From: Chloroflexi bacterium RBG_13_51_36
Lineage (GTDB): Bacteria > Chloroflexota > Dehalococcoidia > GIF9 > AB-539-J10
NCBI GenBank assembly: GCA_001796515.1
Contig: MGMS01000054.1
Coordinates: 19,481 to 83,480 of the forward strand
Direction of reading: 5' to 3'
DNA: 64,000 nt
Positions 1 through 64,000 of this stretch are shown one piece after another. Within the stretch, counting starts at the first letter, position 1; the number at the start of each line of letters is the position of its first letter. The position numbers and the translations under genes are program-made. The notes under the pieces were generated by a model, which saw only the letters and a program-made list of their open reading frames with translations, was not told the DNA's origin and did no database searches.

Positions 1-4
1 AATA

Positions 5-760
5 TTGAAAAACAAAGTGGCGATCATAACCGGAGCCAGTCGTGGTATGGGGAAAGCCTTCGCGCTGAAGTTTGCCGAAGAGGGGGCTAAACTGTTGTTG
101 ACCACCACTAATCTGCAAAGGGCTCAGGGCACGGCCAACGAAGTAAAGGCTAAGGGGGGGGAGGTAGCGATCGTGGAGGCCGATATATCGCACGAGGATG
201 CCGGTGAGAAAATAGCGGAGAAGGTCATGAAGCAGTATGGTAGGGTTGATATCCTCGTCAATAATGCTGCCATATGGTACGGAATCAATGCCCAGCCCTG
301 GGACCACTGGACAGTGAAGGAATGGGACCAGATGTTTGTGGTGAATGTAAGAGGAACATGGGTGGTCTGCAAGGCTATAGCCCCGCTGATGGTGAAGCAG
401 AAGAAGGGCAAGATTATCAACATCGCATCCAATGTTGCCAGAGTCCCCGCGGCCCAGCTGTTCTTGCCATATGCCTGCACCAAAGGAGCGGTCTACATAC
501 TGACTCACGCGCTGGCCAGAGCTCTGGGTCCCTCCGGTATCAATGTCAATGCCGTTGCGCCGGGATATGTGGCTACTGAAGCCAGTTTGGCCCAGACGAA
601 TAGTGAAAAAATATTCGGCGTTGCCACCGGGGAACAGTCAATTCACGAACGTTTGCAGCCAACCGACCCTGTGGGGGCAGTATTGTTCCTCGCCTCACCC
701 ACCGCGGATATGATCTCGGGACAGACTATCTATATTGACGGCGGGACGGTTATGATATAG
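5..760 (+). CDS. short-chain dehydrogenase/reductase (SDR) family oxidoreductase
   Basis: 251-aa ORF with the Rossmann motif TGASRGMGK, an NNAA motif and a catalytic Y-x3-K (YACTK). The start is TTG at position 5, so the true start could lie off-window. Confidence 0.85.
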   Translation: MKNKVAIITGASRGMGKAFALKFAEEGAKLLLTTTNLQRAQGTANEVKAKGGEVAIVEADISHEDAGEKIAEKVMKQYGRVDILVNNAAIWYGINAQPWDHWTVKEWDQMFVVNVRGTWVVCKAIAPLMVKQKKGKIINIASNVARVPAAQLFLPYACTKGAVYILTHALARALGPSGINVNAVAPGYVATEASLAQTNSEKIFGVATGEQSIHERLQPTDPVGAVLFLASPTADMISGQTIYIDGGTVMI

Positions 761-834
761 GCAACGGACATGCCCATCTGTTCTAGCTGGGGCACTAACT
801 TCTGCTGCACGGTCTGCGCCGTGAGTTGTGCCGG

Positions 835-2691
835 CTAGGGCCAGAGCTCTTGAGCCACGTCTGCCAGCCCCAGTTCCAGCAGTTTTCTTTTACTGGGCTT
901 GGCCGTCTTGAGGTCCCAATCCATGGCAGCCAGATACTCTTTGATCAGGGTGTCCTCATCAATGGTTACTCCGGCTAGAGGTCCTGCTTTTAGTGGTGGC
1001 TTCCCCAGGACCCTGTCGGAGACCTTGAACGTTAGCGGGTTCAACCCCTCTCTGATATTGAAGGCCTGGCGGATATTGGCAATTCTTTCCCCCGTCTTAA
1101 GCAATTCCTCATTGGTTACGTCCCAGCCGGTGACCACTCTCATAAATTCAGCGATAGGATTGACATTGGGAAAAGCCCAGTATATGAACAAACATGTCCC
1201 TGTACAAACCACCGTTTGGTGGAAACTGCTGCCTATTCTGCGCGCCTCTCCCCGGCCGGAAAAGGACGTTAAGTCAAATTTGGGCAGCAAACCCGAAGGG
1301 TGGCTGGGTGCATCCGACAACTCTGAGCCCACAAAATGACGGCCTGGAGTGGGGTCCATTTTGTAGCTGGTGGCAAAATGAAAGGAATGCTTGGGGTCAT
1401 GTGCTGCAAGCTCCTGCCCCCCGATATGTATGGCGTATTGATCAGCACCCTTGCCAATCTTCTCCGCTGCCACCTTCGCTCCATCGGCCAGCACATCACC
1501 AAAACCTTCCCTCTTGGCCAGTTTTTCGGTCATGGCCACGATGGCTTTGTGGTTGCCCCAGGTCATTTCAATACCATCGGTGTCTGCCTTGGTAACGAGC
1601 CCTTTCTCATAACATTCAATGGCGAGGGCAATAGCTGCCCCGGCCGAGATGGTGTCAAGTCCGTAGCGGTCGCAAATATCGCCGGCCTTGATTACCGATT
1701 CCAGGTTGTTGTTGAGACAGTTGGTGCCAAACATGGCGGTCGTCTCATATTCAGGCCTGCGCGTACCTTCGGCATACTTGTACTCTCCGGTTCCCGCCCT
1801 CATATGTCCTCCGCATCCGATGGGGCATTGATAGCAGGCAAATTTCTTCAGCGTCCGCTCAATCACAGCCTCTTTGGCTAAAGGTTGAAAATCTGGGAAG
1901 TCAATGACCCCTACCCCAGCCCAGTTCTTGACCGGCGAATCACCACTCAGAACACCGATGTCAACGAGGAAAGGCGTGCCAAAGGGCTTCAGCCAGACAA
2001 TATGCCCGCCCAGTTCAGCCAGATACTTCTTTCTCAGTTCTTTGGTTCTTTGTTCATCAGCCAGGGGGACTTTCATATTGCCCTTGACCGCCACTGCCTT
2101 GAGCTTTTTGGAACCCATCACGGCACCTAGACCGGAACGGGCCGCTGTTCTACCCCTGTTCATGATAGCTGCTATTAAAGACAGATTCTCTCCCGACGGT
2201 CCGATACAGGCTACCTCGACGTCCTTGCCCAGTTCCGATTTGAGGACCTCTTCGGTCTGGTAAGTGTCTTTCCCCCATATATGGGCGGCATCCCTTAACT
2301 CAGCTTTGCCATTATTAATGAAAAGGTAGACTGGCTTTGCCGATATACCACTAAAGAACAGGGCATCGTAGCCGGCGAATTTCATAAAAGCACCGAAATA
2401 ACCACCGGAGTTGGCATCACCCCAACCCCCGGTCAATGGTGATTTTGCCACCACAGTGAACCTTGTACCCGAGACCGCCGGCGTACCGGTAAAAGGGCCG
2501 GAGAGGATGCCGAGGATATTATCCGGTCCCAGTGGGGCAACACCAGCTTTCTGTCCACTGAACAGGATTCGGGCGCCGATGCCGTAGCCTCCAATGAACT
2601 GGCGAGCAAGCTTTTCATCCAGTGCCTCGTCCCTTAGCTTGTTTCTGGAAAGGTCCACAAACAGAATCTTTCCCATATAACCTCGTGCCAT
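835..2691 (-). CDS. aor: aldehyde:ferredoxin oxidoreductase (tungsten AOR family)
   Basis: 618 aa. The N-terminus MARGYMGKILFVDLS...GGYGIGARIL and the overall length are typical of the AOR family. A GGAGG Shine-Dalgarno lies just upstream of the ATG. Confidence 0.9.
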   Translation of the reverse strand: MARGYMGKILFVDLSRNKLRDEALDEKLARQFIGGYGIGARILFSGQKAGVAPLGPDNILGILSGPFTGTPAVSGTRFTVVAKSPLTGGWGDANSGGYFGAFMKFAGYDALFFSGISAKPVYLFINNGKAELRDAAHIWGKDTYQTEEVLKSELGKDVEVACIGPSGENLSLIAAIMNRGRTAARSGLGAVMGSKKLKAVAVKGNMKVPLADEQRTKELRKKYLAELGGHIVWLKPFGTPFLVDIGVLSGDSPVKNWAGVGVIDFPDFQPLAKEAVIERTLKKFACYQCPIGCGGHMRAGTGEYKYAEGTRRPEYETTAMFGTNCLNNNLESVIKAGDICDRYGLDTISAGAAIALAIECYEKGLVTKADTDGIEMTWGNHKAIVAMTEKLAKREGFGDVLADGAKVAAEKIGKGADQYAIHIGGQELAAHDPKHSFHFATSYKMDPTPGRHFVGSELSDAPSHPSGLLPKFDLTSFSGRGEARRIGSSFHQTVVCTGTCLFIYWAFPNVNPIAEFMRVVTGWDVTNEELLKTGERIANIRQAFNIREGLNPLTFKVSDRVLGKPPLKAGPLAGVTIDEDTLIKEYLAAMDWDLKTAKPSKRKLLELGLADVAQELWP

Positions 2692-2766
2692 ACATTACCT
2701 CCATGCTTTCTTTGTCCATACTTCCCTATTTCATCAAGGCTGTCAAATTCATCTCGAATAAACAAA

Positions 2767-3064
2767 GCCAAATACCAATATCCGAATGACAATTCAAATC
2801 CAAATGCTTGATTGAATGACAAAACTGTTCCTTTACCTAAATCTCCCCTCTTAGCGTAAGGGGGATTAAAGGGGGTTACTTCCCTAGTTTTCATAACTCC
2901 CCCCCTGCCAACGAATCTGTTCGGCGGTCAGGCGTCGCTGCCCCCTTTATTTTAAGAGGGATAATATTGAAGAAACTTAGTGAAACACAAATGCTTGAAT
3001 GTCAGGACTGTTTTTTGTCATTTTGGTTTCGGGCTTCATTTGGCATTTGAGCTTTGTCATTTGT
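2767..3064. repeat. gene-less inverted-arm element (CAAATGNCAAA-type arms around CCCCC/GGGGG hairpins)
   Basis: The left arm 2767-2825 reads gccaaataccaatatccgaatgacaattcaaatccaaatgcttgattgaatgacaaaac. The right arm 3010-3064 has the opposite polarity: gttttttgtcattttggtttcgggcttcatttggcatttgagctttgtcatttg. The reverse complement of the right arm closely matches 25933-25975. Confidence 0.6.
2843..2876. repeat. CCCCTC..GGGGG hairpin repeat (family B)
   Basis: The sequence ctcccctcttagcgtaagggggattaaagggggt has related copies at 28418-28450 and 29017-29050, and a shorter one at 2941-2960. Confidence 0.5.
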
Positions 3065-3084
3065 TATTGTGTCGAGCCGGTATA

Positions 3085-3789
3085 TCACATCCCTAGATAA
3101 GCTGTCTTGACCCGTTCATTTTGCAGAAGGTCTTTGCCTTTTCCCTCCAGGACAATGTGCCCATTTTCTAGCACATACGCCCTGTCGGCTATCTGGAGAG
3201 TGTTTCGGACATTCTGCTCGACCAGCAAGATGGTGATTCCCTGCTCGCGCAGTTGCTTCACCACCTCCAGGACCTCCAAGAATAATTTCGGCGCCAGGCC
3301 GTACGACGGCTCGTCAAACATGCAGAGTCCGGGATTGGACATTAGGCCCCGCCCTATGGCGACCATCTGGCGTTCACCCCCGCTTAACTTCTTAGCTGAC
3401 TGGTTTCGTCTTTCTTTCAGTACTGGGAAGACTTTATAGACTCGCTCCAGTGTTTCTTTCCTCCGCTTCCAGGCGGCGGAGCTATATGCCCCCATCTCCA
3501 GGTTGTCCCCCACCGTCATGTCGCTGAAAAGCTTTCTGCCCTCGGGTATCTGGCAGATACCCAGGTTCATAATTTTATGAGGTGCCAGCCTGTCTATTCT
3601 CTTGCCCAGAAACTCCACACTACCTGAAGCTGGACGCAGCAGGCCGGATATCGTATTAAGCAGTGTCGTCTTGCCAGCGCCATTAACACCCACCAGAGCC
3701 ACTATCTCTTTCTCATTGACTTTCAAGGAAACGTCCCGCAAGGCTTGAGACTTGCCGTAGAAGACATTCAGTCTGCTAACTTGCAGCAT
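3085..3789 (-). CDS. livF: branched-chain amino acid ABC transporter ATP-binding protein (LivF-like)
   Basis: Carries Walker A GVNGAGKTT and the signature LSGGERQ. I place the start at the internal ATG (MLQVSRLNVFYGK), which overlaps the livG stop. The longer track ORF (to 3873) would run inside livG. Confidence 0.85.
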   Translation of the reverse strand: MLQVSRLNVFYGKSQALRDVSLKVNEKEIVALVGVNGAGKTTLLNTISGLLRPASGSVEFLGKRIDRLAPHKIMNLGICQIPEGRKLFSDMTVGDNLEMGAYSSAAWKRRKETLERVYKVFPVLKERRNQSAKKLSGGERQMVAIGRGLMSNPGLCMFDEPSYGLAPKLFLEVLEVVKQLREQGITILLVEQNVRNTLQIADRAYVLENGHIVLEGKGKDLLQNERVKTAYLGM

Positions 3790-4513
3790 GGGTTTCCTCT
3801 CCCAGGTATATGTCAATGACTGTCTTGTTGCAGCTGATCTCGTTGCATGTTCCCTCAGCAATCTTTTCACCATGGTGAAGCACCATGACCCTCGTAGATA
3901 TGCCCATGATTGCCTTCATGACATGCTCAACCATGATAATCGTAATCCCCTTATCTCGAATTCTGGTCACCAACTCCATGGCCTCACCTACCTCGGTGGG
4001 GGTCAGGCCGGCCATCAGTTCATCGAGCAACAAGAGCTCAGGTTTGGTGGCCAGCGCTCTGGCTACTTCGACCCGCTTCTGCTGGGCCAGGGTCAAGTCT
4101 TTAATTGGGGCAGCGCTCGTCGCCGACAGCCCCACAAACTCCAATGCCTGGGTGGCTTCATTGGCGGCAGCCGCCCCAGAGATATGGGTTGGCTTACCGA
4201 AAAATGCCCCCACCAGTACGTTCTGAATGACCGGCATATTGCCGAAGACTTTCGTTTCTTGAAACGTCCTGGCTATCCCCATCTGGCAAATTCGGTGGGG
4301 CTTTAAGCCGCTGATCTTCTGGCCTTTAAATCTCATTCCCCCTGAGCTGGCAGGCAAAGCCGCTGATATCAAGTTAAACAGGGTTGTTTTGCCCGCTCCG
4401 TTGGGACCGATGAGGCCCAGGATTTCACCCTGGTCAACATGGAAGTCAACGTTAGATATCGCCGCTAAGCCGCCAAAGTACTTGGTTACACCCTGGCCTT
4501 CAAGTATTCGCAT
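3776..4513 (-). CDS. livG: branched-chain amino acid ABC transporter ATP-binding protein (LivG-like)
   Basis: Has Walker A GPNGAGKTT and a LivG-type C-terminal extension. It is operonic, with overlaps to livM and livF. Confidence 0.85.
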   Translation of the reverse strand: MRILEGQGVTKYFGGLAAISNVDFHVDQGEILGLIGPNGAGKTTLFNLISAALPASSGGMRFKGQKISGLKPHRICQMGIARTFQETKVFGNMPVIQNVLVGAFFGKPTHISGAAAANEATQALEFVGLSATSAAPIKDLTLAQQKRVEVARALATKPELLLLDELMAGLTPTEVGEAMELVTRIRDKGITIIMVEHVMKAIMGISTRVMVLHHGEKIAEGTCNEISCNKTVIDIYLGEETHAAS

Positions 4514-5486
4514 GTTGCTCCCCTTCGCGTCCTTTCCGCCACTTCGAAATCGCCCCTCCCAGTTTATCTCGCAATATTGGCACCAGCCCTACCATTCCAG
4601 TGGGCAGGAACAGGATGACCAGTACAATTATAATGCCAAAACCGAGCATAAAATACGTGTTCCATTCAACTTTCAGCGTTTTTTCCAAAAAACCAAAGAG
4701 AAGTCCGCCTACTATCGGACCTTGGAGACTCCCCATGCCGCCAAACACCGCCGCCACGATCGGGACGAAAGAGTAGAATGCGCTGTAGGCAATAGTAGGG
4801 TTGGAATAAGAAAGAGAAGGCGCGAGGACTGCCCCGGCTGCCCCCATGAAGATGGCACTGATGGCAAAGGTCAGGACCTTTGTCCTGGTGGTATCGATGC
4901 CCATATGTTCCGCTGCTTCCTCGTTCCCGCCGATGCTCTGCATAGCCAATCCCAATCTGGAGCGCCTGATAAGGTAAATAGCGAGCACCGTCACCACCGC
5001 CAGGCCGAGCATTGTGTAAAGAATAATTGTGCGATCCAGCACGTTGAAATACCAACCGTGGTGCTGCGTTACCTCGCCCTCTACGTAGGTGACAACATTA
5101 GGAATGAACACAACGAGCCCGAAGGTGAAGATGGTAAAATATATGCCCTTTAGTCTCAGGGTTACCAGTCCGAGCAGAACAGCGAGCACAAAGCTGATGA
5201 GACCTGCGGCGACTATAATAATGGGCAAGGGCAGGTGGTTCTGCAGCAGGTACGTAGTATAAATACCCGTTCCGAAAAATGCTGCCGGCGCCAATGACAT
5301 GTATCCGGTCGTCCCGGAAAACATAGCCCAGCTCATCGCCAGGATGGCATACACAAGCATGGTGATCAGCACGCGGGTACGGGCACCACCGTACAGGGGA
5401 AAGGTTAGTACAAAGGCTATGAGCAGGATGAGAAATCCCATCAACAGCAGCTTTCTATGTGTGGTGAACAGGCGAGTTATATTCAT
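4500..5486 (-). CDS. livM: branched-chain amino acid ABC transporter permease (LivM-like)
   Basis: 328-aa polytopic membrane protein. It directly abuts the livH stop and overlaps the livG start. Confidence 0.85.
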   Translation of the reverse strand: MNITRLFTTHRKLLLMGFLILLIAFVLTFPLYGGARTRVLITMLVYAILAMSWAMFSGTTGYMSLAPAAFFGTGIYTTYLLQNHLPLPIIIVAAGLISFVLAVLLGLVTLRLKGIYFTIFTFGLVVFIPNVVTYVEGEVTQHHGWYFNVLDRTIILYTMLGLAVVTVLAIYLIRRSRLGLAMQSIGGNEEAAEHMGIDTTRTKVLTFAISAIFMGAAGAVLAPSLSYSNPTIAYSAFYSFVPIVAAVFGGMGSLQGPIVGGLLFGFLEKTLKVEWNTYFMLGFGIIIVLVILFLPTGMVGLVPILRDKLGGAISKWRKGREGEQHANT

Positions 5487-6365
5487 TTACTTCTTCCCGA
5501 GAATACCTGTTGGTCTCACCAGCAGCAAGACCATGAGCATTGCATAATAAACAGGCACAATAAGAACAGACTCCCAAAGGCCGGCAACCAGCATGGAAAC
5601 GATACCGATTATGATTCCGGCAATAAAACTGCCCGGGACACTGCCCAATCCGCCCAGGGTGACGACAATGAGGGCGATTACGGTATTGTTGAAGCCCATA
5701 GCTGTGGAAACTGGAGTTCTCATGCTGACCAGCGTGCCGGCGACGGCCGCCAGCAACCCTCCCAGCCCGAAACAAACAGCCAGAATCGTGTTGGTATTCA
5801 CCCCCATCAGCTCCGCTGTGGGCGGGTCTTCAGCTGTGGCCCTGATGGCTTTACCCACCCGGGAGCGGGTCAAGAAGAGATAAACGGCTATGCCCAGGGC
5901 AGCAGCAATGGCAAAGCCTACTATCAGGTTGACGGCGAGGTTGATCCCTACATACGGCACAGGCTGGGTTAAATATTGAGATGGCAGCGATTGGGTACCA
6001 AATCTGATGCGGGCCAGGTACTGGATGACATACATGACGCCGAAGGCGGCCAGCAGAGCGTTGCCCTCGAAGGCAGACGGTGACGGCACCCGGGCTTTGA
6101 CACCTCGGAACAGAGTCGCTTGAAGCAAGAAACCGAGGCCAAAGAGGATGGGACCGACAATAACCGGCGCCAGCAGCGGATTAATCCCTAACTGACTGAA
6201 GGTAAAGGTGAGGATACCTCCCAGCATAAGGAATTCTCCGTGGGTGATGTTCAGCACACGGCAAACACCAATCTGCAAACTCAAGCCTACAGCCAGCAAG
6301 CCGTACACCCCGCCCGCCAGTATACCGATCGTGATTAAGCCTAAAAGTCTCTCTGCCTCTGCCAT
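5487..6365 (-). CDS. livH: branched-chain amino acid ABC transporter permease (LivH-like)
   Basis: 292-aa polytopic membrane protein of the LivH type, first permease of the operon. Confidence 0.85.
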   Translation of the reverse strand: MAEAERLLGLITIGILAGGVYGLLAVGLSLQIGVCRVLNITHGEFLMLGGILTFTFSQLGINPLLAPVIVGPILFGLGFLLQATLFRGVKARVPSPSAFEGNALLAAFGVMYVIQYLARIRFGTQSLPSQYLTQPVPYVGINLAVNLIVGFAIAAALGIAVYLFLTRSRVGKAIRATAEDPPTAELMGVNTNTILAVCFGLGGLLAAVAGTLVSMRTPVSTAMGFNNTVIALIVVTLGGLGSVPGSFIAGIIIGIVSMLVAGLWESVLIVPVYYAMLMVLLLVRPTGILGKK

Positions 6366-6509
6366 TACGCTGACCCGTTATCTTCCCTTGTTTCTTCTGG
6401 ACACAAGCAAAAGCAGGCTGCCTAGAAACACCCCGGGGACCTGCCCGTTATCTCTTCTAGACAGCCTGCCTTTTATTCTAGACTCCTTGTCTTATGTAGT
6501 CCTATCCTC

Positions 6510-7880
6510 CTAGTCTAGCAGCCAGAACCAGTTGCCCGTGTTGGGGTAGACAAATGAGGCAGTAGGGTCATTACCTCCTACGCTTCTATACTCCCCACTC
6601 TGCCACTGGCCAATCTCCGCGGGGTGGCATTCGTAAGCCAAGATTCCACCGCCAAGGCCGCCTCCGAATACTGTGAACCAAGTGTCGCCAAGCACGGTAG
6701 TAGCCGGATTCGACTCGGAGAACGCAGCAAGTTCATCTCTTACATCGCCTGAGTCAAGATTCCCGGCGTTCTCAACGGCCTCTCTCCACATCTCCAGCGC
6801 TGCCACGTAGCAAGGCTGGCCCCAGTAGTCGAGAGTATTCCAGCCACTGACATATGTTCCTTGGGCACATCCCAGAGCGGGTATGTCCCAGTCCGCCTCT
6901 GCCGCCGCCGCCAGTTCAGCATACACGTCAGACATCGCGGTCGACGTGTGGTTGTCGGCTACGATGAAGCTCATTACTCCTCCCGCATAGGGCCCAAAGT
7001 CAGTAGTACCGTAACTATTGGCGTTGCCGCCCGGTCCGAACAGGATAGCCGGCGGGTTGAAGTCGCTGGCCATCAACGCCAGAGTGATCATTGCGACATT
7101 CCAGGGATAGGTATATGCGCAGAAGATGTCATAAGGTGTCGCATTGTAAGCGGCTTCAGCGGCCGCGACTATCGCCTCCGGTTCGCCCGGACTGGTGGGC
7201 AGCCAGTAGCTATGCTGACCCCCGTCGATAACGTTGGCTTCACCGAATTCGTCTATGGTTTCTTGCTTATATTCCAGGCCGTGTGTAAGTCCCGCCTCTC
7301 CAATGTAGGTTATGTATGCTGTCGCGTTTTCACCCACTTCAGCCACCAGCATATCGTGCAGAACAGGGATCTGGTACCAGTTGGAAAAACTCAGGCTGAC
7401 CCACACGTAGCCCCAGTTCTGTATTTGATTGTCCCAAATCATGGTGCTGGCGCCACCCTCGAGGGTAATCAGTACGATGCCGGCAAGATTGCAGATAGGG
7501 GCCTGAGTGAAAATACAGTCGGTGCCCGGGCCGCCCCATATGAAGTCAACATCGTCTGTCTCTATTAAAGCGTCTGTGACGTCTGCCATGTCCCATGTCT
7601 CGACGGCAAAGTCGCGCACGATCAGCTCTATTGGTACCGGCTCGGTGCCAAAGTCGCTCAGCACGATGCCACCGTCCTCGCTGTTGACCTTGTCAGCGAA
7701 CCAGCGATAGACCGTTCCACCGTAACCACACTCGAAAACGGCCAACGGTCCTCCATCGGTGTCTCTGGCCAGGCCGACTTTGATCGAGGTGGGTGCCACC
7801 GGTCCTCCGCCCGTGCAGCCGATAAGGCCCACACTGAGGACCAGTATCGCTGCTACCAAGATAAACAATACTTTTTTCAC
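6510..7880 (-). CDS. ABC transporter substrate-binding lipoprotein (LivJ/K-like, unusually long and acidic)
   Basis: Has a lipoprotein signal MKKVLFILVAAILVLSVGLIGC, a GTG start preceded by AGGAGGAG, and the first position in the liv operon. The substrate cannot be inferred. Confidence 0.7.
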   Translation of the reverse strand: MKKVLFILVAAILVLSVGLIGCTGGGPVAPTSIKVGLARDTDGGPLAVFECGYGGTVYRWFADKVNSEDGGIVLSDFGTEPVPIELIVRDFAVETWDMADVTDALIETDDVDFIWGGPGTDCIFTQAPICNLAGIVLITLEGGASTMIWDNQIQNWGYVWVSLSFSNWYQIPVLHDMLVAEVGENATAYITYIGEAGLTHGLEYKQETIDEFGEANVIDGGQHSYWLPTSPGEPEAIVAAAEAAYNATPYDIFCAYTYPWNVAMITLALMASDFNPPAILFGPGGNANSYGTTDFGPYAGGVMSFIVADNHTSTAMSDVYAELAAAAEADWDIPALGCAQGTYVSGWNTLDYWGQPCYVAALEMWREAVENAGNLDSGDVRDELAAFSESNPATTVLGDTWFTVFGGGLGGGILAYECHPAEIGQWQSGEYRSVGGNDPTASFVYPNTGNWFWLLD

Positions 7881-8374
7881 TATTTCTCCTCCTTTCTAAA
7901 ATTCTTCAAAATTGAATCACATCTTTTCGTCATACAACCATACACATCCCTCCTTTTTATCTACGATTTGGTCTTCCTATTCTTAGATAGACTTCTCCTC
8001 GTGAAACTGTGCCTCATCACCTCCCTTCTTCATACTTACCCTTATGATACGCTACTAATATTAATATCCTGTTAATCTGGATATATTCTAAAATATTCTG
8101 ATCTTCCCTTCAATCTCAGGCACTTCTGGTTGTTTTGTAATAGCTCAGCATTATGCTCTGATAATCTAAGTCTATTCCTTCATTCACTGATGAAACCACC
8201 CTAATGGACTTAGTATTCTCTTTGACTTTGCGCTATCCTTCTGCTGATTTGGACTCTGATAGTGGGCACGGCATTGAAATCTTCGGCGTACGCGTGTATT
8301 ATACAGTTATATATATAAGTTGTCAATACTTCATACGAAGTACCTGGCGAATTCTAATATCTATAACGTTCTGT

Positions 8375-9136
8375 ATGAGGCAAATGCAAAAGGTAGATCA
8401 TAATTCTTACCAACCAAGTTATGCTCAGTTGGTTCAAATTCTGCAGGAGCAGGTTGCAGTTGGGAGACTACGACCTGGGGACCGACTGCCTTCTGAATCC
8501 CAGCTCTGTGAGCATCACGGTGTTAGCCGCATGACAATACGCCGGGCAATCAACATTCTCATCGAACAGGGTCTGGTAGTCACTAAACAAGGGCGGGGGA
8601 CATTCATTAAACCTATGCAATTCTGGGCTGCCACCTTCAGCCTTGGTCAATTACAGAATCTACTTGCTGATGAGAGAGGGATAAGGATTAAAATACTGGA
8701 GGCGTCAATCAATCTAGCCAGGGGAAGAGTCACACGCAAGATGGCCATAAAAAGAGGACAACGCATACTTTTTATTCGCCGGCTGATATTATCACGGGAT
8801 AAACCAATGATGTATCATCGGGAATATCTCATATATGACCCCTTACGGCCCGTAGTTGAATCAGAATTAGAAGTAACTTCGCTCAGGGGCCTATTCGAGG
8901 GGACGGGTAACTCATTTATAAAACGCAGCATGCTTTCCATAGAGGCGACGGTACTGAAAAATGAAGAAGCTCGGCTGCTACAAGCACCAGTTGGTACTGC
9001 TGCTTTCAATCTGGAACACCTATTCTACGATTTTGAAGATCGACCGGTTAGCTGGGGGTCGTTTATCTGCCCCGGAGCCAACCTGCGCTTTACAACGATA
9101 GTCGGAGCTCATAACAAGGAGTTGCGTAGGGTATGA
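8375..9136 (+). CDS. GntR/HutC-family transcriptional regulator (wHTH + UTRA-like effector domain)
   Basis: The motif LPSESQLCEHHGVSRMTIRRAINILIEQGLV is a classic GntR HTH. The track ORF starts at 8204, but the N-terminal 57 aa look like non-coding AT-rich sequence. The start is ATG 8375, or ATG 8384 which has a GAGG upstream. Confidence 0.85.
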   Translation: MRQMQKVDHNSYQPSYAQLVQILQEQVAVGRLRPGDRLPSESQLCEHHGVSRMTIRRAINILIEQGLVVTKQGRGTFIKPMQFWAATFSLGQLQNLLADERGIRIKILEASINLARGRVTRKMAIKRGQRILFIRRLILSRDKPMMYHREYLIYDPLRPVVESELEVTSLRGLFEGTGNSFIKRSMLSIEATVLKNEEARLLQAPVGTAAFNLEHLFYDFEDRPVSWGSFICPGANLRFTTIVGAHNKELRRV

Positions 9137-9768
9137 GTAGAACGAAAACACATTCTCAGTTGATATCAGCCATCGCTGATCTGAATGAAGAATTAGCCCT
9201 GAACTTAATCCGGGAACGCCTGGCTGAAAATGACGATCCGCTGATTCTCATCGCAAATTGCGAGAAGGGTTTGCAGCGGGTGGGTGAACGCTATGCTCGG
9301 CATAAATACTACCTATCTGGCCTGATTATGGGAGGGGAAATTTTTTACGAGGTTATGGAATTAATCCAGCCAGCTATGCAAGATCGCATTTCGGGTACTA
9401 GCTCAGGCAGGGTATTGCTGGGTACTGTAGAAGGCGATATACATGATTTGGGCAAGAACATCTTTAAACTATTGCTGAGCTGCTACAAGTTAACAGTTTA
9501 TGATCTGGGTGTAGATGTACCGCCGGAAGAATTTCTGCGTCAGGCTAAGAAGTTACAGCCTGACATTTTGGCACTATCCGGATTAATTACGAAATCTTAT
9601 GATTCGATGCGGGAGACAATTCGGTTGTTTCGTCAGGAGAGGTATCGAATTCCGATAGTAATTGGTGGTAGCCAGCTCAGCGAAGAGGTATTCCATTACA
9701 CGGGTGCCGATTATTGGGTGAATAAGGCAGATGTAGGTGTAAAATTATGCCTGCGTTTACTAAAATAG
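9133..9768 (+). CDS. cobalamin-binding corrinoid protein (B12-binding_2 cap + B12-binding domain)
   Basis: Contains the D-x-H-x-x-G motif (GDIHDLGKN), then SGL and GG motifs, with a helical cap domain at the N-terminus. The ATGA start/stop overlap with the GntR gene indicates translational coupling. Confidence 0.8.
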   Translation: MSRTKTHSQLISAIADLNEELALNLIRERLAENDDPLILIANCEKGLQRVGERYARHKYYLSGLIMGGEIFYEVMELIQPAMQDRISGTSSGRVLLGTVEGDIHDLGKNIFKLLLSCYKLTVYDLGVDVPPEEFLRQAKKLQPDILALSGLITKSYDSMRETIRLFRQERYRIPIVIGGSQLSEEVFHYTGADYWVNKADVGVKLCLRLLK

Positions 9769-9950
9769 GCATGATCGAGGAGTTGCCATCTACTGTCCTG
9801 CCATGCTGATACGTTTCCTACTCCTCTTAACCTGTTGAAATACGACTGCAAATACTGGGTTGAGGGTTCATGGTACTGGTTCTGTTTTAAGGAATTGATG
9901 GTGTATGTGTAATTATCTGACATCTAGCTATAGCATGCGGCAGGATAAGG

Positions 9951-10631
9951 ATGGATCAAGTTAATCCTGGACTTTGCAAGTTGATCGCTTGTGCTGCGGT
10001 CATTGAAGAAATGTCACCCTTTATACCGCCGCGCATGAGCTATGAAGTTCTGGACTTTGGTCTACACACTGACCCCGAGTCACTAAAGATAGCACTCCAG
10101 AATGCGATTGATTCCTCGGCTCCCGATATCGAGACTATCCTATTAGGTTACGGCCTCTGCTCTCAGGCTGTAGTAGGATTAAGGTCAGGTAGCCGTACTT
10201 TAGTCATGCCTCGGGTAGATGACTGCATTGCTATCTTTCTGGGCTCGGCAGCCGAATATCATAAGCAATATGATACTGTACCTGGTACCTATTACTTGAC
10301 CAAGGGGTGGATTGAATCCAATGACACCCCTTTCAGCGAATATGATACTCTGGTCGGACGCTACGGTGAACAGATAGCGCACCGTGTTATAAACAAGATC
10401 CTGAAGAATTACACCAGACTGGCATTTATTAGCACAGGCGATAACAAACTGCAGTACTATCGGGAGCATGCTCGCAGTATGGCTGAGCGATTCACCTTAC
10501 GCTATGAAGAAATCCAAGGCTCAGACGCGATTATCAAAAAGCTGTTATATGGACCTTGGAATGATGAGTTTGTCATTATCCCACCTGGTAAGACTATTTC
10601 CTTTTTTGATTTCAGGGAAAATGGGCCGTAA
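9951..10631 (+). CDS. DUF1638-like protein
   Basis: The motifs ILLGYGLCS...PRVDDCIAIFLGS...PGTYYLTKGW match my recollection of the DUF1638 family, which typically neighbours corrinoid methyltransferase genes. Not checked against a profile. Confidence 0.6.
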   Translation: MDQVNPGLCKLIACAAVIEEMSPFIPPRMSYEVLDFGLHTDPESLKIALQNAIDSSAPDIETILLGYGLCSQAVVGLRSGSRTLVMPRVDDCIAIFLGSAAEYHKQYDTVPGTYYLTKGWIESNDTPFSEYDTLVGRYGEQIAHRVINKILKNYTRLAFISTGDNKLQYYREHARSMAERFTLRYEEIQGSDAIIKKLLYGPWNDEFVIIPPGKTISFFDFRENGP

Positions 10632-10748
10632 TTACCTGTTCTGTGGTAGGCCCAGTTGGTATGATCTCCCCGGAATTGCGAGCATAATCTCTCGCTCAGA
10701 TGGTGGTGACCTGCATCATCAGTCGCACCTAAAGAGATGGGAATGTAG

Positions 10749-12062
10749 TCAAGCTGGCTTGCGAAGTTTTCCCGGGCCAAATGAAGAGTAATCCAGGTCA
10801 TAGAACTGCCTGCATACCGTAAACAGGCCGTACTGCACGCCGCCTAGAACAATTTTCGCCTCGGCAGAATCACGATAATACTTCTCGTAGTTGTTTTCAC
10901 GGACATAACCGAAGGAACCCATGAGCTCCATTCCCCTCAGGATTAGTTCTGATGCTCTCCTGGTAATAAATACATGTACCGCGTGTCCTTTAGCTGCCAT
11001 ACTTACCGAATCCCAGGGACCATAGATCTCCCGATGGTCAAACTGATGCGCCAGTTCCAAAAAAGCGGCTCTGGCCACCGTTATCACCGATGCTATCTCA
11101 CCCAATATGGCAGCTGATGAAAGGTGCTGATTGACCGGTTTTCCGCCAACCACCCTCTTTCCTGTGTAGTCAACGAGGACATCGAAGGCCCCTTGCAGAA
11201 TACCTGTGGCATGTCCCGAGTTCATAGCCATAGGAGCAGCCAGGATTTCCTGAAAGACAGCCCAGGCTTCAGGCCCCTGAAGTCCCCATTCCCTGGGCAC
11301 CCGGACGTCATCAAAATAGGTAGAGGTGTTTCGGTCACCCTGCATGCCGCATTTGACCTCAAATTTGCCATGGGAAACGCCGGGCCAGGGTTCGGGAACA
11401 TAAATCAAAGCAAGGGCATCTTTTCCCAGCTTCGGGTCTATATTGCAGACCACGCAATTGAGGTCAGCTATGCCACTATTAGATGCCCAAAACTTGTTTC
11501 CGTTTATTACCCACTCGTTACCTTCAAGTTTGGCCCTCACGCCTATCGTTCTGCCTTCGTTCAGGGTATTCTCAATATCAACGGACGATTCGACTTCGCT
11601 AAAGTTCATGCAGGCAACGGCCAACTCCTTGCCGGTAAACTTGGGGGAAAATTCATCAAGTACCGCTTTCGCCCATGCCTTTGCCTTCGGAGAAAAGGGG
11701 CCGATATAGGCTGTGAATGCCGGTTGCCAACCCCAGTCGGTGCAGGCACTATGCATACTTATGCCATAGTCGCCGCGTCCTATCTGCTCCTGCTTGAGGG
11801 CAGCGCCGACAACGGTGCCCTTCTCTGCGGTGCCGCCATACTCCTCCGGTATCATGCTTTTCTGAGAACCAAGGTCTACCTGCAGTTTCTTCAGGATGGG
11901 GGTAATTATTTTTTCATGGGTTACATCATCGTCAATCTTGTCACGAACCGGCATAATTTCCTTGTCGGTAAAATCAGCAAACACCTGCTGCAGCATCCGT
12001 TGTTCTTCATTAACAAAACACTCCGGGTATTGTAACTTGTACCACTGACTGGTCTGATTCAT
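10749..12062 (-). CDS. acyl-CoA dehydrogenase family protein
   Basis: 437 aa. The N-terminal helical domain (EEQRMLQQVFADFTDKEIMP), middle beta domain and C-terminal helical domain follow the ACAD layout. An AAAGGAGGG SD is present. Confidence 0.75.
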   Translation of the reverse strand: MNQTSQWYKLQYPECFVNEEQRMLQQVFADFTDKEIMPVRDKIDDDVTHEKIITPILKKLQVDLGSQKSMIPEEYGGTAEKGTVVGAALKQEQIGRGDYGISMHSACTDWGWQPAFTAYIGPFSPKAKAWAKAVLDEFSPKFTGKELAVACMNFSEVESSVDIENTLNEGRTIGVRAKLEGNEWVINGNKFWASNSGIADLNCVVCNIDPKLGKDALALIYVPEPWPGVSHGKFEVKCGMQGDRNTSTYFDDVRVPREWGLQGPEAWAVFQEILAAPMAMNSGHATGILQGAFDVLVDYTGKRVVGGKPVNQHLSSAAILGEIASVITVARAAFLELAHQFDHREIYGPWDSVSMAAKGHAVHVFITRRASELILRGMELMGSFGYVRENNYEKYYRDSAEAKIVLGGVQYGLFTVCRQFYDLDYSSFGPGKLRKPA

Positions 12063-12289
12063 TACCTATCCCTCCTTTGGTCGCACATTTCTTATCAAAT
12101 TCCGCGTTTCGACATTAGACCTCTTTAGCTAATAGATGCTCTAAATCCGTCGTTACCAGCTTTCCCAATCCCTTTCTACCTCTCCTCTGCTGTGCAGTAC
12201 GGGGTCACCCGTGCTGGAAACCCCAACATCCGACATATCATTCCAACCTGCTTTGCCATATCCAGAAGCAAAGCCACCCAATATGGTAG

Positions 12290-13039
12290 TTAGACACCAA
12301 TGTCCTGCCTCAAGGATCTCACGATTTTCCTGGCTTTCTTCTTATGTTCCTCTCTGCCTATGGTGTAAGAGTGCGGCACCCAGTTCATGTCCTGCAGATT
12401 CTTCACGATACTGGGAAGCAGATTCCGGGGCATAGATATAAGCAGCACGCCTTCGGGAAATAGCCTTCTTGACCTCATGCCGAAACTAAAACCGGGCATC
12501 GTGAAATTTAGTTCGCCACTTACGTACGGGTAAATATACAGCCAGGCACATGCCGCCACCGGTGTCCCCTTGGCAGACCACATATTTCCCGTCGTATAAC
12601 TGTTGGCTCTCAGTATGATTTCTGTCTGGTTCGGGTCGGCGGTGATAACTAATACGTCCGGCTCGAATGACAGTTTGTCCAAAGGAGCGAAAGCGACATA
12701 GTCAGCGGTATCCTTAGCGAGTCTCGGAAGGAATTGATAGATTCTTCTGTTGGCACGCGCGTTCTTGAAGACTTCTAACTTGGGACCTACCCGTCCGCTC
12801 TCGAAAACCGGGTCGCTATCCACCATGCCCAATATCAGTGGCCCTACGCACGTAAAGTTCTTTTTGGTCACATAGAAAATGTTGCCATTTTGCGCTTCCA
12901 CAAGCATCTCGCAAAAATCTAGAATCTTGTCTAGCCTTTTCATTCCACCCGGTTTGGCAGACAAGAACTTGACACCCACGGGTTTTCTGTCGAATTCAAA
13001 TCTGTTAAATATGGATAAGTCGTGTTGAGTTGAACTCAT
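12290..13039 (-). CDS. DUF169 domain protein
   Basis: The N-terminus FDRKPVGVKFL...FCEM...FTCVGP is typical of DUF169. A GGGAGG SD is present. Confidence 0.7.
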   Translation of the reverse strand: MSSTQHDLSIFNRFEFDRKPVGVKFLSAKPGGMKRLDKILDFCEMLVEAQNGNIFYVTKKNFTCVGPLILGMVDSDPVFESGRVGPKLEVFKNARANRRIYQFLPRLAKDTADYVAFAPLDKLSFEPDVLVITADPNQTEIILRANSYTTGNMWSAKGTPVAACAWLYIYPYVSGELNFTMPGFSFGMRSRRLFPEGVLLISMPRNLLPSIVKNLQDMNWVPHSYTIGREEHKKKARKIVRSLRQDIGV

Positions 13040-13079
13040 GGCAACCTCCCTTCCGGTTTCTTGATATACCTGCTGTCAT

Positions 13080-13862
13080 TTACTGCACTATATGGTGACC
13101 ACAGTTGACGACAAGAGTGTGCCCGGTTATCCCACTGGACTCATCTGAAGCCAGGAATACTGCAGCAGCAGCTACCTCAGCTTCTTCAGTCGGTCTGTGG
13201 AGAGAATAGTCTGCAGCAATCTTACTCATTAACTCGTCGAAAGGAACCCCGGTAGCCTTGGACCTGCCCATTACCACATTAGTAAGACGTTCTCCTTTGA
13301 CCGCAGCCGGGCTAATGCAGTTGACACGAATGTTGTATTGTCCCACCTCAATAGCCAGCGTTTCGGTCAATCCAATGAGACCCCACTTGGAAACACAGTA
13401 AGGACTTCTCATAGGATACCCGAACCTACCGCCATCGCTACCTATATTTATTATATTGCCCTTTCTGTGCGGGATCATGTATCGAAGCACCTCCCTGACA
13501 CAGAGCATGCTTCCGGTTAGATTGACGGCCAGCACCTCGTTCCAATCCTGTAGTCTCAAGTCAGCGACATTGACAGTAGGTCCACCGATGCCACTATTAT
13601 TAACCAGTATATCGACCTTGCCGTAATCATTGAGAGTATCGACTACCAGCCGCTGCACTTGTTTTTCATCAGAAACGTCGGTTTGTACGGCTTTTACCCT
13701 ACCTCTCGTTGATTTGATCTTCTCAACTGTCTCATCTAGACAAGAGGAAGTTCGAGCCGCTATCACTACTATTGCCCCCTCAGAAGCAAAGGCCATCGAG
13801 ATAGCCTTGCCGATGCCTCTTCCACCGCCAGTGACGATAGCTACTCTGTCTTTTAACCGCAT
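13080..13862 (-). CDS. SDR family oxidoreductase
   Basis: Has TGGGRGIGKA, NNSGI and Y-x3-K (YCVSK). A GGGAGGG SD is present. Confidence 0.9.
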   Translation of the reverse strand: MRLKDRVAIVTGGGRGIGKAISMAFASEGAIVVIAARTSSCLDETVEKIKSTRGRVKAVQTDVSDEKQVQRLVVDTLNDYGKVDILVNNSGIGGPTVNVADLRLQDWNEVLAVNLTGSMLCVREVLRYMIPHRKGNIINIGSDGGRFGYPMRSPYCVSKWGLIGLTETLAIEVGQYNIRVNCISPAAVKGERLTNVVMGRSKATGVPFDELMSKIAADYSLHRPTEEAEVAAAAVFLASDESSGITGHTLVVNCGHHIVQ

Positions 13863-14034
13863 GTATCGTGCCCTCCCTTAAGCGCCAGTTTGATGTCTAT
13901 AGTAATGCTCGCATCGCGAATCGCAGTGTCCCTGCGGGCCGCAACACAGACATCTGGTCACTTCTCAACAGCAAAGACGCACCGTAGAGCACCCCCTCCC
14001 CTCCCTCTTTGCTAATCTGTTTCTCTACTTGACG

Positions 14035-14829
14035 TCAATGACTGAACCAATCGGGGTAGATCTGTGTGAACACTACTGAGGATACAGAGGGATCGCACGA
14101 GGGCCCGAGATACTTAATAGGGAAGCCAATTCGTCTTGCCTCGAGCGCCTGCAATCCCTCGACTGCCTTCGCCATCATTCGCGGTGGCAGCGCCATAATC
14201 ATCTCATCCTCGGTAACGGTGCCGAACTCCCTCTCTCCCAGACAGGGAATAGCCAGCGCCGGCTTACCAGTAGTGTAGCACTGAGCTAACCCATCGGCAC
14301 AGGACCCTTCCCCGATGAAAAAGAACTGAAAGCGCTCGTAGTCCTTAAACTGGAGCCCATTCATCAGGAACATCATCTGGGCAGGGTTACCGTATATTAA
14401 TATAACATCGGGGTCGAATTTGCCACTAGCCAACGGGGCGAGGACGACGGCTTCTCCGGCCGGAATCAAGGGATATGCCGCCATCTGTTTTCTGGCTTCT
14501 TCGACATTGGCAAACCAGGTCCTGGCAAAAGCACTCGCCTCCCAAGCCACCTCCTTTTCGGTGGTCGGCGCCAGACCATTGAGTCGGGCACAGCGCTCAC
14601 CCAAATTGTCTCTGGTCACCCCCACCGTCAAACCTATTCTTCGCACTAGGGCTGTCACCTGACAAAAAGTGGCCCGGCGGTCAAGTCGTATCACCTCTGG
14701 TATCTCATCCAGCTCCGCCGTTTTCTCCAGCCTTTTGTAGGCAATGGGGCTTGTTCCTAGCCGAAGCAAACGCTCAAGCTCACGGGTAAGCTTTGCCCAG
14801 TCAACCGCTGGGGTTTGTTTCTTGTCCAC
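14035..14829 (-). CDS. DUF169 domain protein (second copy)
   Basis: SPIAYKRL...ATFCQV...ERC follows the DUF169-like layout. I chose the GTG at 14829 because AAGGAGG lies 7 nt upstream of it. The track ORF extends to a TTG at 14898. Confidence 0.6.
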   Translation of the reverse strand: MDKKQTPAVDWAKLTRELERLLRLGTSPIAYKRLEKTAELDEIPEVIRLDRRATFCQVTALVRRIGLTVGVTRDNLGERCARLNGLAPTTEKEVAWEASAFARTWFANVEEARKQMAAYPLIPAGEAVVLAPLASGKFDPDVILIYGNPAQMMFLMNGLQFKDYERFQFFFIGEGSCADGLAQCYTTGKPALAIPCLGEREFGTVTEDEMIMALPPRMMAKAVEGLQALEARRIGFPIKYLGPSCDPSVSSVVFTQIYPDWFSH

Positions 14830-15138
14830 TTGTTTCCTCCTTTCCTGCGTTCCTTGTTCAGCAAAAGAATCATAGGCAGTCCAGCATGTGATTGTCAATG
14901 TTATGCATCCGCCCTTACTGCTTTCTTAAAGGTGCTGCCATTATAATGCCATGGCCCACGTGCGATACTATTTTGATCGAAGGAGCACAGACCGGCGTCT
15001 CTGGTGACGCATCTTCCCTGTCACTGCGACGAGCGGGAGTGATGAAATAACCCCTATTATCAAGGGAAGCTCTCGATCCCATTCTCGCATCGGCGGCAGA
15101 TGATGAGGCTCAAATATCGAACGACCAAAACACTGCGG

Positions 15139-15333
15139 CTATTGAGGCGTGTACTCGGGTGCTCTGCGATAAGGGGGTTTATAGTCCGGGTCTTTCAGAT
15201 ACGGACATGTATCACCGCATGTCTGTTTATTAGGGCATTTAATAGCATGAGATTTGTCATCATACTTCACAATGTAAGCATTGACATGATGAACCGGGCA
15301 GCTTATGCGACGCCTCTCAACCATACTTGCCAT
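15139..15333 (-). CDS. small Cys-rich hypothetical protein (4 Cys)
   Basis: 64-aa ORF starting 6 nt after the stop of the upstream gene, so the two may be translationally coupled. No family recognised. Confidence 0.35.
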   Translation of the reverse strand: MASMVERRRISCPVHHVNAYIVKYDDKSHAIKCPNKQTCGDTCPYLKDPDYKPPYRRAPEYTPQ

Positions 15334-15339
15334 GCTTGA

Positions 15340-15780
15340 TCATTTCTCCTTGAGAAGCGCTCTCAGCTTATCTTCCCGGTCCTTTCTCTTTTTGGCCACT
15401 ATTAGAAAGGTCCTGGGCACATCTGCCATGAACGCTTTCGATTGTTCGGCAGCGTCTGTGTAGAAAGAGATAAGCTTCTGCTCCATATTAACGGCCTGAT
15501 TCAGGGCATCAGCGTAGCCCAGCCCTTTCGCGAGTTGTTTTTCGATCACATATTTGTCGGTTTCCACAGTGAAGGCAAAACACCCTTCAATGGCATCGGT
15601 GATAACGCCGTAATATGCTCTTTCAATCATCGTTGCGTACTTGCCATTCTCTCTGGCAAAGGCGAGAGAAAGCGCTGCCGCTTCGGGATACCTTTGTGCC
15701 ATTTCTTGATAGAAGCCACTGGAATCCGCCTCCAGTTGCTTGGCAAAACTCATAACCGAGGCGCTTGTGTTCAGCTGCAT
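15340..15780 (-). CDS. hypothetical all-helical protein (ferritin-like fold suspected, no ExxH motifs)
   Basis: 146-aa ORF with a strong GGGAGG SD, lying between the aldehyde dehydrogenase and the Cys-rich ORF. Confidence 0.5.
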   Translation of the reverse strand: MQLNTSASVMSFAKQLEADSSGFYQEMAQRYPEAAALSLAFARENGKYATMIERAYYGVITDAIEGCFAFTVETDKYVIEKQLAKGLGYADALNQAVNMEQKLISFYTDAAEQSKAFMADVPRTFLIVAKKRKDREDKLRALLKEK

Positions 15781-15798
15781 TTTATGTATCCTCCCTTA

Positions 15799-17292
15799 CT
15801 AGGGCCACCTTTCAATTACCACCTTGCTCTCTGTAAAGAACCGGACGGCTTCCTTGCCCTGAGTATGCAGGATCCCAAAGAAGGAGTCGCGAATCCCGCT
15901 GAAGGGGAAAAATGCCATGGGTGCCACTATCCCAACGTTTATACCAACGTTCCCACTGTTGACTCTATACTTGAATTCGCGGGCAGTCCTTCCGTTCGAG
16001 GTAAAAACAGCATCCGCATTATGGAAGGGATTGGCGTTACATATTTCAATTGCCTCATCAAGAGTCTTGACACGGATGATTCCCATGGTGGGACCGAATA
16101 TCTCCTCGGTGACTATCTTCATTCGAGGTTCAACCTTTTCCATTATGGTTGGGCCCAGGAAACAGGTATCGGGGTAGTCTCCTTTGATTTTGAAATCACT
16201 CCTGCCATCAAGTATTAACTTAGCCCCGGCCTTAATACCATCGCTGATATATGAAAGTATTTTTTTCTTTTTGTCCGCATCACGGACAGGACCCATCTGA
16301 ACTTCTTCATCAAGGCCATTACCGATTACTATTCTCTTGGCCGTGTCTACGACGCCTTTAACAAATTCGCTGTAGAAGCGGTCGTCATCGCCAACAACAA
16401 CGGTATTCTGGCCGGCCAGGCAGCGTTGCCCCGCATTACCGAAGAAAGACGTCATCAGCGCCGGTATGGTTGCTCTCAAGCTGCAATCCGGCATGATTAC
16501 CATGAAGTTTGAGGCTCCGCCCTGGGCAATGACCCGCTTGCCGGTGGCGCCACACCTAGGGTAGATAACATTCTTGGCAGTCGGGGTTGAGCCGACAAAA
16601 GTGATACCTTCAATATCGGGATGGTCCAGCATTCCGTTCACCACCGTTCTTCCACCATTCACCACGTTCCAGACGCCGGGAGGAAAACCTGCTTCATCTA
16701 CAAGTTCAGCGATCTTCATCTGGCTTAAGGGAACCTCGCTTGATGGTTTAATTATGACGCAGTTGCCGGTCGCCACGGCGTAGGGTGCCGACCAGAGCGG
16801 GATCATGAACGGGAAATTAAAAGGTCCGATGATGCCAAAGACGCCCAACGGTGTAGGAATAAGATATTCATCGATGCCGGACGCGATATCTTCAGAATTG
16901 TAACCCTGCATCAGGGTCGGAATACCACAGGCGACTTCCACATTTTCAATGCCGCGCCTGGTCTCACCTCTGGATTCATCAATTGTCTTTCCATGCTCCT
17001 GAGTTTGCACTCTGCTCAACTCTTCAAAATTTGTCTCAAGCAACTCCTTTAGACGGAAGAGGCATCTGGCACGAGCCACCGGCGGAGTTCTCCGCCAATC
17101 AGGGAAAGCGGCTTTGGCCGCCTCGACTGCGGCATCAATCTCTTCCTTTGTTGAAATGGGGACCCTCGCAATCACTTTGCCATTGATCGGGTTGACCACA
17201 TCCTGAATCTCACCCTGGGAATCAACCCATTCTCCATCAATGTAATTTTTGACTTCTACTATCCCTTTTACTGGTTCTTCCAAAATTGCCAT
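15799..17292 (-). CDS. mmsA: CoA-acylating methylmalonate-semialdehyde dehydrogenase-like aldehyde dehydrogenase
   Basis: 497 aa. The C-terminal PMAFFPFSG...SFFG..H..GKEAVRFFTE motif is characteristic of the MmsA/IolA subgroup. EEIFGP and a catalytic Cys region are present. Confidence 0.8.
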   Translation of the reverse strand: MAILEEPVKGIVEVKNYIDGEWVDSQGEIQDVVNPINGKVIARVPISTKEEIDAAVEAAKAAFPDWRRTPPVARARCLFRLKELLETNFEELSRVQTQEHGKTIDESRGETRRGIENVEVACGIPTLMQGYNSEDIASGIDEYLIPTPLGVFGIIGPFNFPFMIPLWSAPYAVATGNCVIIKPSSEVPLSQMKIAELVDEAGFPPGVWNVVNGGRTVVNGMLDHPDIEGITFVGSTPTAKNVIYPRCGATGKRVIAQGGASNFMVIMPDCSLRATIPALMTSFFGNAGQRCLAGQNTVVVGDDDRFYSEFVKGVVDTAKRIVIGNGLDEEVQMGPVRDADKKKKILSYISDGIKAGAKLILDGRSDFKIKGDYPDTCFLGPTIMEKVEPRMKIVTEEIFGPTMGIIRVKTLDEAIEICNANPFHNADAVFTSNGRTAREFKYRVNSGNVGINVGIVAPMAFFPFSGIRDSFFGILHTQGKEAVRFFTESKVVIERWP

Positions 17293-17717
17293 AGCTACCT
17301 TCCTGAATTTATTTTCTCAGAGTCTTAGAGCATCTCGCGTCCTCGCGGTATGTTGGCCACCAATACATTACCGTGATAGATGGCGTCCCGTCAAGGGGTG
17401 TTGATTGTCGCCGTTAACATCTGCCAGTTTCTCAGGCGCCGCAAGCGATGAATTGAGGTTCCTTCTGTCGCCGGTTCACTTCAAAGTCCTGCATCGATTT
17501 GGTGTTGACATATGACAGAGAAGCTTTTATTATTACTTGAATTCAGTTCCTGCCTTCCCCAACTACTGAGGCGGCCAATCAAGAAAGATGAGGCACTTAT
17601 GAAACTCAGCTCGAAATCTTGTCAAATCTTCCGCATTGACCGTCTGCTGCGTAGCAGGACAGGATATCGACAATGAGACACATTCAGTTTAATAATGATA
17701 GTGAGGGAGATTGAAAA

Positions 17718-19190
17718 TTGAAGGTGAAAACAAGTGCTGGTCTGGCAGACATAATAGGCAAGCAGAAGGTCATCGATAAAGCCCAGGTGCTTGATAGGTA
17801 CTCTCGTGATAATAGCTTTACCCCTTCGATGCGTCCGCGGTTGGTTGTACAACCCCGTAATGCAGATGACGTGCAGAAGATTGTGATGTGGGCCAACCAG
17901 ACAAGAACACCCCTGGTACCGGTAAGTTCCGGCGAGCCACACTTTCGTGGCGATACTGTGCCCAGCGTGCCCGAAGCGGTCATCGTTGACCTGCACCGGA
18001 TGAATAAGATTATCAGAATTGACCGCAGAAACAGGATGGTGGTAATTGAGCCGGGAGTAACCTATACGCAGGTGCAACCAGCCCTGGCGGAGCAGGGCTT
18101 AAGACTCTCCATGCCGCTGCTCCCCCGCCAGTCAAAGTCAGTACTCGCAAGTTTGTTGGAGAGGGAGCCAAGGCTGGAGCCCAAGTACAGCTACACGCTG
18201 CCTGAGCCGTTAAGATGCCTGGAGGTGGTCTGGGGCAATGGAGAGATACAGCGAACCGGTGAAGCAGGCGGATATTACCCCACGCTTGAGCAGCAATGGA
18301 AAATGGGCCTGGCTCAAGTTTTCTCCGGAGGGCCCGGTCAGGTGGACTATTACCGGCTCGTTTCCGGTGCCCAGGGGAGTATGGGCATAGCGACCTGGGC
18401 ATCGGTAAAATGCGAGATTTTGCCCGGGGTGCACAGGTTTTTCCTTATACCGTCGGACGACCTGAAAGACCTGATAGAATGCGCTTACCGGCTGCTGAGG
18501 GTCAGGCTGGGTGATGAGTTCCTTGTACTAAACAGTGTTAACCTGGCTGCTATCTTAAGTAGGGAAGCCGACGGCATAAGAGCCCTGAGAGATAAAGTGG
18601 CGCCATGGGTTCTCATTATGGGAATCGCCGGGCGTGACCTTTTTCCGGAGGAAAGGGTGGACTTTCAAGAAAAAGACACCAGGGACATAGTGCAGCAGTT
18701 CGCCCTAAAATTACTTCCAGCGGTTTCGGGCGTCCGGGGCGGGCAGGTAATGTCAACCATACTCAACCCGTCTTCGGTACCCTACTGGAAGCTAGCCTAC
18801 AAAGGCGGCTGTCAGGACATTTTCTTTATGACTACGCTGGATAAGATTCCGGAGTTTGTCAACACGGTTTTTGCTGGGGCAAATGCGCTGCAATATCCGG
18901 TCTCCGATATCGGTACCTACCTCCAGCCGCAGCACCAGGGCACTTCCTGTCACTGCGAATTCAACCTACCATACGACCCTGGGAACAAGATAGAAGTTGG
19001 CCGTGTCAGAGAATTGCTGCAGACATGCAGTGAAGCTTTGATAAAGCAAGGGGCTTATTTCTCCCGGCCCTACGGCATATGGGCGGATATGGTGTACAAC
19101 CGGGATGCTGCCAACAAGGAAATGATAAAGACCGTCAAAGGGATATTTGACCCCAATAATGTACTGAATCCGGGAAAGCTTTGTTTCTAG
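17718..19190 (+). CDS. FAD-binding oxidoreductase (PCMH-type FAD_binding_4 + FAD-oxidase C-terminal, GlcD-like)
   Basis: VVQPRNADDVQKIV...PLVPVSSG is the FAD-binding motif, and the C-terminal IFDPNNVLNPGK is typical. The start is TTG, with GAGGGAG 8 nt upstream. Confidence 0.8.
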   Translation: MKVKTSAGLADIIGKQKVIDKAQVLDRYSRDNSFTPSMRPRLVVQPRNADDVQKIVMWANQTRTPLVPVSSGEPHFRGDTVPSVPEAVIVDLHRMNKIIRIDRRNRMVVIEPGVTYTQVQPALAEQGLRLSMPLLPRQSKSVLASLLEREPRLEPKYSYTLPEPLRCLEVVWGNGEIQRTGEAGGYYPTLEQQWKMGLAQVFSGGPGQVDYYRLVSGAQGSMGIATWASVKCEILPGVHRFFLIPSDDLKDLIECAYRLLRVRLGDEFLVLNSVNLAAILSREADGIRALRDKVAPWVLIMGIAGRDLFPEERVDFQEKDTRDIVQQFALKLLPAVSGVRGGQVMSTILNPSSVPYWKLAYKGGCQDIFFMTTLDKIPEFVNTVFAGANALQYPVSDIGTYLQPQHQGTSCHCEFNLPYDPGNKIEVGRVRELLQTCSEALIKQGAYFSRPYGIWADMVYNRDAANKEMIKTVKGIFDPNNVLNPGKLCF

Positions 19191-19220
19191 CAAAAATCAG
19201 AAGTTGAGGTGTAAAAGAAC

Positions 19221-20492
19221 ATGGCTTTAGAGGACTACAGGGATGATTGTACGGACTGCAGCCGTTGCTCCTACTGCAAGTGGATCCCGCTTGACCACAT
19301 AAAAAGCGCCAAATTTGCCAGGGCCTGTCCCAGCATTGAGTACTGCGGTTTTCAAGCATACTCCCTGGCCGGCAGGTTATCCGTTGGCCTTTCTCTGCTC
19401 GAGGGTAGGATCGGCTACAACGATAATCTGAAAGATATTGTCTGGAAATGTCAGCTGGATGGGGCATGCGATGTCTCCGACAAGGTTTGTCGCTACAACA
19501 TCCGGGGCCTGGAGGTAATGCGTGAAATGCGCTTCAAGCTGGTTGAGGATGGACAGACGCTGCCCCAGCACAAGCCTTATATTGATAGCCTCCGCAAAGA
19601 AAAGAATATGATGATGAAACCCGGGGTGAACAGGGGCAAATGGGCTGATGGACTGGATGTAAAGAATCTGGCCGAGGACAAGGCTGCTGTGGTCTTTCAC
19701 GCCGGCTGTCGCTACAGCTATGATAGGGGATTGCAGAAGACGGCCAGGGCGGCTGTCACACTGCTCAGGAACGCCGGTGTGGATATCGGTATTATGGGTG
19801 AGGAAGAATCATGCTGCGGCGGAAGGGCTTACCAGTGGGGATACCGCAAAGATCTGAACGCATTTGCCCGAAAAAACGCCCAGGCATGGACCGATGCCGG
19901 GGTAAAGACGGTGGTCACGCCGTGTGCTGAGTGTTACTATACCTTCAAACGGCTTTATCCTGAAATAGGTTTCACCTTTGAGGTGGTTCATGTCTCTGAA
20001 TATATCGACCGCCTTATCAGGAAAGGCAAGATAAAACTGAGGAAGAATGTGCCCTTGACCGTTACCTATCATGACCCCTGCCATCTGGGCAGGCTGGGCG
20101 AGCCGTATGTGCCCTGGCAGGGCACCAAACAGAAAATATACGGGCAGATTCCGGTGTGGAAACCGAGCAGACCCAGGTATACCGGTGCCCGTGGAGTATA
20201 CGATGCCCCAAGGAACGTCCTGAAGAGCATACCGGGCCTGACGCTGGTAGAAATGGAAAGAATCAGAGAATATGCCTGGTGCTGTGGCGTCGGCGGCGGG
20301 GTGCTGGAAGCATACCCGGAGTTTGCCGCTTGGACTGCTTCAGAAAGGCTTGCCGAAGCAAAGGCCACCGGCGCAGAGGCGATAGTCAGCGCCTGCCCGT
20401 GGTGCGAAAATAACTTTGCCGATACGGTCAAAACCCAGGACGAAAGAATTAAGGTCTATGATGTCATAGACCTTATCCACATGGCGCTATAA
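19221..20492 (+). CDS. Fe-S oxidoreductase with 2x[4Fe-4S] motif and two CCG domains (GlcF/HdrD-like)
   Basis: Has CTDCSRCSYC..CP and CQLDGACDVSDKVC cluster motifs, plus CCG-type motifs ESCCGG and WCCGVGGG. Confidence 0.8.
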   Translation: MALEDYRDDCTDCSRCSYCKWIPLDHIKSAKFARACPSIEYCGFQAYSLAGRLSVGLSLLEGRIGYNDNLKDIVWKCQLDGACDVSDKVCRYNIRGLEVMREMRFKLVEDGQTLPQHKPYIDSLRKEKNMMMKPGVNRGKWADGLDVKNLAEDKAAVVFHAGCRYSYDRGLQKTARAAVTLLRNAGVDIGIMGEEESCCGGRAYQWGYRKDLNAFARKNAQAWTDAGVKTVVTPCAECYYTFKRLYPEIGFTFEVVHVSEYIDRLIRKGKIKLRKNVPLTVTYHDPCHLGRLGEPYVPWQGTKQKIYGQIPVWKPSRPRYTGARGVYDAPRNVLKSIPGLTLVEMERIREYAWCCGVGGGVLEAYPEFAAWTASERLAEAKATGAEAIVSACPWCENNFADTVKTQDERIKVYDVIDLIHMAL

Positions 20493-20511
20493 CAACGGAA
20501 GGGAGCAGAAA

Positions 20512-22137
20512 ATGGCATTATCAAGAGATGCGTACCGTGCTTTAGGAGATATAGTGGGCCCCGGATACATCTCGGAGGACCCCGCAGTAATGGACTCGTA
20601 CGCTTACCAGTGGCTCGCTGAGACTGTCCGTCCCAACCACAGCAAATTCATGCCCCGGCCGGAGGCAGCTTTATTGCCGGCCAGTACCAAAGAAGTCCAG
20701 GCGATAGTAAGAACGTGCAACAAATACAAGATAAAATTTAAAGCCTATTCCACGGGGTGGTATTTTTACGGCGCTCCCTTTAGTGAGGGCGTTATCCAGA
20801 TGGACATGCGTCGTATGGACCATATCGTCGAGATCGATGAGAAGAACATGGTCGCCGTGATAGAGCCGTATGTTATCGCCGGCGTGCTGCAGGCAGAGGT
20901 CATGAAGCGAGGGTTGAATTGCACTGTGACCGGCGCGGGCGCCAGCTGCTCTACCCTGGTCGGCGCTACCTGTTATCACGGAAGCGGCGGCACCTCGATT
21001 TACACCGGCGAGCTCAGGGAAAACCTGCTGGGGGCTGAGTGGGTCATGCCCAACGGTGAAATACTGAGAACGGGCTCTGTCGGTTCAGGGTGCGGCTGGT
21101 TCTGCGCCGAAGGCCCCGGCCCGAGCATGAGGGGTATCGTCAGAGGGGCGCTCGGAGCCAGGGGTGGTCTGGGTGTATATACCAAATGCGCGGTGAAGCT
21201 CTCTCCCTGGCCAGGCCCGACGGAGTTCCCAATTGAGGGTACCGTGCCCGCCTACCGCTCTCCGCTGCCCAAAAACTTCAGGGCCTATACTGTGGCCTTC
21301 AAGGACTGGGGTAGTTTATTCGAAGCCTATTACAGACTATATGACAACGAGATATGTTACTATGCGCATCGACAGTGGACCATGCTGGGTGCCGACCTGG
21401 GTCCAGCTTTTTGGATGCTCTACCAGGATCCCACCAAATCGCTTGATGACATCCAGGAGTTTGTGCGGAAGAGGGAGGTAAAAGAGCTCACTGAGGAAAT
21501 GAGGAGATCATTTCAGCTGGTACTGGTGGGCATGAGCCAGCGCGACATTGCTTACAAGGAGAAGGTGCTGGACCGGATACTGGAAGAAACGGGGGGCTGG
21601 AAAGTCAAGAAGTGGCTGGAGCCGGAAATGGAGCAGTTTTCGTTGTTGTACCTGCTCAGGCTGGGTAGAAAGAACTTGAATTTCGTCTATACCGGTGGTT
21701 GGGTAGGCAACTTCATGCAGTCCGGAACGCCAGATTTTGTGAAGAAATACGAACCGATCGCCGAGGATGCGACGGAAGAATATCAGGAAAAGGGACTACT
21801 GGTGGACTGCGGCAGCGATTCGATGATGGGGTGCGTCGGCTCCATTGGAGGCGGTGGCCAGTGCGGGCTGGAGCAATTCGGTTTCTATGACGTGGCCGAC
21901 AAGGCATCCACTGCTGCCGCCGTAGAGTGGATGAAGCACTGTATACAAGAAGAAGCCAGGCGCAATATCCCGCCCGGGAAAGAAGGCATGTACCTTGCTG
22001 TGGGTAAAACGCACGCAGAACTGCAGCGAGATCTGGCCAAGCAGCCGCTCACACACACCTGGCAGCGCAAGATCAAGCAGGCGTTAGACCCCAATAATCT
22101 CGGTGACCGGATGTACCCCACCCTTGACGAGAAGTAG
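20512..22137 (+). CDS. FAD-binding oxidoreductase (second GlcD/E-like subunit)
   Basis: 541 aa. LLPASTKEVQAIVRTCNKYKIKFKAYSTG is the FAD_binding_4-like region, and the C-terminal IKQALDPNNLGDRMYP is consistent. A GGGAG SD is present. Confidence 0.7.
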   Translation: MALSRDAYRALGDIVGPGYISEDPAVMDSYAYQWLAETVRPNHSKFMPRPEAALLPASTKEVQAIVRTCNKYKIKFKAYSTGWYFYGAPFSEGVIQMDMRRMDHIVEIDEKNMVAVIEPYVIAGVLQAEVMKRGLNCTVTGAGASCSTLVGATCYHGSGGTSIYTGELRENLLGAEWVMPNGEILRTGSVGSGCGWFCAEGPGPSMRGIVRGALGARGGLGVYTKCAVKLSPWPGPTEFPIEGTVPAYRSPLPKNFRAYTVAFKDWGSLFEAYYRLYDNEICYYAHRQWTMLGADLGPAFWMLYQDPTKSLDDIQEFVRKREVKELTEEMRRSFQLVLVGMSQRDIAYKEKVLDRILEETGGWKVKKWLEPEMEQFSLLYLLRLGRKNLNFVYTGGWVGNFMQSGTPDFVKKYEPIAEDATEEYQEKGLLVDCGSDSMMGCVGSIGGGGQCGLEQFGFYDVADKASTAAAVEWMKHCIQEEARRNIPPGKEGMYLAVGKTHAELQRDLAKQPLTHTWQRKIKQALDPNNLGDRMYPTLDEK

Positions 22138-22446
22138 GATAACGCAGACGAATTCTCTGCCTCCGCAAAATCGCGGCTAATCAGGGCGACAGAGAGAATT
22201 CCCCTCATTTTCCGCGTACGAATTTCGTTGAGACCGGTCTGATTTGGTCTCAGCATTCGCTCGTTTCCGTATTCGCGAACGTGTTGCACACCGGCTCGAT
22301 AACACGCGTTGACGCTTGATAGTGCCAACAGACATGATGGCCCGGAGAGCACAGAACACCGGCAGCTTCAGTGCCACCTTGCAGGATATCGTGGTTCAGA
22401 ATCTCGAAATACGTGTCGGGCGCGCAAGTCACGCCAGTTGTATTTT

Positions 22447-22455
22447 TGATATAAT
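22447..22455 (+). promoter_or_regulatory. extended -10 promoter (TGATATAAT) for the tRNA cluster
   Basis: TGnTATAAT lies about 12 nt upstream of tRNA-Trp position 1. No good -35 is visible. Confidence 0.4.
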
Positions 22456-22466
22456 GACGCCAGCTC

Positions 22467-22544
22467 AGGGGCGTAGCTCAGTTTGGCTAGAGCAGCGGTC
22501 TCCAAAACCGCAGGTCGCGGGTTCGAGTCCTGCCGCCCCTGCCA
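22467..22544 (+). tRNA. tRNA-Trp (CCA)
   Basis: Cloverleaf folded by eye. Acceptor AGGGGCG/CGCCCCT, anticodon stem GCGGT/ACCGC with loop CTCCAAA, and a GGTTCGAGTCC T-arm. The 3' CCA is encoded. Confidence 0.9.
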
Positions 22545-22545
22545 G

Positions 22546-22632
22546 GCCGAGGTGGTGGAATAGGCAGACACGCCATCTTGAGGGGGTGGTGGGCGAAAGC
22601 CCGTGGGAGTTCAAATCTCCCCCTCGGCACCA
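22546..22632 (+). tRNA. tRNA-Leu (GAG)
   Basis: Acceptor GCCGAGG/CCTCGGC, anticodon stem CCATC/GGTGG with loop TTGAGGG, a long variable arm, and an encoded CCA. Confidence 0.85.
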
Positions 22633-22783
22633 TCGTTAATCCCTCGCATGGAAATTGCGCAGGTGTCGTAGAAACTCTCTCCTCTTCAAACCAAAGCGCT
22701 AGGAGATGCCCGGAAAACCTTGCGACTTGGCGCAGTGCGATTTGCTTGCCAGAACCATAAAAAGACGGTAAAATCTGTTTAGT

Positions 22784-22858
22784 GCGGAAGTAGTTCAGCG
22801 GTAGAACGCCTCCTTGCCAAGGAGGAGGTCGCGGGTTCGAACCCCGTCTTCCGCTCCA
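22784..22858 (+). tRNA. tRNA-Gly (GCC)
   Basis: Acceptor GCGGAAG/CTTCCGC, anticodon stem CCTCC/GGAGG with loop TTGCCAA, and an encoded CCA. Confidence 0.9.
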
Positions 22859-22875
22859 GTAAACATACTCTATAT

Positions 22876-22948
22876 GGCGGTGTAGCCAAGAGGTTAAGGC
22901 AGGGGTCTGCAAAACCCCGATGCGGCGGTTCGAATCCGCCCGCCGCCT
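22876..22948 (+). tRNA. tRNA-Cys (GCA)
   Basis: Acceptor GGCGGTG/CGCCGCC, anticodon stem GGGGT/ACCCC with loop CTGCAAA. CCA is not encoded. Confidence 0.9.
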
Positions 22949-22968
22949 CTCTTCCCAGCAGTTCCCAC

Positions 22969-23051
22969 GCCGAGGTGGCGGAATGGTAGACGCGGCGGAC
23001 TTAAAATCCGCTTCCCGCAAGGGAGTGTGGGTTCGAGTCCCTCCCTCGGCA
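22969..23051 (+). tRNA. tRNA-Leu (TAA)
   Basis: Acceptor GCCGAGG/CCTCGGC, anticodon stem GCGGA/TCCGC with loop CTTAAAA, and a long variable arm. CCA is not encoded. Confidence 0.9.
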
Positions 23052-23248
23052 GTAAACGTCTCCTGGTCACTTGACACTCAGCTCGACATCCTGAAGCCGG
23101 AGTTGTGTGGCAATCTGTGATCAGTAGGGGCCTGGCGCCGTCGGCTTGACATAAATGTGGCACACCGACAGGCAGTTGTTCAGCTTTCTGTGACTTTGGC
23201 CAAATCAGTTAGGTTTGATACAATAGCTGTGTAGCTTCGGATTAAACT

Positions 23249-23836
23249 ATGTCTGCCACTCAGATAATCAGACAAAAGGTCTTCATTCGGAATCTTGTAG
23301 TGGCGGCCGGCATATTCCTTGCGGGTCTCATATTAGGTACGCTTATTGGTCAAAACACCATTGAAGGGCTTATCAACCAGCTCGGTGGTCTGCTGGAGCC
23401 GCTGACACCGACTGGTAACCTATCTGTCCTGTTGCTTCTGCTATTATTCATTAACAACGCAGTCAAGGCCCTCGGGCTAGTCGTATCAGGGATCCTTTTG
23501 GGAATACCACCTCTGTTTTTCCTGGGCGTAAACGGTTTCATCATTGGAGGCGTGGGCTCCATGCTTGAATCTGCCAGTGGATGGAGATATGCCGTGGCTA
23601 GCCTGGCACCGCATGGTGTGATCGAAATTCCAATCATTTTGCTGGCGACTGCCCTCGGCCTCACGATAGGTGTGGAATCGATCAAGTGGCTAGTGCGAAG
23701 AGAGAGCCGGGTCAAACCACAACTGTCAGACTGCCTCAAGGTCTACCTGAGGTGGATTCTTCCCGGGCTTGCCGTTGCCGCCGTCATAGAAGTCTTTGTT
23801 ACGCCTCGACTGATAGGGCTGATCAGCGGCAATTAG
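23249..23836 (+). CDS. SpoIIM-family (DUF95-like) integral membrane protein
   Basis: 195 aa with several TM segments. The APHGVIEIPIILLA motif is typical of the stage II sporulation protein M family. Confidence 0.65.
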   Translation: MSATQIIRQKVFIRNLVVAAGIFLAGLILGTLIGQNTIEGLINQLGGLLEPLTPTGNLSVLLLLLLFINNAVKALGLVVSGILLGIPPLFFLGVNGFIIGGVGSMLESASGWRYAVASLAPHGVIEIPIILLATALGLTIGVESIKWLVRRESRVKPQLSDCLKVYLRWILPGLAVAAVIEVFVTPRLIGLISGN

Positions 23837-23997
23837 CCTGGCTTTCACTACCTCATTACAGGAACACTCAATGTTGCGCGGGGATCATGCGACGTCAGGC
23901 ACACATGGCGAAGACAGAAGACGTGTGATTGCGTCCCCGCAACCTGCAATTGACAAATTCACAGCCTGGAACAATAATAACCTTTAAGAAGGTAAAT

Positions 23998-24174
23998 ATG
24001 GTGAAGAAGATAACATTCTACGACAAGACAGAGGCGATACAATATCAACTGAAAATGAGAGGGCTGGGTTATATCGCAAAAATAATCCCTCGGCAGGACA
24101 AATATGAAGTCATCGTGGCTGAGGACGCTCCCGACCAGGAGAACGAACCTGCAGGTCGGAGCAACTCTGACTGA
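23998..24174 (+). CDS. hypothetical small protein
   Basis: 58-aa ORF from an internal ATG with a weak AAGAAGG upstream. No family recognised. Confidence 0.25.
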   Translation: MVKKITFYDKTEAIQYQLKMRGLGYIAKIIPRQDKYEVIVAEDAPDQENEPAGRSNSD

Positions 24175-24293
24175 TGTCTGGAACCCACTTCCCTCACGGG
24201 ACTGTGGATTCGACTCCCTCCCCCAGCAGCAAACCCACCCGCACGGGAACTCCAAGGTCAAGACTTCCGGGTTGGGGCTTTAGTATTCTCCCC

Positions 24294-24376
24294 GTATCAT
24301 GGCGAGGCAGGACGACGCCAAAGCAATCCGGGTATGGCCGATGCTGATATAGATTGCCGCGCTTCGCTCAAAATTA
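24294..24376. repeat. family A repeat, inverted pair
   Basis: gtatcatggcgaggcaggacgacgccaaagcaatcc faces agattgccgcgcttcgctcaaaatta. This is a degenerate version of the GTCATTGCGAG...GCAATC / GAGATTGC...CTCGCAATGAC units found elsewhere. Confidence 0.45.
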
Positions 24377-24457
24377 AGGGGAGGGAAAGGCTCAGCGCGA
24401 GTCGACGTGGAGAGGCACCGAGACCCAAGAGTTCACATACATAGTACATTTCACTTA

Positions 24458-24486
24458 TTGACTTGCACTATGTTGCGAATTATACT
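24458..24486 (+). promoter_or_regulatory. sigma-70-type promoter TTGACT-N17-TATACT
   Basis: Near-consensus hexamers with 17-nt spacing lie about 30 nt upstream of the ATG at 24516, which itself has a GGAGG SD. Confidence 0.6.
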
Positions 24487-24515
24487 CTCTCTAAGTACGC
24501 GAACGGAGGCAAGGC

Positions 24516-25877
24516 ATGACAGAAGTAAATAAGGGACCAGAGGCAAAAACGGACCCCAAACCCGTGACCGGCCTTGTGGATAGCGAGATAGCGCTGAAAT
24601 TGATAGCCGAAATGCTGGCCGGGAGGATTGTCAGCATTAAACCGCAGTATGATTTCACCACTGAGTTGGGGTACATCTACCCGGCCGTCGAGCAGACCTT
24701 GAACGTCAAAGCCAAAGAAGCCATGGCAATCATGGAATCCCTGGCTGCCAGGAATATCCTGAGCAAGAGCTTCTTCGACAGGCTGATCCGTTGTCCCCGG
24801 TGCCAATCTGTGAATCTTAGGCCAAGCGCCCACTGCCCTAAATGTGGCTCAGGACATATTGCGCGCGGCCGAATCCTAGAGCACTTCGCCTGCAGGTATA
24901 TCGGTGTTGAAGACGAATTCACAGCTAAGGGCAAATACATATGTCCCCGGTGCAAAATGGAGCTGCGGACTATAGGTGCCGACTACCGGAGCCAGGGAGT
25001 CCTATACAAATGCCGCGATTGCAGCGAGGTATTCAATGTGCCGTTTCTGAAGTGGCGCTGTTTGAAATGTTCCTCTCTTGTCGGCGAGGACGAGGTCGGC
25101 GAGGTAATTATCTACGCATATAGCTTCGATGAATCGAAGAGAAACTGGCTGGAATTCGAACTTCAGCCCAAAGTACGGTTCGTTGAATTTTTGAAACAGC
25201 ACGGCTACAAGGTAACAGAGAACGCGCAAGTGAAGGGAAGGTCAGGGGCGGAGCATATTGTGGATATTCTGGCCACCAGGGACGACGGCGTCGTTACTCA
25301 TACTGTCGCTATCGGGATTGAGATTGCCAGGGATAGGATAGGACTGGACAGGGTACTCGACTTCGATGTCAAAGCCTATGATAGCGGAATCCACGACAAA
25401 ATACTGGTTGTTATCCCTGAACTGGGCGAAGAGGCGAGAAAATTCGCCACCTACCAGAGGATAAAGGTGCTGGAGCCCAAAGACATGGAGATATTGCTGG
25501 CGGGCAAGGCCCAGCCAGGCCCGGAACGAGTGAAGGAACCCTTTGAATTCAAGTCCAGATCAGAGCTTATGCAATACCTGGAGAAACAGGGCTACAAAGT
25601 AAAGGAAAACGCTGAAGTCAAGGGCCGGTCCGGCGCTCTTCATAGTATAGACATACTGGCTACCAAGGACGAAGGCATTATCACTCATCGTATTGCCATC
25701 GGCGTCAGGAAAGACGAGAAACCCATGGGACTGGACAGGGTATTTGACTTCGATGATAAGGCCTATGATTCCGGCATTCTGGACAAGGTCTTTGTTGTTG
25801 CCCCCGGGCTCACCAAGGAAGCCATGCAGTTTGCCAGGCGGCAGGGAATAAAGGTCTTCGAGGTCAAGGAACTGTAG
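24516..25877 (+). CDS. multi-Zn-ribbon protein with two C-terminal copies of a ~100-aa Hjc/Mrr-like module (shared with PilB N-terminus)
   Basis: 453 aa. The centre carries four CxxC pairs: CPRC..CPKC, CPRC, CRDC, CLKC. The C-terminal half is an internal duplication: FLKQHGYKVTENAQVKGRSGAEHIVDILATRDDG... and YLEKQGYKVKENAEVKGRSGALHSIDILATKDEG... Confidence 0.8.
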   Translation: MTEVNKGPEAKTDPKPVTGLVDSEIALKLIAEMLAGRIVSIKPQYDFTTELGYIYPAVEQTLNVKAKEAMAIMESLAARNILSKSFFDRLIRCPRCQSVNLRPSAHCPKCGSGHIARGRILEHFACRYIGVEDEFTAKGKYICPRCKMELRTIGADYRSQGVLYKCRDCSEVFNVPFLKWRCLKCSSLVGEDEVGEVIIYAYSFDESKRNWLEFELQPKVRFVEFLKQHGYKVTENAQVKGRSGAEHIVDILATRDDGVVTHTVAIGIEIARDRIGLDRVLDFDVKAYDSGIHDKILVVIPELGEEARKFATYQRIKVLEPKDMEILLAGKAQPGPERVKEPFEFKSRSELMQYLEKQGYKVKENAEVKGRSGALHSIDILATKDEGIITHRIAIGVRKDEKPMGLDRVFDFDDKAYDSGILDKVFVVAPGLTKEAMQFARRQGIKVFEVKEL

Positions 25878-25932
25878 CCCGACGACCTGGGAGAATGTCG
25901 AATCCTAATCTCCCAACAATGGGAAATTACAG

Positions 25933-25975
25933 AGCTCAAATGCCAAATTAAGCCCAAAGTTCAAATGACAAAAAG
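25933..25975. repeat. left arm of the four-helix-bundle gene cassette (family C)
   Basis: agctcaaatgccaaattaagcccaaagttcaaatgacaaaaagg closely matches the reverse complement of 3010-3064. Confidence 0.6.
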
Positions 25976-26314
25976 GAATGCGATCTTGAAGAGCGAACTG
26001 CACGGTTTGGTGAAGGAGTCATTGAACTTGTAAAGAATCTCGCTCAAGGCCCAATCAACGCCCCGCTTATCAGCCAAACAGTGAGAGCGGCAACCAGTAT
26101 CGGGGCAAACTACATGGAAGCCGATGGGGCCCAATCCAAGAGAGACTTCCAGCGTAAGATTTCTATCTGCAAAAAAGAAGCGAAGGAAACAAAGCATTGG
26201 CTCAGAATGATCGCCAAGGCAAACCCCGACAGGCGAGACGATTGCCAGAAGTTATCGAAGGAAGCCCAAGAGCTTACTTTGATATTCTCTTCGATTCTCT
26301 TATCTAAGAAGTAG
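25965..26314 (+). pseudogene. four-helix-bundle protein gene (23S rRNA IVS protein / Avd-like family) with apparent -1 frameshift in an A5 run
   Basis: The frame opening at 25952 encodes ...KKECDLEERTARFGEGVIELVKNL...RAATSIGANYMEADGAQSKRDFQRKISICKKEAKETKHWL, the family signature, but has no in-frame start before a GTG at 26081. The ATG at 25965 is out of frame by one nucleotide. Adding one A to the run 25970-25974 would give MTKKECDLEERT... Confidence 0.6.
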
Positions 26315-26378
26315 CGTCACGTCAGTATCTAAAGCGGCCGCCAAGGATCGACAGGCACGGCGTTTTGCTTTCCCCTGT

Positions 26379-26470
26379 AATTTGAACTTTGATATTCCGA
26401 CGTGATTTGTCATTTGGCCTTTGGCATTTGGGCTTGACTTGTCATTTGGATTTTGACATTCGGATTTGGA
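26379..26470. repeat. right arm of the four-helix-bundle gene cassette (family C, opposite polarity)
   Basis: aatttgaactttgatattccgacgtgatttgtcatttggcctttggcatttgggcttgacttgtcatttggattttgacattcggatttgg. Its reverse complement resembles 2767-2825. Confidence 0.6.
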
Positions 26471-26513
26471 CGAGCGAACTCAGGGGAAGAAAGCTGATGT
26501 GGCTCATACCATT

Positions 26514-26538
26514 TTCCTATTACTGATGGGTGATTGAC
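26514..26538 (+). promoter_or_regulatory. 25-nt box TTCCTATTACTGATGGGTGATTGAC upstream of pilin 1
   Basis: Identical to 27652-27676 upstream of pilin 2. It ends in a TTGAC(-35)-like element. Confidence 0.5.
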
Positions 26539-26561
26539 GGCTACGGAGAGTCGAGTATACT
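26534..26561 (+). promoter_or_regulatory. putative pilin-1 promoter TTGACG-N16-TATACT
   Basis: Hexamers read directly from the sequence. The -35 overlaps the conserved 25-nt box. Confidence 0.35.
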
Positions 26562-26708
26562 TAAGACTATTACATGAATTACTGGAGTTGAATCCAGAAA
26601 AAGCTTCAAGGAGGTGAAAGAAGAGAACTAGAAGTACAGTAACTATTGAATAGCTTAATACAGCTAAACTCAAAAGAATCTTAAGAAAGGAGGAAAGAAG
26701 GAAAAAGA

Positions 26709-27095
26709 ATGAAAATGATACATCGTGGACAAAAAGGGTTTACCTTGATCGAACTGCTGATCGTGGTGGCCATTCTCGGTATCATCGCCGCCGTGGTTAT
26801 CCCCAACATCGCTGGCTTCATGATAACCGGGCAACTGTCGGCAGCCAACACCGAGGCAGAGCAGGTGAAAACGGGAGCACTGGGTTACTTTGGTGAGTAT
26901 GGTTACTGGCCCGCTGATTCAAGCGTCCTGGTACCCAACTATGTTACAGGAGCGCCTAAGGCCACCTACACTCTCGACGCCGATGCCGGGTGGTTGATGG
27001 GTGTCACCAACAGCACCTGGACCGCCGACATCACGTTTGACCCGGGCGTAGCCGGCGTGACCGGGAGTCACGGAAAGTGGATAAGAACGCCATAA
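26709..27095 (+). CDS. type IV major pilin (prepilin N-terminal cleavage/methylation domain)
   Basis: The leader MKMIHRGQKG is followed by FTLIELLIVVAILGIIAAVVIP, the class III signal peptide. The protein is 128 aa. Confidence 0.9.
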   Translation: MKMIHRGQKGFTLIELLIVVAILGIIAAVVIPNIAGFMITGQLSAANTEAEQVKTGALGYFGEYGYWPADSSVLVPNYVTGAPKATYTLDADAGWLMGVTNSTWTADITFDPGVAGVTGSHGKWIRTP

Positions 27096-27125
27096 GGAAG
27101 AGGCCACTCAGGTGATTGGCAACAA

Positions 27126-27176
27126 CTTACCGGCGGAGCAGGTTAATGCCAGCTCCGCCGGTAAGTGTTTATATAT
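27126..27176 (+). terminator. rho-independent terminator after pilin 1
   Basis: A perfect 14-bp stem CTTACCGGCGGAGC/GCTCCGCCGGTAAG with a 12-nt loop is followed by tgtttatatatt. Confidence 0.65.
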
Positions 27177-27300
27177 TCGAGTAGTCGTGAGTCAGTAACC
27201 GCCAGTCAGCGAACAACAGTTAACATTCGGAGAAAAACAATTCAAAAGCTGACGACTGAAAGACAATAGCTTTGCAGGAAAACCCTAAATCTAATCTCTG

Positions 27301-27366
27301 AACAATGACAGGTCCAAAATCCAAATGGGGAAAGTAGCTAATTCTGGCATTTAAACATTTGGATTG
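27301..27366. repeat. family C mini inverted pair
   Basis: aacaatgacaggtccaaaatccaaatgggg ... ggcatttaaacatttggattg. Confidence 0.4.
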
Positions 27367-27463
27367 CGGCAACTCTTTCCAGGTTTCGTCCGTTCATCTT
27401 AAGGGTGGGGAGAGGACCACTAATCCGCGATTTGAAGCGGAGCGCTTTTGGAATTCAGCCAGG

Positions 27464-27624
27464 GGGATTGACACGCACCTTCCAGGTACTCGCGATGACA
27501 CCCACGTTATGTCGTTTCCAGAAGCGAGATTCTTCGCTTACGCTGGGAACAGGCTCCGCAATCCCGGTAGGGTTTGGTGAGAATGAGATTGCCGCGCCTC
27601 GACAAGTCGCGGCTCGTAACGACA
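27464..27624. repeat. cluster of three family A units
   Basis: The three units are gggattgacacgcaccttccaggtactcgcgatgaca, gagattcttcgcttacgctgggaacaggctccgcaatccc and gagattgccgcgcctcgacaagtcgcggctcgtaacgaca. Confidence 0.6.
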
Positions 27625-27651
27625 CCTTCGTTTGGTGAGGCCAATACTATA

Positions 27652-27676
27652 TTCCTATTACTGATGGGTGATTGAC
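27652..27676 (+). promoter_or_regulatory. 25-nt box TTCCTATTACTGATGGGTGATTGAC upstream of pilin 2
   Basis: Identical copy of 26514-26538. Confidence 0.5.
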
Positions 27677-27700
27677 AGCAATGAAGATACACGATAGTGT
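27672..27700 (+). promoter_or_regulatory. putative pilin-2 promoter TTGACA-N17-TAGTGT
   Basis: Hexamers read from the sequence. The -35 lies inside the conserved box. Confidence 0.35.
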
Positions 27701-27761
27701 ATCGTATGAAGATGAATCACTGGAGCCGCATCTGAAGGGAAATGAAGGAGGTGGAAAAGGA

Positions 27762-28148
27762 ATGAAATTTGTGCACCATGTGGAGAAAGGCTTCACCCTG
27801 ATTGAGCTGCTTATCGTGGTGGCTATTCTGGGCATTCTGGCCGCCGTGGTTATCCCCAACATCGCTGGCTTTATGATTACCGGGCAACTGTCGGCAGCCA
27901 ACACTGAGGCGGAACAGGTGAAAACGGGAGCACTGGGCTACTTCGGTGAGTATGGCGTGTGGCCCGCCGATTCAAGTATTCTGGTGCCCAACTACGTTTC
28001 AGGAACACCTAAAGCTACCTACACTATCGACTCCAATTCTGGGTGGTTACTAAGTGTCAACGCCTGCAACTGGACCGGTGCCATCACGTTTCAGGGGGGC
28101 ACACCGGGCCCCGCTGGGAGTCACGGAAAGTGGATAAGAACGCCATAG
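27762..28148 (+). CDS. type IV major pilin, tandem paralog
   Basis: MKFVHHVEKG / FTLIELLIVVAILGILAAVVIP. GAAGGAGGTGG lies upstream of the ATG at 27762, so the track ORF start at 27672 is an upstream extension. The N-terminal two thirds are near-identical to pilin 1, and the C-terminal third diverges. Confidence 0.9.
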   Translation: MKFVHHVEKGFTLIELLIVVAILGILAAVVIPNIAGFMITGQLSAANTEAEQVKTGALGYFGEYGVWPADSSILVPNYVSGTPKATYTIDSNSGWLLSVNACNWTGAITFQGGTPGPAGSHGKWIRTP

Positions 28149-28257
28149 GGAAGAGAGATTACACAGGTAACCTGGATTAAGGTATCTGCGGAGTCTCCTA
28201 AAGGTGCTCCGCTCGCAGTCATTCTCATAGATAAGTAGCCAGGGGGCCCCGTCGCTC

Positions 28258-28557
28258 GTCATCGCGAGGCGCACCAGTCAGTCAAAGCAGTCTCCCACAC
28301 GAAAGCATAAATTAGGAGTTCCCTCACTCCGTGGAATGTAGCGCGAGGCTTCGGTCTCGCGCAATGACGACATCGCACGACCTCAGAAGGTCGCACTACT
28401 GTAATTGCGGAGATAAGCCCTTTTTATCCTCCTTACCTTAGGGGGGAGATTCAAGATGAGATTGGCACGTTGGGCTCGCAATGACATACGTGCACCTGTC
28501 GATGTGACGCACTTCTTCCCTCTTTTTTTGCGTGGCACGATAGTCTGAAGCAATCCC
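28258..28557. repeat. cluster of family A units with one family B hairpin
   Basis: Family A units are 28258-28294 gtcatcgcgaggcgcaccagtcagtcaaagcagtctc, 28333-28369 ...ggtctcgcgcaatgacg, 28458-28486 gagattggcacgttgggctcgcaatgaca and 28528-28557 ...gtctgaagcaatccc. The family B hairpin is 28418-28450. Confidence 0.6.
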
Positions 28558-28882
28558 GCAATCGGCGACGTGCTAATCACCTGGCTCTCGCACCAGTGGT
28601 CCGGACAAATTCTCCGCCCAAAAGTACCAGAAGGCAAGGGATTTTCCCTTCGGTGACGACTAATATTATTACAAAGGTACTAGCCCATTAGTCGTGTGAT
28701 GAAGATAGAAAGCTTTGCTGGGAATGACCGGCGAGTGGTAACAGCGCCGGATGCAGGAGATTACATCTCGCTTGCAGTGATACCCTCTTTTGTCATTAGA
28801 AATCTCGCCAGGCCGGAGCAGGTGATCTCCCCGTTCCGTCTCAGCCAGCGCCACAGCCATGATGCAGCCTCACCGAGAAAAT

Positions 28883-28963
28883 GGGATTGCAGTGTACCCT
28901 TCAAGTGCTCGTAATGACACTCCTCTCCGTCATTGCGAGGCATGATAGTGCCGAGGGAATCCC
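28883..28963. repeat. family A inverted pair (imperfect 81-nt palindrome)
   Basis: gggattgcagtgtacccttcaagtgctcgtaatgaca + ctcctctc + cgtcattgcgaggcatgatagtgccgagggaatccc. Confidence 0.65.
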
Positions 28964-29016
28964 GCCGGGGCCCATTCAGAGGGATCAGACAAAGGAGACA
29001 ATGAGAATATTCATAA

Positions 29017-29188
29017 CCCCCTTACGTCCCCCTTATCATAAGGGGGACGGTCGAAACTGAGATTGCCGCGCGAGGCGCTCGCAGCGACGCCCCCCTTTTT
29101 TCTGTCTTTGCGAGGAGCGTAGCGACGAAGCAATCTCGACAGAGCCGAACGGGATTGCCATTCCCCGACAAGTCGCAGCTCGGCACAA
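29017..29188. repeat. composite: family B hairpin + three family A units
   Basis: The family B hairpin is cccccttacgtcccccttatcataagggggacgg. It is followed by gagattgccgcgcgaggcgctcgcagcgacg, gtctttgcgaggagcgtagcgacgaagcaatctc and gggattgccattccccgacaagtcgcagctcggcacaa. Confidence 0.6.
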
Positions 29189-29241
29189 TTTCCTTTGACA
29201 AGGTTTGCTAACCTATACTACAATTCGCTTGGAAGGTAGTC

Positions 29242-29484
29242 ATGCTAACAGAATACATCGAAACAGCCATGAGGAAGGCAAAATACGAAATCCTCGGTGA
29301 CGACAATACACTCTACGGATATATCCCCGGGTTTGATGGCGTTCATGCCAATGCTGAGGACCTGGAAACATGCCACAGCGAGCTGAAAGAAGTCCTGGAG
29401 GAATGGATTATGCTTGGCATATCTCGTCACTCACCGTTGCCAATTGTTGACGGAATCAAATTGGTGGTAGAGGAACCAGTTTAG
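29242..29484 (+). CDS. hicB: HicB-like antitoxin (UPF0150 family)
   Basis: 80 aa. The sequence ...YGYIPGFDGVHANAEDLETCHSELKEVLEEWI... follows the typical HicB N-terminal domain pattern, and a hicA-like reading frame follows. Confidence 0.6.
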   Translation: MLTEYIETAMRKAKYEILGDDNTLYGYIPGFDGVHANAEDLETCHSELKEVLEEWIMLGISRHSPLPIVDGIKLVVEEPV

Positions 29485-29486
29485 TC

Positions 29487-29702
29487 CCCCGCCTGGCACC
29501 TATAAAGAGATCTGCGCTAATCAGCTAGTTACAAACCCTAGGTTTCGAAGGCCCCTATTCTGGTGGGAAACATCAATTCATGCTCAAAGGGACGATTCGG
29601 TTGCGACTTCCTAATCCGCACAGAAGAAACGTCGGAAGAGAACTGCTCTCTAGGATCATTAGGCAGGCAGGAATAGACAAGGATAGCTGGGAAAAGCTAT
29701 AG
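29487..29702 (+). pseudogene. hicA: hicA-like toxin gene, no canonical start and in-frame TAG
   Basis: The frame reads PRLAPIKRSALIS*LQTLGFEGPYSGGKHQFMLKGTIRLRLPNPHRRNVGRELLSRIIRQAGIDKDSWEKL*, which is the HicA/YcfA pattern. An in-frame TAG sits at 29526-29528, and there is no ATG/GTG/TTG in frame upstream. Confidence 0.5.
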
Positions 29703-29730
29703 GCTGGGCTGGGCTAGTTCCTGCCAGGTT

Positions 29731-29804
29731 GATCGCAGACAGCCGAAGCAATCTCCGTGGGCCTTACCGCAAATGGAGATTGGCACGCTTAGCTCGCAAT
29801 GACA
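29731..29804. repeat. family A inverted pair
   Basis: gatcgcagacagccgaagcaatctcc ... gagattggcacgcttagctcgcaatgaca. The second unit is nearly identical to 28458-28486. Confidence 0.6.
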
Positions 29805-29909
29805 GATAGAAAGTAAAAGTGAGCAAAGGATTCGACTGTCCCCGTGCGCCTCTGGACTTTGTAGTTCGGTAGTTCGGATTCTGTTTGGACTTTGGACTTC
29901 GCCTGCCGG

Positions 29910-30977
29910 CTATAGCTTCACCTTGCCGATGAGCTTCTCCACCTCTTGGCGGTCGTTGCAGAAATCAAGCAAGGTTTTGCCACTGATGATTCCCTTAAGA
30001 TAGAGGCTGACCAGAGCTTCGTCAAGGGAAATCATGCCTATGTCTCGGTGGGTACGGATTACATTGGGTAACTGGTAGAGTTTGCCTTCACGGATGAGGC
30101 TCTTAGCTGCCGGATTGCCAAGCATAATTTCTACGGCGGCTACTCTCCCCGAGCCATCAGCCCGGGGCACAAGCACCTGACACAATGCAGCAACAAGTAG
30201 AGAAGCCAGCCGTGTCTGGGCCAGGTGGCGCTGATGGGGTGGGAACAGGTCTATTATTCTCTCCATTGCCTGACTAGCACTGGGGGCATGGCCGGTGGTC
30301 AGTATGAAGTGTCCGGTCTCAGCTACGGTAAGGACAGCATCGGCAGTATCCGGATCTCTCATCTCCCCGACCAGAATCACATCAGGATCCTGCCTTAAGA
30401 TGTGCTTTAGGGCATTAGCAAACGATAGAGTATCAGTGCCCAACTGGCGCTGGGTCACAGCACATTTAATGCTGGTGTGGACATATTCTATGGGGTCTTC
30501 AATGGTAACCACATGGCGAGTATCATTAGTATTCAAGTGCTGAATCATAGCTGCCAGGGTGGTACTTTTACCGCTGCCGGTAGGTCCAGTAATTACCACC
30601 AGTCCTCTTTGCTTCATAGCAAGCTCCTTACACAGCGGGGGCAGCTCCAGCTCATCTATGGTAGGGATTTTTGGTGGCAGCAAGCGCACGGCAAGGCTGA
30701 TAGACCCGCGCTGCTGAGCAGCATTGCATCGCAGACGCCCGACATCAGGTAACGTATATCCAAAGTCAAGCTCGAGATGGTTATGGAAGTGCTCTCTCTC
30801 CTCGGGCGTGGTTAACTGGAGAAAAGCCTCGCTTATATCCTCCGGACTCAGTGCTGCAACACCATTTGCCGGCTGTAGAGAGCCATCAATGCGAAAAGAT
30901 GCCGGGCTACCAGCAACCATATGCAAATCGCTAGCCCTTCTTGAATTACCTGTCCGAAGCAATGAAAAAACATCCAT
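29910..30977 (-). CDS. pilT: type IV pilus retraction ATPase PilT
   Basis: 355 aa with Walker A GPTGSGKSTT and the N-terminal ASDLHM..G motif, giving PilT-type length and layout. Confidence 0.85.
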   Translation of the reverse strand: MDVFSLLRTGNSRRASDLHMVAGSPASFRIDGSLQPANGVAALSPEDISEAFLQLTTPEEREHFHNHLELDFGYTLPDVGRLRCNAAQQRGSISLAVRLLPPKIPTIDELELPPLCKELAMKQRGLVVITGPTGSGKSTTLAAMIQHLNTNDTRHVVTIEDPIEYVHTSIKCAVTQRQLGTDTLSFANALKHILRQDPDVILVGEMRDPDTADAVLTVAETGHFILTTGHAPSASQAMERIIDLFPPHQRHLAQTRLASLLVAALCQVLVPRADGSGRVAAVEIMLGNPAAKSLIREGKLYQLPNVIRTHRDIGMISLDEALVSLYLKGIISGKTLLDFCNDRQEVEKLIGKVKL

Positions 30978-31370
30978 ATCTTTTACCTTTAATAGTCAAC
31001 CATATAAATCCCCACTTTTACCGCGCATTTATAGTATATTTAAGTATATTTATAATATAGTGTAAGCTTCATTCACTCTTACTGTCAATATGCCATTAGT
31101 AATAGGAATAAAGTATTAGCCTCGCCATCCACCCTTCCCACAAATTCTGAGTTCACTTCGCTCCAAATCCTTTTGAAATGCACAATGTAATTGTAGAAGT
31201 GCAAAATGACAGAGCCAAAATCAGAAGTTTTACATCTTGAGTTATCATCTTGGCTTTTGCCCTTTGTTTTCTGAATTTCTGTGTTGTCTGGGAGTTGGTG
31301 GTTGGGCTCAGGGTTCCAGTTGCAAGAGTGAAGGAATCCCTTCACTGACGATCTTGACGACGGTGCTCCT

Positions 31371-32909
31371 TTAGTGGTAAATGCCTCTCCTGATCAAAAC
31401 AAAGCGAACTAGAGCGATGATGCCCGCCGCTGTTGCGGTTATGATAGCAATGAATCCCCATAGGGGCAGGAGTCCGGCGCGTAAGGAACGGGCTGTGGTC
31501 CAGGTGCTTCCGTTCTCTGCGCCATCTACGGCTTGCACAATCCAGTAGTAGGTGCCATAGCCCAGGCGTGTCTGCAAAGTATAGGTCGTTTCAGTTAGAC
31601 CTGTGACCGAAACGACTATAGAGGATGCGGTGACATTGGCGCTGGTCGCTATTTGCAGGCTATAGTAAACACCACTGTGATCGGATACCGCAGACCACTT
31701 GAATGTTGGCCTCGCCCCGCCTATGAGGCCCACCCGGCTCCCGTTGGCTGGTGAAATGAGTGCCGGTGTGTTCGGGGGCTCTGATTCCATGGTGAAAACG
31801 GCAGGTTGTTCAGTTTCGTTCCCCTCGGCATCTTCCGCGGTGACCTGGCGCCCGCCGTATTGGCTCTCAGGCACGGGAAAACTTGCTTCAAAGCTGCCCT
31901 GGTCATCAGTCATAGCTGTCGCTTTCTGGCTGCCATCGTACTTCACGACCACATTCTTGTTGGCGGCAAATCCATGACCGGTGGCGGTCAGGTCCATGCC
32001 TGCGTATCCTTCTTCGGGTGACAACGCAATGTCAGGCTCTATCTCGAAGAGGAGTCCGCCGATTTCTCCCTTCGGGGTCTGGTCTCCTTCGACGGTGACA
32101 CCATATGTGCCCCCGGGCATCTCCGGTACCCGGAAGCTTTCCTCCCAGTTGCCCTGGGCGTCGGCCTTTATATCCGTGACCACTCCCTCCCCGGCAAACA
32201 ATATCCTGATATTCATCTCGTTAGTCGTAAATCTCACGCCCGTCACCGTTATGCTTTCACCCACGATGCCCGATGATTTGTCTATGTTGATCCCTGGCGT
32301 CACTTTGAATATGGTATCTTGAACCTCACGAAACTTGCTCTCAGGACCCTGGGCGTCCAGCCTGTGTTCTCCCCTTGTGGAAGCAGGAATCGGGAGACTC
32401 GCCTTCCAGCTGCCCTTGCCATTCGCTGTGATATTTCCTTCTACCGTTTCGTAGCTGCCATTCAGGTAATACATCAGCGCGATGCTCTCTTCATCCTGCG
32501 CAAAACCCTGTCCTTTCACAACAACCGTAGTGCCCACAGGACCTTTTTCGGGACTTACCGTCAACCCTGGCTTCACGGTAAAGTAAGCTTCTGCTGTGTT
32601 ATCCCATACCTCGGCGTACACCCTATGGTGTCCCTTGCAGCCTTCGGGAACGGTAAAGGTGATAGTGAACTTACCATTGTCGTCGGTTCTACCAGTGGCT
32701 ATTTTTCCCCCGTCATAATAAACTGTGACATCGTCATTCTCATAAAAATTTATGCCGTCGACGGTGATCTCTGTCCCGGGGACTCCCGATTTTGGGGAGA
32801 GCTCGATAAAAGATACACCACAGGGAACGGCTTGTGCAGGCACAGCCGTCAGGGCAATGGCTATAAGGCAGACGACAAGGACGATGACCAGTCTTGACAG
32901 CAATTTCAT
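31371..32909 (-). CDS. cell-surface protein: signal peptide, four IPT/Ig-like repeats, FN3-like domain, C-terminal TM anchor
   Basis: The signal peptide is MKLLSRLVIVLVVCLIAIALTAVPAQA, so I place the start at the internal ATG 32909. Four ~85-aa repeats each carry G..F......V.YDG....T.TDD.G.F...F.VP. The C-terminal hydrophobic helix is followed by RRGIYH. Confidence 0.7.
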   Translation of the reverse strand: MKLLSRLVIVLVVCLIAIALTAVPAQAVPCGVSFIELSPKSGVPGTEITVDGINFYENDDVTVYYDGGKIATGRTDDNGKFTITFTVPEGCKGHHRVYAEVWDNTAEAYFTVKPGLTVSPEKGPVGTTVVVKGQGFAQDEESIALMYYLNGSYETVEGNITANGKGSWKASLPIPASTRGEHRLDAQGPESKFREVQDTIFKVTPGINIDKSSGIVGESITVTGVRFTTNEMNIRILFAGEGVVTDIKADAQGNWEESFRVPEMPGGTYGVTVEGDQTPKGEIGGLLFEIEPDIALSPEEGYAGMDLTATGHGFAANKNVVVKYDGSQKATAMTDDQGSFEASFPVPESQYGGRQVTAEDAEGNETEQPAVFTMESEPPNTPALISPANGSRVGLIGGARPTFKWSAVSDHSGVYYSLQIATSANVTASSIVVSVTGLTETTYTLQTRLGYGTYYWIVQAVDGAENGSTWTTARSLRAGLLPLWGFIAIITATAAGIIALVRFVLIRRGIYH

Positions 32910-33123
32910 CCCATTAGGATACCTGCTGATATTCGGTGAACTCCCTTCTTTTTGCTCCTTTATAATACGCATGTTTTCGCTATCATAGACGGAAATACCA
33001 CTGAAGAGTAAGTACTCTTGGCACTTTTGTGGCAAATTTGCCGGCAAATCCTCAACGGGGGACTTTAGCCAAAAATAAAGGCAGCTCGCTATGACTTTTG
33101 TGTCGCCATTTCTTTAATTGCCT

Positions 33124-34551
33124 TTATTTTGTTAAGGATAGCGTAAAACTGAACCCGCTCGTACTATCGGTGATAGAGGAAATCCAAACTCTCGAGAATC
33201 TGCCGATGCTTCTTAAATCTCTGGCATAAGCGAAAATTGCATTCTCACTTGAAGCTATACCTTGGATAGTTACCGAGCTACCTCCATGATTAACACTGCC
33301 CAGGTCTACCTTTTGCGCCGCCAGCCCTACAATCTGGGTCAAGTCTTCGTCAAACGTGGCACGCCCCCGCTCCATAGTAACAATTCTGGCGCTAAGCTCA
33401 TTGGCAGTAGCTTCCGTCGGCCCGATCGCCGCTCTCAATGCCGCTATGTCCCCCTGTTTTTGGGCAACGTTGCCCTGGACTTGTGCCAGCTCGGAACGCA
33501 ATTCCTCAGTATAGGCGCGATTATGCTGGACAAAAATTACGCCGAAGATAACCAGACCAATACCAAGGACAACACCAACGGGGACAATGACCCGTGCTAT
33601 AGAGAAACGCGGGGGCACATAGGCCTGGGGCAGGGCATTGAAATTCACTGATGAGAAGTTGGCTTCTCCCTTTTCTGACAGTAGTTCCTTGAAAGCCAGC
33701 CCTATATTGACCATGAATTCGTTGGGATTGAAGCCCTCGGGAAATTCCCCAGGCGCGGGCAACAGCGACACTGAATAGCCTGCCCGTCCAACCACTTCCG
33801 GCCAGGCCTCCGGTACTTCTGCCAGGTCGCCACAGACAAACACGGGCACAGTTGAATCTAAGGGCTTTTCAATGTGGGTGGAATTATAGAAGGCAACAGT
33901 TCTGTTGAATTCTTCAGTAATCAGAGACATCTTTTCCTCCAGGGATTCAGCCTCGCCGGGCAGAGATACCCTGCGGATGACCTGGGGGAGTCTGTCTGCT
34001 ATAACCATAACCTCCATGTGCTCTAGCCTGGCATTTACAATGATTGCTCTGGGCTCATTCGGGATTCGGCACAGGGCTAAAGGAGCCAGGTCCATAATAT
34101 ATGGCCTGACACCGGCCTGATGCAGCGTCTTGACCAGAGCATCAGCCAGATTGCGGGGGAAGGTGGCCAAGAAAATGCGACCTTGTCCCTCCTGGGAAGG
34201 AAGGCGCTGGTATGAAAAGTATACCTCTTCCAGAGGTGTTGGTATCGTTCTCTTTGCCTCACGCTTCACTGCCTCAGGAAGTATAGCTTCAGGTAAATCG
34301 GGCAGGGTTATAATACGATACAGAGAATCATGTCCGCTCAAAGCAGTGATAACCTTGCTTGCCTGTGCTCCTGTTTCTTTGAATATCTGTTTAACCTTGG
34401 CAGCCACCTGGGCCTCATCAACAATGAACCCCTGCTTAACAAGGCCTCGCTCCAGTGGTAAACTAGCCCACTTTTCTAAATGTCTGCCATTCATTACCAG
34501 CAGGTTAATGCTGGTATCTCTAATAAATAAGGTGGTAACTTTCTTAGCCAT
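33124..34551 (-). CDS. pilM: PilM-PilN fusion (actin-like ATPase domain + TM/coiled-coil tail)
   Basis: 475 aa. The N-terminal ~310 aa are PilM-like (LFIRDTSINLLVM...). A TM segment VIVPVGVVLGIGLVIFGVIFV and a coiled coil then follow, as in PilN. Confidence 0.7.
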   Translation of the reverse strand: MAKKVTTLFIRDTSINLLVMNGRHLEKWASLPLERGLVKQGFIVDEAQVAAKVKQIFKETGAQASKVITALSGHDSLYRIITLPDLPEAILPEAVKREAKRTIPTPLEEVYFSYQRLPSQEGQGRIFLATFPRNLADALVKTLHQAGVRPYIMDLAPLALCRIPNEPRAIIVNARLEHMEVMVIADRLPQVIRRVSLPGEAESLEEKMSLITEEFNRTVAFYNSTHIEKPLDSTVPVFVCGDLAEVPEAWPEVVGRAGYSVSLLPAPGEFPEGFNPNEFMVNIGLAFKELLSEKGEANFSSVNFNALPQAYVPPRFSIARVIVPVGVVLGIGLVIFGVIFVQHNRAYTEELRSELAQVQGNVAQKQGDIAALRAAIGPTEATANELSARIVTMERGRATFDEDLTQIVGLAAQKVDLGSVNHGGSSVTIQGIASSENAIFAYARDLRSIGRFSRVWISSITDSTSGFSFTLSLTK

Positions 34552-34557
34552 GTTTAT

Positions 34558-35097
34558 TCACCTTCTGTAAGCATAAATATCCAGCGTGATAGTAGCTTCC
34601 ATTTCTTCGCCTGTAGCTATACTTATACCTTTCACGTGGGCGCTCCACGGTAGCTCAAAACCATCGCCGGTCCTCATAGCGTAGACAAAGTCAAGTATGT
34701 TATCCATGCTACCCGAGACCTTTACCACGAATGTGGCAACAGAATAGGTGACAGCCCCTACTTTTTTATCAGCCGGCATTGACGGAGTGAGCTCGGTCAC
34801 TTGCAGATTACAGTCGCCAGCAATCTCAAATAGGTCCTCACCGTATTCAATGCTCTCTACTGATCCAGGGAATTTTGCCTGACTTGTGTTGAGCAATGAT
34901 TCGGCTTGCTCCCAGTCGTTTTCCAGGTTTGCCTCATCGGTAGTGAGCTTGCGCAAGAGAGTTTGCTGCGCCGCCAGACTGGTCCTCAACTGCTCCTGCT
35001 CTCCAGCTTGCTGAACGTAGGTCCTAACCAGACTGCCCAGGACAACAGCTAGAATGATGATTCCTATAATCAACCAGAATTTCTTACTTACTTTCAT
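34558..35097 (-). CDS. pilO: PilO-like pilus assembly protein
   Basis: 179 aa with an N-terminal TM, a coiled coil, then an alpha/beta domain. It sits immediately upstream of pilM-N in the minus-strand operon. Confidence 0.6.
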   Translation of the reverse strand: MKVSKKFWLIIGIIILAVVLGSLVRTYVQQAGEQEQLRTSLAAQQTLLRKLTTDEANLENDWEQAESLLNTSQAKFPGSVESIEYGEDLFEIAGDCNLQVTELTPSMPADKKVGAVTYSVATFVVKVSGSMDNILDFVYAMRTGDGFELPWSAHVKGISIATGEEMEATITLDIYAYRR

Positions 35098-35321
35098 AAA
35101 TTACTCTACAATCCTTTGTTTAACGATTTCGCCGTATTGCCATAACATACAAATACCAGTTTAGCTTTGCCAAAATCATCGCCCATACTATATCACCCTA
35201 TATTGCACTGTCAAGGGTTGGTGCCGGTCGGCCACACAGGTATCACCGGGAATTTGCTTGTTCGCCATGGTCGGCACCAACATGTCCATACGCAAACAAT
35301 CATCCCGCACTCTTGTCCTCA

Positions 35322-37466
35322 TTACATAATCCTTACCGCGTAATTTGTTATGATGCCGCCCGTCGTCAGGTCGCTGCGGAAGGACAGCACGAGATAGACC
35401 AAAGTGTAGATTTCTGCAATGTTGAGATAGCCCCTCTGGGTGATGAGTTGTACCTCGGCTGAAGTATCGTAGGGCAATATACAGCCCTCGGGTAGAACGA
35501 AGGTGTCAACATCTACTCCATCGGTATTCAAGGTAGGTAAGGCATTAGATTTGGAGTTAAAGACGTTGTTCGCAGGGTTAGGGGTACCACCCGGGTCACT
35601 CAGTGACTGGCCATTGACTTTTATATAATCATTATAGTAATGGTTATCGCCTTCGCCGACAAAATAGGTCAGGTGGCTCGTGTCCTGCTCGGAGGTAACG
35701 GGGGGAGCCAGGAAGCCGCTGATGGTAAAGGTCTCTGTATCAGGATTGCCGCCGGCGCCGACGTAACGAAAATCGTCGTAAAGATAAAGCTGGCGCTGCG
35801 TGAGCCCCGGGCTGCGGTAGAAGATAATCAGCGACCAGCCGGCATAACTCCATTGGAATTTGCTGTCATAACTACTTTGATCAGGCCTTTTATGAGCTGG
35901 AGTGGCCAGGGGATAGCCTGTACTCTGGCCTGTGGGCGTGTCATTCTCGTTATAAAGGGCAAAGTAATAATTTGCATAAGCACCCGCGGGGCTCGACTCT
36001 GGTCTGTGTAAACCCTTCACCGCATCGGCGTGCCCCATGGCAAAAGTAACCGTGCCACTGGCATCGGACTTCATCGCCTCTTCTATATATTCCTGGACAG
36101 TGACATTACCGGACACCACGAGGTTGGTGACATCTGTAAAGCACGAGTATGCCCAAGAGCCTGATACGGAGTCTGAGGTACTTTTTATTTGGTATCTATC
36201 AACGGTGATTGTTTGTGCGTTAGCGTCAACAGCAAACTTGACCTGACCGACCTTAGAATTGGCAATCAGTTGCGCATTTGTCCTGGAGCCATACGTGAGG
36301 TCTGCAATCGTGCCCCACTTATAACCCGACGGCCAGCTAGACTGATAGTACCAATAATGGTTGTCTATCCACCCCGACCAGTAGAGATAGACATTCTCTA
36401 TGGTAGCCTCTTCCGGAATATACCCCGGTGGGGCACTACCTTCCTCGATAACTTCCTCCAGCGCAATTCTCAGGACGGTGCTGCTGGTCTCCGCGTAAAG
36501 CCTATTTCTGGCGTATTGGTCGCTGCCACTTGTTGCTGTTGCTCGCGACAATCTGTGGCCTGCGGCAGTATAGTCCGATGATATGGCGGACTTGAGTTTG
36601 CGAAACTTGGTCTTGGCGCCATAGGCTTCAATCTGGAGCCCTTCGACTTCCGACACAATCTTATAAAGCCGGATGCTGTCATCCCAGCTATAAGTAATGC
36701 CGCTGACCCCCGTGGTATCAACCCAGGAGGATACAAGCTCGGGAAGTTGCCCCTCCGGCCCTGTGTACTTGAAGGTGAATGTTTTTACCATGGGAGGGCC
36801 AAGCTCACCAAGGGGAAAGTTTTTAAGAGCAGGCTGAGAGGCAAAGGTCCAGACCACGGCTTGACCGCCTTTATAGAGGGTAACAACCGGTGCAGAGTAA
36901 AAAGATTGGCCCTCAAGGCTACAACCGCCATCATACTCGAAGCCGGGGGACAGCCATACCCCTATGGTCTTGACCTTCAAGTCGTCATCATAGCCGGGCT
37001 CCCAGTAATAGACTATCTTGATTTCGTATGTTAACGCGGTGCTGCTGGGATAGCCGATTATCATCAGCTCCTCATCCTCGATAATCTGCCTTGCCGTGGC
37101 GGGGGTTGGGACAGACATGTCCTTGGGGATCCATGTGTTCTGCATAGCAACAGTTACATTCTTACCGTTCAAATATAAGTCATAAGGATAGGGATAGGAG
37201 GTAGAATAGTCATATTCATCATAACCTCCACCGAGTACTTCCTCGATGCTGTCATACCTTATGTGCCACAGGGCATCTTCAATACCGGCATCGGCGGCAT
37301 AAAGCTTATCAATCTGTTGCTCATAGACCCGACCCGTGCTGATGCCGGTGCCCATGAAGTTCAGGGTAGGGGTCAAGACGAGCAAGCCTACAAGGAGAAA
37401 CAGTAAAGTACTGAGCAGCGCCTGCCCTTTTTCATCTCTTACCGGTCTTTGCACAGCAATTTTCAT
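35322..37466 (-). CDS. large pilus-associated protein with PilX-N-like hydrophobic N-terminus (candidate tip/adhesin)
   Basis: About 714 aa. The N-terminus GQALLSTLLFLLVGLLVLTPTL resembles the PilX N-terminal segment, and the rest has no recognised family. It is embedded between the minor pilins and pilO. The track ORF begins one codon earlier, at a GTG. Confidence 0.6.
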   Translation of the reverse strand: MKIAVQRPVRDEKGQALLSTLLFLLVGLLVLTPTLNFMGTGISTGRVYEQQIDKLYAADAGIEDALWHIRYDSIEEVLGGGYDEYDYSTSYPYPYDLYLNGKNVTVAMQNTWIPKDMSVPTPATARQIIEDEELMIIGYPSSTALTYEIKIVYYWEPGYDDDLKVKTIGVWLSPGFEYDGGCSLEGQSFYSAPVVTLYKGGQAVVWTFASQPALKNFPLGELGPPMVKTFTFKYTGPEGQLPELVSSWVDTTGVSGITYSWDDSIRLYKIVSEVEGLQIEAYGAKTKFRKLKSAISSDYTAAGHRLSRATATSGSDQYARNRLYAETSSTVLRIALEEVIEEGSAPPGYIPEEATIENVYLYWSGWIDNHYWYYQSSWPSGYKWGTIADLTYGSRTNAQLIANSKVGQVKFAVDANAQTITVDRYQIKSTSDSVSGSWAYSCFTDVTNLVVSGNVTVQEYIEEAMKSDASGTVTFAMGHADAVKGLHRPESSPAGAYANYYFALYNENDTPTGQSTGYPLATPAHKRPDQSSYDSKFQWSYAGWSLIIFYRSPGLTQRQLYLYDDFRYVGAGGNPDTETFTISGFLAPPVTSEQDTSHLTYFVGEGDNHYYNDYIKVNGQSLSDPGGTPNPANNVFNSKSNALPTLNTDGVDVDTFVLPEGCILPYDTSAEVQLITQRGYLNIAEIYTLVYLVLSFRSDLTTGGIITNYAVRIM

Positions 37467-37480
37467 CACTTTGCCTTATT

Positions 37481-37566
37481 GTCATTGTGAGCGAAGCGTG
37501 GCAATCTCCATCCTCACCAACCCCACCGAGATTGCTTCGGCTGACTTCGGCAGCCTCGCAACGACA
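37481..37566. repeat. family A inverted pair between two pilus genes
   Basis: gtcattgtgagcgaagcgtggcaatctc ... gagattgcttcggctgacttcggcagcctcgcaacgaca. Confidence 0.65.
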
Positions 37567-37748
37567 AAAGAGGTCGTAAAATAAACTGGGCAACTACATT
37601 ATCAAACATTTCCGCTGGATAACAGTATAATGTAATTCTCTCTGGCGTCAATCACCCGTCAGTACTGTGTTTCTGGTAATAGCCCATCCGTACTATCATT
37701 ACAGACACCTCGCTTTGCAGGGCAGAAGCACCAGATAATATCCGGCCA

Positions 37749-38570
37749 TTATGATGCTGGTTTGGGCACAACTTTATATATCCTGGTTTCCTCTGTCTGC
37801 TGTCCACCGGTGCCCACCGTAGCAGTTACCGTGAAAATCAGCATCTTACAGTCACTGAGAGTAGCAGATTGTGCGCCGCTATCCACGGTTATGCCAGCAG
37901 TGGCAGCCTGAATTTCGGATGTCCAGCTGCCTATTGTGCCGGAGCTGGTGGCGGCAACTGTAATAATGTCCCCGGCCGTGGTTGTTGTCCACTCATGAGT
38001 ATCCGCGTCATAGGTAGCACCGCCAGCGGTGATGACCGAGATGGTTCCTGCGCTAACGATTATTGCGCCATTATCAGGTGTCGCCTCACCGGTAATATTG
38101 AACGCGTCACCAATATCAGGCAGGTTAAAGGCACTGCCACCACTAAATTTGCAATTGGTTTTAGTTTTGTCAGGGTTAATCACCTCAAACGCAGGAATCT
38201 TACCGGTTTTCTCCTCATCAAGGACACCATCGACAGAGTAGCTCCCCCTGAGACCCGAGCTATCCAGGCTAAAAACAATCTCATGCCTTTCATCCGTGTC
38301 AAAATCGATCCAGTCCAGGATAAGGGGAAACCCTGAATCTCCGGTTATTTCCGTGCCTTGAGCCGAATAGGCATATAAGCTAACCCAATAGCCAGCCTCC
38401 TGCACCTGCCTGACCGCGACCATATGGTTAGCGCTGCGGGTACTCCCGGTAAACGTCTGGAAAATAACCATGGTAACAGCCGCGGCGATTATTCCGCCAA
38501 GAGCGATAGCTATTAGCAGCTCAAGCAGAGTAAAACCCTTCTCACCTTTCTTCATCTTCTTCATCTTCAT
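37749..38570 (-). CDS. minor pilin (prepilin-type N-terminal cleavage/methylation domain)
   Basis: MKMKKMKKGEKG / FTLLELLIAIALGGIIAAAV, 273 aa. Confidence 0.85.
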   Translation of the reverse strand: MKMKKMKKGEKGFTLLELLIAIALGGIIAAAVTMVIFQTFTGSTRSANHMVAVRQVQEAGYWVSLYAYSAQGTEITGDSGFPLILDWIDFDTDERHEIVFSLDSSGLRGSYSVDGVLDEEKTGKIPAFEVINPDKTKTNCKFSGGSAFNLPDIGDAFNITGEATPDNGAIIVSAGTISVITAGGATYDADTHEWTTTTAGDIITVAATSSGTIGSWTSEIQAATAGITVDSGAQSATLSDCKMLIFTVTATVGTGGQQTEETRIYKVVPKPAS

Positions 38571-38663
38571 TGTGTTTGAGATTCAGTCGCGACTATACAG
38601 AAACTCCACATCGCACGCTCTCATTCGTAATTCGCGGTTTCTGAATTCTCAATACCCCTTTCG

Positions 38664-39191
38664 TTATCGGTCTACTTTGTAGCCCTCTAATGTGATTTCT
38701 ACGCCGTCAGCCCAGTAAGGATTGTCGTTAATAAAGGTGTATATCACCTTATCCTGGTTGTATTTGTCCTTGTGCGTGACCACGAGCGATATCTTCTGAA
38801 GGCCGTTGTCCATGTCGGCTGGCTTATTGTTTTCGCTATCCCAGGGTATACCTGTTATTTGTTCAACCTTCTCACCATTAATATCGACGCTCCAGAGAGA
38901 GTAACCCTCAGGGATACCGTCAATTTTTTGATAAATGGGGTCAGTCACCATCGTCTCAGGGCTGTAACTCTGACTTTTAACATATTCCATCTGCCTTCTG
39001 GATAGACTTTCGGCAGTGGTTCGCTCATCGGCAAGAATCAGGACATTAGAGGAAGTAGACAGGGCGCTCATGAAGGCGATGCTAATTACTCCCAGGATGG
39101 CTATGGCTAGCAGTACCTCAATAAAAGTTAAGCCCCTGGAGCGGCCTTCAAGAACTCTCCTTACCCGGCTATTCAATCTTAGTTTTTTCAT
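38664..39191 (-). CDS. minor pilin (prepilin-type N-terminal domain, degenerate)
   Basis: ...RSRG / LTFIEVLLAIAILGVISIAF. I place the start at ATG 39191. The longer track ORF (to 39344) runs through family A repeats. Confidence 0.7.
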   Translation of the reverse strand: MKKLRLNSRVRRVLEGRSRGLTFIEVLLAIAILGVISIAFMSALSTSSNVLILADERTTAESLSRRQMEYVKSQSYSPETMVTDPIYQKIDGIPEGYSLWSVDINGEKVEQITGIPWDSENNKPADMDNGLQKISLVVTHKDKYNQDKVIYTFINDNPYWADGVEITLEGYKVDR

Positions 39192-39213
39192 TTTCCCACC
39201 ATTTCCACAAAGT

Positions 39214-39349
39214 GTGGCAATTCCCTTGTCCCCACCAAGATTGGTTCGGCTGGCTTGGCCAGCCTCGCAATGCCAGGCGGGGAGTGCGTGCCAATCCCCT
39301 TGCCCCACGGGGATTGCTCCGTGCCGATAAATCGGGACTGGCAATGACG
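39214..39349. repeat. cluster of family A units between minor pilin and pilC
   Basis: aagattggttcggctggcttggccagcctcgcaatgcca, ggcggggagtgcgtgccaatccc and gggattgctccgtgccgataaatcgggactggcaatgacg. Confidence 0.6.
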
Positions 39350-39409
39350 GGGGATTTTCGTATCACCAATTCTGTAAATCACCATATATGCCCCGCTAAT
39401 AATCCTCAC

Positions 39410-40624
39410 CTATAAATTCACCTGCCTATAGACAGAATACATAGCTGATACCATGGCTAGGACAATAAAACCAATCACCAAACCCAGAATTACCGTCGTC
39501 ACTGGCTGAATAAGCGCCACAACCGCGTTGGTCTTGTCATTAGCATCGGCCTCAAAGCTGTCGGCTACGGTATTCAGCGTGTTCTCGAGGTTACCGGTTT
39601 CCTCACCAACCTTCACCATTTGCGTCATCATAGGCAAGAAGATGTTCCTCTTTTCCATAGGTCGGGACAAGCCTTCACCTCTGATTAAATCCTGCTGAAC
39701 TCCGGTCAGATTCTCATCCACAACCTTATTGCTGATACTATGAATGGTTACGGCCAGAACTTCTGGCAGAGGTAAGCCGACTCTGATTAACAATGACATA
39801 GTCCGGCAACAGCGGGAAAGCTCACCGAGCTGGATAACACGCCCAACTAAAGGCAAACGAAGCATCATTTGATCCCGGCGGTACCTACCGGTCGGGGTCC
39901 TGCTATAGAGATAGGCTGCGCCAATAGCAATTAGAAACACAAGCAACAGGTAAAGCCCAAATTTGTTAAGCCAACCAGCAACGCCCATAAGGATTCTGGT
40001 GGCCAGAGGTAACTCAGCTCCGAGTTGAGAATAGAAGCCGACAAAGGTGGGAAAAACAAGGTTGACCAATATAAATACGACACCAACGGCTACAGCAACT
40101 ATGATAAGGGGATAGGTCAAGGCCCCCTTTATCTTCTTTTGAGTGACGGTTCCCTTTTCCATATAATCGGCCATTTGCCTCAGCACCACCTCCAGGTTAC
40201 CACCTTGCTCACCAGCAGCTATGGCCCGGTGGAACATCGGAGAGAAAGCCTGGGGGTATTTGCTTAAAGCGGTTGACAGCGAACTACCACCACGAATATC
40301 CGCAGCTGTAGCACCGACTATCTTCTTCAAAGTTTGATTATCTATCTGACTTTGTAGTAAGTCTAAAGAAGTAACAATATCGGTGCCTGATTCAAGGAGT
40401 AAGGCTAATTGGCGGGAAAACATGATTATTTCCGCCGGCTTTACCCCGGCAAAGAAGCCTCGCAGTCTCTCTTTATTCAGCCGGGGACGAACTGACTTAA
40501 GGCTGAGCACCCGATAGCCGCCATAGGCCAGAAGTTCAGTTGCCGACTCTTCACTAGCAGCCGAAACCTTGCCACTAATTAATTTCTTCTCTTCATCAGC
40601 ATAAGCTACGTAAGTAAAATTCAT
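39410..40624 (-). CDS. pilC: type IV pilus platform protein PilC (GspF family)
   Basis: 404 aa with a duplicated GspF-type domain and 3 TM segments. A GGAGGG SD is present, and the gene follows pilB. Confidence 0.9.
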   Translation of the reverse strand: MNFTYVAYADEEKKLISGKVSAASEESATELLAYGGYRVLSLKSVRPRLNKERLRGFFAGVKPAEIIMFSRQLALLLESGTDIVTSLDLLQSQIDNQTLKKIVGATAADIRGGSSLSTALSKYPQAFSPMFHRAIAAGEQGGNLEVVLRQMADYMEKGTVTQKKIKGALTYPLIIVAVAVGVVFILVNLVFPTFVGFYSQLGAELPLATRILMGVAGWLNKFGLYLLLVFLIAIGAAYLYSRTPTGRYRRDQMMLRLPLVGRVIQLGELSRCCRTMSLLIRVGLPLPEVLAVTIHSISNKVVDENLTGVQQDLIRGEGLSRPMEKRNIFLPMMTQMVKVGEETGNLENTLNTVADSFEADANDKTNAVVALIQPVTTVILGLVIGFIVLAMVSAMYSVYRQVNL

Positions 40625-40641
40625 GGATGCCCTCCAAACTG

Positions 40642-43011
40642 CTAAGTTACGACATAGGCATTGCGCAGTATTTCAGAAGGAGTGGTAATACCTTCCTTTA
40701 CCTTGCGCATACCATCGTTCCCTATAGATACCATACCTTCTTCAAGTGCCCGAGCTCGGATGGTACTACTGTTGGCTTGATTACAAACTAGCTCTCTTAT
40801 CGAGTCACTCACAGTTAGAATCTCAAAGATTCCCGTACGCCCCAGGTAACCGGTATAGGAGCAGGACTTACAGCCGGTACCATACAGGAACTTGGTTTGC
40901 TTCTCCCCCATTTCCTTTTCATAAGCCATCTGCTCGACCAAGGGGGGCTCAACAAGGCGACCACAATCAGGGCAAATGCGACGCACCATCCGCTGAGCGA
41001 CAACACCAACAACCGCTGAGGCTATCAAGAAGGGCTCTATCTTCAGATCAAGAAGACGGGAGAGTACACCGGCAACCTCATTGGCGTGGATAGAAGACAG
41101 CATCAGGTGCCCGGTTAAGGCTGCCTGGACAGCTATGTGAGCTGTCTCGGAATCGCGTATTTCACCGACCAGTATTACATCAGGGTCAAGACGAAGTATG
41201 GACCTCAAACCACTGGCAAAAGTAATGCCGGCCTGGGAGTTAACCTGAATCTGGCTAATATCCTTGAATCGGTACTCAGCAGGATCTTCAATAGTAATCA
41301 TGTTTCTCCCCTGAGTATCAAGGGAACTAATTGAGGCATACAGGGTAGTAGTCTTGCCAGCTCCGGTAGGGCCGCTGATCAGAAGCATACCATAGGGAAC
41401 CTTGAGCAGACTTTCATACTTTTCCAGGCTATCGGGTAGCATACCAAGCTCTGCTAACCCCAGAGTAGCCAGGGACTTATCCAGAAGCCGCAGGACTGCT
41501 GTTTCACCCCAGACAGTGGGAGCGGTAGCGACTCTGATATCTATCGGTCGCCCTTTAGCCTCGGTAGAGAACTGACCATCCTGAGGGCGAAAATGGTCAG
41601 CGATATTCATTTCAGCGAGAATCTTAATTCGTGAAATGAGCGCCCGGTGTACGGTCAGTGGTAGAGCCATCGTATCTTGAAGGGTGCCATCTATACGATA
41701 GCGTATGCGCAATCTATCTTCTTCTGGCTCAATATGAATGTCAGACGCGCGGGCTTTAACGGCCTCTTCAATTATAAGGTTGAGAGCCTGCACCAGAGGG
41801 GTATCAGTAGCAACTCTAGTGGCAAGCTTCTCATCAGTTGTTTCATCAGGGATGGAGATACGAGAAACCTGCTTTTCAATTTCACCATAGGCTTTATAAT
41901 TGAAGTCAATAGCGTCTCTGACTTCCTGGGCAGTGGCAGCTATAGGCTTAATCCTCATTCGACTCTGGGCGGAAAGAGCCTCCAGAGCAAAGATATCAGT
42001 CGGGTCTGCCATAGCCACTTCCAGTGTCTTACCAGATATAGTCATAGGTATGGCATTGTACTTTCTGGCCATCACCTCGGGAATCAATTGTAGTGCCTCA
42101 GGTTGGGGCATCTGCCTCAACAGCTTGGCCCGAACCTTATCTGTCTTGACCGGCTTCTCTGCTCCTCGAATAGGTAATTCTTCAATCACAGGTTTAGAAC
42201 CTGGTTTCTGGACCAGTTTAAGGACTTTTATCTGCTGGTGCTGGGCAAATTGCCGCGCCTCGGGACTAAGCTCCATCGTCACCATAATGACCTTCTCGTC
42301 AACACCAACTTCGAAGGCCTTGGTATCAAATAGCATCACCTGTTGAAGGCTCACTTCCTTGTCCCCATCGAGGAAATCGATGCCCGCTCTACGCTGAACG
42401 TCACCGATTTCGGCATGAGCCAGAATATCGAAGGTAAATTCAATCCCCGACCGGCCTTTGACTCTGGCCTTCTCCTTTATTCGATAGCCACGGTCGATTA
42501 GCGACCTGACCAGTTCTTCCTTTGTCCCAAACCTGACTGGCTCCTCAGGCTTGGCTGGCCGCGCGGCCTGTGCAGCCACCAGTTCCCCGATTTGTTCTCC
42601 GTCAATAACCTTTATTCTTTGTTTGCGGGCCAGCTGTTTCGCCTCTTGACTGAGATCAGGAATAGCGACAAGAATTCTGTCAAGGATGCCGGAGTCATAC
42701 GCTTTATTGGCAAGGCTGAAAATAGTGCCCACCTCTATCTCACGGTCACCACCACCCCCAATGCCTATGGCAATAGTGTAGCTGGTGAAGCCGTCGTCTC
42801 TTTGGGCCAGCATATCAAAGGTATGCTCGATTCCCGAGTTCCCGAGGCGTTTAGCACCCTCGGTTACGGTATAACCCTGCTGCTCCAGATACTCTATAAT
42901 CTGTGCCCTGATCTTCGAATTAGCCTCCATCTCAGGCGTGCCCTTATACACCTTGTGTGACTCGGGCACAGTGTAATTCGCCAACTGGTTGAAGTCAATA
43001 TTCTTACCCAT
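40642..43011 (-). CDS. pilB: type IV pilus assembly ATPase PilB/GspE with ~265-aa N-terminal extension (two Hjc/Mrr-like modules)
   Basis: 789 aa. The C-terminal part has a T2SSE_N-like domain, Walker A GPTGAGKTTT, and the tetracysteine motif CPDC...CKSC. The N-terminus carries two copies of the module found in the 24516-25877 protein: YLEQQGYTVTEGAKRLGNSGIEHTFDMLAQRDDG... and LIDRGYRIKEKARVKGRSGIEFTFDILAHAE... Confidence 0.9.
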   Translation of the reverse strand: MGKNIDFNQLANYTVPESHKVYKGTPEMEANSKIRAQIIEYLEQQGYTVTEGAKRLGNSGIEHTFDMLAQRDDGFTSYTIAIGIGGGGDREIEVGTIFSLANKAYDSGILDRILVAIPDLSQEAKQLARKQRIKVIDGEQIGELVAAQAARPAKPEEPVRFGTKEELVRSLIDRGYRIKEKARVKGRSGIEFTFDILAHAEIGDVQRRAGIDFLDGDKEVSLQQVMLFDTKAFEVGVDEKVIMVTMELSPEARQFAQHQQIKVLKLVQKPGSKPVIEELPIRGAEKPVKTDKVRAKLLRQMPQPEALQLIPEVMARKYNAIPMTISGKTLEVAMADPTDIFALEALSAQSRMRIKPIAATAQEVRDAIDFNYKAYGEIEKQVSRISIPDETTDEKLATRVATDTPLVQALNLIIEEAVKARASDIHIEPEEDRLRIRYRIDGTLQDTMALPLTVHRALISRIKILAEMNIADHFRPQDGQFSTEAKGRPIDIRVATAPTVWGETAVLRLLDKSLATLGLAELGMLPDSLEKYESLLKVPYGMLLISGPTGAGKTTTLYASISSLDTQGRNMITIEDPAEYRFKDISQIQVNSQAGITFASGLRSILRLDPDVILVGEIRDSETAHIAVQAALTGHLMLSSIHANEVAGVLSRLLDLKIEPFLIASAVVGVVAQRMVRRICPDCGRLVEPPLVEQMAYEKEMGEKQTKFLYGTGCKSCSYTGYLGRTGIFEILTVSDSIRELVCNQANSSTIRARALEEGMVSIGNDGMRKVKEGITTPSEILRNAYVVT

Positions 43012-43116
43012 GTCTCAACTCAAGTTAATCAGGGCGCAACAAGCCACCCCTTTTGTAACCTAAGTACAATTTATCACACAGCACTGGTTTGTCAATAGAA
43101 CTTTTGGGGGGTATCT

Positions 43117-43228
43117 CAGTGGTCAGGGGTCCGTGGTCAGGGATTAGGAGTCAGGAGTTGGCAATCAGGAGCTCAACTATCGGCGCACAAGGAGACTGAA
43201 GACTGGAAACTGATGGCTGACGGCTGGG
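43117..43228. repeat. low-complexity GGTCAGG/AGTCAGGAG/CTGA pseudo-repeat tract
   Basis: cagtggtcaggggtccgtggtcagggattaggagtcaggagttggcaatcaggag ... ggagactgaagactggaaactgatggctgacggctggg. Confidence 0.4.
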
Positions 43229-43315
43229 TGCTTATGCCCGGGCCTTAACGCCCGCAATCGGGTGCTCGACCGCCTCTATTGGGGCAAACCACTACAAGTG
43301 CCTGCGAAGTGGCAA

Positions 43316-44020
43316 TCAGATCTCGCCAAAATCCTCTAGCGCCCTCCGTGGTTTTACCTCCGGTGAAATCCAGCCGCTGCGCAGGGCAAGGGCAACGGCG
43401 TGGGCCCTGTCATTGGCATTCAGCTTGCGAAGGATGGCGCTGACATGATTCTTAATTGTCTGCTCGCTTATCGTCAAGATACGGGCGATTTCTTTATTCG
43501 AGTTGCCTTCAGCGACGTAGGTTAGAATCTGCGTTTCCCTCTTAGTGAGGGGAGCGGCTACGCCTTCCATAGTCTTGGCAAGACCGCGAAACTGGTTCAA
43601 GACCTGCTTGGCAACCTTAGGCCTGGTCATCAAGCTTTCGTTGATGGGATACTCACCACCGTGGGCTCGCCTTATGGTATTGGCCAGTTCATCGCCGGTG
43701 GCCCTCTTGCTCAAGCAGCCTGCGGCGGCGGTTTTGATGACCTCAAAAAGCTCTTCATCATTGGGGTCAGGGCTCAGCACTATCACTTTGGTATTCGGAT
43801 AGTATTGGGCGATCTTCCTGCTCAGGTCAATCCCGCTAAGGCTGGTCAGGTCAGAGCCCAGCAAAACCACATCAGGGAGATTAGCTTCAATCAGCTCCAG
43901 CGCATTCTGAGCGGGATCGCACTCCAGCACCTCCAAATCCGATTGTTGGGACAACGCCTGGCGCACGCCGGTCCTGAACATTGCCTGCTCATCAATTATC
44001 ATCACTTTTATCTTGTCCAA
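43316..44020 (-). CDS. response regulator, NarL/FixJ (LuxR-type HTH) family
   Basis: Has a REC domain (VMIIDEQ...DVVLLGSDL) and a C-terminal LTKRETQILTYVAEGNSNKEIA HTH. The start is TTG, with AGGAGGTG 5 nt upstream. Confidence 0.9.
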   Translation of the reverse strand: MDKIKVMIIDEQAMFRTGVRQALSQQSDLEVLECDPAQNALELIEANLPDVVLLGSDLTSLSGIDLSRKIAQYYPNTKVIVLSPDPNDEELFEVIKTAAAGCLSKRATGDELANTIRRAHGGEYPINESLMTRPKVAKQVLNQFRGLAKTMEGVAAPLTKRETQILTYVAEGNSNKEIARILTISEQTIKNHVSAILRKLNANDRAHAVALALRSGWISPEVKPRRALEDFGEI

Positions 44021-44227
44021 CAGTCACCTCCTGACGAAGTCTCGCACCCTCAATCCAGATACTTCCCCGTTTCCGAGACCTGGCTCCGTTGATTTATCGT
44101 ATAATGTATTCTCTCTGATGTCAATATTATATCATCTTGCGCTGTCGGGCATCCGGGAGTCTTGACAAGCGTCGATGGGGTAGTATAATAGTAGTAGGCC
44201 GAAAGTACCGGAGAACGGCGTGGAAAA

Positions 44228-44518
44228 ATGAATCGACGAAGGTCTAATATAGAGATAATAGCAGACATGCTCCGGGTGGGAGAGAATGGTGCTGGCAAGA
44301 CGGAGATCATGTACAGCGCCAATATGAGCTACGCTCAGATACAAAAGTACCTTGGCTTCCTTGTGAGCCACGGTTTCATCAACAAAGTGAAGCTGGGAAA
44401 TCCCTCAGTCAGCTATCAGGTAACGGTCAAAGGAGGAGAGCTGCTCAGAAACATAGACAGCATAGTTGAAGTGCTTGAGTTCCGAAACGGCAACGGGCAT
44501 AACGGCAATGGAGCTTGA
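44228..44518 (+). CDS. winged-helix DNA-binding protein (archaeal-type wHTH)
   Basis: 96 aa. RRSNIEIIADMLRV...GKTEIMYSANMSYAQIQKYLGFLVSHGFI follows the wHTH pattern. Confidence 0.55.
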   Translation: MNRRRSNIEIIADMLRVGENGAGKTEIMYSANMSYAQIQKYLGFLVSHGFINKVKLGNPSVSYQVTVKGGELLRNIDSIVEVLEFRNGNGHNGNGA

Positions 44519-44542
44519 GCCCGGAATGTTGTGAAGTCGTAC

Positions 44543-44580
44543 AGGGGTGGCTAGAGTGGAGTGAGGTCACCCCTTATTTG
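44543..44580 (+). terminator. possible rho-independent terminator
   Basis: A 7-bp stem AGGGGTG/CACCCCT with a large loop is followed by tatttg. Confidence 0.35.
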
Positions 44581-44624
44581 ATGCAAAAAATATACAGAAG
44601 GAGTTGTTATGACAGGAGCGGTAC

Positions 44625-44951
44625 ATGTCTGAGAAAAGAATGCTAATCGTAGATGCCGAGCTGGTGAAGAGAATAGATGACAACCGTGGTGACTTAGGCC
44701 GGTCTGACTTTATCAACTTTCTCATTGAGAGCGAGTTGAAGGAAAAAGAGACAGGCAAAAAGCAGGGCGGCGTAACCCGAGATGAATTTCACCAGTTTCA
44801 GGAAGGCACGAAAGAGCTATTGCGAAGTTTCCTGGAGTTCTTCATCAGCTACGGGCTGGAGTTGGGTAAGCAGCCTGGCGATAACGAATTCGAGCAATTA
44901 GCTCAGAAACTGCAAGGCCTGGGTAGCTCGGCCAAGGTAAAAAGCTCCTAA
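44625..44951 (+). CDS. ribbon-helix-helix (CopG-like) domain protein
   Basis: The N-terminus RMLIVDAELVKRIDDNRGDLGRSDFINFLIE follows the RHH pattern. An AGGAG SD is present. Confidence 0.5.
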   Translation: MSEKRMLIVDAELVKRIDDNRGDLGRSDFINFLIESELKEKETGKKQGGVTRDEFHQFQEGTKELLRSFLEFFISYGLELGKQPGDNEFEQLAQKLQGLGSSAKVKSS

Positions 44952-45116
44952 CTTCTTCGCATTTTCCCCGCGACTATATCTCCACAGCTTCAAATAGAAC
45001 TATCTTCTAGAAAATAATCTCTTCCCAAGCTATTCCGCTATTGCCATACTGTCGTCAACATAGCTATTCCTTCGTTGTCATGCCGAATGACACGGAGGAA
45101 AGCCGGAGGGACAGTT
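44952..45116 (+). promoter_or_regulatory. conserved leader of GH3 paralog 1 (palindrome TAGAAC-TAT-CTTCTA at 44995-45009; hairpin GTCATGCCGAATGAC at 45077-45091)
   Basis: Roughly nine in ten positions are identical, by eye, to 50278-50443 upstream of paralog 2. A possible TTCAAA-N18-AATAAT promoter has the palindrome in its spacer. Confidence 0.5.
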
Positions 45117-46790
45117 ATGGCAAGACCAGTCGAGTTACTGCGCCAAGGCAGAAAAGAAGAGCTATGGCAGATGTGCTGCGGCTTCATTGACCTCAGCCTG
45201 CAGCAGTTTATGGTTATCCAGAAGAGGCTACTTTTGGAGCAGATTGAGTTATTAAAGAACTGCGAATTAGGCAGGAAGGTAATGCATGGTGCTACGCCCG
45301 AGACAATAGAAGAATTCCGTGAACAAGTGCCATTGACCACCTATGGCGATTATTTACCCGAGCTTGTGGAAAAGAGAGAGGATCTGTTACCAACCAGGGT
45401 CGCCAGATGGGTGCGAACTTCGGGCCACACAGGTGAGTATGACGTTAAGTGGATACCCGCTTCACAGGGATTTCTTGATGAATACGAGAAGATAGCCACA
45501 GGTGTGTTTCTTTTCACTATGTGCGACAGGCGGGGCGATACCTCTAAGGTTAAGGAACATCTTAAGGTGCTATACACCGTCGGCCCTCCCGAATACGGAA
45601 GCGGCCTCGGTGTCCAGTTGACACAGAAAGCGGTTAACTATGATTTACTGCCTTCCAACCGCAACGAGATTACGTCGTTTCGCGAAGTAATACAGGCCGG
45701 GTTCAGGGAGGCTTTGTATCGGGGACTGGATGGATTTGGCGGGTTATCTTCCGTCCTGGTAGCCGTGGGCGAGCAGCTCCAGCAGCAGTCGGGTAAGATA
45801 AAGATTACCTCTTTGTTATCTCACCCCGCTGCTCTGTTCCGTGTAGTAAAGGGATTAACCAGGAGCAAGCTGGCTCATCGCCCTATGCTACCCAAAGACT
45901 TATGGTCTATCAAGTTTATTGGTGGCGGTGGTGCAGATTGCGCTATATTCGGAAAAAGAGTCGAGGAACTATGGGGGCGCCATCCCTTAGAGGCTTATGG
46001 CGGTTCAGAAGGGGGAATGTGCGCTTGTCAAACCTGGGATTACGAGGGCATGACTTTTGTCCCTAGCCTTAATTTCTTTGAGTTCATCCCCGAAAGAGAA
46101 TGGTTCAAGTGGCAACTGGACCATTCTTATCGACCGAAGACTGTTTTACTTGACGAGGTAGAAGCTGGAAAGGTTTACGAGATAGTCATCACCAATTTTC
46201 ATGGTGGTATCATGACCAGATATCGGCCCGGTGACCTGATAAAGATAGGTTCATTGCGAAACGAGAGGCTCAATATCGACATTCCTCAGATGACATTCCA
46301 TAGCCGGGCCGACGACCTGATCGATATCACGGGTTTCGGTCACCTGACCGAAAGGATAATCTGGGAGGCAATTGAGGGCGCGGGTATTCCCTATGCCGAT
46401 TGGACAGCGCGTAAAGAGGCAAAAGATGGCAAACCCATTCTGCATCTCTACCTTGAACTTAAGGACGACTTCATTGCCAGCGAGCAAGCCGTAGCGGCAG
46501 CGATATATGATGCGCTCATAAAACTGGACAGTGTGTATCACTATAACATTTACGATGCTTACGGCGACCCCGAGACCGTGCTCGGTCTAAAACCCGTAGA
46601 AGTCAGCTTCCTTCCCGATGGTACCTTCACCCGTTATATCAACGAACGGCAAGCTGGGGGAGCCGCACTCGGGCACTTGAAGCCACCACACATAAATCCT
46701 TCCGAGAAAGTCCTCTCCCTGCTTGGGGTCCGCAAGGTTGAGGTCGAGGCTGCCGTACCCGTAACGGAAGCCGAACGCACGGCCGCTTGA
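45117..46790 (+). CDS. GH3-family (acyl-acid amido synthetase-like) adenylate-forming enzyme
   Basis: About 557 aa. The length and motifs (..SSG/TSG-type region, GGGAD, YGGSEG, NFFEFIPE) fit bacterial GH3 auxin-responsive-promoter family proteins. GGAGGG lies 6 nt upstream of the ATG at 45117. Confidence 0.7.
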   Translation: MARPVELLRQGRKEELWQMCCGFIDLSLQQFMVIQKRLLLEQIELLKNCELGRKVMHGATPETIEEFREQVPLTTYGDYLPELVEKREDLLPTRVARWVRTSGHTGEYDVKWIPASQGFLDEYEKIATGVFLFTMCDRRGDTSKVKEHLKVLYTVGPPEYGSGLGVQLTQKAVNYDLLPSNRNEITSFREVIQAGFREALYRGLDGFGGLSSVLVAVGEQLQQQSGKIKITSLLSHPAALFRVVKGLTRSKLAHRPMLPKDLWSIKFIGGGGADCAIFGKRVEELWGRHPLEAYGGSEGGMCACQTWDYEGMTFVPSLNFFEFIPEREWFKWQLDHSYRPKTVLLDEVEAGKVYEIVITNFHGGIMTRYRPGDLIKIGSLRNERLNIDIPQMTFHSRADDLIDITGFGHLTERIIWEAIEGAGIPYADWTARKEAKDGKPILHLYLELKDDFIASEQAVAAAIYDALIKLDSVYHYNIYDAYGDPETVLGLKPVEVSFLPDGTFTRYINERQAGGAALGHLKPPHINPSEKVLSLLGVRKVEVEAAVPVTEAERTAA

Positions 46791-46990
46791 GGACAGCGGC
46801 GCTATTCTGGAAGTAACTGGCCTGTTGCCGAGGCCAAGTTTCTGATGGCGCCCTTCTAATTGTCAGTTTGAGGCCTTCATATATATTGCCGATTCCGCAG
46901 GTCACAAAGGCAAACCTCAAGGCTCGTTGAGCGTCAAAGACTCGTAGGCGGAGTACATCTGGTACTTCTGGAGGATTACCTTAGTCCTTC

Positions 46991-47019
46991 TTGACAGCTT
47001 CACGAATTGCATCAATAAT
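46991..47019 (+). promoter_or_regulatory. putative promoter TTGACA-N17-AATAAT
   Basis: Conserved in sequence and spacing with 52323-52351. The ATG at 47046 lies 26 nt downstream. Confidence 0.45.
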
Positions 47020-47045
47020 AGGTTTGTGCTGCAAAAGGTGATGCG

Positions 47046-50000
47046 ATGAATACCCATGCTTTGATTCCCTTAGTCGCCACCGTGGCCTATGTCCCGTTAT
47101 TGGCTATCGTCCTCATAAGCCGCCCATGGCAACCACAACAAAGGCTCTTCTTCCTTTTCCTGGTTCCTGCCATGCTTTGGAGTGCCACGGACATATTCTT
47201 CCGCAGCAGCATCTTTAACGACGAACAGCAGAAGCTCCTTCTGGTCAAGATGGTCCTTTTTTGCGCTGTCTGGATGATCGTTCAATATCGTTATTTCATG
47301 CAGTCTTTCTACAAATCAGATGTGGCCAAGAAACCTTTTGCTTACATTATCCTGGCAGTCTTCACTGGGCTATTAGTAGCGCCGAACCTTGTCCCGTATG
47401 GTCAACCTGGCATTGAGCATGGTATTGCCTTTGCCAGGCTCAACGGGGATATTATCAACATGCATGTTAATTATGGTCCGTTCGTATATACAATTGCTGC
47501 TGTGTTTCTTGCCATCACCGCCAGGGATATGTACGGACTCATACGCAAGCTCAAGGTTCCTGAAAACGTTGAGCAGCGCAACCAGATTATCTATCTGTTC
47601 ATAGGCCTCGCCTGTTTGGCTATTTTCGGCATTGTCACTTTCCGGTTCTCCGCAGAAGGAATCCCTGTTGGCCATATTGGCAATTTTCTGAATGCCTGTA
47701 TCTTGACCTATGCTGTCGTAACCCACCGTTTGCTGGATGTCAGGGTTGTAGCGCGCCGGGCCATTATGTACATAGTTCTTTATGGCGGCAGTCTGGGCAT
47801 ACTATTGGTAGTTGCCTGGCTCATTTCTTATTTCAGCTCTAGTCATGTAGTTGAATTCGAGACCATAGCGTTATTCATCGGACTGGGATTCTCCGCCGTC
47901 CTCTTTCTTGTACACAGGATGCGAGATTTCTGGCAAAGGAAGGTGGAAGAGGCTTTTATCGGAGAGAGATATCATTATCGCACTCTGCTATCCAAATTCA
48001 TTACCACGATACAAAATGTTTCTAGCATGAAGCAGTTTGGTGACGGTTTTGTGTCGCTGGTTTCCCAGTCTATTGGCTGTCACAGAGCTTGTCTGCTTTT
48101 GCCCGAAGCCCAGGAGGAAGGGTTCAACACTCGATTCGTTTACCCTCCTGCAAAAGACAATCCCATGAGTGAATTGAAACTAAGATCGGATAATCCCATC
48201 GTGACGTGGCTGAAGAAAAACAGAATCTTGCTGCACGAGAGAAATCTCTCAATCTTTCCTGAATTCAAATCCATTTGGCAAAAAGAGATAGAGGCAATCC
48301 GACTAGCTGGAATAGAGGCATTTGTTCCCCTAGTAAACGTGGAGGAGTTGGTAGGTATTCTGGTAGTAGGCGAAAAATGGGACGGAACGTCCTATACGGT
48401 TGAGGACTTTCACCTACTGAATGAGATCGGTGCCCAGGTGGCAGCGAGCATGGAAAAGGAATACTCCCATGAACAGTTGAAGGAACAAGAGGCGGAAATG
48501 AATCTGGTTAACCGTCTAACCACAATCATAACATCCAGCATGAGCATTAACCTGATATTTGAAGCCTTCGTCGAGGAACTGAAGCAAGTGGTGGATATTG
48601 ATTGGGCAACAATTGCCATGGTTGACGGTGATGAAGTGTATTTTCTAGCCCTAACCGGTACAGTGGAGTCCGCTTGGCAACTGGAAGAAAGGATACCGCT
48701 CAAAGGAACAGCTACAGAGTCGGCGTGTCGCGAGAGGCGGGCAGTATACGAACCTGATTTGAGACGGCACCACAGGTTTTCAACCTGGCAGAATTACCTG
48801 AAGCAAGGAGTTTCTTCAGTTGTTTACCTGCCATTAAGCGTCGCTGACCGTACTATTGGCACCTTGGTTCTGGCCAGCCACAAACATAATGCTTACGACC
48901 GCAGCCAAATAAGACTTCTGGAGAAAGTGGCTTTGCAGATCGCTGCGCCAATTGAGAATGCTCAACTTTATGCCCGGGCGGAACAGAAGTCTCGCATTGA
49001 TGAGCTTACCGGGTTATTCAACCGACGTTATTTTGAAGAGCGACTCAAGGAGGAAATTGCCCGGCACTCTCGTTATGGTAATGCATTCTCCGTGTTCATG
49101 CTTGACCTGGATAACTTCAAGACCTATAACGACGTATACGGACATCCTGCCGGCGATAGTCTATTGAGCCAGATGGGCAGCATGGTTAAGTGTTCTATCA
49201 GGGATGCTGACCAGGCATTTCGATATGGTGGCGATGAGTTTGTAGTCATTTTACCTCAGACACCTAGGGACGATGCTTACGTCGTAGCTGACCGGGTTAG
49301 AGAGCAGATTGCCGGAGAAATGGAGCAAAGGTCGATCACCGTGACCTGCAGCATCGGTTTAGCTAGCTATCCTGTTGATGGAGTAATAGCCGAGGAGCTT
49401 GTGATTGCAGCTGATACTGCTCTTTATTATGCTAAGTGGACTGGAGGTAATCGAATCTACTTCTCGTCCAAGGCTATCTCTGAGTCGCCCGATAATGGAA
49501 AGAGTTCTGGCAGGCGTGATGGCTTGAGTGCTGTCTATGCCTTAGTCTCAGTAGTGGAGTCTAGAGACCCATATGTCTACGGTCACTCCAGGAAAGTAAA
49601 CGCTTATGCTGTGGCTTTGACGGAAGCACTTGGACTGCCGCCTGATGAGGTATCTAGCGTGAGTACTGCTGCTTTGCTTCACGACATTGGTAAAATTGGC
49701 ATTCCCGATGAAGTTCTTAACAAGAAAGAGCAGCTTAGTAGAGAGAATTGGGAAGCGATCAAAGCTCATCCTCGTTTGGGGAAGAACATTGTCTCCAGTA
49801 TACCCCAGCTTGTTCACTGCGCAGATAGTATTCTATACCACCATGAAAGATGGGATGGCAGTGGCTATCCTGCAGGGCTGAAAGGCGAAGAGATTCCCAT
49901 AGGAGCTCGCGTCATCGCTATAGCTGATAGCTTTGAGGCTATGACTTCTGCCCGTCCTTACCGTCCCCCACTATCCCGCGAAGAGGCATTAGAAGAGCTC

Positions 50001-50111
50001 AGACAGGGCGCCGGGGGTCAGTTTGACCCTAAGCTGGTGGAGGTCTTCATAGGCGTTATTGCGGCTGGACTTCCCGGTAAGGTAAACATGAATCAAGACG
50101 TACTCATCTAG
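47046..50111 (+). CDS. membrane sensor 7TM - GAF - GGDEF - HD-GYP (bifunctional c-di-GMP enzyme)
   Basis: 1021 aa. The N-terminal ~290 aa carry about 7 TM helices. The central part is GAF-like. The GGDEF domain has RYGGDEF and an RxxD I-site (RDAD) 5 residues upstream. The HD-GYP domain has LLHDIGK and HHERWDGSGYP. Confidence 0.9.
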   Translation: MNTHALIPLVATVAYVPLLAIVLISRPWQPQQRLFFLFLVPAMLWSATDIFFRSSIFNDEQQKLLLVKMVLFCAVWMIVQYRYFMQSFYKSDVAKKPFAYIILAVFTGLLVAPNLVPYGQPGIEHGIAFARLNGDIINMHVNYGPFVYTIAAVFLAITARDMYGLIRKLKVPENVEQRNQIIYLFIGLACLAIFGIVTFRFSAEGIPVGHIGNFLNACILTYAVVTHRLLDVRVVARRAIMYIVLYGGSLGILLVVAWLISYFSSSHVVEFETIALFIGLGFSAVLFLVHRMRDFWQRKVEEAFIGERYHYRTLLSKFITTIQNVSSMKQFGDGFVSLVSQSIGCHRACLLLPEAQEEGFNTRFVYPPAKDNPMSELKLRSDNPIVTWLKKNRILLHERNLSIFPEFKSIWQKEIEAIRLAGIEAFVPLVNVEELVGILVVGEKWDGTSYTVEDFHLLNEIGAQVAASMEKEYSHEQLKEQEAEMNLVNRLTTIITSSMSINLIFEAFVEELKQVVDIDWATIAMVDGDEVYFLALTGTVESAWQLEERIPLKGTATESACRERRAVYEPDLRRHHRFSTWQNYLKQGVSSVVYLPLSVADRTIGTLVLASHKHNAYDRSQIRLLEKVALQIAAPIENAQLYARAEQKSRIDELTGLFNRRYFEERLKEEIARHSRYGNAFSVFMLDLDNFKTYNDVYGHPAGDSLLSQMGSMVKCSIRDADQAFRYGGDEFVVILPQTPRDDAYVVADRVREQIAGEMEQRSITVTCSIGLASYPVDGVIAEELVIAADTALYYAKWTGGNRIYFSSKAISESPDNGKSSGRRDGLSAVYALVSVVESRDPYVYGHSRKVNAYAVALTEALGLPPDEVSSVSTAALLHDIGKIGIPDEVLNKKEQLSRENWEAIKAHPRLGKNIVSSIPQLVHCADSILYHHERWDGSGYPAGLKGEEIPIGARVIAIADSFEAMTSARPYRPPLSREEALEELRQGAGGQFDPKLVEVFIGVIAAGLPGKVNMNQDVLI

Positions 50112-50236
50112 TGAACAGATGCGACCCCACTAACTGCAGTCTACATACCTAAATCCATATTAGCTGGTAATAACCGAAGGGGATGCTCAACAACAGGTTT
50201 TGTGTCACTATTTCGTCACGTCACCATAGGTGTCTA

Positions 50237-50277
50237 TGCAGGGTCTGGGCGGTTCCGCCGAAGTAAGAAGCTCTTAA
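50237..50277 (+). pseudogene. remnant of the 3' end of the RHH-like gene (marks the duplication boundary)
   Basis: tgcagggtctgggcggttccgccgaagtaagaagctcttaa aligns with 44911-44951, tgcaaggcctgggtagctcggccaaggtaaaaagctcctaa. No similarity is detectable further upstream. Confidence 0.6.
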
Positions 50278-50443
50278 CTTCCTCGCATTTTCCCCTGCGA
50301 CTTCATCCCCACAGCTTCGAATAGAACTATGTTCTAGAAAATAATCTCTTCCCAAACTACTCCGCTATTGCCATACTGTCATTAACATGGCTATTTCTTC
50401 CTTGTCATGCCGAATGACACCGAGGAAAGCCGGAAGGACAGTT
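50278..50443 (+). promoter_or_regulatory. conserved leader of GH3 paralog 2 (perfect palindrome TAGAAC-TAT-GTTCTA at 50322-50336; hairpin at 50404-50418)
   Basis: See 44952-45116. Confidence 0.5.
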
Positions 50444-52108
50444 ATGACAAGGCCAATTGAATTACTACGTCAGAGCAGAAAAGAAGAGCTATGGCAAATG
50501 TGCTGCGGCTTTCTTAACCTCAGTCTGGAGCAGTTCATGACTATCCAGAACAGATTGCTTCTGGAGCAGATTGAGCTGCTGAAGAACAGTGAGCTAGGCA
50601 GGAGGCTGATGCATGGTGTCATGCCTGAGACGGTGGAAGAATTCCGACAACAGGTGCCATTAACCACCTACACCGATTACCTGCCTGAGCTTGTACAGAA
50701 GAACGAAGACGTATTGCCGGCAAAGCCTACAATGTGGGTGCATACCGTAGGCAGGATTGGTGAATATAACTTCAAATGGGTCCCCTTGCCGGAGAGGTTT
50801 TTATGTGAGTTCGAGCGGGTGGCTGGCGGTATCGGGCTCCTGGCTTCCTGCAACTCTCAAGGCGATTTTCTCATGAAAGAACATCTGAAAACACTGGCTA
50901 CTATGGCGTCCCGAGATTATGGGTCGGGCATCGTGGCATATCTCATGCAACAGGCACTTGGCTTTGACCTCCTGCCCTGCGACATGGCAGAAATGACATT
51001 TCAAGAGAGGGTAGAAGCCGGTTTTGCAGAAGCCTTATCCCGGGGACTTGATGCTTTTGGCGGTTTGCCGTCTATCTTAGCCTATGTCGGGGAGATGTTT
51101 AGGCAAGGAGCAATACGTGTAGACACGCGTTTTCTGCTATCTCATCCGAGGGCATTTGCCTGTTTCCTCAAAGGATTGATCAAAAGCAAACTGGCGCGTC
51201 GTTCCCTATTGCCCAAGGATTTGTGGTCCGCTAAGGTGGTCGTCGGAGGAGGCGCCGATAGTGCCGTCTTCCGGGAAAAGGTGGAGGAACTGTGGGGAAG
51301 GAAGCCTCTGGAGATATACGGTGCCACCGAGGGCGGAGTCTATGCGACCCAGACCTGGGACCGTGAAGGGATGACCTTTATTCCCAACCTCAACTTCTTC
51401 GAATTCATCCCTGAAAGAGAGTGGTTCAAATGGCAATTGGACCATTCCTACCGGCCCAAAACTATCCTGCTGGACGAAGTGAAGGCCGGTGAGAAATACG
51501 AGATAGTTCTCACCAATTTCCACGGTGGTATTATGACGAGATACCGGATTGGTGACGTAATAGAGATAACCTCGCTGCGAAATGAGAAGCTCAACATCGA
51601 CATTCCCCAGATGGTATTCCATAGCCGTGCCGATGATCTCATTGATATTGCTGGTCTTGGCCGGCTGACGGAGAAAGTAATCGGCGAGGCGGTTGAAAAC
51701 ACGGGCATTCCCTATGTGGATTGGGTGGCTCGCAAAGAAATAGTTGGCAGTAAGCCTGTATTGCACCTCTATCCTGAACTTGAAGCTGGCTATATTGCCA
51801 GTGAAGAAAGCTTGGCGACAGCTATACGGGAACAATTCAAGAAGCTAGACAGGAAGTATCGGAGCAATTTCTATCGGCTTATTGGTGACATGGAGACTGT
51901 GCTTGATTTAACGCCAGTACAAGTCACCTTGCTTCCTAGAGGTGCCTTTTCCAGTTATGTCGCCCGACGGCAGTCTGAGGGAGCTAGTCTGGAAAGCTTA
52001 AGACTGCCGCATGTTAATCCTTCCGAGGATGTGCTCTCTTTGCTAATGACTCCCAGGGTTGAGGTGGAGGCCGTGCCGGCGACCGAAGCCGAACGTGCGG
52101 CTGCGTGA
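50444..52108 (+). CDS. GH3-family adenylate-forming enzyme, paralog 2
   Basis: Collinear with 45117-46790. The N-terminal ~90 aa and the central NFFEFIPEREWFKWQLDHSYRPKT block are near-identical, and other parts diverge. Confidence 0.7.
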   Translation: MTRPIELLRQSRKEELWQMCCGFLNLSLEQFMTIQNRLLLEQIELLKNSELGRRLMHGVMPETVEEFRQQVPLTTYTDYLPELVQKNEDVLPAKPTMWVHTVGRIGEYNFKWVPLPERFLCEFERVAGGIGLLASCNSQGDFLMKEHLKTLATMASRDYGSGIVAYLMQQALGFDLLPCDMAEMTFQERVEAGFAEALSRGLDAFGGLPSILAYVGEMFRQGAIRVDTRFLLSHPRAFACFLKGLIKSKLARRSLLPKDLWSAKVVVGGGADSAVFREKVEELWGRKPLEIYGATEGGVYATQTWDREGMTFIPNLNFFEFIPEREWFKWQLDHSYRPKTILLDEVKAGEKYEIVLTNFHGGIMTRYRIGDVIEITSLRNEKLNIDIPQMVFHSRADDLIDIAGLGRLTEKVIGEAVENTGIPYVDWVARKEIVGSKPVLHLYPELEAGYIASEESLATAIREQFKKLDRKYRSNFYRLIGDMETVLDLTPVQVTLLPRGAFSSYVARRQSEGASLESLRLPHVNPSEDVLSLLMTPRVEVEAVPATEAERAAA

Positions 52109-52159
52109 TGGCGGCAGCATGGTTTGGAGAAAACCAGGATGCGGTGCAAAGACACTGAA

Positions 52160-52186
52160 GGGCGAGGTCAAACCTCGCCCTTTCGC
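52160..52186 (+). terminator. rho-independent terminator after GH3 paralog 2
   Basis: An 8-bp stem GGGCGAGG/CCTCGCCC with loop TCAAA is followed by tttcgctt. Confidence 0.55.
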
Positions 52187-52322
52187 TTATCACTCTAAGC
52201 CTTTCGTAGATCCTCCTCCAAGCAGCTCAGAATGCGAAGAGTGAGGCTTTAAGGTTGCTATATGTGAGAGAGGGAGCTATGACCAAAATACTTGGTACCT
52301 TCTAGCGATTACCTTAGTTATC

Positions 52323-52351
52323 TTGACAGTTTTCGAATTTCCGTGAATAAT
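52323..52351 (+). promoter_or_regulatory. putative promoter TTGACA-N17-AATAAT
   Basis: Matches 46991-47019, but here the ATG is about 220 nt downstream. Confidence 0.45.
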
Positions 52352-52412
52352 AACTTCCTATTAGAATGAATCGCAAAAGTGGCTACACACCAATCAGGCG
52401 ACTTGGCCTCTG

Positions 52413-52500
52413 CTATGATTGTGAAGCTGGTGAAACAGCCAAGGCAATCCTGTGATGGGGCACAAAGTCGCCACGCGCCTTTCAGATGCCTGCAATGACG
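52413..52500. repeat. family A-like pair inside the extended leader of DGC paralog 2
   Basis: atgattgtgaagctggtgaaacagccaaggcaatcc ... ggggcacaaagtcgccacgcgcctttcagatgcctgcaatgacg. This is absent from the equivalent position of paralog 1. Confidence 0.5.
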
Positions 52501-52572
52501 TCAAAGAAGAGCTCAAAATGAGACGCGAGGCTGTGTTAGAATTGACGTGTTTGACTATATGATGGTGATGTC

Positions 52573-55500
52573 ATGGGTAACGAGATTCTGATTCCGTTGA
52601 TCGCGACGATTGTTTATGTCCCTTTATTTGTCATTGTGCTATCTAACCGACCATGGCAACAGAGGCATAAGCTATTCCTCTTGTTCCTGATCCCTGCCGT
52701 ACTCTGGAGTCTCACCACGTTCCTCAGTATGAGGAGCCCGGCAGGGTCATTGACAACCAACAAGTTGCTCGATGTCAGAATCGTACTTTGTATCGCCATC
52801 TTGATGCTAGTCCAATTCCATTACCTCGTACGTTCGTTTTATCAGTCTGAACGCACCAGGATACCGTTGGCCTATGTTTTCCCAATAGCTACCATTGCGC
52901 TGGCAGCATCGGGCCAAATCCCAGAGGCCGTTGATCCTGTTGTAGTCTATGGTCCGTGGATTACTGCTATCGGTTTGCTTTTTCTTTCCACAGTGGGCAT
53001 CAGAGATGTATATTCTTTGATACAGAAGTACCGGCTCTCGCCAAACCCAGCGGAGCGCAATCAAATTGTCTATTTACTTGTTGCCATCGCCATCCTGACA
53101 GTGTCCTTTTTTGGCGCTGTTGGTCCCCGTGGAGGCGAATTCCCTGTAAGCCATATTGGCAATCTGATCATTGCCTGTATCTTGACCTACGCTGTGGTGA
53201 CCCATCGACTGGTGGATATCAATGTTGTATTTCGCCAGGCTCTTATATACGCGGTCCTCTACGGAGGCGGTATTGGCATCGTCCTCGCACTTGTTTGGGT
53301 TGCTTTGCACCGCGGCGGCGATACAAGTGAATTTGCAGCTCTAGCCGCGATTACCGGTCTGGGAATGCCGGCTATTCTGTTTCTTGTTCACAAGGTGCAC
53401 GACCTTTGGCAAAGGAAGGTAGAGGATGCTTTCATGGGGGCAAAATCCTTCTACCGCAGGCAATTGTCTCAGTTCACCACCGGGATACACAATGTTCCTA
53501 CCCTGGAGGAGTTGGGCAACGGATTCATATCACTGCTTGCTCAGTCCCTTGACTGCCGGAGGGCCTGTCTGCTTCTGCCCCAGGCCACGGAAGGAGGTTT
53601 TAGCGCCCAGTTTATCTACCCTCCTGTAGAAGACAACCCTATGGGGGAGTTGAAGTTAATGAGAGATAGCCCTATTGTGACGTGGCTTGAGCGCAAAAGC
53701 ACCATATTGCCGGAGAGGAGTCTCCATATCCTTCCTGAATTCCAGTCTATATGGGAAGAGGAGAGGGAGGAAATCCAACTGGCGGGAGTGAAAATGTTCG
53801 TTCCCTTGATGAACAGAGGGAAGACTGTGGCCATTGTAGCAATAAGTGAGAGGCGGGACGGTAGGCTTTACTCCGTTGAGGATATCGACTTATTGGAATC
53901 CATTACCGCTCAGGTGGCAGCGAGCATGGAAAAGGAGTATTCTCGTGAGCGTTTGAAGGAACAAGACCAGGAAACAACCTTACTTAACCGTTTGACCTCA
54001 ATTATAACCTCCAGCGTGAGTATCCAAATGATATTTGAAGGTTTCGCCCAGGAATTAAAGAAAGTGGCGGATATTGATTGGGCAACAATTGCTTTACTTG
54101 ATGGAGAGGACCTTCTCTTTATGGTCCTATCCAGCACAATAGGGTCTGCCTGGCAGCCGGGTGAAAGGATACCACTCGAAGGGACGGCTACGGAGATAGT
54201 ATGCCGGGAAAAGAAAAGCTTGTATGAACCTGATTTGAAACGACATCAGAGGTTCTCGACTGCGGAGACTCACCTGCAGCAGGGGATTCGTTCTGTTGTT
54301 CATCTACCATTGAGTGTTACAGACCGTACTATCGGCAGTCTGATTCTGGCCAGTCGCGAACCCAACGTTTACAACCGCAGGCAAATAAAGCTTCTGGAAA
54401 AGGTGGCTTTGCAGATCGCTGCGCCGATCGAGAATGCCCAACTTTATGCCCGGTTGGAACAGAAGTCTCGTATTGATGAGCTCACCGGCCTATTTAATCG
54501 ACGTTATTTTGAAGAGCAACTCAAAGAAGAGCTTGCCCGCCATTCTCGTTATGGTGACGTGTTCTCTATATTCATGATTGACCTGGATAACTTCAAGGCC
54601 TATAACGACGTATATGGGCATCCCGCCGGGGACATCCTGCTGGGCCATATAGGGAGAATCATCAAAGGCTCCGTCAGAAATGTTGACCGCGCTTTTCGCT
54701 ACGGCGGAGACGAATTCGTCGTCATTCTGCCCCAGACAGCCAGGGACGCTGCTTATGTCGTGGCTGAGCGAGTTCTAAGGCAGATTGCAGAGGAGATGGA
54801 GAAGAGGGCAATTGCGGTGACCAGCAGCATTGGTTTGGCCAGCTATCCCGCAGATGGAATGCTGTCCGGTGAACTTGTTGACATGGCTGATACCGCCCTT
54901 TATCACGCTAAACGGACAGGAGGTAATCGAATCTTCCTTTCCTCCAAGATTCTGCCTAAACTGCCAGATGCCGGGGGAATTCCCGGGATTGGTACCAGAC
55001 CCAACAGTTTGAGCGAGGTGTATGACATAGCCTCGGCAGTGGAGGCCAAAGATCCCTATACTTATGGCCATTCTAAGAAAGTTAACATTTATGCCGTGGC
55101 TCTGGCGGAAAAGATCGGACTATCGCCTGATGAGGTGTCTGTGTTGAGCGCGGCTGCTTTGCTTCACGACATTGGCAAGGTCGGCGTACCCGACAGAGTG
55201 CTTAACAAAAAGGGGAAGCTTACCAAGGAAGATTGGGAAGCGATCAAAGCTCATCCAAAGTTGGGGGCAAATATCATCGGTAACATACCCAGGCTAGCCG
55301 CTGCGGTAAATAGTATTCTATATCACCATGAGAGGTGGGATGGTACGGGCTATCCTGAAGGACTGAAAAAGGAAGAGATTCCCCTGGAAGCTCGCATCCT
55401 CGCCCTGGTTGATAGCTTCGAGGCTATGACTTCCGCCCGTCCTTACCGTCCTGCCCTGTCTCTTGAGGAGGTAATAACGGAACTCAGGCAGGGTGCCGGG

Positions 55501-55611
55501 CTTCAGTTTGATCCTAAGCTGGTTGAGGTCTTCATCGGCATTGTCGAGGCCGGACTTCCTGAGAAGATCAAGATAGGGCGAGATGCATCCGGTGGGCGAA
55601 CGGGTCGGTAG
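52573..55611 (+). CDS. membrane sensor 7TM - GAF - GGDEF - HD-GYP, paralog 2
   Basis: 1012 aa, collinear with 47046-50111. It has RYGGDEF with an RNVD I-site, LLHDIGK and HHERWDGTGYP. Confidence 0.9.
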   Translation: MGNEILIPLIATIVYVPLFVIVLSNRPWQQRHKLFLLFLIPAVLWSLTTFLSMRSPAGSLTTNKLLDVRIVLCIAILMLVQFHYLVRSFYQSERTRIPLAYVFPIATIALAASGQIPEAVDPVVVYGPWITAIGLLFLSTVGIRDVYSLIQKYRLSPNPAERNQIVYLLVAIAILTVSFFGAVGPRGGEFPVSHIGNLIIACILTYAVVTHRLVDINVVFRQALIYAVLYGGGIGIVLALVWVALHRGGDTSEFAALAAITGLGMPAILFLVHKVHDLWQRKVEDAFMGAKSFYRRQLSQFTTGIHNVPTLEELGNGFISLLAQSLDCRRACLLLPQATEGGFSAQFIYPPVEDNPMGELKLMRDSPIVTWLERKSTILPERSLHILPEFQSIWEEEREEIQLAGVKMFVPLMNRGKTVAIVAISERRDGRLYSVEDIDLLESITAQVAASMEKEYSRERLKEQDQETTLLNRLTSIITSSVSIQMIFEGFAQELKKVADIDWATIALLDGEDLLFMVLSSTIGSAWQPGERIPLEGTATEIVCREKKSLYEPDLKRHQRFSTAETHLQQGIRSVVHLPLSVTDRTIGSLILASREPNVYNRRQIKLLEKVALQIAAPIENAQLYARLEQKSRIDELTGLFNRRYFEEQLKEELARHSRYGDVFSIFMIDLDNFKAYNDVYGHPAGDILLGHIGRIIKGSVRNVDRAFRYGGDEFVVILPQTARDAAYVVAERVLRQIAEEMEKRAIAVTSSIGLASYPADGMLSGELVDMADTALYHAKRTGGNRIFLSSKILPKLPDAGGIPGIGTRPNSLSEVYDIASAVEAKDPYTYGHSKKVNIYAVALAEKIGLSPDEVSVLSAAALLHDIGKVGVPDRVLNKKGKLTKEDWEAIKAHPKLGANIIGNIPRLAAAVNSILYHHERWDGTGYPEGLKKEEIPLEARILALVDSFEAMTSARPYRPALSLEEVITELRQGAGLQFDPKLVEVFIGIVEAGLPEKIKIGRDASGGRTGR

Positions 55612-55791
55612 TGTAGCTGGACACCTTTACCCGACATCAGAATCTAGATGCAAAATGACAGGCTTGAATTCCGAGATAAATTTGAAGAGCATTTGTCTGA
55701 TTTGTGCTGGATGTAAATCATACTGATTTCTTTGCTCACGCATTGAAGTCGGTAAATATATCCGACCTTGATTAGATACTTGTGACTTGAA

Positions 55792-56511
55792 ATGCCATTT
55801 TGGGAAATATATTCGTATTTCTACAGTCTGTCCTTAAGAACCTCGTTCCCTTACCGGCACCTTCTGGAAGACCTGAGTAATACATTGAAGGCCAAAGAAA
55901 GGGAAGATATTTTAGATGCCGGCTGTGGGCCAGGACTGGCAATAGAAAGAATCGTTGAAGAAAATGAAGGAAAGGGAATAAGCATCACGGGGCTTGACTT
56001 TAGTGAGAGGATGATAAGACAGGCTCACAACAGATGCAGAAATTTCGCTAATGTGACGCTTCAAGTTGCCGACTTGAACAAAAGCCTGCAGTTTCCCGAA
56101 AGTTTCTTTCATAAAGTGATTTGCTGTAATACGCTTTATGCCCTTGAGGATCCTCATAGAGTCATTTCTGAATTTCATCGAGTCTTGAAGCAGGGTGGTG
56201 CGGTGATAATTGCCAATCCAAAACCAAACGCCGGAGAAAAGGCACTCATAAGAGAACACATAGTGGCGCTTGGCAGACTCACTCCCGTTTACAGGAGAAT
56301 CCACCATATTCTTGTGTCTGTTCTGCTTCTTCCCGTGAATCTGGTTGCTGTCACGATAAATAGGGTCATTGTTGAGAAGGGGAGAAGGGGAGAATATCAC
56401 TTCTTGGCCAAGGAGGACCTGCAGCGACTTTTCCAAGAGGTCGGCTTCAGGAATATCGATATAGGTTCCTGCTACGCTGATCAAGATTGGTTAGTGAGAG
56501 CTGAAAAATAG
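55792..56511 (+). CDS. class I SAM-dependent methyltransferase
   Basis: Has motif I ILDAGCGPG and an acidic post-I residue. 239 aa. Confidence 0.75.
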   Translation: MPFWEIYSYFYSLSLRTSFPYRHLLEDLSNTLKAKEREDILDAGCGPGLAIERIVEENEGKGISITGLDFSERMIRQAHNRCRNFANVTLQVADLNKSLQFPESFFHKVICCNTLYALEDPHRVISEFHRVLKQGGAVIIANPKPNAGEKALIREHIVALGRLTPVYRRIHHILVSVLLLPVNLVAVTINRVIVEKGRRGEYHFLAKEDLQRLFQEVGFRNIDIGSCYADQDWLVRAEK

Positions 56512-56592
56512 AAATGTCGGCAAAACATGCCTGCATCAGCAATTCCACACCGATGCGGCGTCCTAGCCTCATGGTTCGCTAAGACCGTTGAT

Positions 56593-57243
56593 TCAGCATT
56601 TCCTCATCACAACGCATATGTTGCGGGAGAAATCCCTGATCGGGAAATGGTAAGACCCCTCCGGCACCATAGTAATGATTTCCCAACCAGTCTTGATTAA
56701 TATTTTTCGTAGCTCGCCATAAGAGAAGAGGTGGTAATAGCGGTGGACCGTCTTCTCCTTCAATCTCCAAGGAACCTGCTGTTCCTTGGATCTGAACCAG
56801 AACCTTGTCTGTCCATGGTTCCACACAGTCAAAAAGGCCTCACTCCGGGGCCTCAACACCCGCCTTAATTCTACGAACGCCTCTTCCCTTTCTCTCTTCC
56901 CCCTGATGTGGTGATAAGTGGCCACTGAGATCACAGAATCGAAGGTATTATCAGGGAAGGGCAAGAATAACGCGTCGGCGACGGCTAAGTTGACATAAAA
57001 CTGCAATTTCGCGGAATATCTCACAGCATGTCTCAGCATAGCAGGGGAGGTGTCCACTCCCCAGAGTTCAAAACCACGCCTGAAGGGCAAGAAATCGGGT
57101 CCATGAGCGCAACCGACATTGAGCAGCTTGCCACCTTGCCATCTTGCTGCTAAGGCAGACAGTTCTTCTTCTAATAACGGCCAATGCCTTACGCGATACC
57201 AGCTTTCAGCTATTTGGTCGAACACCTCCCTATTTGTGGTCAT
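56593..57243 (-). CDS. class I SAM-dependent methyltransferase
   Basis: Has motif I LLNVGCAHG. 216 aa. It is divergent from the Elp3 gene, with a 34-nt gap. Confidence 0.75.
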   Translation of the reverse strand: MTTNREVFDQIAESWYRVRHWPLLEEELSALAARWQGGKLLNVGCAHGPDFLPFRRGFELWGVDTSPAMLRHAVRYSAKLQFYVNLAVADALFLPFPDNTFDSVISVATYHHIRGKREREEAFVELRRVLRPRSEAFLTVWNHGQTRFWFRSKEQQVPWRLKEKTVHRYYHLFSYGELRKILIKTGWEIITMVPEGSYHFPIRDFSRNICVVMRKC

Positions 57244-57277
57244 ACCTGCACTCTGTTAGACTTTATCATATTATCAC

Positions 57278-58690
57278 ATGAGGAAAGCATCTCGAACTAT
57301 TTCTGGAGTGACCCCTGTAGCAGTTATGGCCAAACCATTCGCCTGCCCTGGCAAGTGTGTCTACTGTCCAGGTTCACCCGAGGCACCCAAGAGCTACACT
57401 GTAGAGTCTCCGGCAGTGCTGCGAGCCCGACGTTGCGATTTCGACGCAAGGGAACAGGTTGAGGCTAGGCTCAAAACGCTCGCTCAGATGGGACATAGCC
57501 AGGACAAGATAGAGCTTATTGTTATGGGCGGCACTTTCCTCTCTTATCGTCTGGACTATCAGTATAAGTTCATTAAGGACTGCTATGATGCTCTGAACGA
57601 AATCACCTCCGACGATTTGGAGGAAGCCAAAAAACTAAATGAAAAAGCCCAACACCGCTGCGTGGGATTGTGCATCGAGACCAGACCTGACTTCTGCGGA
57701 GAGGAAGAGATAAGGCGCATGCTTGATTTCGGCACCACAAGGGTAGAGCTCGGGGTGCAGACATTAGACGATGAGATCCATCGCTTGACAAAAAGAGGAC
57801 ATGGGATAGCTGAAGTTATCTCAGCAACCAGGCTATTAAGAGATTGCGGCTTCAAGGTCTATTACCATTGGATGCCTGGTTTGCCAGGGTCGACGCCCCA
57901 CCATGACCTGGAACTATCACGGCAGTTGTTTGGGGATGAACGCTTTCGACCTGACGGGCTCAAGCTTTATCCCACGCTGGTAGTTCGAGGCAGCGAACTA
58001 GAGAACTGGTATCGCGAGAATCGCTATCGACCCTATGGCGATGAGGACATGATTGATTTGCTCATAGCTGTCAAAGCCCTGATTCCCAAATATGTAAGGA
58101 TTTCGAGGTTGATGCGTGATATTCCCAGCAAATTTATCATTGCCGGCAGCAGAGACTTAGCGCTAAGAGGAACCATCAAGAAGAGAATAGAGCTAATAGG
58201 TCTTCACTGCAGTTGCATCCGTTGTCGGGAATACGGGCATCGCCTGAGAGATGACTGGACAATTGGCGAGCCATGGCTGACTAGACTGGATTATGAGACT
58301 CTGGGTGGGAAGGAAATCTTCCTTTCCTACGAGGATGAGAACGAGACCTTGTTTGGCTTACTTAGGTTGAGGATAAATGATAGAAAGGCGATTGTCAGGG
58401 AGTTGCACGTTTTTGGTCCGGAAGTTCCCCTGAGCGGCAGACTAGAACGAGCCGCCCAACACCACGGTCTAGGCGAGAACTTGCTTCGAGAGGCAGAGAA
58501 AATCGCTACGCAGGAATTCAAGGTCGATAGATTATCAGTGCTGAGCGGTATTGGTGCCCGTGAGTATTATCGTTCGCTTGGTTATCGTCTGGAAGAAACC
58601 TATATGGTCAAAGAATTTGCCAAGCTGCCAGAGAGCCCTGGGAGAGACTATTCAACAATCCATCCTGGGCACAGTGGGAGAGTGAGCTAG
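57278..58690 (+). CDS. elp3: Elp3-like radical SAM / GNAT acetyltransferase (tRNA U34 modification enzyme homolog)
   Basis: Has N-terminal ISGVTPVAVMAKPFACPGKCVYCPG, a radical SAM core, and a C-terminal GNAT with a QHHGLG acetyl-CoA motif. The 470-aa length fits bacterial/archaeal Elp3. Confidence 0.85.
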   Translation: MRKASRTISGVTPVAVMAKPFACPGKCVYCPGSPEAPKSYTVESPAVLRARRCDFDAREQVEARLKTLAQMGHSQDKIELIVMGGTFLSYRLDYQYKFIKDCYDALNEITSDDLEEAKKLNEKAQHRCVGLCIETRPDFCGEEEIRRMLDFGTTRVELGVQTLDDEIHRLTKRGHGIAEVISATRLLRDCGFKVYYHWMPGLPGSTPHHDLELSRQLFGDERFRPDGLKLYPTLVVRGSELENWYRENRYRPYGDEDMIDLLIAVKALIPKYVRISRLMRDIPSKFIIAGSRDLALRGTIKKRIELIGLHCSCIRCREYGHRLRDDWTIGEPWLTRLDYETLGGKEIFLSYEDENETLFGLLRLRINDRKAIVRELHVFGPEVPLSGRLERAAQHHGLGENLLREAEKIATQEFKVDRLSVLSGIGAREYYRSLGYRLEETYMVKEFAKLPESPGRDYSTIHPGHSGRVS

Positions 58691-58857
58691 TCTGCTCTCA
58701 GGTGTTGGTCACCATCAGCGATTCGGTGGACAATCTCTTTAGATATATTGACAGCGGATAATGGCCATACTTATAATGAACCCAACGTATTGCAACGCGT
58801 ATTGAGTCAATTGAGCGGCTCGGACCTTGAAGAAACCAAGGAAAGGAGAAAGAGCAG

Positions 58858-59031
58858 ATGGATAATGAGGTAAGACCAACCTGGAAGTTGGCTTGGGGAT
58901 TGTGGTGGCGGATGTTCCTTATCGGCCTGGGGATATCCGTGGTGATTGGGGTGATCCTATCTATCCTATTCTTGTTTGGTGTAGTATGCATACCCTGGGG
59001 ATCTTGCTTCGGATGGTTGCCCGGAGTGTAG
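58858..59031 (+). CDS. small hydrophobic protein (57 aa, not in the ORF track)
   Basis: ATG preceded by GGAAAGGAGAAAG. It encodes MDNEVRPTWKLAWGLWWRMFLIGLGISVVIGVILSILFLFGVVCIPWGSCFGWLPGV. Confidence 0.35.
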   Translation: MDNEVRPTWKLAWGLWWRMFLIGLGISVVIGVILSILFLFGVVCIPWGSCFGWLPGV

Positions 59032-59192
59032 TGACGATTTGTCATTGCCGATCTGACAAAGGTGTAGTGGTTGCGGAGTCGGGCGGGGTTGCAGTAGGCA
59101 CGCCTGTCGGGTCGGTGGTCGTTCCGGTTTCGGGGTATTGACAAGGGAAGCTTCTAACTATATCGTTATATAGAAACAGGAGGGGCACAAAG

Positions 59193-59510
59193 ATGGAGAA
59201 AACGTGGAAGCCAACTGTCGGTGGCATACTAGCCATAATTGCCGGGGCTGTTCAGGTGATCTTGGGCACACTAGGTGCCACAGGAGTTGGTTTCTTAGGT
59301 GGAATTTTCGGCATAGGATGGTTGAGTGTCATTTTTGCCCCGTTAATCGTACTCGGGATAATTGCGATAATAGGCGGCGTATGCGCCCTGACAAGAAGAA
59401 TTTGGGGATTGGCGCTCACAGGATCTATATGCGCACTCGTTGGGCCCTGGTTCATTCTCGGGGTGCTTGCCATTATATTCGTCAGTCTGGGAAAGGGCGA
59501 ATTCAAGTAG
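59193..59510 (+). CDS. small integral membrane protein
   Basis: 105 aa with 3-4 TM helices rich in G/I/L. An AGGAGG SD is present. Confidence 0.6.
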   Translation: MEKTWKPTVGGILAIIAGAVQVILGTLGATGVGFLGGIFGIGWLSVIFAPLIVLGIIAIIGGVCALTRRIWGLALTGSICALVGPWFILGVLAIIFVSLGKGEFK

Positions 59511-59629
59511 AGTCTGGGGCTCGTGAGTTACTATAGTTGCCGATGTTGTGAGTCGATTACGTTTGAGGAGTCAGGCAGTCGTAGACTGCTGCTGTGGAAA
59601 TTATAGGTACATAGTATAAAGGAGGCAAA

Positions 59630-59890
59630 ATGGAAAGGTATCCTTTTCTACGGTTTGCAACCGCTGTTTTGAGGGTCCTTGGGTGGATAGTGTTAATAGC
59701 TGGTGCTCTTGGCTTTCTTGTTGTCGGAATTCTGATGGGCGGGTTCATGGGTGCTATCACAGCTGTTGGGGGGATAATAGCCTCTTTCCTGGCCTGGCTG
59801 TTCTTGCTGGCAACCAGGGAGATCTTCTACCTGCTCATCCAGGTCGAAGAGAACACCAGAAACACGGCTGAGCGCATCACCATTAAATAG
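59630..59890 (+). CDS. small membrane protein, paralog A
   Basis: 86 aa. LRVLGWIVLI...FLAWLFLLATREIFYLLIQVEENTRNT. An AAGGAGG SD is present. Confidence 0.6.
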   Translation: MERYPFLRFATAVLRVLGWIVLIAGALGFLVVGILMGGFMGAITAVGGIIASFLAWLFLLATREIFYLLIQVEENTRNTAERITIK

Positions 59891-59933
59891 AAATCAAGCC
59901 AAGACCAAATCTATGCCTTGGTGATCATATAAA

Positions 59934-60299
59934 ATGAAGAAGCTAAGCTCTGTTTTCCGGAAAGCTAGAAAAGGAAGCAGACCGTTGGAGTATCATTTCC
60001 TGCCATACGTGACTGGGGTTTTGAGAGTCTTGGGGTGGGCAGTGCTGGTAATTGGCGTCATTGGTTCAATTGTTCTCGGACTGGAGATCTTGGAAAATGG
60101 ATTGATGATTGGGGAAACTGAACTAACAGGGCAAACTGAACTGATAGGTATGGGGCCGGGTGTTTCCATGATTGTATTGGGAATAGTTGGCTCCTTTCTA
60201 GCCTGGCTACTCTTGCTTGCAAGCAGGGAACTAATCTACTTGTTCATCCACGTGAAAGAGAACACAAGAAGCACAGCCGGGCGCCTTGCGAAGGGATGA
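59934..60299 (+). CDS. small membrane protein, paralog B
   Basis: 121 aa. LRVLGWAVLV...FLAWLLLLASRELIYLFIHVKENTRST. The layout matches paralog A but with an inserted loop. Confidence 0.55.
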   Translation: MKKLSSVFRKARKGSRPLEYHFLPYVTGVLRVLGWAVLVIGVIGSIVLGLEILENGLMIGETELTGQTELIGMGPGVSMIVLGIVGSFLAWLLLLASRELIYLFIHVKENTRSTAGRLAKG

Positions 60300-60518
60300 G
60301 ATTGACATAAAGTCCGCGCCTCAGCAAGTTATGCGAATCAGCATAGTGACTTTCTTTCGTGCAATAGACTCGTCCATGTTTGCCCACGAAATTTGACCTT
60401 TATCGCCTCTGATTTTCTCTCAATCTGCAGAGCGGCCTTTTGTTTGCTGTGGCGCTTTATTGCACGTCCGTGCTTGAAACAATTCAGGTTTACAAATCCT
60501 TTTGCCACGACCTTCTAG

Positions 60519-61682
60519 TCAAATGAAGGTGTTTTTCAACCTGAATATTTCTGCCTCAACATTGCTGCTTTGTTCTCTTAGGTGCTTTATAGCTTGTTCT
60601 ATCTTGTCGTGTCTACGGGCATCATTGAGGTCAGCTACTCTATTGTATAGACCAGTCCGCCTGCCGACCTTGAAATTGAGTCTCTCTTCGTCCGGCAGGG
60701 ACAGATAACTGTCTATGATACCGAGGCATCTCCCTTTGTCATCTGGCATTTGGCCTTCGACTTCCATCAACAGGTTGAGTATATGGTCGCTCTTGAGATA
60801 GCTGGTGACCTCCAGGTTTTCGACAAAAGCAGCTATTTCCTTTACTACTTCGTCCTCTGTTTGCAGCTCGAAATCTCCCTCCCGCATTCTGGTCCACAGC
60901 GGCATGGTTGGAGAGATGTGAAGGCTGCGTAGCCTGATGTAATCGGGGTCGATTTCGTTTAACACCCTGGCTGTTTCCTGAGCATGTTCTCGAGACATTC
61001 TCCTGCCGCCGAGACCAGGCATAACATATTCGCACAGCGAAATGCCTGCTTCCTTCACTTTCTTCCCACCTTCAATATGGTTTTCAGCTGTGCAGCCCTT
61101 TTCCATATAGGCCAACAGAGGGTCATAGCCGGTCTCCAGTCCGATGTGAACCCTGTCCAGCCCAGCGTCCTTGAGTTCCTTCAACTCCGCTAGCGACTTC
61201 CTGGCTGCTGTATGGGACCGGCCATACGTGGTTACTCTATTTAAGCTGGGAAAGGTCTTCCTCAGGAAAGAAATCACCTGGATAAGCTCTGAAGTACGCA
61301 TGATCAGGGTGTTGGAATCCTGAAGGAACGCCGTCCCGCCTCCTCTGGCTAGCCACAGAGCAACGTGGCATGCACATTGCCCATATTCGGGTTGATTACA
61401 GAGCGTCGCTGCCACTTCTCTAACTTTATCGCCATAGCCCATCTTCCAGGCCATTTCCCTGATACCTTCGCTGACAGCCTTAACTGCCTCAATATCTCTC
61501 ACAATTTCCCCGACTGGCCTCAGCTCGAACTTAGCACCCTTATATACGGGACAGAACTGACATCTATTCCAGGGGCAATTCCTGGTCGCTCTTATCAACA
61601 GGGAGCAAGCTTCACTTGGAGGTCTTATAGGACCCAGCTCAAAGACATGGCCCAGCTTCTCTGCAGTCGAGTAATCCAGCAT
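60519..61682 (-). CDS. radical SAM domain protein
   Basis: 387 aa with an N-terminal Cys cluster CPWNRCQFC followed by a TIM-barrel-like region. Confidence 0.65.
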   Translation of the reverse strand: MLDYSTAEKLGHVFELGPIRPPSEACSLLIRATRNCPWNRCQFCPVYKGAKFELRPVGEIVRDIEAVKAVSEGIREMAWKMGYGDKVREVAATLCNQPEYGQCACHVALWLARGGGTAFLQDSNTLIMRTSELIQVISFLRKTFPSLNRVTTYGRSHTAARKSLAELKELKDAGLDRVHIGLETGYDPLLAYMEKGCTAENHIEGGKKVKEAGISLCEYVMPGLGGRRMSREHAQETARVLNEIDPDYIRLRSLHISPTMPLWTRMREGDFELQTEDEVVKEIAAFVENLEVTSYLKSDHILNLLMEVEGQMPDDKGRCLGIIDSYLSLPDEERLNFKVGRRTGLYNRVADLNDARRHDKIEQAIKHLREQSSNVEAEIFRLKNTFI

Positions 61683-61761
61683 TTTTCATATCTTAGCGTG
61701 CTCAAGGCGAATAGGCAAATAGACTTCAGCCTCCACATCATGATAATATCGGTATCTCCAA

Positions 61762-62397
61762 ATGAATCAGGTTGAATTGATTTCCTTCGATGCTGAGGGG
61801 ACACTGGTAACTCCCGATTTCAGCGAGACGATATGGCACGAAGCCATCCCTGCGCTTTACGCCCAGAAACAAGGGCTTGATTTTGCTCAGGCCAAGAGAC
61901 GCATCGTCGAGGAGTATAGCAGAATCGGCGACCAGAGGCTCGAATGGTATGATATCGAATACTGGTTTGACTATCTTGGTTTGGGCTCCTCCGAACCAGT
62001 GATACAAAGTTGCCTGAACAGAATACGCTATTATCCCGAGGCAATTGACGTCATCTCTTCTCTAGCCAGTGAGTACAAGCTGATTGTTGCCTCAGGTACG
62101 CCGTTGGAGCTACTGCACCTCCTGCTGCAAGATATGAAGCCCTATTTTGTGCGAGTTTTTTCTTCCGTGTCGCATTATAAAGAATTGAAAAGCCCCGATT
62201 TCTACCTCAGGATATGTGCAGAGATGGGAGTGAAGCCAAACCAGGTCATCCATGTGGGTGATAATTGGCAATTTGATTTCCTCAATTCCCGACAAGCTGG
62301 CATAAATGCTTTTTATATTGACAGGTCGGGGGAAAACCATCACGAATCTCTTAGCGATCTGACTCAACTAAAGGACCTTCTGGTGTACCCGATATAA
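61762..62397 (+). CDS. HAD-superfamily hydrolase
   Basis: Motif I is FDAEGTL (D-x-E variant), and a C-terminal VGDN motif is present. 211 aa. Confidence 0.6.
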   Translation: MNQVELISFDAEGTLVTPDFSETIWHEAIPALYAQKQGLDFAQAKRRIVEEYSRIGDQRLEWYDIEYWFDYLGLGSSEPVIQSCLNRIRYYPEAIDVISSLASEYKLIVASGTPLELLHLLLQDMKPYFVRVFSSVSHYKELKSPDFYLRICAEMGVKPNQVIHVGDNWQFDFLNSRQAGINAFYIDRSGENHHESLSDLTQLKDLLVYPI

Positions 62398-62481
62398 GAA
62401 ATATGCTTCTTTCCGGTGCGAGGGCAGCCGCCAACCCTAGACATTGTCAGTCATTTTGAGTTAGAATGTGGTATCCAACCC

Positions 62482-63348
62482 ATGCCAAACCACAGCAAAG
62501 TAGAGTTCGAAAGCGTCCCTCTCCAGAATAAATTCGACGTGTCCACGGCAGAGCTCAAGGAAATGGCTAAGAAGCTGCGCCGTCACGTAATCAGCATGAT
62601 AGCTACAGCAGGCAGTGGTCACCCGGGCGGCTCTCTATCGGCAGCTGATATCATCACAGCGCTCTATTTTAAGATTTTGTCCTATAACCCCGAGAATCCC
62701 CAGTGGGCAGATCGCGACCGATTTGTGCTAAGCAAGGGACACGCTGCTCCAATCCTATATGCTGCCCTGGCTGAAGCCGGTTACTTCCCCACGGCAGAGC
62801 TTGCAACGTTAAGAAAATTGGATAGCCGCCTTCAGGGACACGCTGATAGGAAATTCACTCCCGGCGTGGAAATGTCGGCCGGTTCTTTGGGTATGGGCTT
62901 GTCCTTTGCCATCGGCATTGCTCTGGCTGCCAGGCTAGATTCCAAGACTTACCGAACCTATGTGCTTCTCAGCGATGGCGAATGTGAAGAAGGACAAACT
63001 TGGGAGGCAGCTCTTTCAGCAGCCCACTTCGAACTGGATAACCTGACAGCCATAGTCGACTACAACGGTATACAACTCAGTGGATGGACCTGTGACATCA
63101 TGAACCTTGAGCCCTTCGCCCGCAAATGGCAGGCCTTTGGCTGGCATACCATCAACATAGATGGACATGACTTCGATCAAATTCTATCAGCTTGCCAGAG
63201 ATCTGAGAAGACAAGAAACAAACCCACTGTCATCATCGCCCGCACCGTCAAGGGCAAGGGGGTCAGTTTCATGGAGAACAATGTGGCATTTCATGGCAAG
63301 GCGCCAACTCCAGAAGAAGCCGACAGGGCATTGAAAGAGCTAGAGTAA
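62482..63348 (+). CDS. tkt: transketolase, N-terminal (TPP-binding) subunit
   Basis: GSGHPGGSLS, SKGH and GSLGMG are typical motifs. I place the start at ATG 62482; the track ORF starts at a GTG at 62416. Confidence 0.85.
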   Translation: MPNHSKVEFESVPLQNKFDVSTAELKEMAKKLRRHVISMIATAGSGHPGGSLSAADIITALYFKILSYNPENPQWADRDRFVLSKGHAAPILYAALAEAGYFPTAELATLRKLDSRLQGHADRKFTPGVEMSAGSLGMGLSFAIGIALAARLDSKTYRTYVLLSDGECEEGQTWEAALSAAHFELDNLTAIVDYNGIQLSGWTCDIMNLEPFARKWQAFGWHTINIDGHDFDQILSACQRSEKTRNKPTVIIARTVKGKGVSFMENNVAFHGKAPTPEEADRALKELE

Positions 63349-63399
63349 TGACCCACTGAAGAGAGCGGAACGAATTCTTCATGGGGGACAGGAATAGGT

Positions 63400-64000
63400 A
63401 TGGCTGAGGCATCTACTCGGGAAGCCTATGGCAAGATTCTGGTAGAGCTGGGCAGGCAGAACAAGCATATTGTCGTTCTGGACAGCGATTTGTCGCCCTC
63501 AACGATGACGAGTCTTTTTGCGCGGGAGTTTCCCGGCCGCTTTTTTGACTGCGGACTGGAAGAACAGAACATGATTGGCATAGCTGCTGGATTGGCTGCC
63601 TCAGGAAAAACCGTTTTTGTCAGCACTTTCGCCATTTTCGCCTCATGTCGCTGTTTTGATCAGTTGAGACTCTGTCTTTCCCAGCCAGAACTAAATGCCA
63701 AAGTTGTCGCCACCCACGGAGGCATTTCGGTCGGCGAAGACGGCACCTCCCATCAGGCCATTGAAGATTTGGCTTTGTATTGTGCTCTTCCTGGCTTCAC
63801 CGTTGTTGTTCCTGCCGATGCTATAGAGGCCGTTGAGGCAGTAAGAATAGCGGCCAGTGAATATGGGCCTTTCTACGTCAGATTAAGCCGTCCTAAGACA
63901 CCGGTTGTCTATCCCGAGGGCTGCCACTTCACATTAGGCAAAGCAGTAGTCATGAGACAGGGCAAGGATGCAACTGTCATAGCTGCGGGCATTATGGTCG
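63400..64000 (+). CDS. tkt: transketolase, C-terminal (pyrimidine-binding) subunit, 3'-truncated by window end
   Basis: The frame is open from ATG 63400 to the window edge, so it is not in the ORF track. It encodes MAEASTREAYGKILVELG...FFDCGLEEQNMIGIAAGLA...HGGISVGEDGTSHQAIEDLA. Confidence 0.85.
   Translation, partial: MAEASTREAYGKILVELGRQNKHIVVLDSDLSPSTMTSLFAREFPGRFFDCGLEEQNMIGIAAGLAASGKTVFVSTFAIFASCRCFDQLRLCLSQPELNAKVVATHGGISVGEDGTSHQAIEDLALYCALPGFTVVVPADAIEAVEAVRIAASEYGPFYVRLSRPKTPVVYPEGCHFTLGKAVVMRQGKDATVIAAGIMV

What the first reader, a model, noticed from the sequence alone, without database searches (positions are those of the whole stretch)
42217..43011. PilB assembly ATPase carries an N-terminal extension built from two copies of a module that recurs four times in the window
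Upstream of the usual T2SSE_N + AAA core, PilB (40642-43011, minus strand) has about 265 extra residues that form two ~100-aa repeats. The first begins YLEQQGYTVTEGAKRLGNSGIEHTFDMLAQRDDG...AYDSGILDRILVAIPDLSQEAKQLARKQRIKVI. The second begins LIDRGYRIKEKARVKGRSGIEFTFDILAHAE...AFEVGVDEKVIMVTMELSPEARQFAQHQQIKVL.

The same module occurs twice in the separate protein 24516-25877. Its layout is helix-GY-beta, then G.SG...D-h-h-A, then h-A-I-G-h. This resembles the Hjc/Mrr-type PD-(D/E)xK core. However, the E-x-K position is not conserved across the four copies (EIA, RKD, GGG, DFL), so nuclease activity is unlikely.

I do not know of a described PilB/GspE family with such an N-terminal module. Known N-terminal regulatory add-ons, such as the c-di-GMP-binding MshEN, look different. 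The module could be a ligand-, nucleic-acid- or partner-binding input that gates pilus extension.
Basis: partly seen in the sequence, partly recalled or inferred. Interest (0 to 1): 0.75.

Follow-up and report, generated by a model that had tools for sequence, protein, structure and literature searches.

The report
Dead nuclease pair on pilus ATPase
The motor protein that builds type IV pili in this uncultured Dehalococcoidia bacterium carries two copies of a restriction-enzyme-like domain that has lost its cutting residues. A zinc-ribbon protein in the same pilus gene cluster carries the same pair, which points to a pilus control module that has not been described.

Summary
PilB (40642-43011, minus strand, 789 aa) has two ~115-aa modules at residues 31-150 and 160-275. 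These lie ahead of a normal N1E + T2SSE ATPase core. The same module occurs twice at the C-terminus of the protein encoded at 24516-25877. All four copies are significantly similar to each other, and there are exactly four in the window.

The module is a Mrr_cat-type PD-(D/E)xK domain. It scores above the Pfam cut-off, and the AlphaFold model's best Foldseek match is the Mrr-like AF1548. It keeps the beta2 Asp but has no (E/Q)xK, so it is probably not a nuclease.

The second protein is TackOD1 + 2 modules. TackOD1 is already known to sit in archaeal pilus loci.

The fusion is real and old. At least 71 species-level Dehalococcoidia/Chloroflexota MAGs have PilB with two modules, and some have four. 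dN/dS of the modules equals that of the ATPase core. The TackOD1 gene is syntenic with the pilus operon. In sister lineages it sits directly upstream of a pilB that lacks the extension.

My best reading is a non-catalytic regulatory or adaptor module that couples PilB to the TackOD1 regulator. A shared ligand sensor is about as likely. I found no paper describing this. I class it as a new variant of a known kind.

The parts
40642..43011 (-). pilB: type IV pilus assembly ATPase, 789 aa, with the N-terminal extension
   Evidence: ORF. T2SSE hit 5.6e-126 at residues 402-783 and MshEN/N1E hit at 298-371. Walker A GPTGAGKTT, DPDVILVGEIRD and the CPDC...CKSC motif are visible in the translation.
42562..42921 (-). 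RE module B1 (PilB residues 31-150): Mrr_cat-like PD-(D/E)xK domain with no (E/Q)xK
   Evidence: Module HMM hit 3.1e-53. Mrr_cat 1.2e-06, 29 bits against cut-off 21, for this module alone. Model pLDDT is above 90 over most of it. dN/dS 0.08-0.18.
42187..42534 (-). RE module B2 (PilB residues 160-275): the more divergent copy. His33 is replaced by Tyr, the DDG loop is lost, and a class-specific Asp sits in beta3.
   Evidence: Module HMM hit 9.8e-54. Class signatures. dN/dS 0.15-0.24.
41899..42120 (-). N1E-type domain (Pfam MshEN/T2SSE_N, residues 298-371) without the c-di-GMP-binding motif
40663..41808 (-). T2SSE ATPase core (residues 402-783)
24516..25877 (+). TackOD1 + 2 RE modules, 453 aa: the putative partner or regulator
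   Evidence: TackOD1 hit 1.5e-40 at residues 24-203, and Mrr_cat 53.4 bits. AF2 model pLDDT 86.8, pTM 0.70.
25158..25514 (+). RE module T1 (residues 215-333)
25545..25874 (+). RE module T2 (residues 344-453)
26709..27095 (+). Type IV pilin (128 aa), the first of two paralogous pilin genes right after the TackOD1 gene
   Evidence: N_methyl motif 2.1e-10. Sequence.
27672..28148 (+). Second paralogous type IV pilin. The real start is probably the internal Met before KGFTLIELL.
   Evidence: N_methyl motif 2.4e-09. Sequence.
29910..30977 (-). pilT-like retraction ATPase (355 aa), the last gene of the minus-strand pilus operon
   Evidence: T2SSE hit 3.5e-41.
33124..34551 (-). PilM-PilN fusion
   Evidence: PilM_2 and PilN hits.
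37749..39344 (-). Two pilin-like genes with N_methyl motifs (37749-38570 and 38664-39344)
39410..40624 (-). pilC platform protein (T2SSF)
   Evidence: T2SSF hit 8.4e-56.
43316..44020 (-). REC + LuxR-type HTH response regulator directly upstream of pilB. It is syntenic in most related loci.
   Evidence: It is found upstream of pilB, at 59-89% identity, in most of the related loci L001-L080.

Best explanation
The N-terminal ~275 residues of PilB are two Mrr-type restriction-endonuclease-fold domains that have lost the (E/Q)xK half of the active site. They most likely pack against each other as an intramolecular pseudo-dimer. They do not cut DNA.

I propose that they act as a regulatory or adaptor platform on the pilus extension motor. 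Through it, PilB is tied to the TackOD1-RE protein encoded in the same pilus cluster. The most likely contact is RE-to-RE, the way restriction-fold domains normally pair. The partner could then gate hexamer assembly, ATPase activity, or docking of PilB onto the PilM/PilC platform.

**Shown:**
- the fold and the degenerate motif;
- conservation of the fusion under purifying selection;
- synteny of the two genes;
- sister lineages in which the TackOD1-RE gene abuts a pilB that lacks the extension.

**Inferred:**
- loss of catalysis;
- the pseudo-dimer;
- the physical contact;
- the effect on PilB.
For: **The fold is restriction-endonuclease-like.**
- Pfam Mrr_cat scores above its cut-off, and 26 of 31 single modules hit it alone.
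- The AF2 model has pLDDT 84.5 and pTM 0.73.
- Foldseek's top match is AF1548 (E = 1.6e-6), followed by R2 RLE, Can2/Cdn1, EndoMS, EcoT38I, MspJI and FokI.

**The catalytic motif is degenerate.**
- The beta2 Asp is kept in 93-100% of modules. It aligns to the Asp of AF1548 'IDVVA'.
- No class has (E/Q)xK in beta3. For comparison, EcoKMrr has D203 and Q219-A-K221.

**The fusion is real and selected.**
- 71 of 80 related loci encode PilB with two modules as one ORF. L079 and P0133 have four modules.
- dN/dS is 0.08-0.24 for the modules and 0.11-0.26 for the ATPase core.

**PilB and the TackOD1-RE protein are linked.**
- At least 37 assemblies hold both proteins.
- 50 of 80 TackOD1-RE loci have a pilus gene within 5.2 kb (median 1.06 kb). 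In 24 of the other 30, the contig ends less than 3 kb downstream.
- In L139, L141, L154-157 and L159 the TackOD1-RE gene lies directly upstream of a pilB without modules. In L154 the gap is 28 nt and PilB is 519 aa.
- TackOD1 (arCOG06883) was already reported in thaumarchaeal pilus loci (PMC4858521, PMC5847659).
- A one-module TackOD1-RE gene follows a T2SSE-T2SSF-T2SSF operon in L165.

**RE modules can be split over adjacent genes.** In L168 a stand-alone 144-aa RE ORF follows a TackOD1-RE gene. L167 has three RE-bearing genes.

**Precedent, from my own knowledge.** Inactive restriction-fold paralogues pair with partners in XPF-ERCC1 and MUS81-EME1.
Against:
- A mirror-tree test gave only a weak excess correlation between the PilB and TackOD1 module pairs once PilB-core divergence was removed (partial r = 0.16).
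- A tandem pair that satisfies its dimer interface in cis has less need for a partner in trans.
- TackOD1-RE proteins also occur beside GT2 polysaccharide synthases and ATPases that carry no RE module. RE-RE docking therefore cannot be their general mode of action.
- The same polar residues are nearly invariant in all module classes and in distant one-module relatives: S29, G30, D36, K72, Y74, D75, Q100. This fits a shared ligand or catalytic-type site better than a mere interface.
Confidence: 0.4

Rival explanations
1. Shared ligand sensor. Each RE pair binds a small phosphate-bearing ligand, such as a nucleotide second messenger, in the remnant active-site region. PilB and the TackOD1 protein each read the same signal on their own. 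The module would then be a functional analogue of the c-di-GMP-binding MshEN domain of other PilB/MshE ATPases.
For: - The same polar and charged positions are more than 90% conserved in classes B1, T1 and T2 and in distant one-module relatives from WOR-3 and putative archaea.
- B2 has lost His33 and the DDG loop. This is typical of a pseudo-dimer that keeps one working site.
- The module is combined with different partners: REC-TackOD1, CARDB-TackOD1 and PilB.
- TackOD1-RE sits beside both pilus ATPases and GT2 synthases, the same pair of targets that c-di-GMP receptors control.
- This PilB lacks the MshEN c-di-GMP motif.
- A GAF-GGDEF-HD-GYP enzyme is encoded 4 kb away, at 47046-50111.
- From my own knowledge: NucC is a restriction-fold protein that is allosterically controlled by a cyclic oligonucleotide.
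Against:
- I know of no Mrr_cat-type domain shown to be a small-molecule receptor.
- In REC-TackOD1-RE proteins the RE pair sits in the output position rather than the input position.
- Conserved polar residues could be structural.
Confidence: 0.3
2. Nucleic-acid-binding domain. The dead nuclease still binds DNA or RNA. It might tie the pilus motor to DNA uptake (a competence pilus) or to the nucleoid, or it might make the TackOD1 protein a DNA-binding regulator of the adjacent pilin genes.
For: - The fold is a DNA-binding fold, and the nearest structures are DNA enzymes.
- Several basic positions are conserved: G-R/K-S-G, K72, K/R81, R101.
- The TackOD1-RE gene lies directly upstream of two pilin genes.
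Against: - All four module classes are net acidic, from -1.6 to -3.7 per module.
- PilB works at the cytoplasmic face of the membrane.
- No HTH was detected by Pfam in the TackOD1 protein.
- The one apparent HTH fusion (P0026) looks like an insertion or a chimera.
Confidence: 0.12
3. Passive structural or oligomerisation element. The pair only stabilises or spaces the PilB hexamer and has no signalling role.
For: - Restriction-fold domains are natural dimerisers.
- The copy number varies among related PilBs: 0, 2 or 4.
Against: - Selection on the modules is as strong as on the ATPase core.
- Each class keeps its own signature at more than 90%.
- The module is constantly paired with a signalling-type protein (REC-TackOD1-RE) in the same loci.
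Confidence: 0.1
4. Active nuclease. The modules still cleave nucleic acid, with a relocated Lys (for example K103 in helix alpha2) completing the active site.
For: - The beta2 Asp is kept.
- A Lys-x-Tyr-Asp motif in the following helix is nearly invariant.
- From my own knowledge: migration of catalytic residues is known in this superfamily.
Against: - No (E/Q)xK, and the second acidic residue is not conserved.
- No hit to any defence-system model.
- There is no methyltransferase or other restriction context. The context is a pilus operon in about 70 species.
Confidence: 0.04
5. Artefact. A mis-assembly or a missed stop or frameshift has joined a separate restriction-enzyme gene to pilB.
For: A few loci show the pair and the core in separate frames: L048, L053, L066 and L078.
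Against: - The window ORF is uninterrupted.
- 71 independent assemblies have the same single ORF.
- The linker and both modules are under purifying selection.
Confidence: 0.01

Closest known systems
MshEN-domain PilB/MshE ATPases (type IV pilus extension ATPases gated by c-di-GMP)
   Same: Both have a regulatory domain placed N-terminal to the N1E + T2SSE core of a pilus extension ATPase. The operon partners are the same: PilC, PilM/N, PilT and pilins.
   Different: The fold is unrelated: a restriction-endonuclease alpha/beta fold rather than a helical MshEN bundle. The c-di-GMP motif is absent here. The ligand, if there is one, is unknown.
Mrr_cat (PF04471) nucleases such as EcoKMrr and AF1548 (PDB 1Y88)
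   Same: The same Pfam family, scoring above the cut-off, and the same fold. The beta2 Asp and the C-terminal 'hhhT/P..h..EA..FA' helix are kept.
   Different: There is no (E/Q)xK. The module is a tandem pair in one chain. It is fused to an ATPase or to TackOD1 rather than to a DNA-recognition domain. It sits in a pilus context rather than a restriction context.
TackOD1 / arCOG06883 proteins (Makarova 2016, Galperin 2018)
   Same: The partner protein's N-terminus is TackOD1 (139 bits). As reported for Thaumarchaeota, it sits in type IV pilus loci. REC-TackOD1 forms exist here as well.
   Different: The C-terminal RE module or modules are not mentioned in those papers: 'Mrr' and 'restriction endonuclease' do not occur in their main texts. 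The reference archaeal protein AFS80801 (318 aa) is REC + TackOD1 only. The fusion of the companion module to PilB is new.
Inactive restriction-fold paralogues used as partner domains (ERCC1 with XPF, EME1 with MUS81; Pfam NA-iREase1 in NACHT NTPases)
   Same: A catalytically degenerate PD-(D/E)xK domain is kept for pairing or sensing rather than cutting. There are weak NA-iREase1 hits (19.9 bits; 5 of 31 modules).
   Different: There is no active partner nuclease here. NA-iREase1 scores below its cut-off. The biological setting is different: pilus biogenesis rather than DNA repair or immunity. The comparison with ERCC1 and EME1 is from my own knowledge and was not tested.

Membership tests
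Mrr_cat (PF04471) / PD-(D/E)xK superfamily | Profile-HMM score at or above Pfam's gathering cut-off (21 bits) | tested here: met
   PilB scores 36.2 bits and the TackOD1 protein 53.4 bits. 26 of 31 isolated modules match at E < 0.01.
Mrr_cat (PF04471) / PD-(D/E)xK superfamily | alpha-beta-beta-beta-alpha-beta core fold similar to solved restriction-type nucleases | tested here: met
   This was tested on a predicted model only. The AF2 model has pLDDT 84.5 and the expected order of helices and strands. Foldseek's top PDB hits are 1Y88 (E = 1.6e-6), R2 RLE, Can2/Cdn1, EndoMS, EcoT38I, MspJI and FokI. The second protein gives the same result.
Mrr_cat (PF04471) / PD-(D/E)xK superfamily | Catalytic motif D ... 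(E/Q)xK | tested here: not met
   The Asp at the start of beta2 is kept in 93-100% of modules. The beta3 positions are G/C/D-x-variable, with no conserved Lys in any of the four classes. The EcoKMrr reference motif is D203 and Q219-x-K221.
Mrr_cat (PF04471) / PD-(D/E)xK superfamily | Metal-dependent DNA cleavage | not testable with these tools
   This needs a biochemical assay.
NA-iREase1 (PF22722) | Score at or above the gathering cut-off (27 bits) | tested here: not met
   19.9 bits on PilB. Only 5 of 31 modules reach E < 0.01.
PilB/GspE-type type IV pilus assembly ATPase | T2SSE ATPase domain with Walker A/B and the N1E domain | tested here: met
   PF00437 scores 420.6 bits and PF05157 scores 58.3 bits. 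GPTGAGKTT and DPDVILVGEIRD are present in the translation.
PilB/GspE-type type IV pilus assembly ATPase | Operon with PilC, PilM/N, pilins and PilT | tested here: met
   The same gene order is seen in the related loci.
PilB/GspE-type type IV pilus assembly ATPase | NCBIfam equivalog cut-off (TIGR02538 PilB 675.65; TIGR02533 GspE 630.25) | tested here: not met
   500.5 and 527.4 bits, both below the cut-offs. These models were built mainly on other phyla, so I rely on the operon context for the PilB assignment.
MshEN c-di-GMP receptor domain | 24-residue motif RLGxx(L/V/I)(L/V/I)xxG(L/V/I)(L/V/I)xxxxLxxxLxxQ (motif quoted from my own knowledge) | tested here: not met
   A regular-expression search of PilB finds no match, and not even an [RK]LG..[LVIM] core. 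The Pfam MshEN hit covers only the N1E-like part, residues 298-371.
TackOD1 (PF18551), for the partner protein | Score at or above the cut-off (32 bits) and the conserved Cys/His zinc-ribbon motifs | tested here: met
   139.2 bits. The Cys positions and H123 are invariant in 30 homologues.
TackOD1 (PF18551), for the partner protein | Genomic association with type IV pilus loci | tested here: met
   50 of 80 loci have a pilus gene within 5.2 kb, and most of the rest are cut by contig ends. Literature: PMC4858521 and PMC5847659.

The most novel reading that the evidence does not exclude
The degenerate Mrr-type module is a new receptor domain, for a nucleotide second messenger or another phosphate-bearing signal. 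Together with TackOD1, it forms a widespread control system for cell-surface machines in Chloroflexota, WOR-3 and TACK-type archaea. It would act on both type IV pilus ATPases and GT2 polysaccharide synthases, in parallel to the c-di-GMP/MshEN/PilZ system. In Dehalococcoidia the receptor has been wired directly onto the pilus motor.
Probability: 0.15. Interest if true: 0.85.

Novelty: new variant of a known kind. Interest (0 to 1): 0.6.

Why it matters
**Pilus control.** Cells decide when and where to extend type IV pili mainly through what is attached to the N-terminus of PilB. The only well-understood add-on is the c-di-GMP-binding MshEN domain. Here a whole order-level lineage of environmentally abundant, uncultured Dehalococcoidia has replaced it with a pair of disarmed restriction-enzyme domains.

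**TackOD1.** The same module is the constant companion of TackOD1. That domain has been known since 2016-2018 to sit in archaeal pilus loci and to act as a response-regulator output, but its function is unknown. The fusion, the synteny and the adjacency in sister lineages give 'Rosetta stone'-type evidence that TackOD1-RE proteins act on PilB. This makes the TackOD1 question directly testable with two soluble recombinant proteins.

**Exaptation.** It is also another clear case of a nuclease fold recruited for a non-catalytic role.

Tried and rejected
- **PDB sequence search.** Profile searches with the pair (A1) and the single module (A3) gave nothing significant. The best hit was AF1548 at E = 0.42. 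It was useful only for placing the beta2 Asp.
- **hhalign against EcoKMrr.** The module profile aligned only the C-terminal helix of a single EcoKMrr sequence. I placed the catalytic positions by secondary structure and the AF1548 alignment instead.
- **Mirror-tree test.** I tested co-evolution between the PilB and TackOD1 module pairs in 35 assemblies. The raw r was 0.76. After controlling for PilB-core divergence the partial r was only 0.16. This is inconclusive and I did not use it as support.
- **P0026.** This apparent 'RE pair + MerR/HTH_17' architecture has a truncated second module that runs into an excisionase-like HTH, on a single 1.7-kb contig. I rejected it as an insertion or a chimera. 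P0043, P0048 and similar 'pair-only' proteins are truncated gene calls of TackOD1 proteins.
- **Defence-system reading.** PADLOC gave no meaningful hit.
- **Homologue search with the TackOD1 profile.** It returned only fragments of close relatives and did not reach archaea.
- **Viral fold search.** It only repeated the restriction-fold result.
- **TackOD1 profile against PDB.** It found only generic zinc ribbons, with MCM at E = 0.03. The possible winged-helix at TackOD1 residues 24-106 therefore rests on predicted secondary structure alone, and I do not claim it.
- **WOR-3 homologue.** Its context (P0171) shows no pilus or GT2 link.
Full report
**1. The observation**

The window has one uninterrupted 789-aa ORF at 40642-43011 on the minus strand. 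Pfam finds the usual PilB parts only in the C-terminal two thirds: MshEN/N1E at residues 298-371 and T2SSE at 402-783, the latter at 5.6e-126.

A profile built from the four proposed copies delimits two modules in PilB (31-150 and 160-275). It delimits two more at the C-terminus of the 453-aa product of 24516-25877 (215-333 and 344-453).
- All pairwise BLASTP comparisons are significant, with 32-55% identity and E-values from about 1e-15 to 5e-43.
- tblastn finds exactly these four places in the 64-kb window.

**2. What the module is**

Both proteins match Pfam Mrr_cat (PF04471) above its gathering cut-off: 36.2 and 53.4 bits against 21. 26 of 31 isolated modules from different proteins match it on their own.

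I ran AlphaFold2 on PilB 1-283 with a 40-sequence alignment. The model has pLDDT 84.5 and pTM 0.73, and each half shows the alpha-beta-beta-beta-alpha-beta order.

Foldseek against the PDB returns the Mrr-like AF1548 (1Y88) first, at E = 1.6e-6. Then come the R2 endonuclease domain, VC1899/Can2/Cdn1 nuclease domains, EndoMS/NucS, EcoT38I, MspJI, AspBHI and FokI. The viral library gives 'restriction endonuclease' hits. The model of the second protein (pLDDT 86.8, pTM 0.70) gives the same matches. The fold assignment is solid.

The active site is half gone.
- The Asp at the start of beta2 (PilB D66) is kept in 93-100% of 302 modules. It aligns with the Asp of AF1548 'IDVVA'.
- At the beta3 positions where EcoKMrr has Q219-A-K221, no class has a conserved (E/Q)xK.

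A set of polar residues is nearly invariant across all classes: G-x-S-G...H...D-(I/L)-L-A, D-D-G, K-A-Y-D-x-G-I, (K/R) and Q-R-I-K. It is also kept in distant one-module relatives.

Each of the four classes has its own signature, held at more than 90%.
- PilB's second module has Tyr for His33, has lost DDG, and has a class-specific Asp in beta3.
- PilB's first module has Ala where the other three classes have Asp70.

Within-class identity averages about 59%. B1-B2 is 33%, T1-T2 is 51%, and B-T is about 40%.

**3. The genomic setting**

The minus-strand operon reads as follows:
- a REC-LuxR regulator (43316-44020);
- pilB;
- pilC;
- two pilin-like genes;
- two unknown genes;
- pilM-N;
- an Ig-domain protein;
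- pilT (29910-30977).

The second module-bearing protein has TackOD1 (PF18551, 1.5e-40) at its N-terminus. On the plus strand it is followed by two paralogous pilin genes at 26709-27095 and 27672-28148. Both module-bearing genes therefore belong to one pilus cluster spanning about 24.5-44 kb.

TackOD1 (arCOG06883) was described as an output domain of archaeal response regulators and as a zinc-ribbon protein of thaumarchaeal type IV pilus loci. Its function is unknown (PMC5847659, PMC4858521). Neither paper mentions a restriction-endonuclease companion domain.

**4. Relatives elsewhere**

A scan of one genome per species found 224 relatives of the pair. The best 80 are nearly all labelled Dehalococcoidia or Chloroflexota MAGs. 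All 80 are N-terminal to a PilB core, within the same operon order. As single ORFs, 71 have 2 modules + PilB. The exceptions are contig ends or frameshifts. L079 has four modules in a 1098-aa PilB, as does the P0133 cluster at 1111 aa.

I compared the window with seven close loci. The modules evolve under purifying selection as strong as that on the ATPase core:

| Region | dN/dS |
|---|---|
| Module 1 | 0.08-0.18 |
| Module 2 | 0.15-0.24 |
| ATPase core | 0.11-0.26 |
| First 30 residues | 0.23-0.79 |

A second scan found 122 TackOD1-RE relatives.
- At least 37 assemblies have both proteins, many on the same contig.
- 50 of 80 loci have a pilus gene within 5.2 kb (median 1.06 kb). In 24 of the remaining 30, the contig ends less than 3 kb downstream.
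- The gene sits in one of three positions: next to pilT in convergent orientation; directly after pilT on the same strand; or, in L139, L141, L154-157 and L159, directly upstream of a pilB with no modules. In L154, which comes from a complete 2.46-Mb chromosome, the gap is 28 nt and PilB is 519 aa.

**5. Wider distribution of the module**

A single-module profile searched against 1.84 billion representative proteins gives 1087 hits at E < 1e-3 and 216 at E < 1e-10. The sampled architectures are:
- REC-(zinc ribbon)-TackOD1-2xRE;
- CARDB-TackOD1-2xRE;
- TackOD1-2xRE;
- RE4-PilB;
- TackOD1 + one RE module, in proteins of about 320 aa.

One of the one-module proteins is from WOR-3 bacteria.

The contexts of the non-Dehalococcoidia members vary.
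- One follows a T2SSE-T2SSF-T2SSF operon (L165).
- Three lie next to processive GT2 glycosyltransferases (L162, L167, L168).
- Two show neither link.
- In L168 a stand-alone 144-aa RE module is encoded right after the TackOD1-RE gene. L167 has three RE-bearing genes.

**6. How it most likely works**

*Shown:*
- the fold;
- loss of (E/Q)xK;
- a conserved, selected fusion;
- tight and old synteny with the TackOD1-RE gene;
- adjacency of that gene to an extension-less pilB in sister lineages.

*Inferred:*
- The pair does not cleave DNA.
- It forms an intramolecular pseudo-dimer. This rests on pTM only.
- It is a regulatory or adaptor platform that couples PilB to the TackOD1-RE protein.

I put 0.40 on coupling through RE-RE contact and 0.30 on the rival in which both proteins independently sense the same ligand.
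- The ligand model explains the invariant polar residues better. It also explains the asymmetric decay of PilB's second module, and the co-occurrence of TackOD1-RE with both pilus ATPases and GT2 synthases. That co-occurrence resembles the target range of c-di-GMP receptors.
- This PilB lacks the MshEN c-di-GMP motif. A GAF-GGDEF-HD-GYP enzyme is encoded 4 kb from the operon.
- The docking model explains the gene-neighbour and fusion pattern better, and the split RE genes in L168.

The other readings are less likely:

| Reading | Confidence | Main point |
|---|---|---|
| Nucleic-acid binding | 0.12 | Weakened by the net acidic charge of all classes |
| Passive scaffold | 0.10 | |
| Residual nuclease activity | 0.04 | No defence-system hit |
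| Assembly artefact | 0.01 | Excluded |

**7. Comparison with what is known**

The ATPase is an ordinary PilB-type enzyme by domain content and operon context, although it scores below the NCBIfam equivalog cut-offs. The extension is a member of Mrr_cat by profile and fold, but it fails the catalytic-motif test. It is therefore best described as an inactivated Mrr_cat derivative. It is not NA-iREase1, because it scores below that cut-off.

The functional analogy is to MshEN-type N-terminal regulatory domains of PilB/MshE. There is no homology to them.

Five full-text searches found no description of a PilB/GspE with such a domain. Public annotation calls the fragments 'restriction endonuclease' or 'general secretion pathway protein E'.

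**8. Verdict**

This is a real, conserved and previously undescribed domain architecture: a new variant of a known kind. It carries a specific, testable link between PilB and the uncharacterised TackOD1 family.

Interest is 0.6. The mechanism is unproven and the organisms are uncultured. However, the two soluble proteins make the question experimentally tractable.

Noticed in passing
window 47046-50111 (+): A 1021-aa protein with a 7TM sensor, two GAF domains, GGDEF and HD-GYP (HD_5). It is a c-di-GMP turnover enzyme encoded about 3 kb from the regulator gene (43316-44020) that lies just upstream of pilB. The PilB itself lacks the c-di-GMP-binding MshEN motif.
   Followed up: partly
window 45075-46790 (+) and 50387-52108 (+): Two paralogous GH3-family proteins (acyl-acid amido synthetase-like) flank the GGDEF/HD-GYP gene. 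This family is unusual in bacteria.
   Followed up: no
window 26709-27095 and 27672-28148 (+): Two tandem, closely related type IV pilin genes lie directly downstream of the TackOD1-RE gene. A truncated 23S-rRNA-IVS (four-helix-bundle) ORF at 26081-26314 lies between the TackOD1 gene and the pilins.
   Followed up: partly
window 22467-23051 (+): A cluster of five tRNA genes (Trp, Leu-GAG, Gly-GCC, Cys, Leu-TAA) lies just upstream of the pilus cluster.
   Followed up: no
L079 9971-13267; protein cluster P0133: PilB variants of 1098-1111 aa carry four RE modules (two pairs joined by an ~85-residue acidic linker) instead of two. The module copy number on PilB is therefore 0, 2 or 4 in related lineages.
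   Followed up: partly
L079 9513-9935: A 140-aa ORF directly upstream of the four-module pilB has weak Roadblock/LC7 and MAPKK1_Int similarity (E = 0.01-0.04). It could be an MglB-like polarity factor. The hit is below threshold.
   Followed up: no
L162 12299-13786; L167 4985-7114; L168 9545-10951: Outside Dehalococcoidia, TackOD1-RE genes lie next to processive GT2 glycosyltransferases (Glyco_trans_2_3 / chitin-synthase-like) in three of six contexts examined. TackOD1-RE may therefore act on polysaccharide synthases as well as pili.
   Followed up: partly
L168 9013-9447; L167 1087-2217, 2734-3693 and 8971-9921: A stand-alone 144-aa RE module is encoded right after a one-module TackOD1-RE gene. 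Another locus has three RE-bearing genes. This suggests that RE modules can pair in trans.
   Followed up: partly
window 40642-43011 compared with L002, L004, L006, L027 and L033: Synonymous divergence is about twice as high in the RE-module region (dS 0.7-1.0) as in the N1E/ATPase part of the same gene (dS 0.23-0.48). Possible causes are codon-usage constraint or recombination within pilB. This is unexplained.
   Followed up: no
window 29242-29484 (+): A small UPF0150/HicB-like antitoxin-type ORF lies between the pilin genes and pilT. No partner toxin was looked for.
   Followed up: no

Follow-up and report, generated by a model that had tools for sequence, protein, structure and literature searches.

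The window (the whole stretch of 64,000 nucleotides analysed here) carries two collinear units in tandem on the forward strand, at 44,911-50,111 and 50,237-55,611, each consisting, in this order, of a leader, a GH3-family gene, a promoter and a gene for a 7TM-GAF-GGDEF-HD-GYP membrane sensor. Direct repeats link 44,911-44,969 with 50,237-50,295 (81% identity) and 44,962-45,261 with 50,289-50,588 (85%), several further blocks at 72-81% join the GGDEF/HD-GYP halves, and end-to-end protein alignments give 64% identity between the GH3 proteins (GH3_1 and GH3_2) and 59% between the sensors (DGC_1 and DGC_2). These repeats and alignments bear out the tandem duplication described in the initial annotation, and the likeness does end, as stated there, right after both DGC stop codons. 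The mosaic divergence it noted is also seen region by region: the GH3 proteins are 79% identical over AA 1-90, 49% over 91-270, 78% over 271-420 and 57% over 421-557, and the sensors 47% in the 7TM region, 56% in GAF-A, 66% in GAF-B, 75% in GGDEF and 65% in HD-GYP. Comparison of the two paralog pairs thus indicates weaker constraint in the sensor regions and the middle of GH3.

Both GH3 genes most likely start at ATG codons, at 45,117 for GH3_1 (45,117-46,790, +, 557 AA) and at 50,444 for GH3_2 (50,444-52,108, +, 554 AA); database gene calls of 557 AA agree, and on that ground the upstream TTG and ATG codons of the mechanically called reading frames were rejected as starts. Pfam detects the GH3 N, M and C domains in both proteins, with N/M scores of 39.9/49.5 and 27.8/59.0 bits, all over the 23.6-bit cut-off, and C-domain scores of 21.2 and 19.6 bits, just under it. 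A PDB sequence search with GH3_1 likewise gives GH3 matches. With an AF2 model of GH3_1 of modest confidence (pLDDT 61.6, pTM 0.52), the best Foldseek matches are plant GH3.5, GH3.6, GH3.15 and GH3.12 (E about 1e-14 to 1e-13, TM 0.4-0.5), followed by PaaK-type ligases. A different adenylate-forming family was looked for, and both Pfam and Foldseek place the protein in the GH3 family, as first proposed. GH3_1 has nucleotide-binding motif 1, (S/T)SG(T/S)(T/S)xGxxK, as TSGHTGEYDVK at AA 101, one residue longer than the pattern, motif 2 (Y-x-x-S/T-E) as YGGSEGG at AA 294, motif 3 (Y-R-x-G-D) as RYRPGD at AA 368 and the catalytic-position lysine (plant motif QYKxPR) as HLKPPH at AA 520.

In GH3_2, which belongs to what is here called type 2, motifs 2 and 3 are intact (YGATEGG, RYRIGD), motif 1 is degenerate (TVGRIGEYNFK at AA 101, with Val in place of Ser) and Arg replaces the catalytic-position lysine (SLRLPH at AA 518). 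The P-loop Ser/Thr is absent in 30 of 32 type-2 proteins, the basal pair L029/L030 keeping the TSG that all non-type-2 relatives have, and the lysine position holds K, R, N or E within this clade and is invariant in the other 62 proteins. These substitutions suggest that catalysis may be relaxed in type 2, with loss or change of adenylation. What was earlier proposed to be a change of ligand specificity after duplication may in type 2 be a change in adenylation itself. The type-2 proteins remain under purifying selection, the dN/dS of GH3_2 against its L036 ortholog being 0.05-0.14.

DGC_1 (47,046-50,111, +, 1021 AA) and DGC_2 (52,573-55,611, +, 1012 AA) are multi-pass proteins (7 or more membrane spans in DGC_1), identified from Pfam, NCBIfam and their motifs and, for DGC_2, from the alignment. 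Pfam finds HisKA_7TM, two GAF, GGDEF and HD_5 domains in both. The GGDEF domains (E about 1e-44) retain the RYGGDEF active site, the diguanylate cyclase site sequences being RDADQAFRYGGDEF in DGC_1 and RNVDRAFRYGGDEF in DGC_2, together with an RxxD I-site (RDAD and RNVD, respectively); the HD_5 matches have E=1e-45 and 2e-41, with HDIGK and HHERWDGSGYP or HHERWDGTGYP. All of the signature motifs listed initially are thus intact, and by sequence the two domains are a predicted bifunctional output pair for c-di-GMP synthesis and breakdown. The TTGACA-N17-AATAAT element reported for both units lies ahead of the sensor genes at 46,991-47,019 and 52,323-52,351 (+), is recognised from pattern and conservation, and recurs in 34 of 51 related loci; in the DGC_1 copy the spacer is conserved and a TAGTCC box lies upstream, and the DGC_2 copy is followed by a 221-nt leader with MITE-like palindromic inserts.

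Upstream of unit 1, a pattern scan alone gives a sigma-70-like promoter, TTGACA-16-TATAAT (44,162-44,189, +; 12/12 consensus), ahead of two small genes. The first encodes a 96-AA winged-helix regulator (44,228-44,518, +; HTH_45, Pfam E=8e-22; NCBIfam Sso10a_fam) that is always 5' of the second across loci. That second gene, orf108 (44,625-44,951, +), encodes a conserved protein from a family of 1172 unannotated proteins; in an alignment of 63 orthologs its N-terminus looks RHH-like and its C-terminal half helical. The RHH likeness, also given in the initial annotation, is unconfirmed by profiles, with no match in Pfam at E<=10 or in a PDB profile search. An hhalign comparison with the NikR N-terminus falls in the right register with a probability of 6%, and in a low-confidence AF2 model (pLDDT 50) the strand region is unstructured and is followed by helices at 11-23 and 26-43. 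Its co-duplication with GH3 in six loci (L007, L008, L012, L023, L032, L065) was also noted, and orf108 is a candidate operator-binding or ligand-responsive regulator.

Between orf108 and GH3_1 lies a 35-nt operator/promoter core, ATAGAACTATCTTCTAGAAAATAATCTCTTCCCAA (44,994-45,028, +), defined by motif comparison among loci and containing the palindrome TTCTAGAA, two TAGAAC repeats and a -35-like TTCCCA at 45,022-45,027; an extended -10, TGCCATACT, follows at 45,042-45,050. TAGAAC-N-TTCTAGAAC is the putative operator for the winged-helix protein and/or orf108. By sequence comparison the unit 2 core lies at 50,321-50,355 (+), its extended -10 at 50,369-50,377 and a hairpin at 50,403-50,419. The core is nearly invariant among loci whose GH3 proteins are only 50-60% identical, its spacers being kept in length and varying in sequence. 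Searching 596 Gb for exact copies of a 19-mer of the operator gives 101 sites; 93 of these have room for a following gene, which is GH3 at 85, and genome-wide the 19-mer is almost exclusive to this position. In the GH3_1 leader, RNAalifold detects only the invariant palindrome and, just 5' of the ribosome-binding site, one 6-bp hairpin (TGTCAT-GCCGA-ATGACA, 45,076-45,092, +) with some compensatory or G-U changes, rather than the multi-helix structure of a riboswitch, and nothing in Rfam matches at E<=5. (Dispersed MITE-like repeats have termini similar to this hairpin.) GH3 and sensor each have a separate conserved promoter, and so co-transcription is not implied.

About 100 loci conserve the order winged helix, orf108, 35-nt core, one to three GH3 genes and 7TM-GAF sensor. 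It is a clade-wide, previously undescribed module specific to the Dehalococcoidia/Chloroflexota. Of the 80 non-redundant loci with enough sequence, 79 have a sensor 3' of GH3, a pairing that persists at GH3 identities as low as about 48% and through several independent rearrangements; a lack of such neighbours in related genomes was looked for, and adjacency was found instead. As a rule the sensor output is the GGDEF and HD-GYP pair. In L067, L141 and L143 the same winged helix, orf108, operator and GH3 adjoin a 30%-identical 7TM-GAF sensor whose output is not GGDEF-HD-GYP but HisKA_3-HATPase, with REC-GerE response regulators; the winged-helix protein of L141 is 77% identical to that in the window. 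Since the output can be swapped in this way, what GH3 is paired with is the 7TM-GAF input module, not the c-di-GMP enzymes as such: the GH3-GGDEF coupling first suggested holds for the strongly conserved pairing and has to be restated as to the partner.

Several accessory genes recur around the module. A LuxR/NarL-type response regulator (REC + GerE; 43,316-44,020, -; Pfam, synteny), divergent from the module, is present in many loci and shares 31% identity with the response regulator encoded after the kinase-type sensor in L141. A class I SAM-dependent methyltransferase (55,792-56,511, +; Pfam) also follows type-2 cassettes in some relatives (L036, L046, L049, L053, L054, L057), and L143 has a UbiE-like methyltransferase, 28% identical to it, between GH3 and the kinase-type sensor. 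A minority of deep-branching loci have a ketoacyl synthase (KAS), a B12-radical SAM enzyme and a PEMT/ICMT-like membrane methyltransferase inside the cassette, the KAS of L181 lying directly behind the operator.

The two units are ancient paralogs rather than a fresh duplication. Synonymous sites are saturated between them, GH3_1/DGC_1 and GH3_2/DGC_2 have separate ortholog sets in other Dehalococcoidia MAGs, each unit forming its own clade in both the GH3 and the DGC tree, and single-unit genomes hold either type 1 or type 2. The two-unit layout is common to three relatives (L001, L004, L005), and purifying selection acts on both paralog pairs. The orf108 3'-end remnant with which unit 2 begins (50,237-50,277, +) is real, still reading GLGGSAEVRSS plus stop codon against GLGSSAKVKSS plus stop codon at the intact gene end. 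It had been taken to pin the duplication boundary; since remnant and leader are 80-92% identical between the units despite the saturated dS, with the same within-genome likeness in L005, it may reflect constraint, or gene conversion at a later time, rather than the original breakpoint.

The plant GH3 enzymes (JAR1/GH3.11, which forms JA-Ile, and the auxin-conjugating GH3s) are of the same family by Pfam, PDB search and fold and have the three nucleotide-binding motifs of GH3_1, though at about 16-19% identity, and the logic proposed below resembles theirs, in which GH3 sets the level of the carboxylate form perceived by a receptor. That receptor is an F-box co-receptor in plants, whereas the candidate here is a 7TM-GAF membrane protein from the adjacent gene, and one paralog class here has degenerate catalytic motifs. 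The DGC_1 input (residues 11-495), besides matching HisKA_7TM, matches the PrsK-type 7TM-GAF histidine kinases of PEP-CTERM/XrtA systems (TIGR02916, E=3e-13), and the three loci named above have kinase-output versions of this sensor; it scores 49 against an equivalog cut-off of 300, however, has no PEP-CTERM/exosortase context and feeds GGDEF and HD-GYP domains. In the DSF/Rpf system of xanthomonads (RpfF/RpfB-RpfC-RpfG) an adenylate-forming enzyme acts on a fatty-acid-derived signal that a membrane sensor reads, with an HD-GYP c-di-GMP phosphodiesterase as last step. The proposed module would work in a similar way, with kinase and c-di-GMP outputs likewise combined, by analogy and not by membership: no RpfF-type crotonase is found, the adenylating enzyme is GH3 rather than FadD-type, and the sensor is fused directly to GGDEF and HD-GYP or, in some loci, to a kinase.

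Bacterial GH3 homologs were initially described as essentially uncharacterised. One is characterised, and to our knowledge only one, namely OlsH. This planctomycete GH3-like lyso-ornithine lipid synthetase carries out the ATP-dependent N-acylation of ornithine with fatty acids, yielding N-acyl-ornithine, which corrects that description (PMC12493201). Its motif 1 is of the T-S-G-T-T...K form with an essential Ser, S115A being inactive (PMC12493201). The GH3 proteins of the window are, like it, bacterial members of the family, though they sit in a regulator/sensor module and not in a lipid operon. They were ruled out as OlsH equivalogs, scoring 26.3 and 22.8 bits with the NCBIfam model NF052613 (cut-off 620) and having no alpha/beta-hydrolase gene for an OlsI O-acyltransferase partner among the annotated neighbours. 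The OlsH precedent, with the KAS, B12-radical SAM enzyme and PEMT/ICMT-like methyltransferase of the deep-branching cassettes, points to a lipid-like, fatty-acyl-type substrate for GH3.

The reading we favour, tentatively and at somewhat less than even odds, is that in these two old paralogous cassettes GH3 makes or removes a lipid-like carboxylate or amide ligand read by the adjacent sensor. At the expense of ATP, GH3 would join a lipid-like carboxylic acid and an amine, and the 7TM/GAF protein would turn its reading of the resulting (or removed) small molecule into c-di-GMP levels or, in the kinase variants, phosphorylation. By binding the palindromic operator, the winged-helix protein and/or orf108 would control GH3 expression, probably in a feedback loop. 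The two cassettes would act as channels with promoters of their own, diverged in enzyme pocket and sensor and sharing a homogenised operator. Type-2 GH3 may bind the ligand rather than convert it, or have altered chemistry. A broader version, which we consider unlikely, is that of an unrecognised Dehalococcoidia signal-synthase/receptor system with a lipid-like N-acyl amide or conjugate as intra- or intercellular signal, in which the type 1, type 2 and clade C cassettes would be separate channels, type-2 GH3 proteins non-catalytic receptors or adaptors, and the output directed to surface behaviour, e.g. type IV pili. If true, the GH3/7TM-GAF pair would be to bacteria what hormone conjugation by GH3 enzymes is to plants.

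Improbable, though with the same OlsH precedent and lipid-type enzymes of some loci behind it, is the alternative that GH3 is a membrane amino-lipid synthase for envelope remodelling, its product a structural lipid and the membrane-embedded sensor co-regulating with it or responding to envelope state. The OlsH model score (26 bits against 620) and the lack of an OlsI-type gene at the window's locus speak against it, and the tight operator, dedicated regulators and repeated paralog diversification fit signalling better than bulk lipid synthesis; moreover, many genomes keep a type-2 GH3 with degenerate motifs as their only copy.

Most close relatives have only the type-2 GH3, which is awkward for a simple model in which the enzyme makes the ligand, and the many genomes with type 2 alone next to the sensor favour a further possibility, equally doubtful: GH3, at least in type 2, would have no catalytic role and would serve as a ligand-binding or adaptor subunit contacting the sensor or orf108/winged helix, with the carboxylate supplied externally. 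The P-loop Ser/Thr is lost and the lysine variable only in the type-2 clade, yet dN/dS there is low. Motifs 2 and 3 are retained, however, phosphate could still be bound by the Arg within the altered P-loop, neither a fusion nor a sign of interaction is seen, and canonical motifs in type 1, in clade C and in every deep-branching member argue for an enzymatic ancestral role. It is very unlikely that adjacency reflects only shared regulation or history, in which case GH3 and sensor would serve separate processes and the tandem copies would have arisen neutrally at a locus prone to duplication: the separate promoters, the duplications and MITE-like repeats and a modest mirror-tree signal (r=0.55, falling to 0.25 after controlling for Elp3), which does not show strict GH3/sensor co-evolution, allow it, but the near-universal adjacency survives the output-domain swap, both pairs are under purifying selection and the operator is almost exclusive to GH3.

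A divergent type IV pilus operon, identified by Pfam and considered as context only, occupies 29,910-43,011 (-), with PilB at 40,642-43,011, PilC at 39,410-40,624, PilT at 29,910-30,977, pilins, PilM/N and an Ig-domain protein. PilB was rejected as an MshEN-type c-di-GMP receptor: the binding motif, RLGxx(L/V/I)(L/V/I)xxG(L/V/I)(L/V/I)xxxx(L/V/I)xxxLxxQ, is absent from the 789-AA protein, and its Pfam "MshEN" match covers residues 298-371 only, the generic T2SSE N-domain. In L157 the GH3 operator/promoter is duplicated in front of the pilT ortholog, at 88% identity.

The two tandem, collinear units described in the initial annotation, each a GH3-family gene followed by a 7TM-GAF-GGDEF-HD-GYP gene, are real, as seen in direct repeats, end-to-end protein alignment, Pfam domains and motifs. 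Unit 1 (44911-50111) carries GH3_1 (45117-46790) and the sensor gene DGC_1 (47046-50111), and unit 2 (50237-55611) carries GH3_2 (50444-52108) and DGC_2 (52573-55611), all on the forward strand. The direct repeats pair 44911-44969 with 50237-50295 (81%) and 44962-45261 with 50289-50588 (85%), and the 3' halves of the two DGC genes are joined by several blocks of 72-81% identity; end to end, identity is 64% between the GH3 proteins and 59% between the DGC proteins. Pfam assigns both GH3 proteins to GH3, with the N and M domains above threshold and the C domain slightly below it; their start codons likely lie at 45117 and 50444, and the database gene calls are 557 aa long. Both DGC proteins contain HisKA_7TM-like, two GAF, GGDEF and HD_5 domains by Pfam and, by hydropathy, at least seven membrane spans within the first ~290 residues, and both retain GGDEF, the RxxD I-site, HDIGK and HHERWDGxGYP. 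The likeness of the units stops directly past the stop codon of both DGC genes, as had been noticed. Unit 2 does open with a 41-nt remnant of orf108, the small conserved gene (44625-44951) that precedes GH3_1; the remnant still translates, reading GLGGSAEVRSS-stop where orf108 ends in GLGSSAKVKSS-stop. The duplication boundary had been pinned there, but this boundary could just as well be the edge of a conversion tract as the original breakpoint. After comparison with Pfam and with PDB profiles, hhalign alignment and AF2 modelling, the RHH identity of orf108 is a putative one.

Taken by itself, a tandem duplication is ordinary; this one is old. Synonymous divergence between the units is saturated nearly throughout (dS from ~0.7 to uncomputable), which rules out that the coding regions were duplicated recently or homogenised by gene conversion; conversion or constraint is limited to the orf108 remnant and the leader, which is non-coding. 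Values of dN/dS run from 0.04 to 0.43 in sliding windows and from 0.06 to 0.34 by region, with dN maxima at GH3 residues 91-270 and 421-557 and in the 7TM region. The coding mosaic, earlier taken as a sign of changed ligand specificity, is real, though the dN profile explains it as differential purifying selection; at region scale neither the sensor nor the GH3 pocket showed positive selection, dN/dS being at most 0.35. Neighbour-joining places GH3_1 and GH3_2 in two distinct clades, each with orthologs in other genomes -- type 1 with loci L001, L004, L005, L006 and L076, type 2 with L036, L053, L054, L033, L046 and others -- and the sensor tree divides in the same way. Genomes with one cassette have either type 1 or type 2, and in a tree built from the flanking Elp3 homolog type-1-only genomes are nested among type-2-only ones, pointing to differential loss or cassette exchange. 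Strong GH3-sensor co-evolution was not borne out: the global mirror-tree correlation is modest (r=0.55; partial 0.25 given Elp3), so congruence is claimed at the cassette level for the type-1/type-2 split and not as general co-evolution. In L054 the type-2 sensor gene (10035-13052) has a stop or frameshift in its GGDEF/HD-GYP half, through either pseudogenisation or misassembly.

The related loci all come from Dehalococcoidia/Chloroflexota metagenome-assembled genomes. In 78 of them, surveyed by tblastn, the order kept is a LuxR-type response regulator on the opposite strand, a winged-helix regulator gene (HTH_45; 44228-44518 in the window), orf108, one to three GH3 genes and the 7TM-GAF sensor, followed sometimes by a methyltransferase and then by a second methyltransferase on the opposite strand and Elp3. 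The window's own bacterial Elp3 homolog (57278-58690; radical SAM and GNAT, TIGR01211 at 573 bits), of a kind that flanks the module in most loci, is paired with a divergent methyltransferase at 56593-57243. The adjacency of GH3 and sensor genes extends well beyond the window, the sensor gene lying 3' of GH3 in 79 of the 80 non-redundant loci with enough sequence. The commonest architecture is GH3-sensor (56 loci), followed by GH3-GH3-sensor (13), GH3-sensor-sensor (6), the doubled GH3-sensor cassette (3, plus the window) and three GH3 genes with one sensor (1); orf108 has been co-duplicated with GH3 in six more loci. The locus is thus a recurrent duplication site whose boundaries differ by lineage. 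A profile-based locus search aimed at other phyla returned only Dehalococcoidia/Chloroflexota, and the patterns are clade-specific. Two proteins labelled 'Candidatus Hermodarchaeia archaeon' at NCBI, P0109 (GH3) and P0245 (a sensor fragment), are 73% and 53% identical to Dehalococcoidia proteins, so that the label is probably a binning error. No paper on the pairing was found in the literature on GH3 with GGDEF or on Dehalococcoidia with HD-GYP; its component families are already known.

The 165-nt leaders of the two units are ~92% identical, with dS >1.4 in neighbouring codons. Within them a 35-nt core, ATAGAACTATCTTCTAGAAcATAATC(A/T)CTTCCCAA, is near-invariant across loci even at GH3 identities of 50-60%, with a 17-18-nt spacer of variable sequence and then TG(T/C)CATA(G/C)T behind it. 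This arrangement (44994-45050 and 50321-50377, and also ~100 Dehalococcoidia loci) is a predicted promoter/operator with an extended -10. The core contains the palindrome TTCTAGAA and a repeated TAGAAC, which would fall within a TTCAAA-N18-AATAAT promoter or, alternatively, have their centre near position -52 of a TTCCCA-N17-TGnCATAGT promoter. A riboswitch or structured leader was ruled out: an Rfam search of the leader gave no match, RNAalifold found no more than the palindrome and a single 6-bp hairpin ahead of the GH3 RBS, and the box-spacer-box layout agrees with a promoter/operator. Dispersed palindromic repeats have ends similar to this hairpin. Paired leaders in one genome are closer to each other than to their orthologs, both in the window (50237-50443 versus 44911-45116) and, independently, in L005 (1325-1405 versus 6605-6685); the regulatory region has therefore evolved in concert while the coding regions became saturated. 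In L001, L004 and L005 the orf108 remnant is recognisable over its last 13-20 nt only.

An exact 19-mer of the operator, TAGAACTATCTTCTAGAAC, occurs in 101 stretches of a 596-Gb species-level genome set, where ~4 are expected by chance, and 85 of the 93 sites with room lie ahead of a GH3 gene. In L157 (contig JAUWYE010000002.1, shared with the L037 GH3 locus) a second full operator and promoter (site 2687-2705) precedes a pilT ortholog (2918-3985) whose product is 88% identical to the window PilT (29910-30977); the region upstream of the window's own pilT is without the operator. The operator stands ahead of an HTH_17 gene and a beta-ketoacyl synthase gene in L181; in L163 the gene behind it encodes a 192-aa PEMT/ICMT-like membrane methyltransferase, with GH3 next. 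The sensor genes have their own promoter, the TTGACA-N17-AATAAT reported earlier, located at 46991-47019 and 52323-52351 and present in 34 of 51 related loci. Its conservation past the hexamers, TAGTCCnnC TTGACAGcTTCCAAATTTATGTCAATAAT (window 46975-47019 and 52307-52351), suggests another putative regulator site, and since its -10 is just 8-11 nt from the start codon in many loci, the sensor mRNA may be leaderless. A regulatory RNA in the long 5' UTR of type-2 DGC genes was also considered; MITE-like palindromic inserts mostly account for that region. Such dispersed MITE/REP-like palindromes (GTCATTGCGAG...; GTCATTCTGAG...CTCAGAATGAC) have 17 matches in the window versus 4 expected, cluster at 26200-29800, where they fill an ORF-poor stretch (25.9-29.9 kb), and in relatives have also inserted into the 5' UTRs of both the GH3 and the sensor genes.

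Bacterial GH3 proteins, though widespread, are almost unstudied, much as the initial annotation had it. They are not wholly uncharacterised, though: OlsH, a planctomycete lyso-ornithine lipid synthetase with the motif 1 T114-S115-G-T-T-Q-G-A-T-K, was characterised in 2025, and its S115A variant is inactive (PMC12493201). Membership of the window GH3 proteins in the OlsH family was rejected on the family-model score. In the PDB, only plant GH3 enzymes match them by sequence (E down to 1e-9), and an AF2 model of modest confidence has its best structural matches in plant GH3, then in PaaK-type ligases. GH3_1 has the three nucleotide-binding motifs and a C-terminal Lys aligned with that of plant QYKxPR. 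In 30 of 32 type-2 proteins, the exceptions being the basal pair L029/L030, motif 1 has become T-(V/I/E/P/M)-(G/A)-(R/K)-(I/A/P)-(G/S), and the C-terminal Lys position, invariant in 62 other proteins, is K, R, N or E. With dN/dS of 0.05-0.14, the type-2 proteins are functional, their adenylation chemistry probably altered or lost. A less likely rival reading takes type-2 GH3 for a non-catalytic adaptor. As to substrate, the deep-branching cassettes carry accessory genes (L066 7401-12494; L074 3649-7178; also L068, L110, L163 and L181): a beta-ketoacyl synthase in L066, L074, L068 and L110, placed between GH3 and sensor in the first two, a B12-binding radical SAM enzyme additionally in L066, and a PEMT/ICMT-like membrane methyltransferase adjoining GH3 in L066, L068, L074 and L064. 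Together with the OlsH precedent these point to a fatty-acyl-like carboxylate. A structural amino-lipid role for GH3, for which OlsH is also a precedent, is another less likely rival.

A search with DGC_1 residues 1-480 found the same input fused to HisKA_3-HATPase, 30-31% identical over the full length. The contigs concerned carry the winged-helix gene, an orf108 homolog (66-70% identical), a GH3 whose P-loop is canonical and the same operator with 2 mismatches in 35 nt; the kinase-type sensor is followed by a REC-GerE response regulator and then by a second response regulator. L067 reads GH3-GH3-(7TM-GAF-HisKA_3-HATPase)-REC, and L143 has a UbiE-like methyltransferase directly after GH3, ahead of the kinase-type sensor. 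By output, 69 loci have GGDEF-HD-GYP and three a kinase, with 15 ended by the contig edge and one exception (L140). More than any other evidence, this swap links GH3 to the input function of the sensor and not to c-di-GMP chemistry; the coupling proposed earlier keeps its adjacency, but the partner is the sensor input. Mere co-location of GH3 and sensor, with which the modest mirror-tree correlation is compatible, sits poorly with a pairing that outlasts a change of output. In the model that we favor, tentatively and at slightly below even probability, an operator-controlled GH3 enzyme would determine how much of a lipid-like carboxylate, or of its amide, is present, the 7TM-GAF sensor encoded next to it would read that amount, with c-di-GMP or a phosphorelay as output, and the two cassettes of the window would be two diverged channels. 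A whole GH3 clade thereby gains a defined genomic partner -- a membrane 7TM-GAF sensor with exchangeable output, dedicated regulators and a near-invariant operator -- and the question of bacterial GH3 function becomes a testable ligand-enzyme-receptor problem. The module is also a way into the c-di-GMP signalling of Dehalococcoidia, which are abundant in subsurface and sediment, mainly uncultured and little known in their regulatory biology, and the type-2 clade offers a natural case of a GH3 drifting from canonical catalytic motifs under continuing selection.

Upstream, the opposite strand encodes a full type IV pilus operon, made up of PilB, PilC, two pilins, PilM/N, an Ig-domain protein and PilT. 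A link between module and pilus rests on synteny in a subgroup and on the single case of L157. PilB was rejected as a c-di-GMP receptor, its 'MshEN' Pfam match being to the generic N-domain and the published binding motif being absent. The N-terminus of this ATPase (40642-43011, reverse strand) consists of two Mrr_cat / inactive-restriction-endonuclease-like domains, and a TackOD1 and Mrr_cat-like protein is encoded at 24516-25877 (forward strand); the module common to the two may be a regulatory domain. The literature on TackOD1 held nothing relevant to the GH3-sensor module, and none was found on the shared TackOD1/PilB module. A second tandem duplication, of ~1.05 kb, occupies 26495-28148 (26700-26999 versus 27753-28052, 82%), each copy with a small pilin-like gene (26709-27095 and 27672-28148) whose product has a methylation motif at its N-terminus. 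Five clustered tRNA genes (Trp, Leu-GAG, Gly-GCC, Cys and Leu-TAA) occupy 22467-23051.
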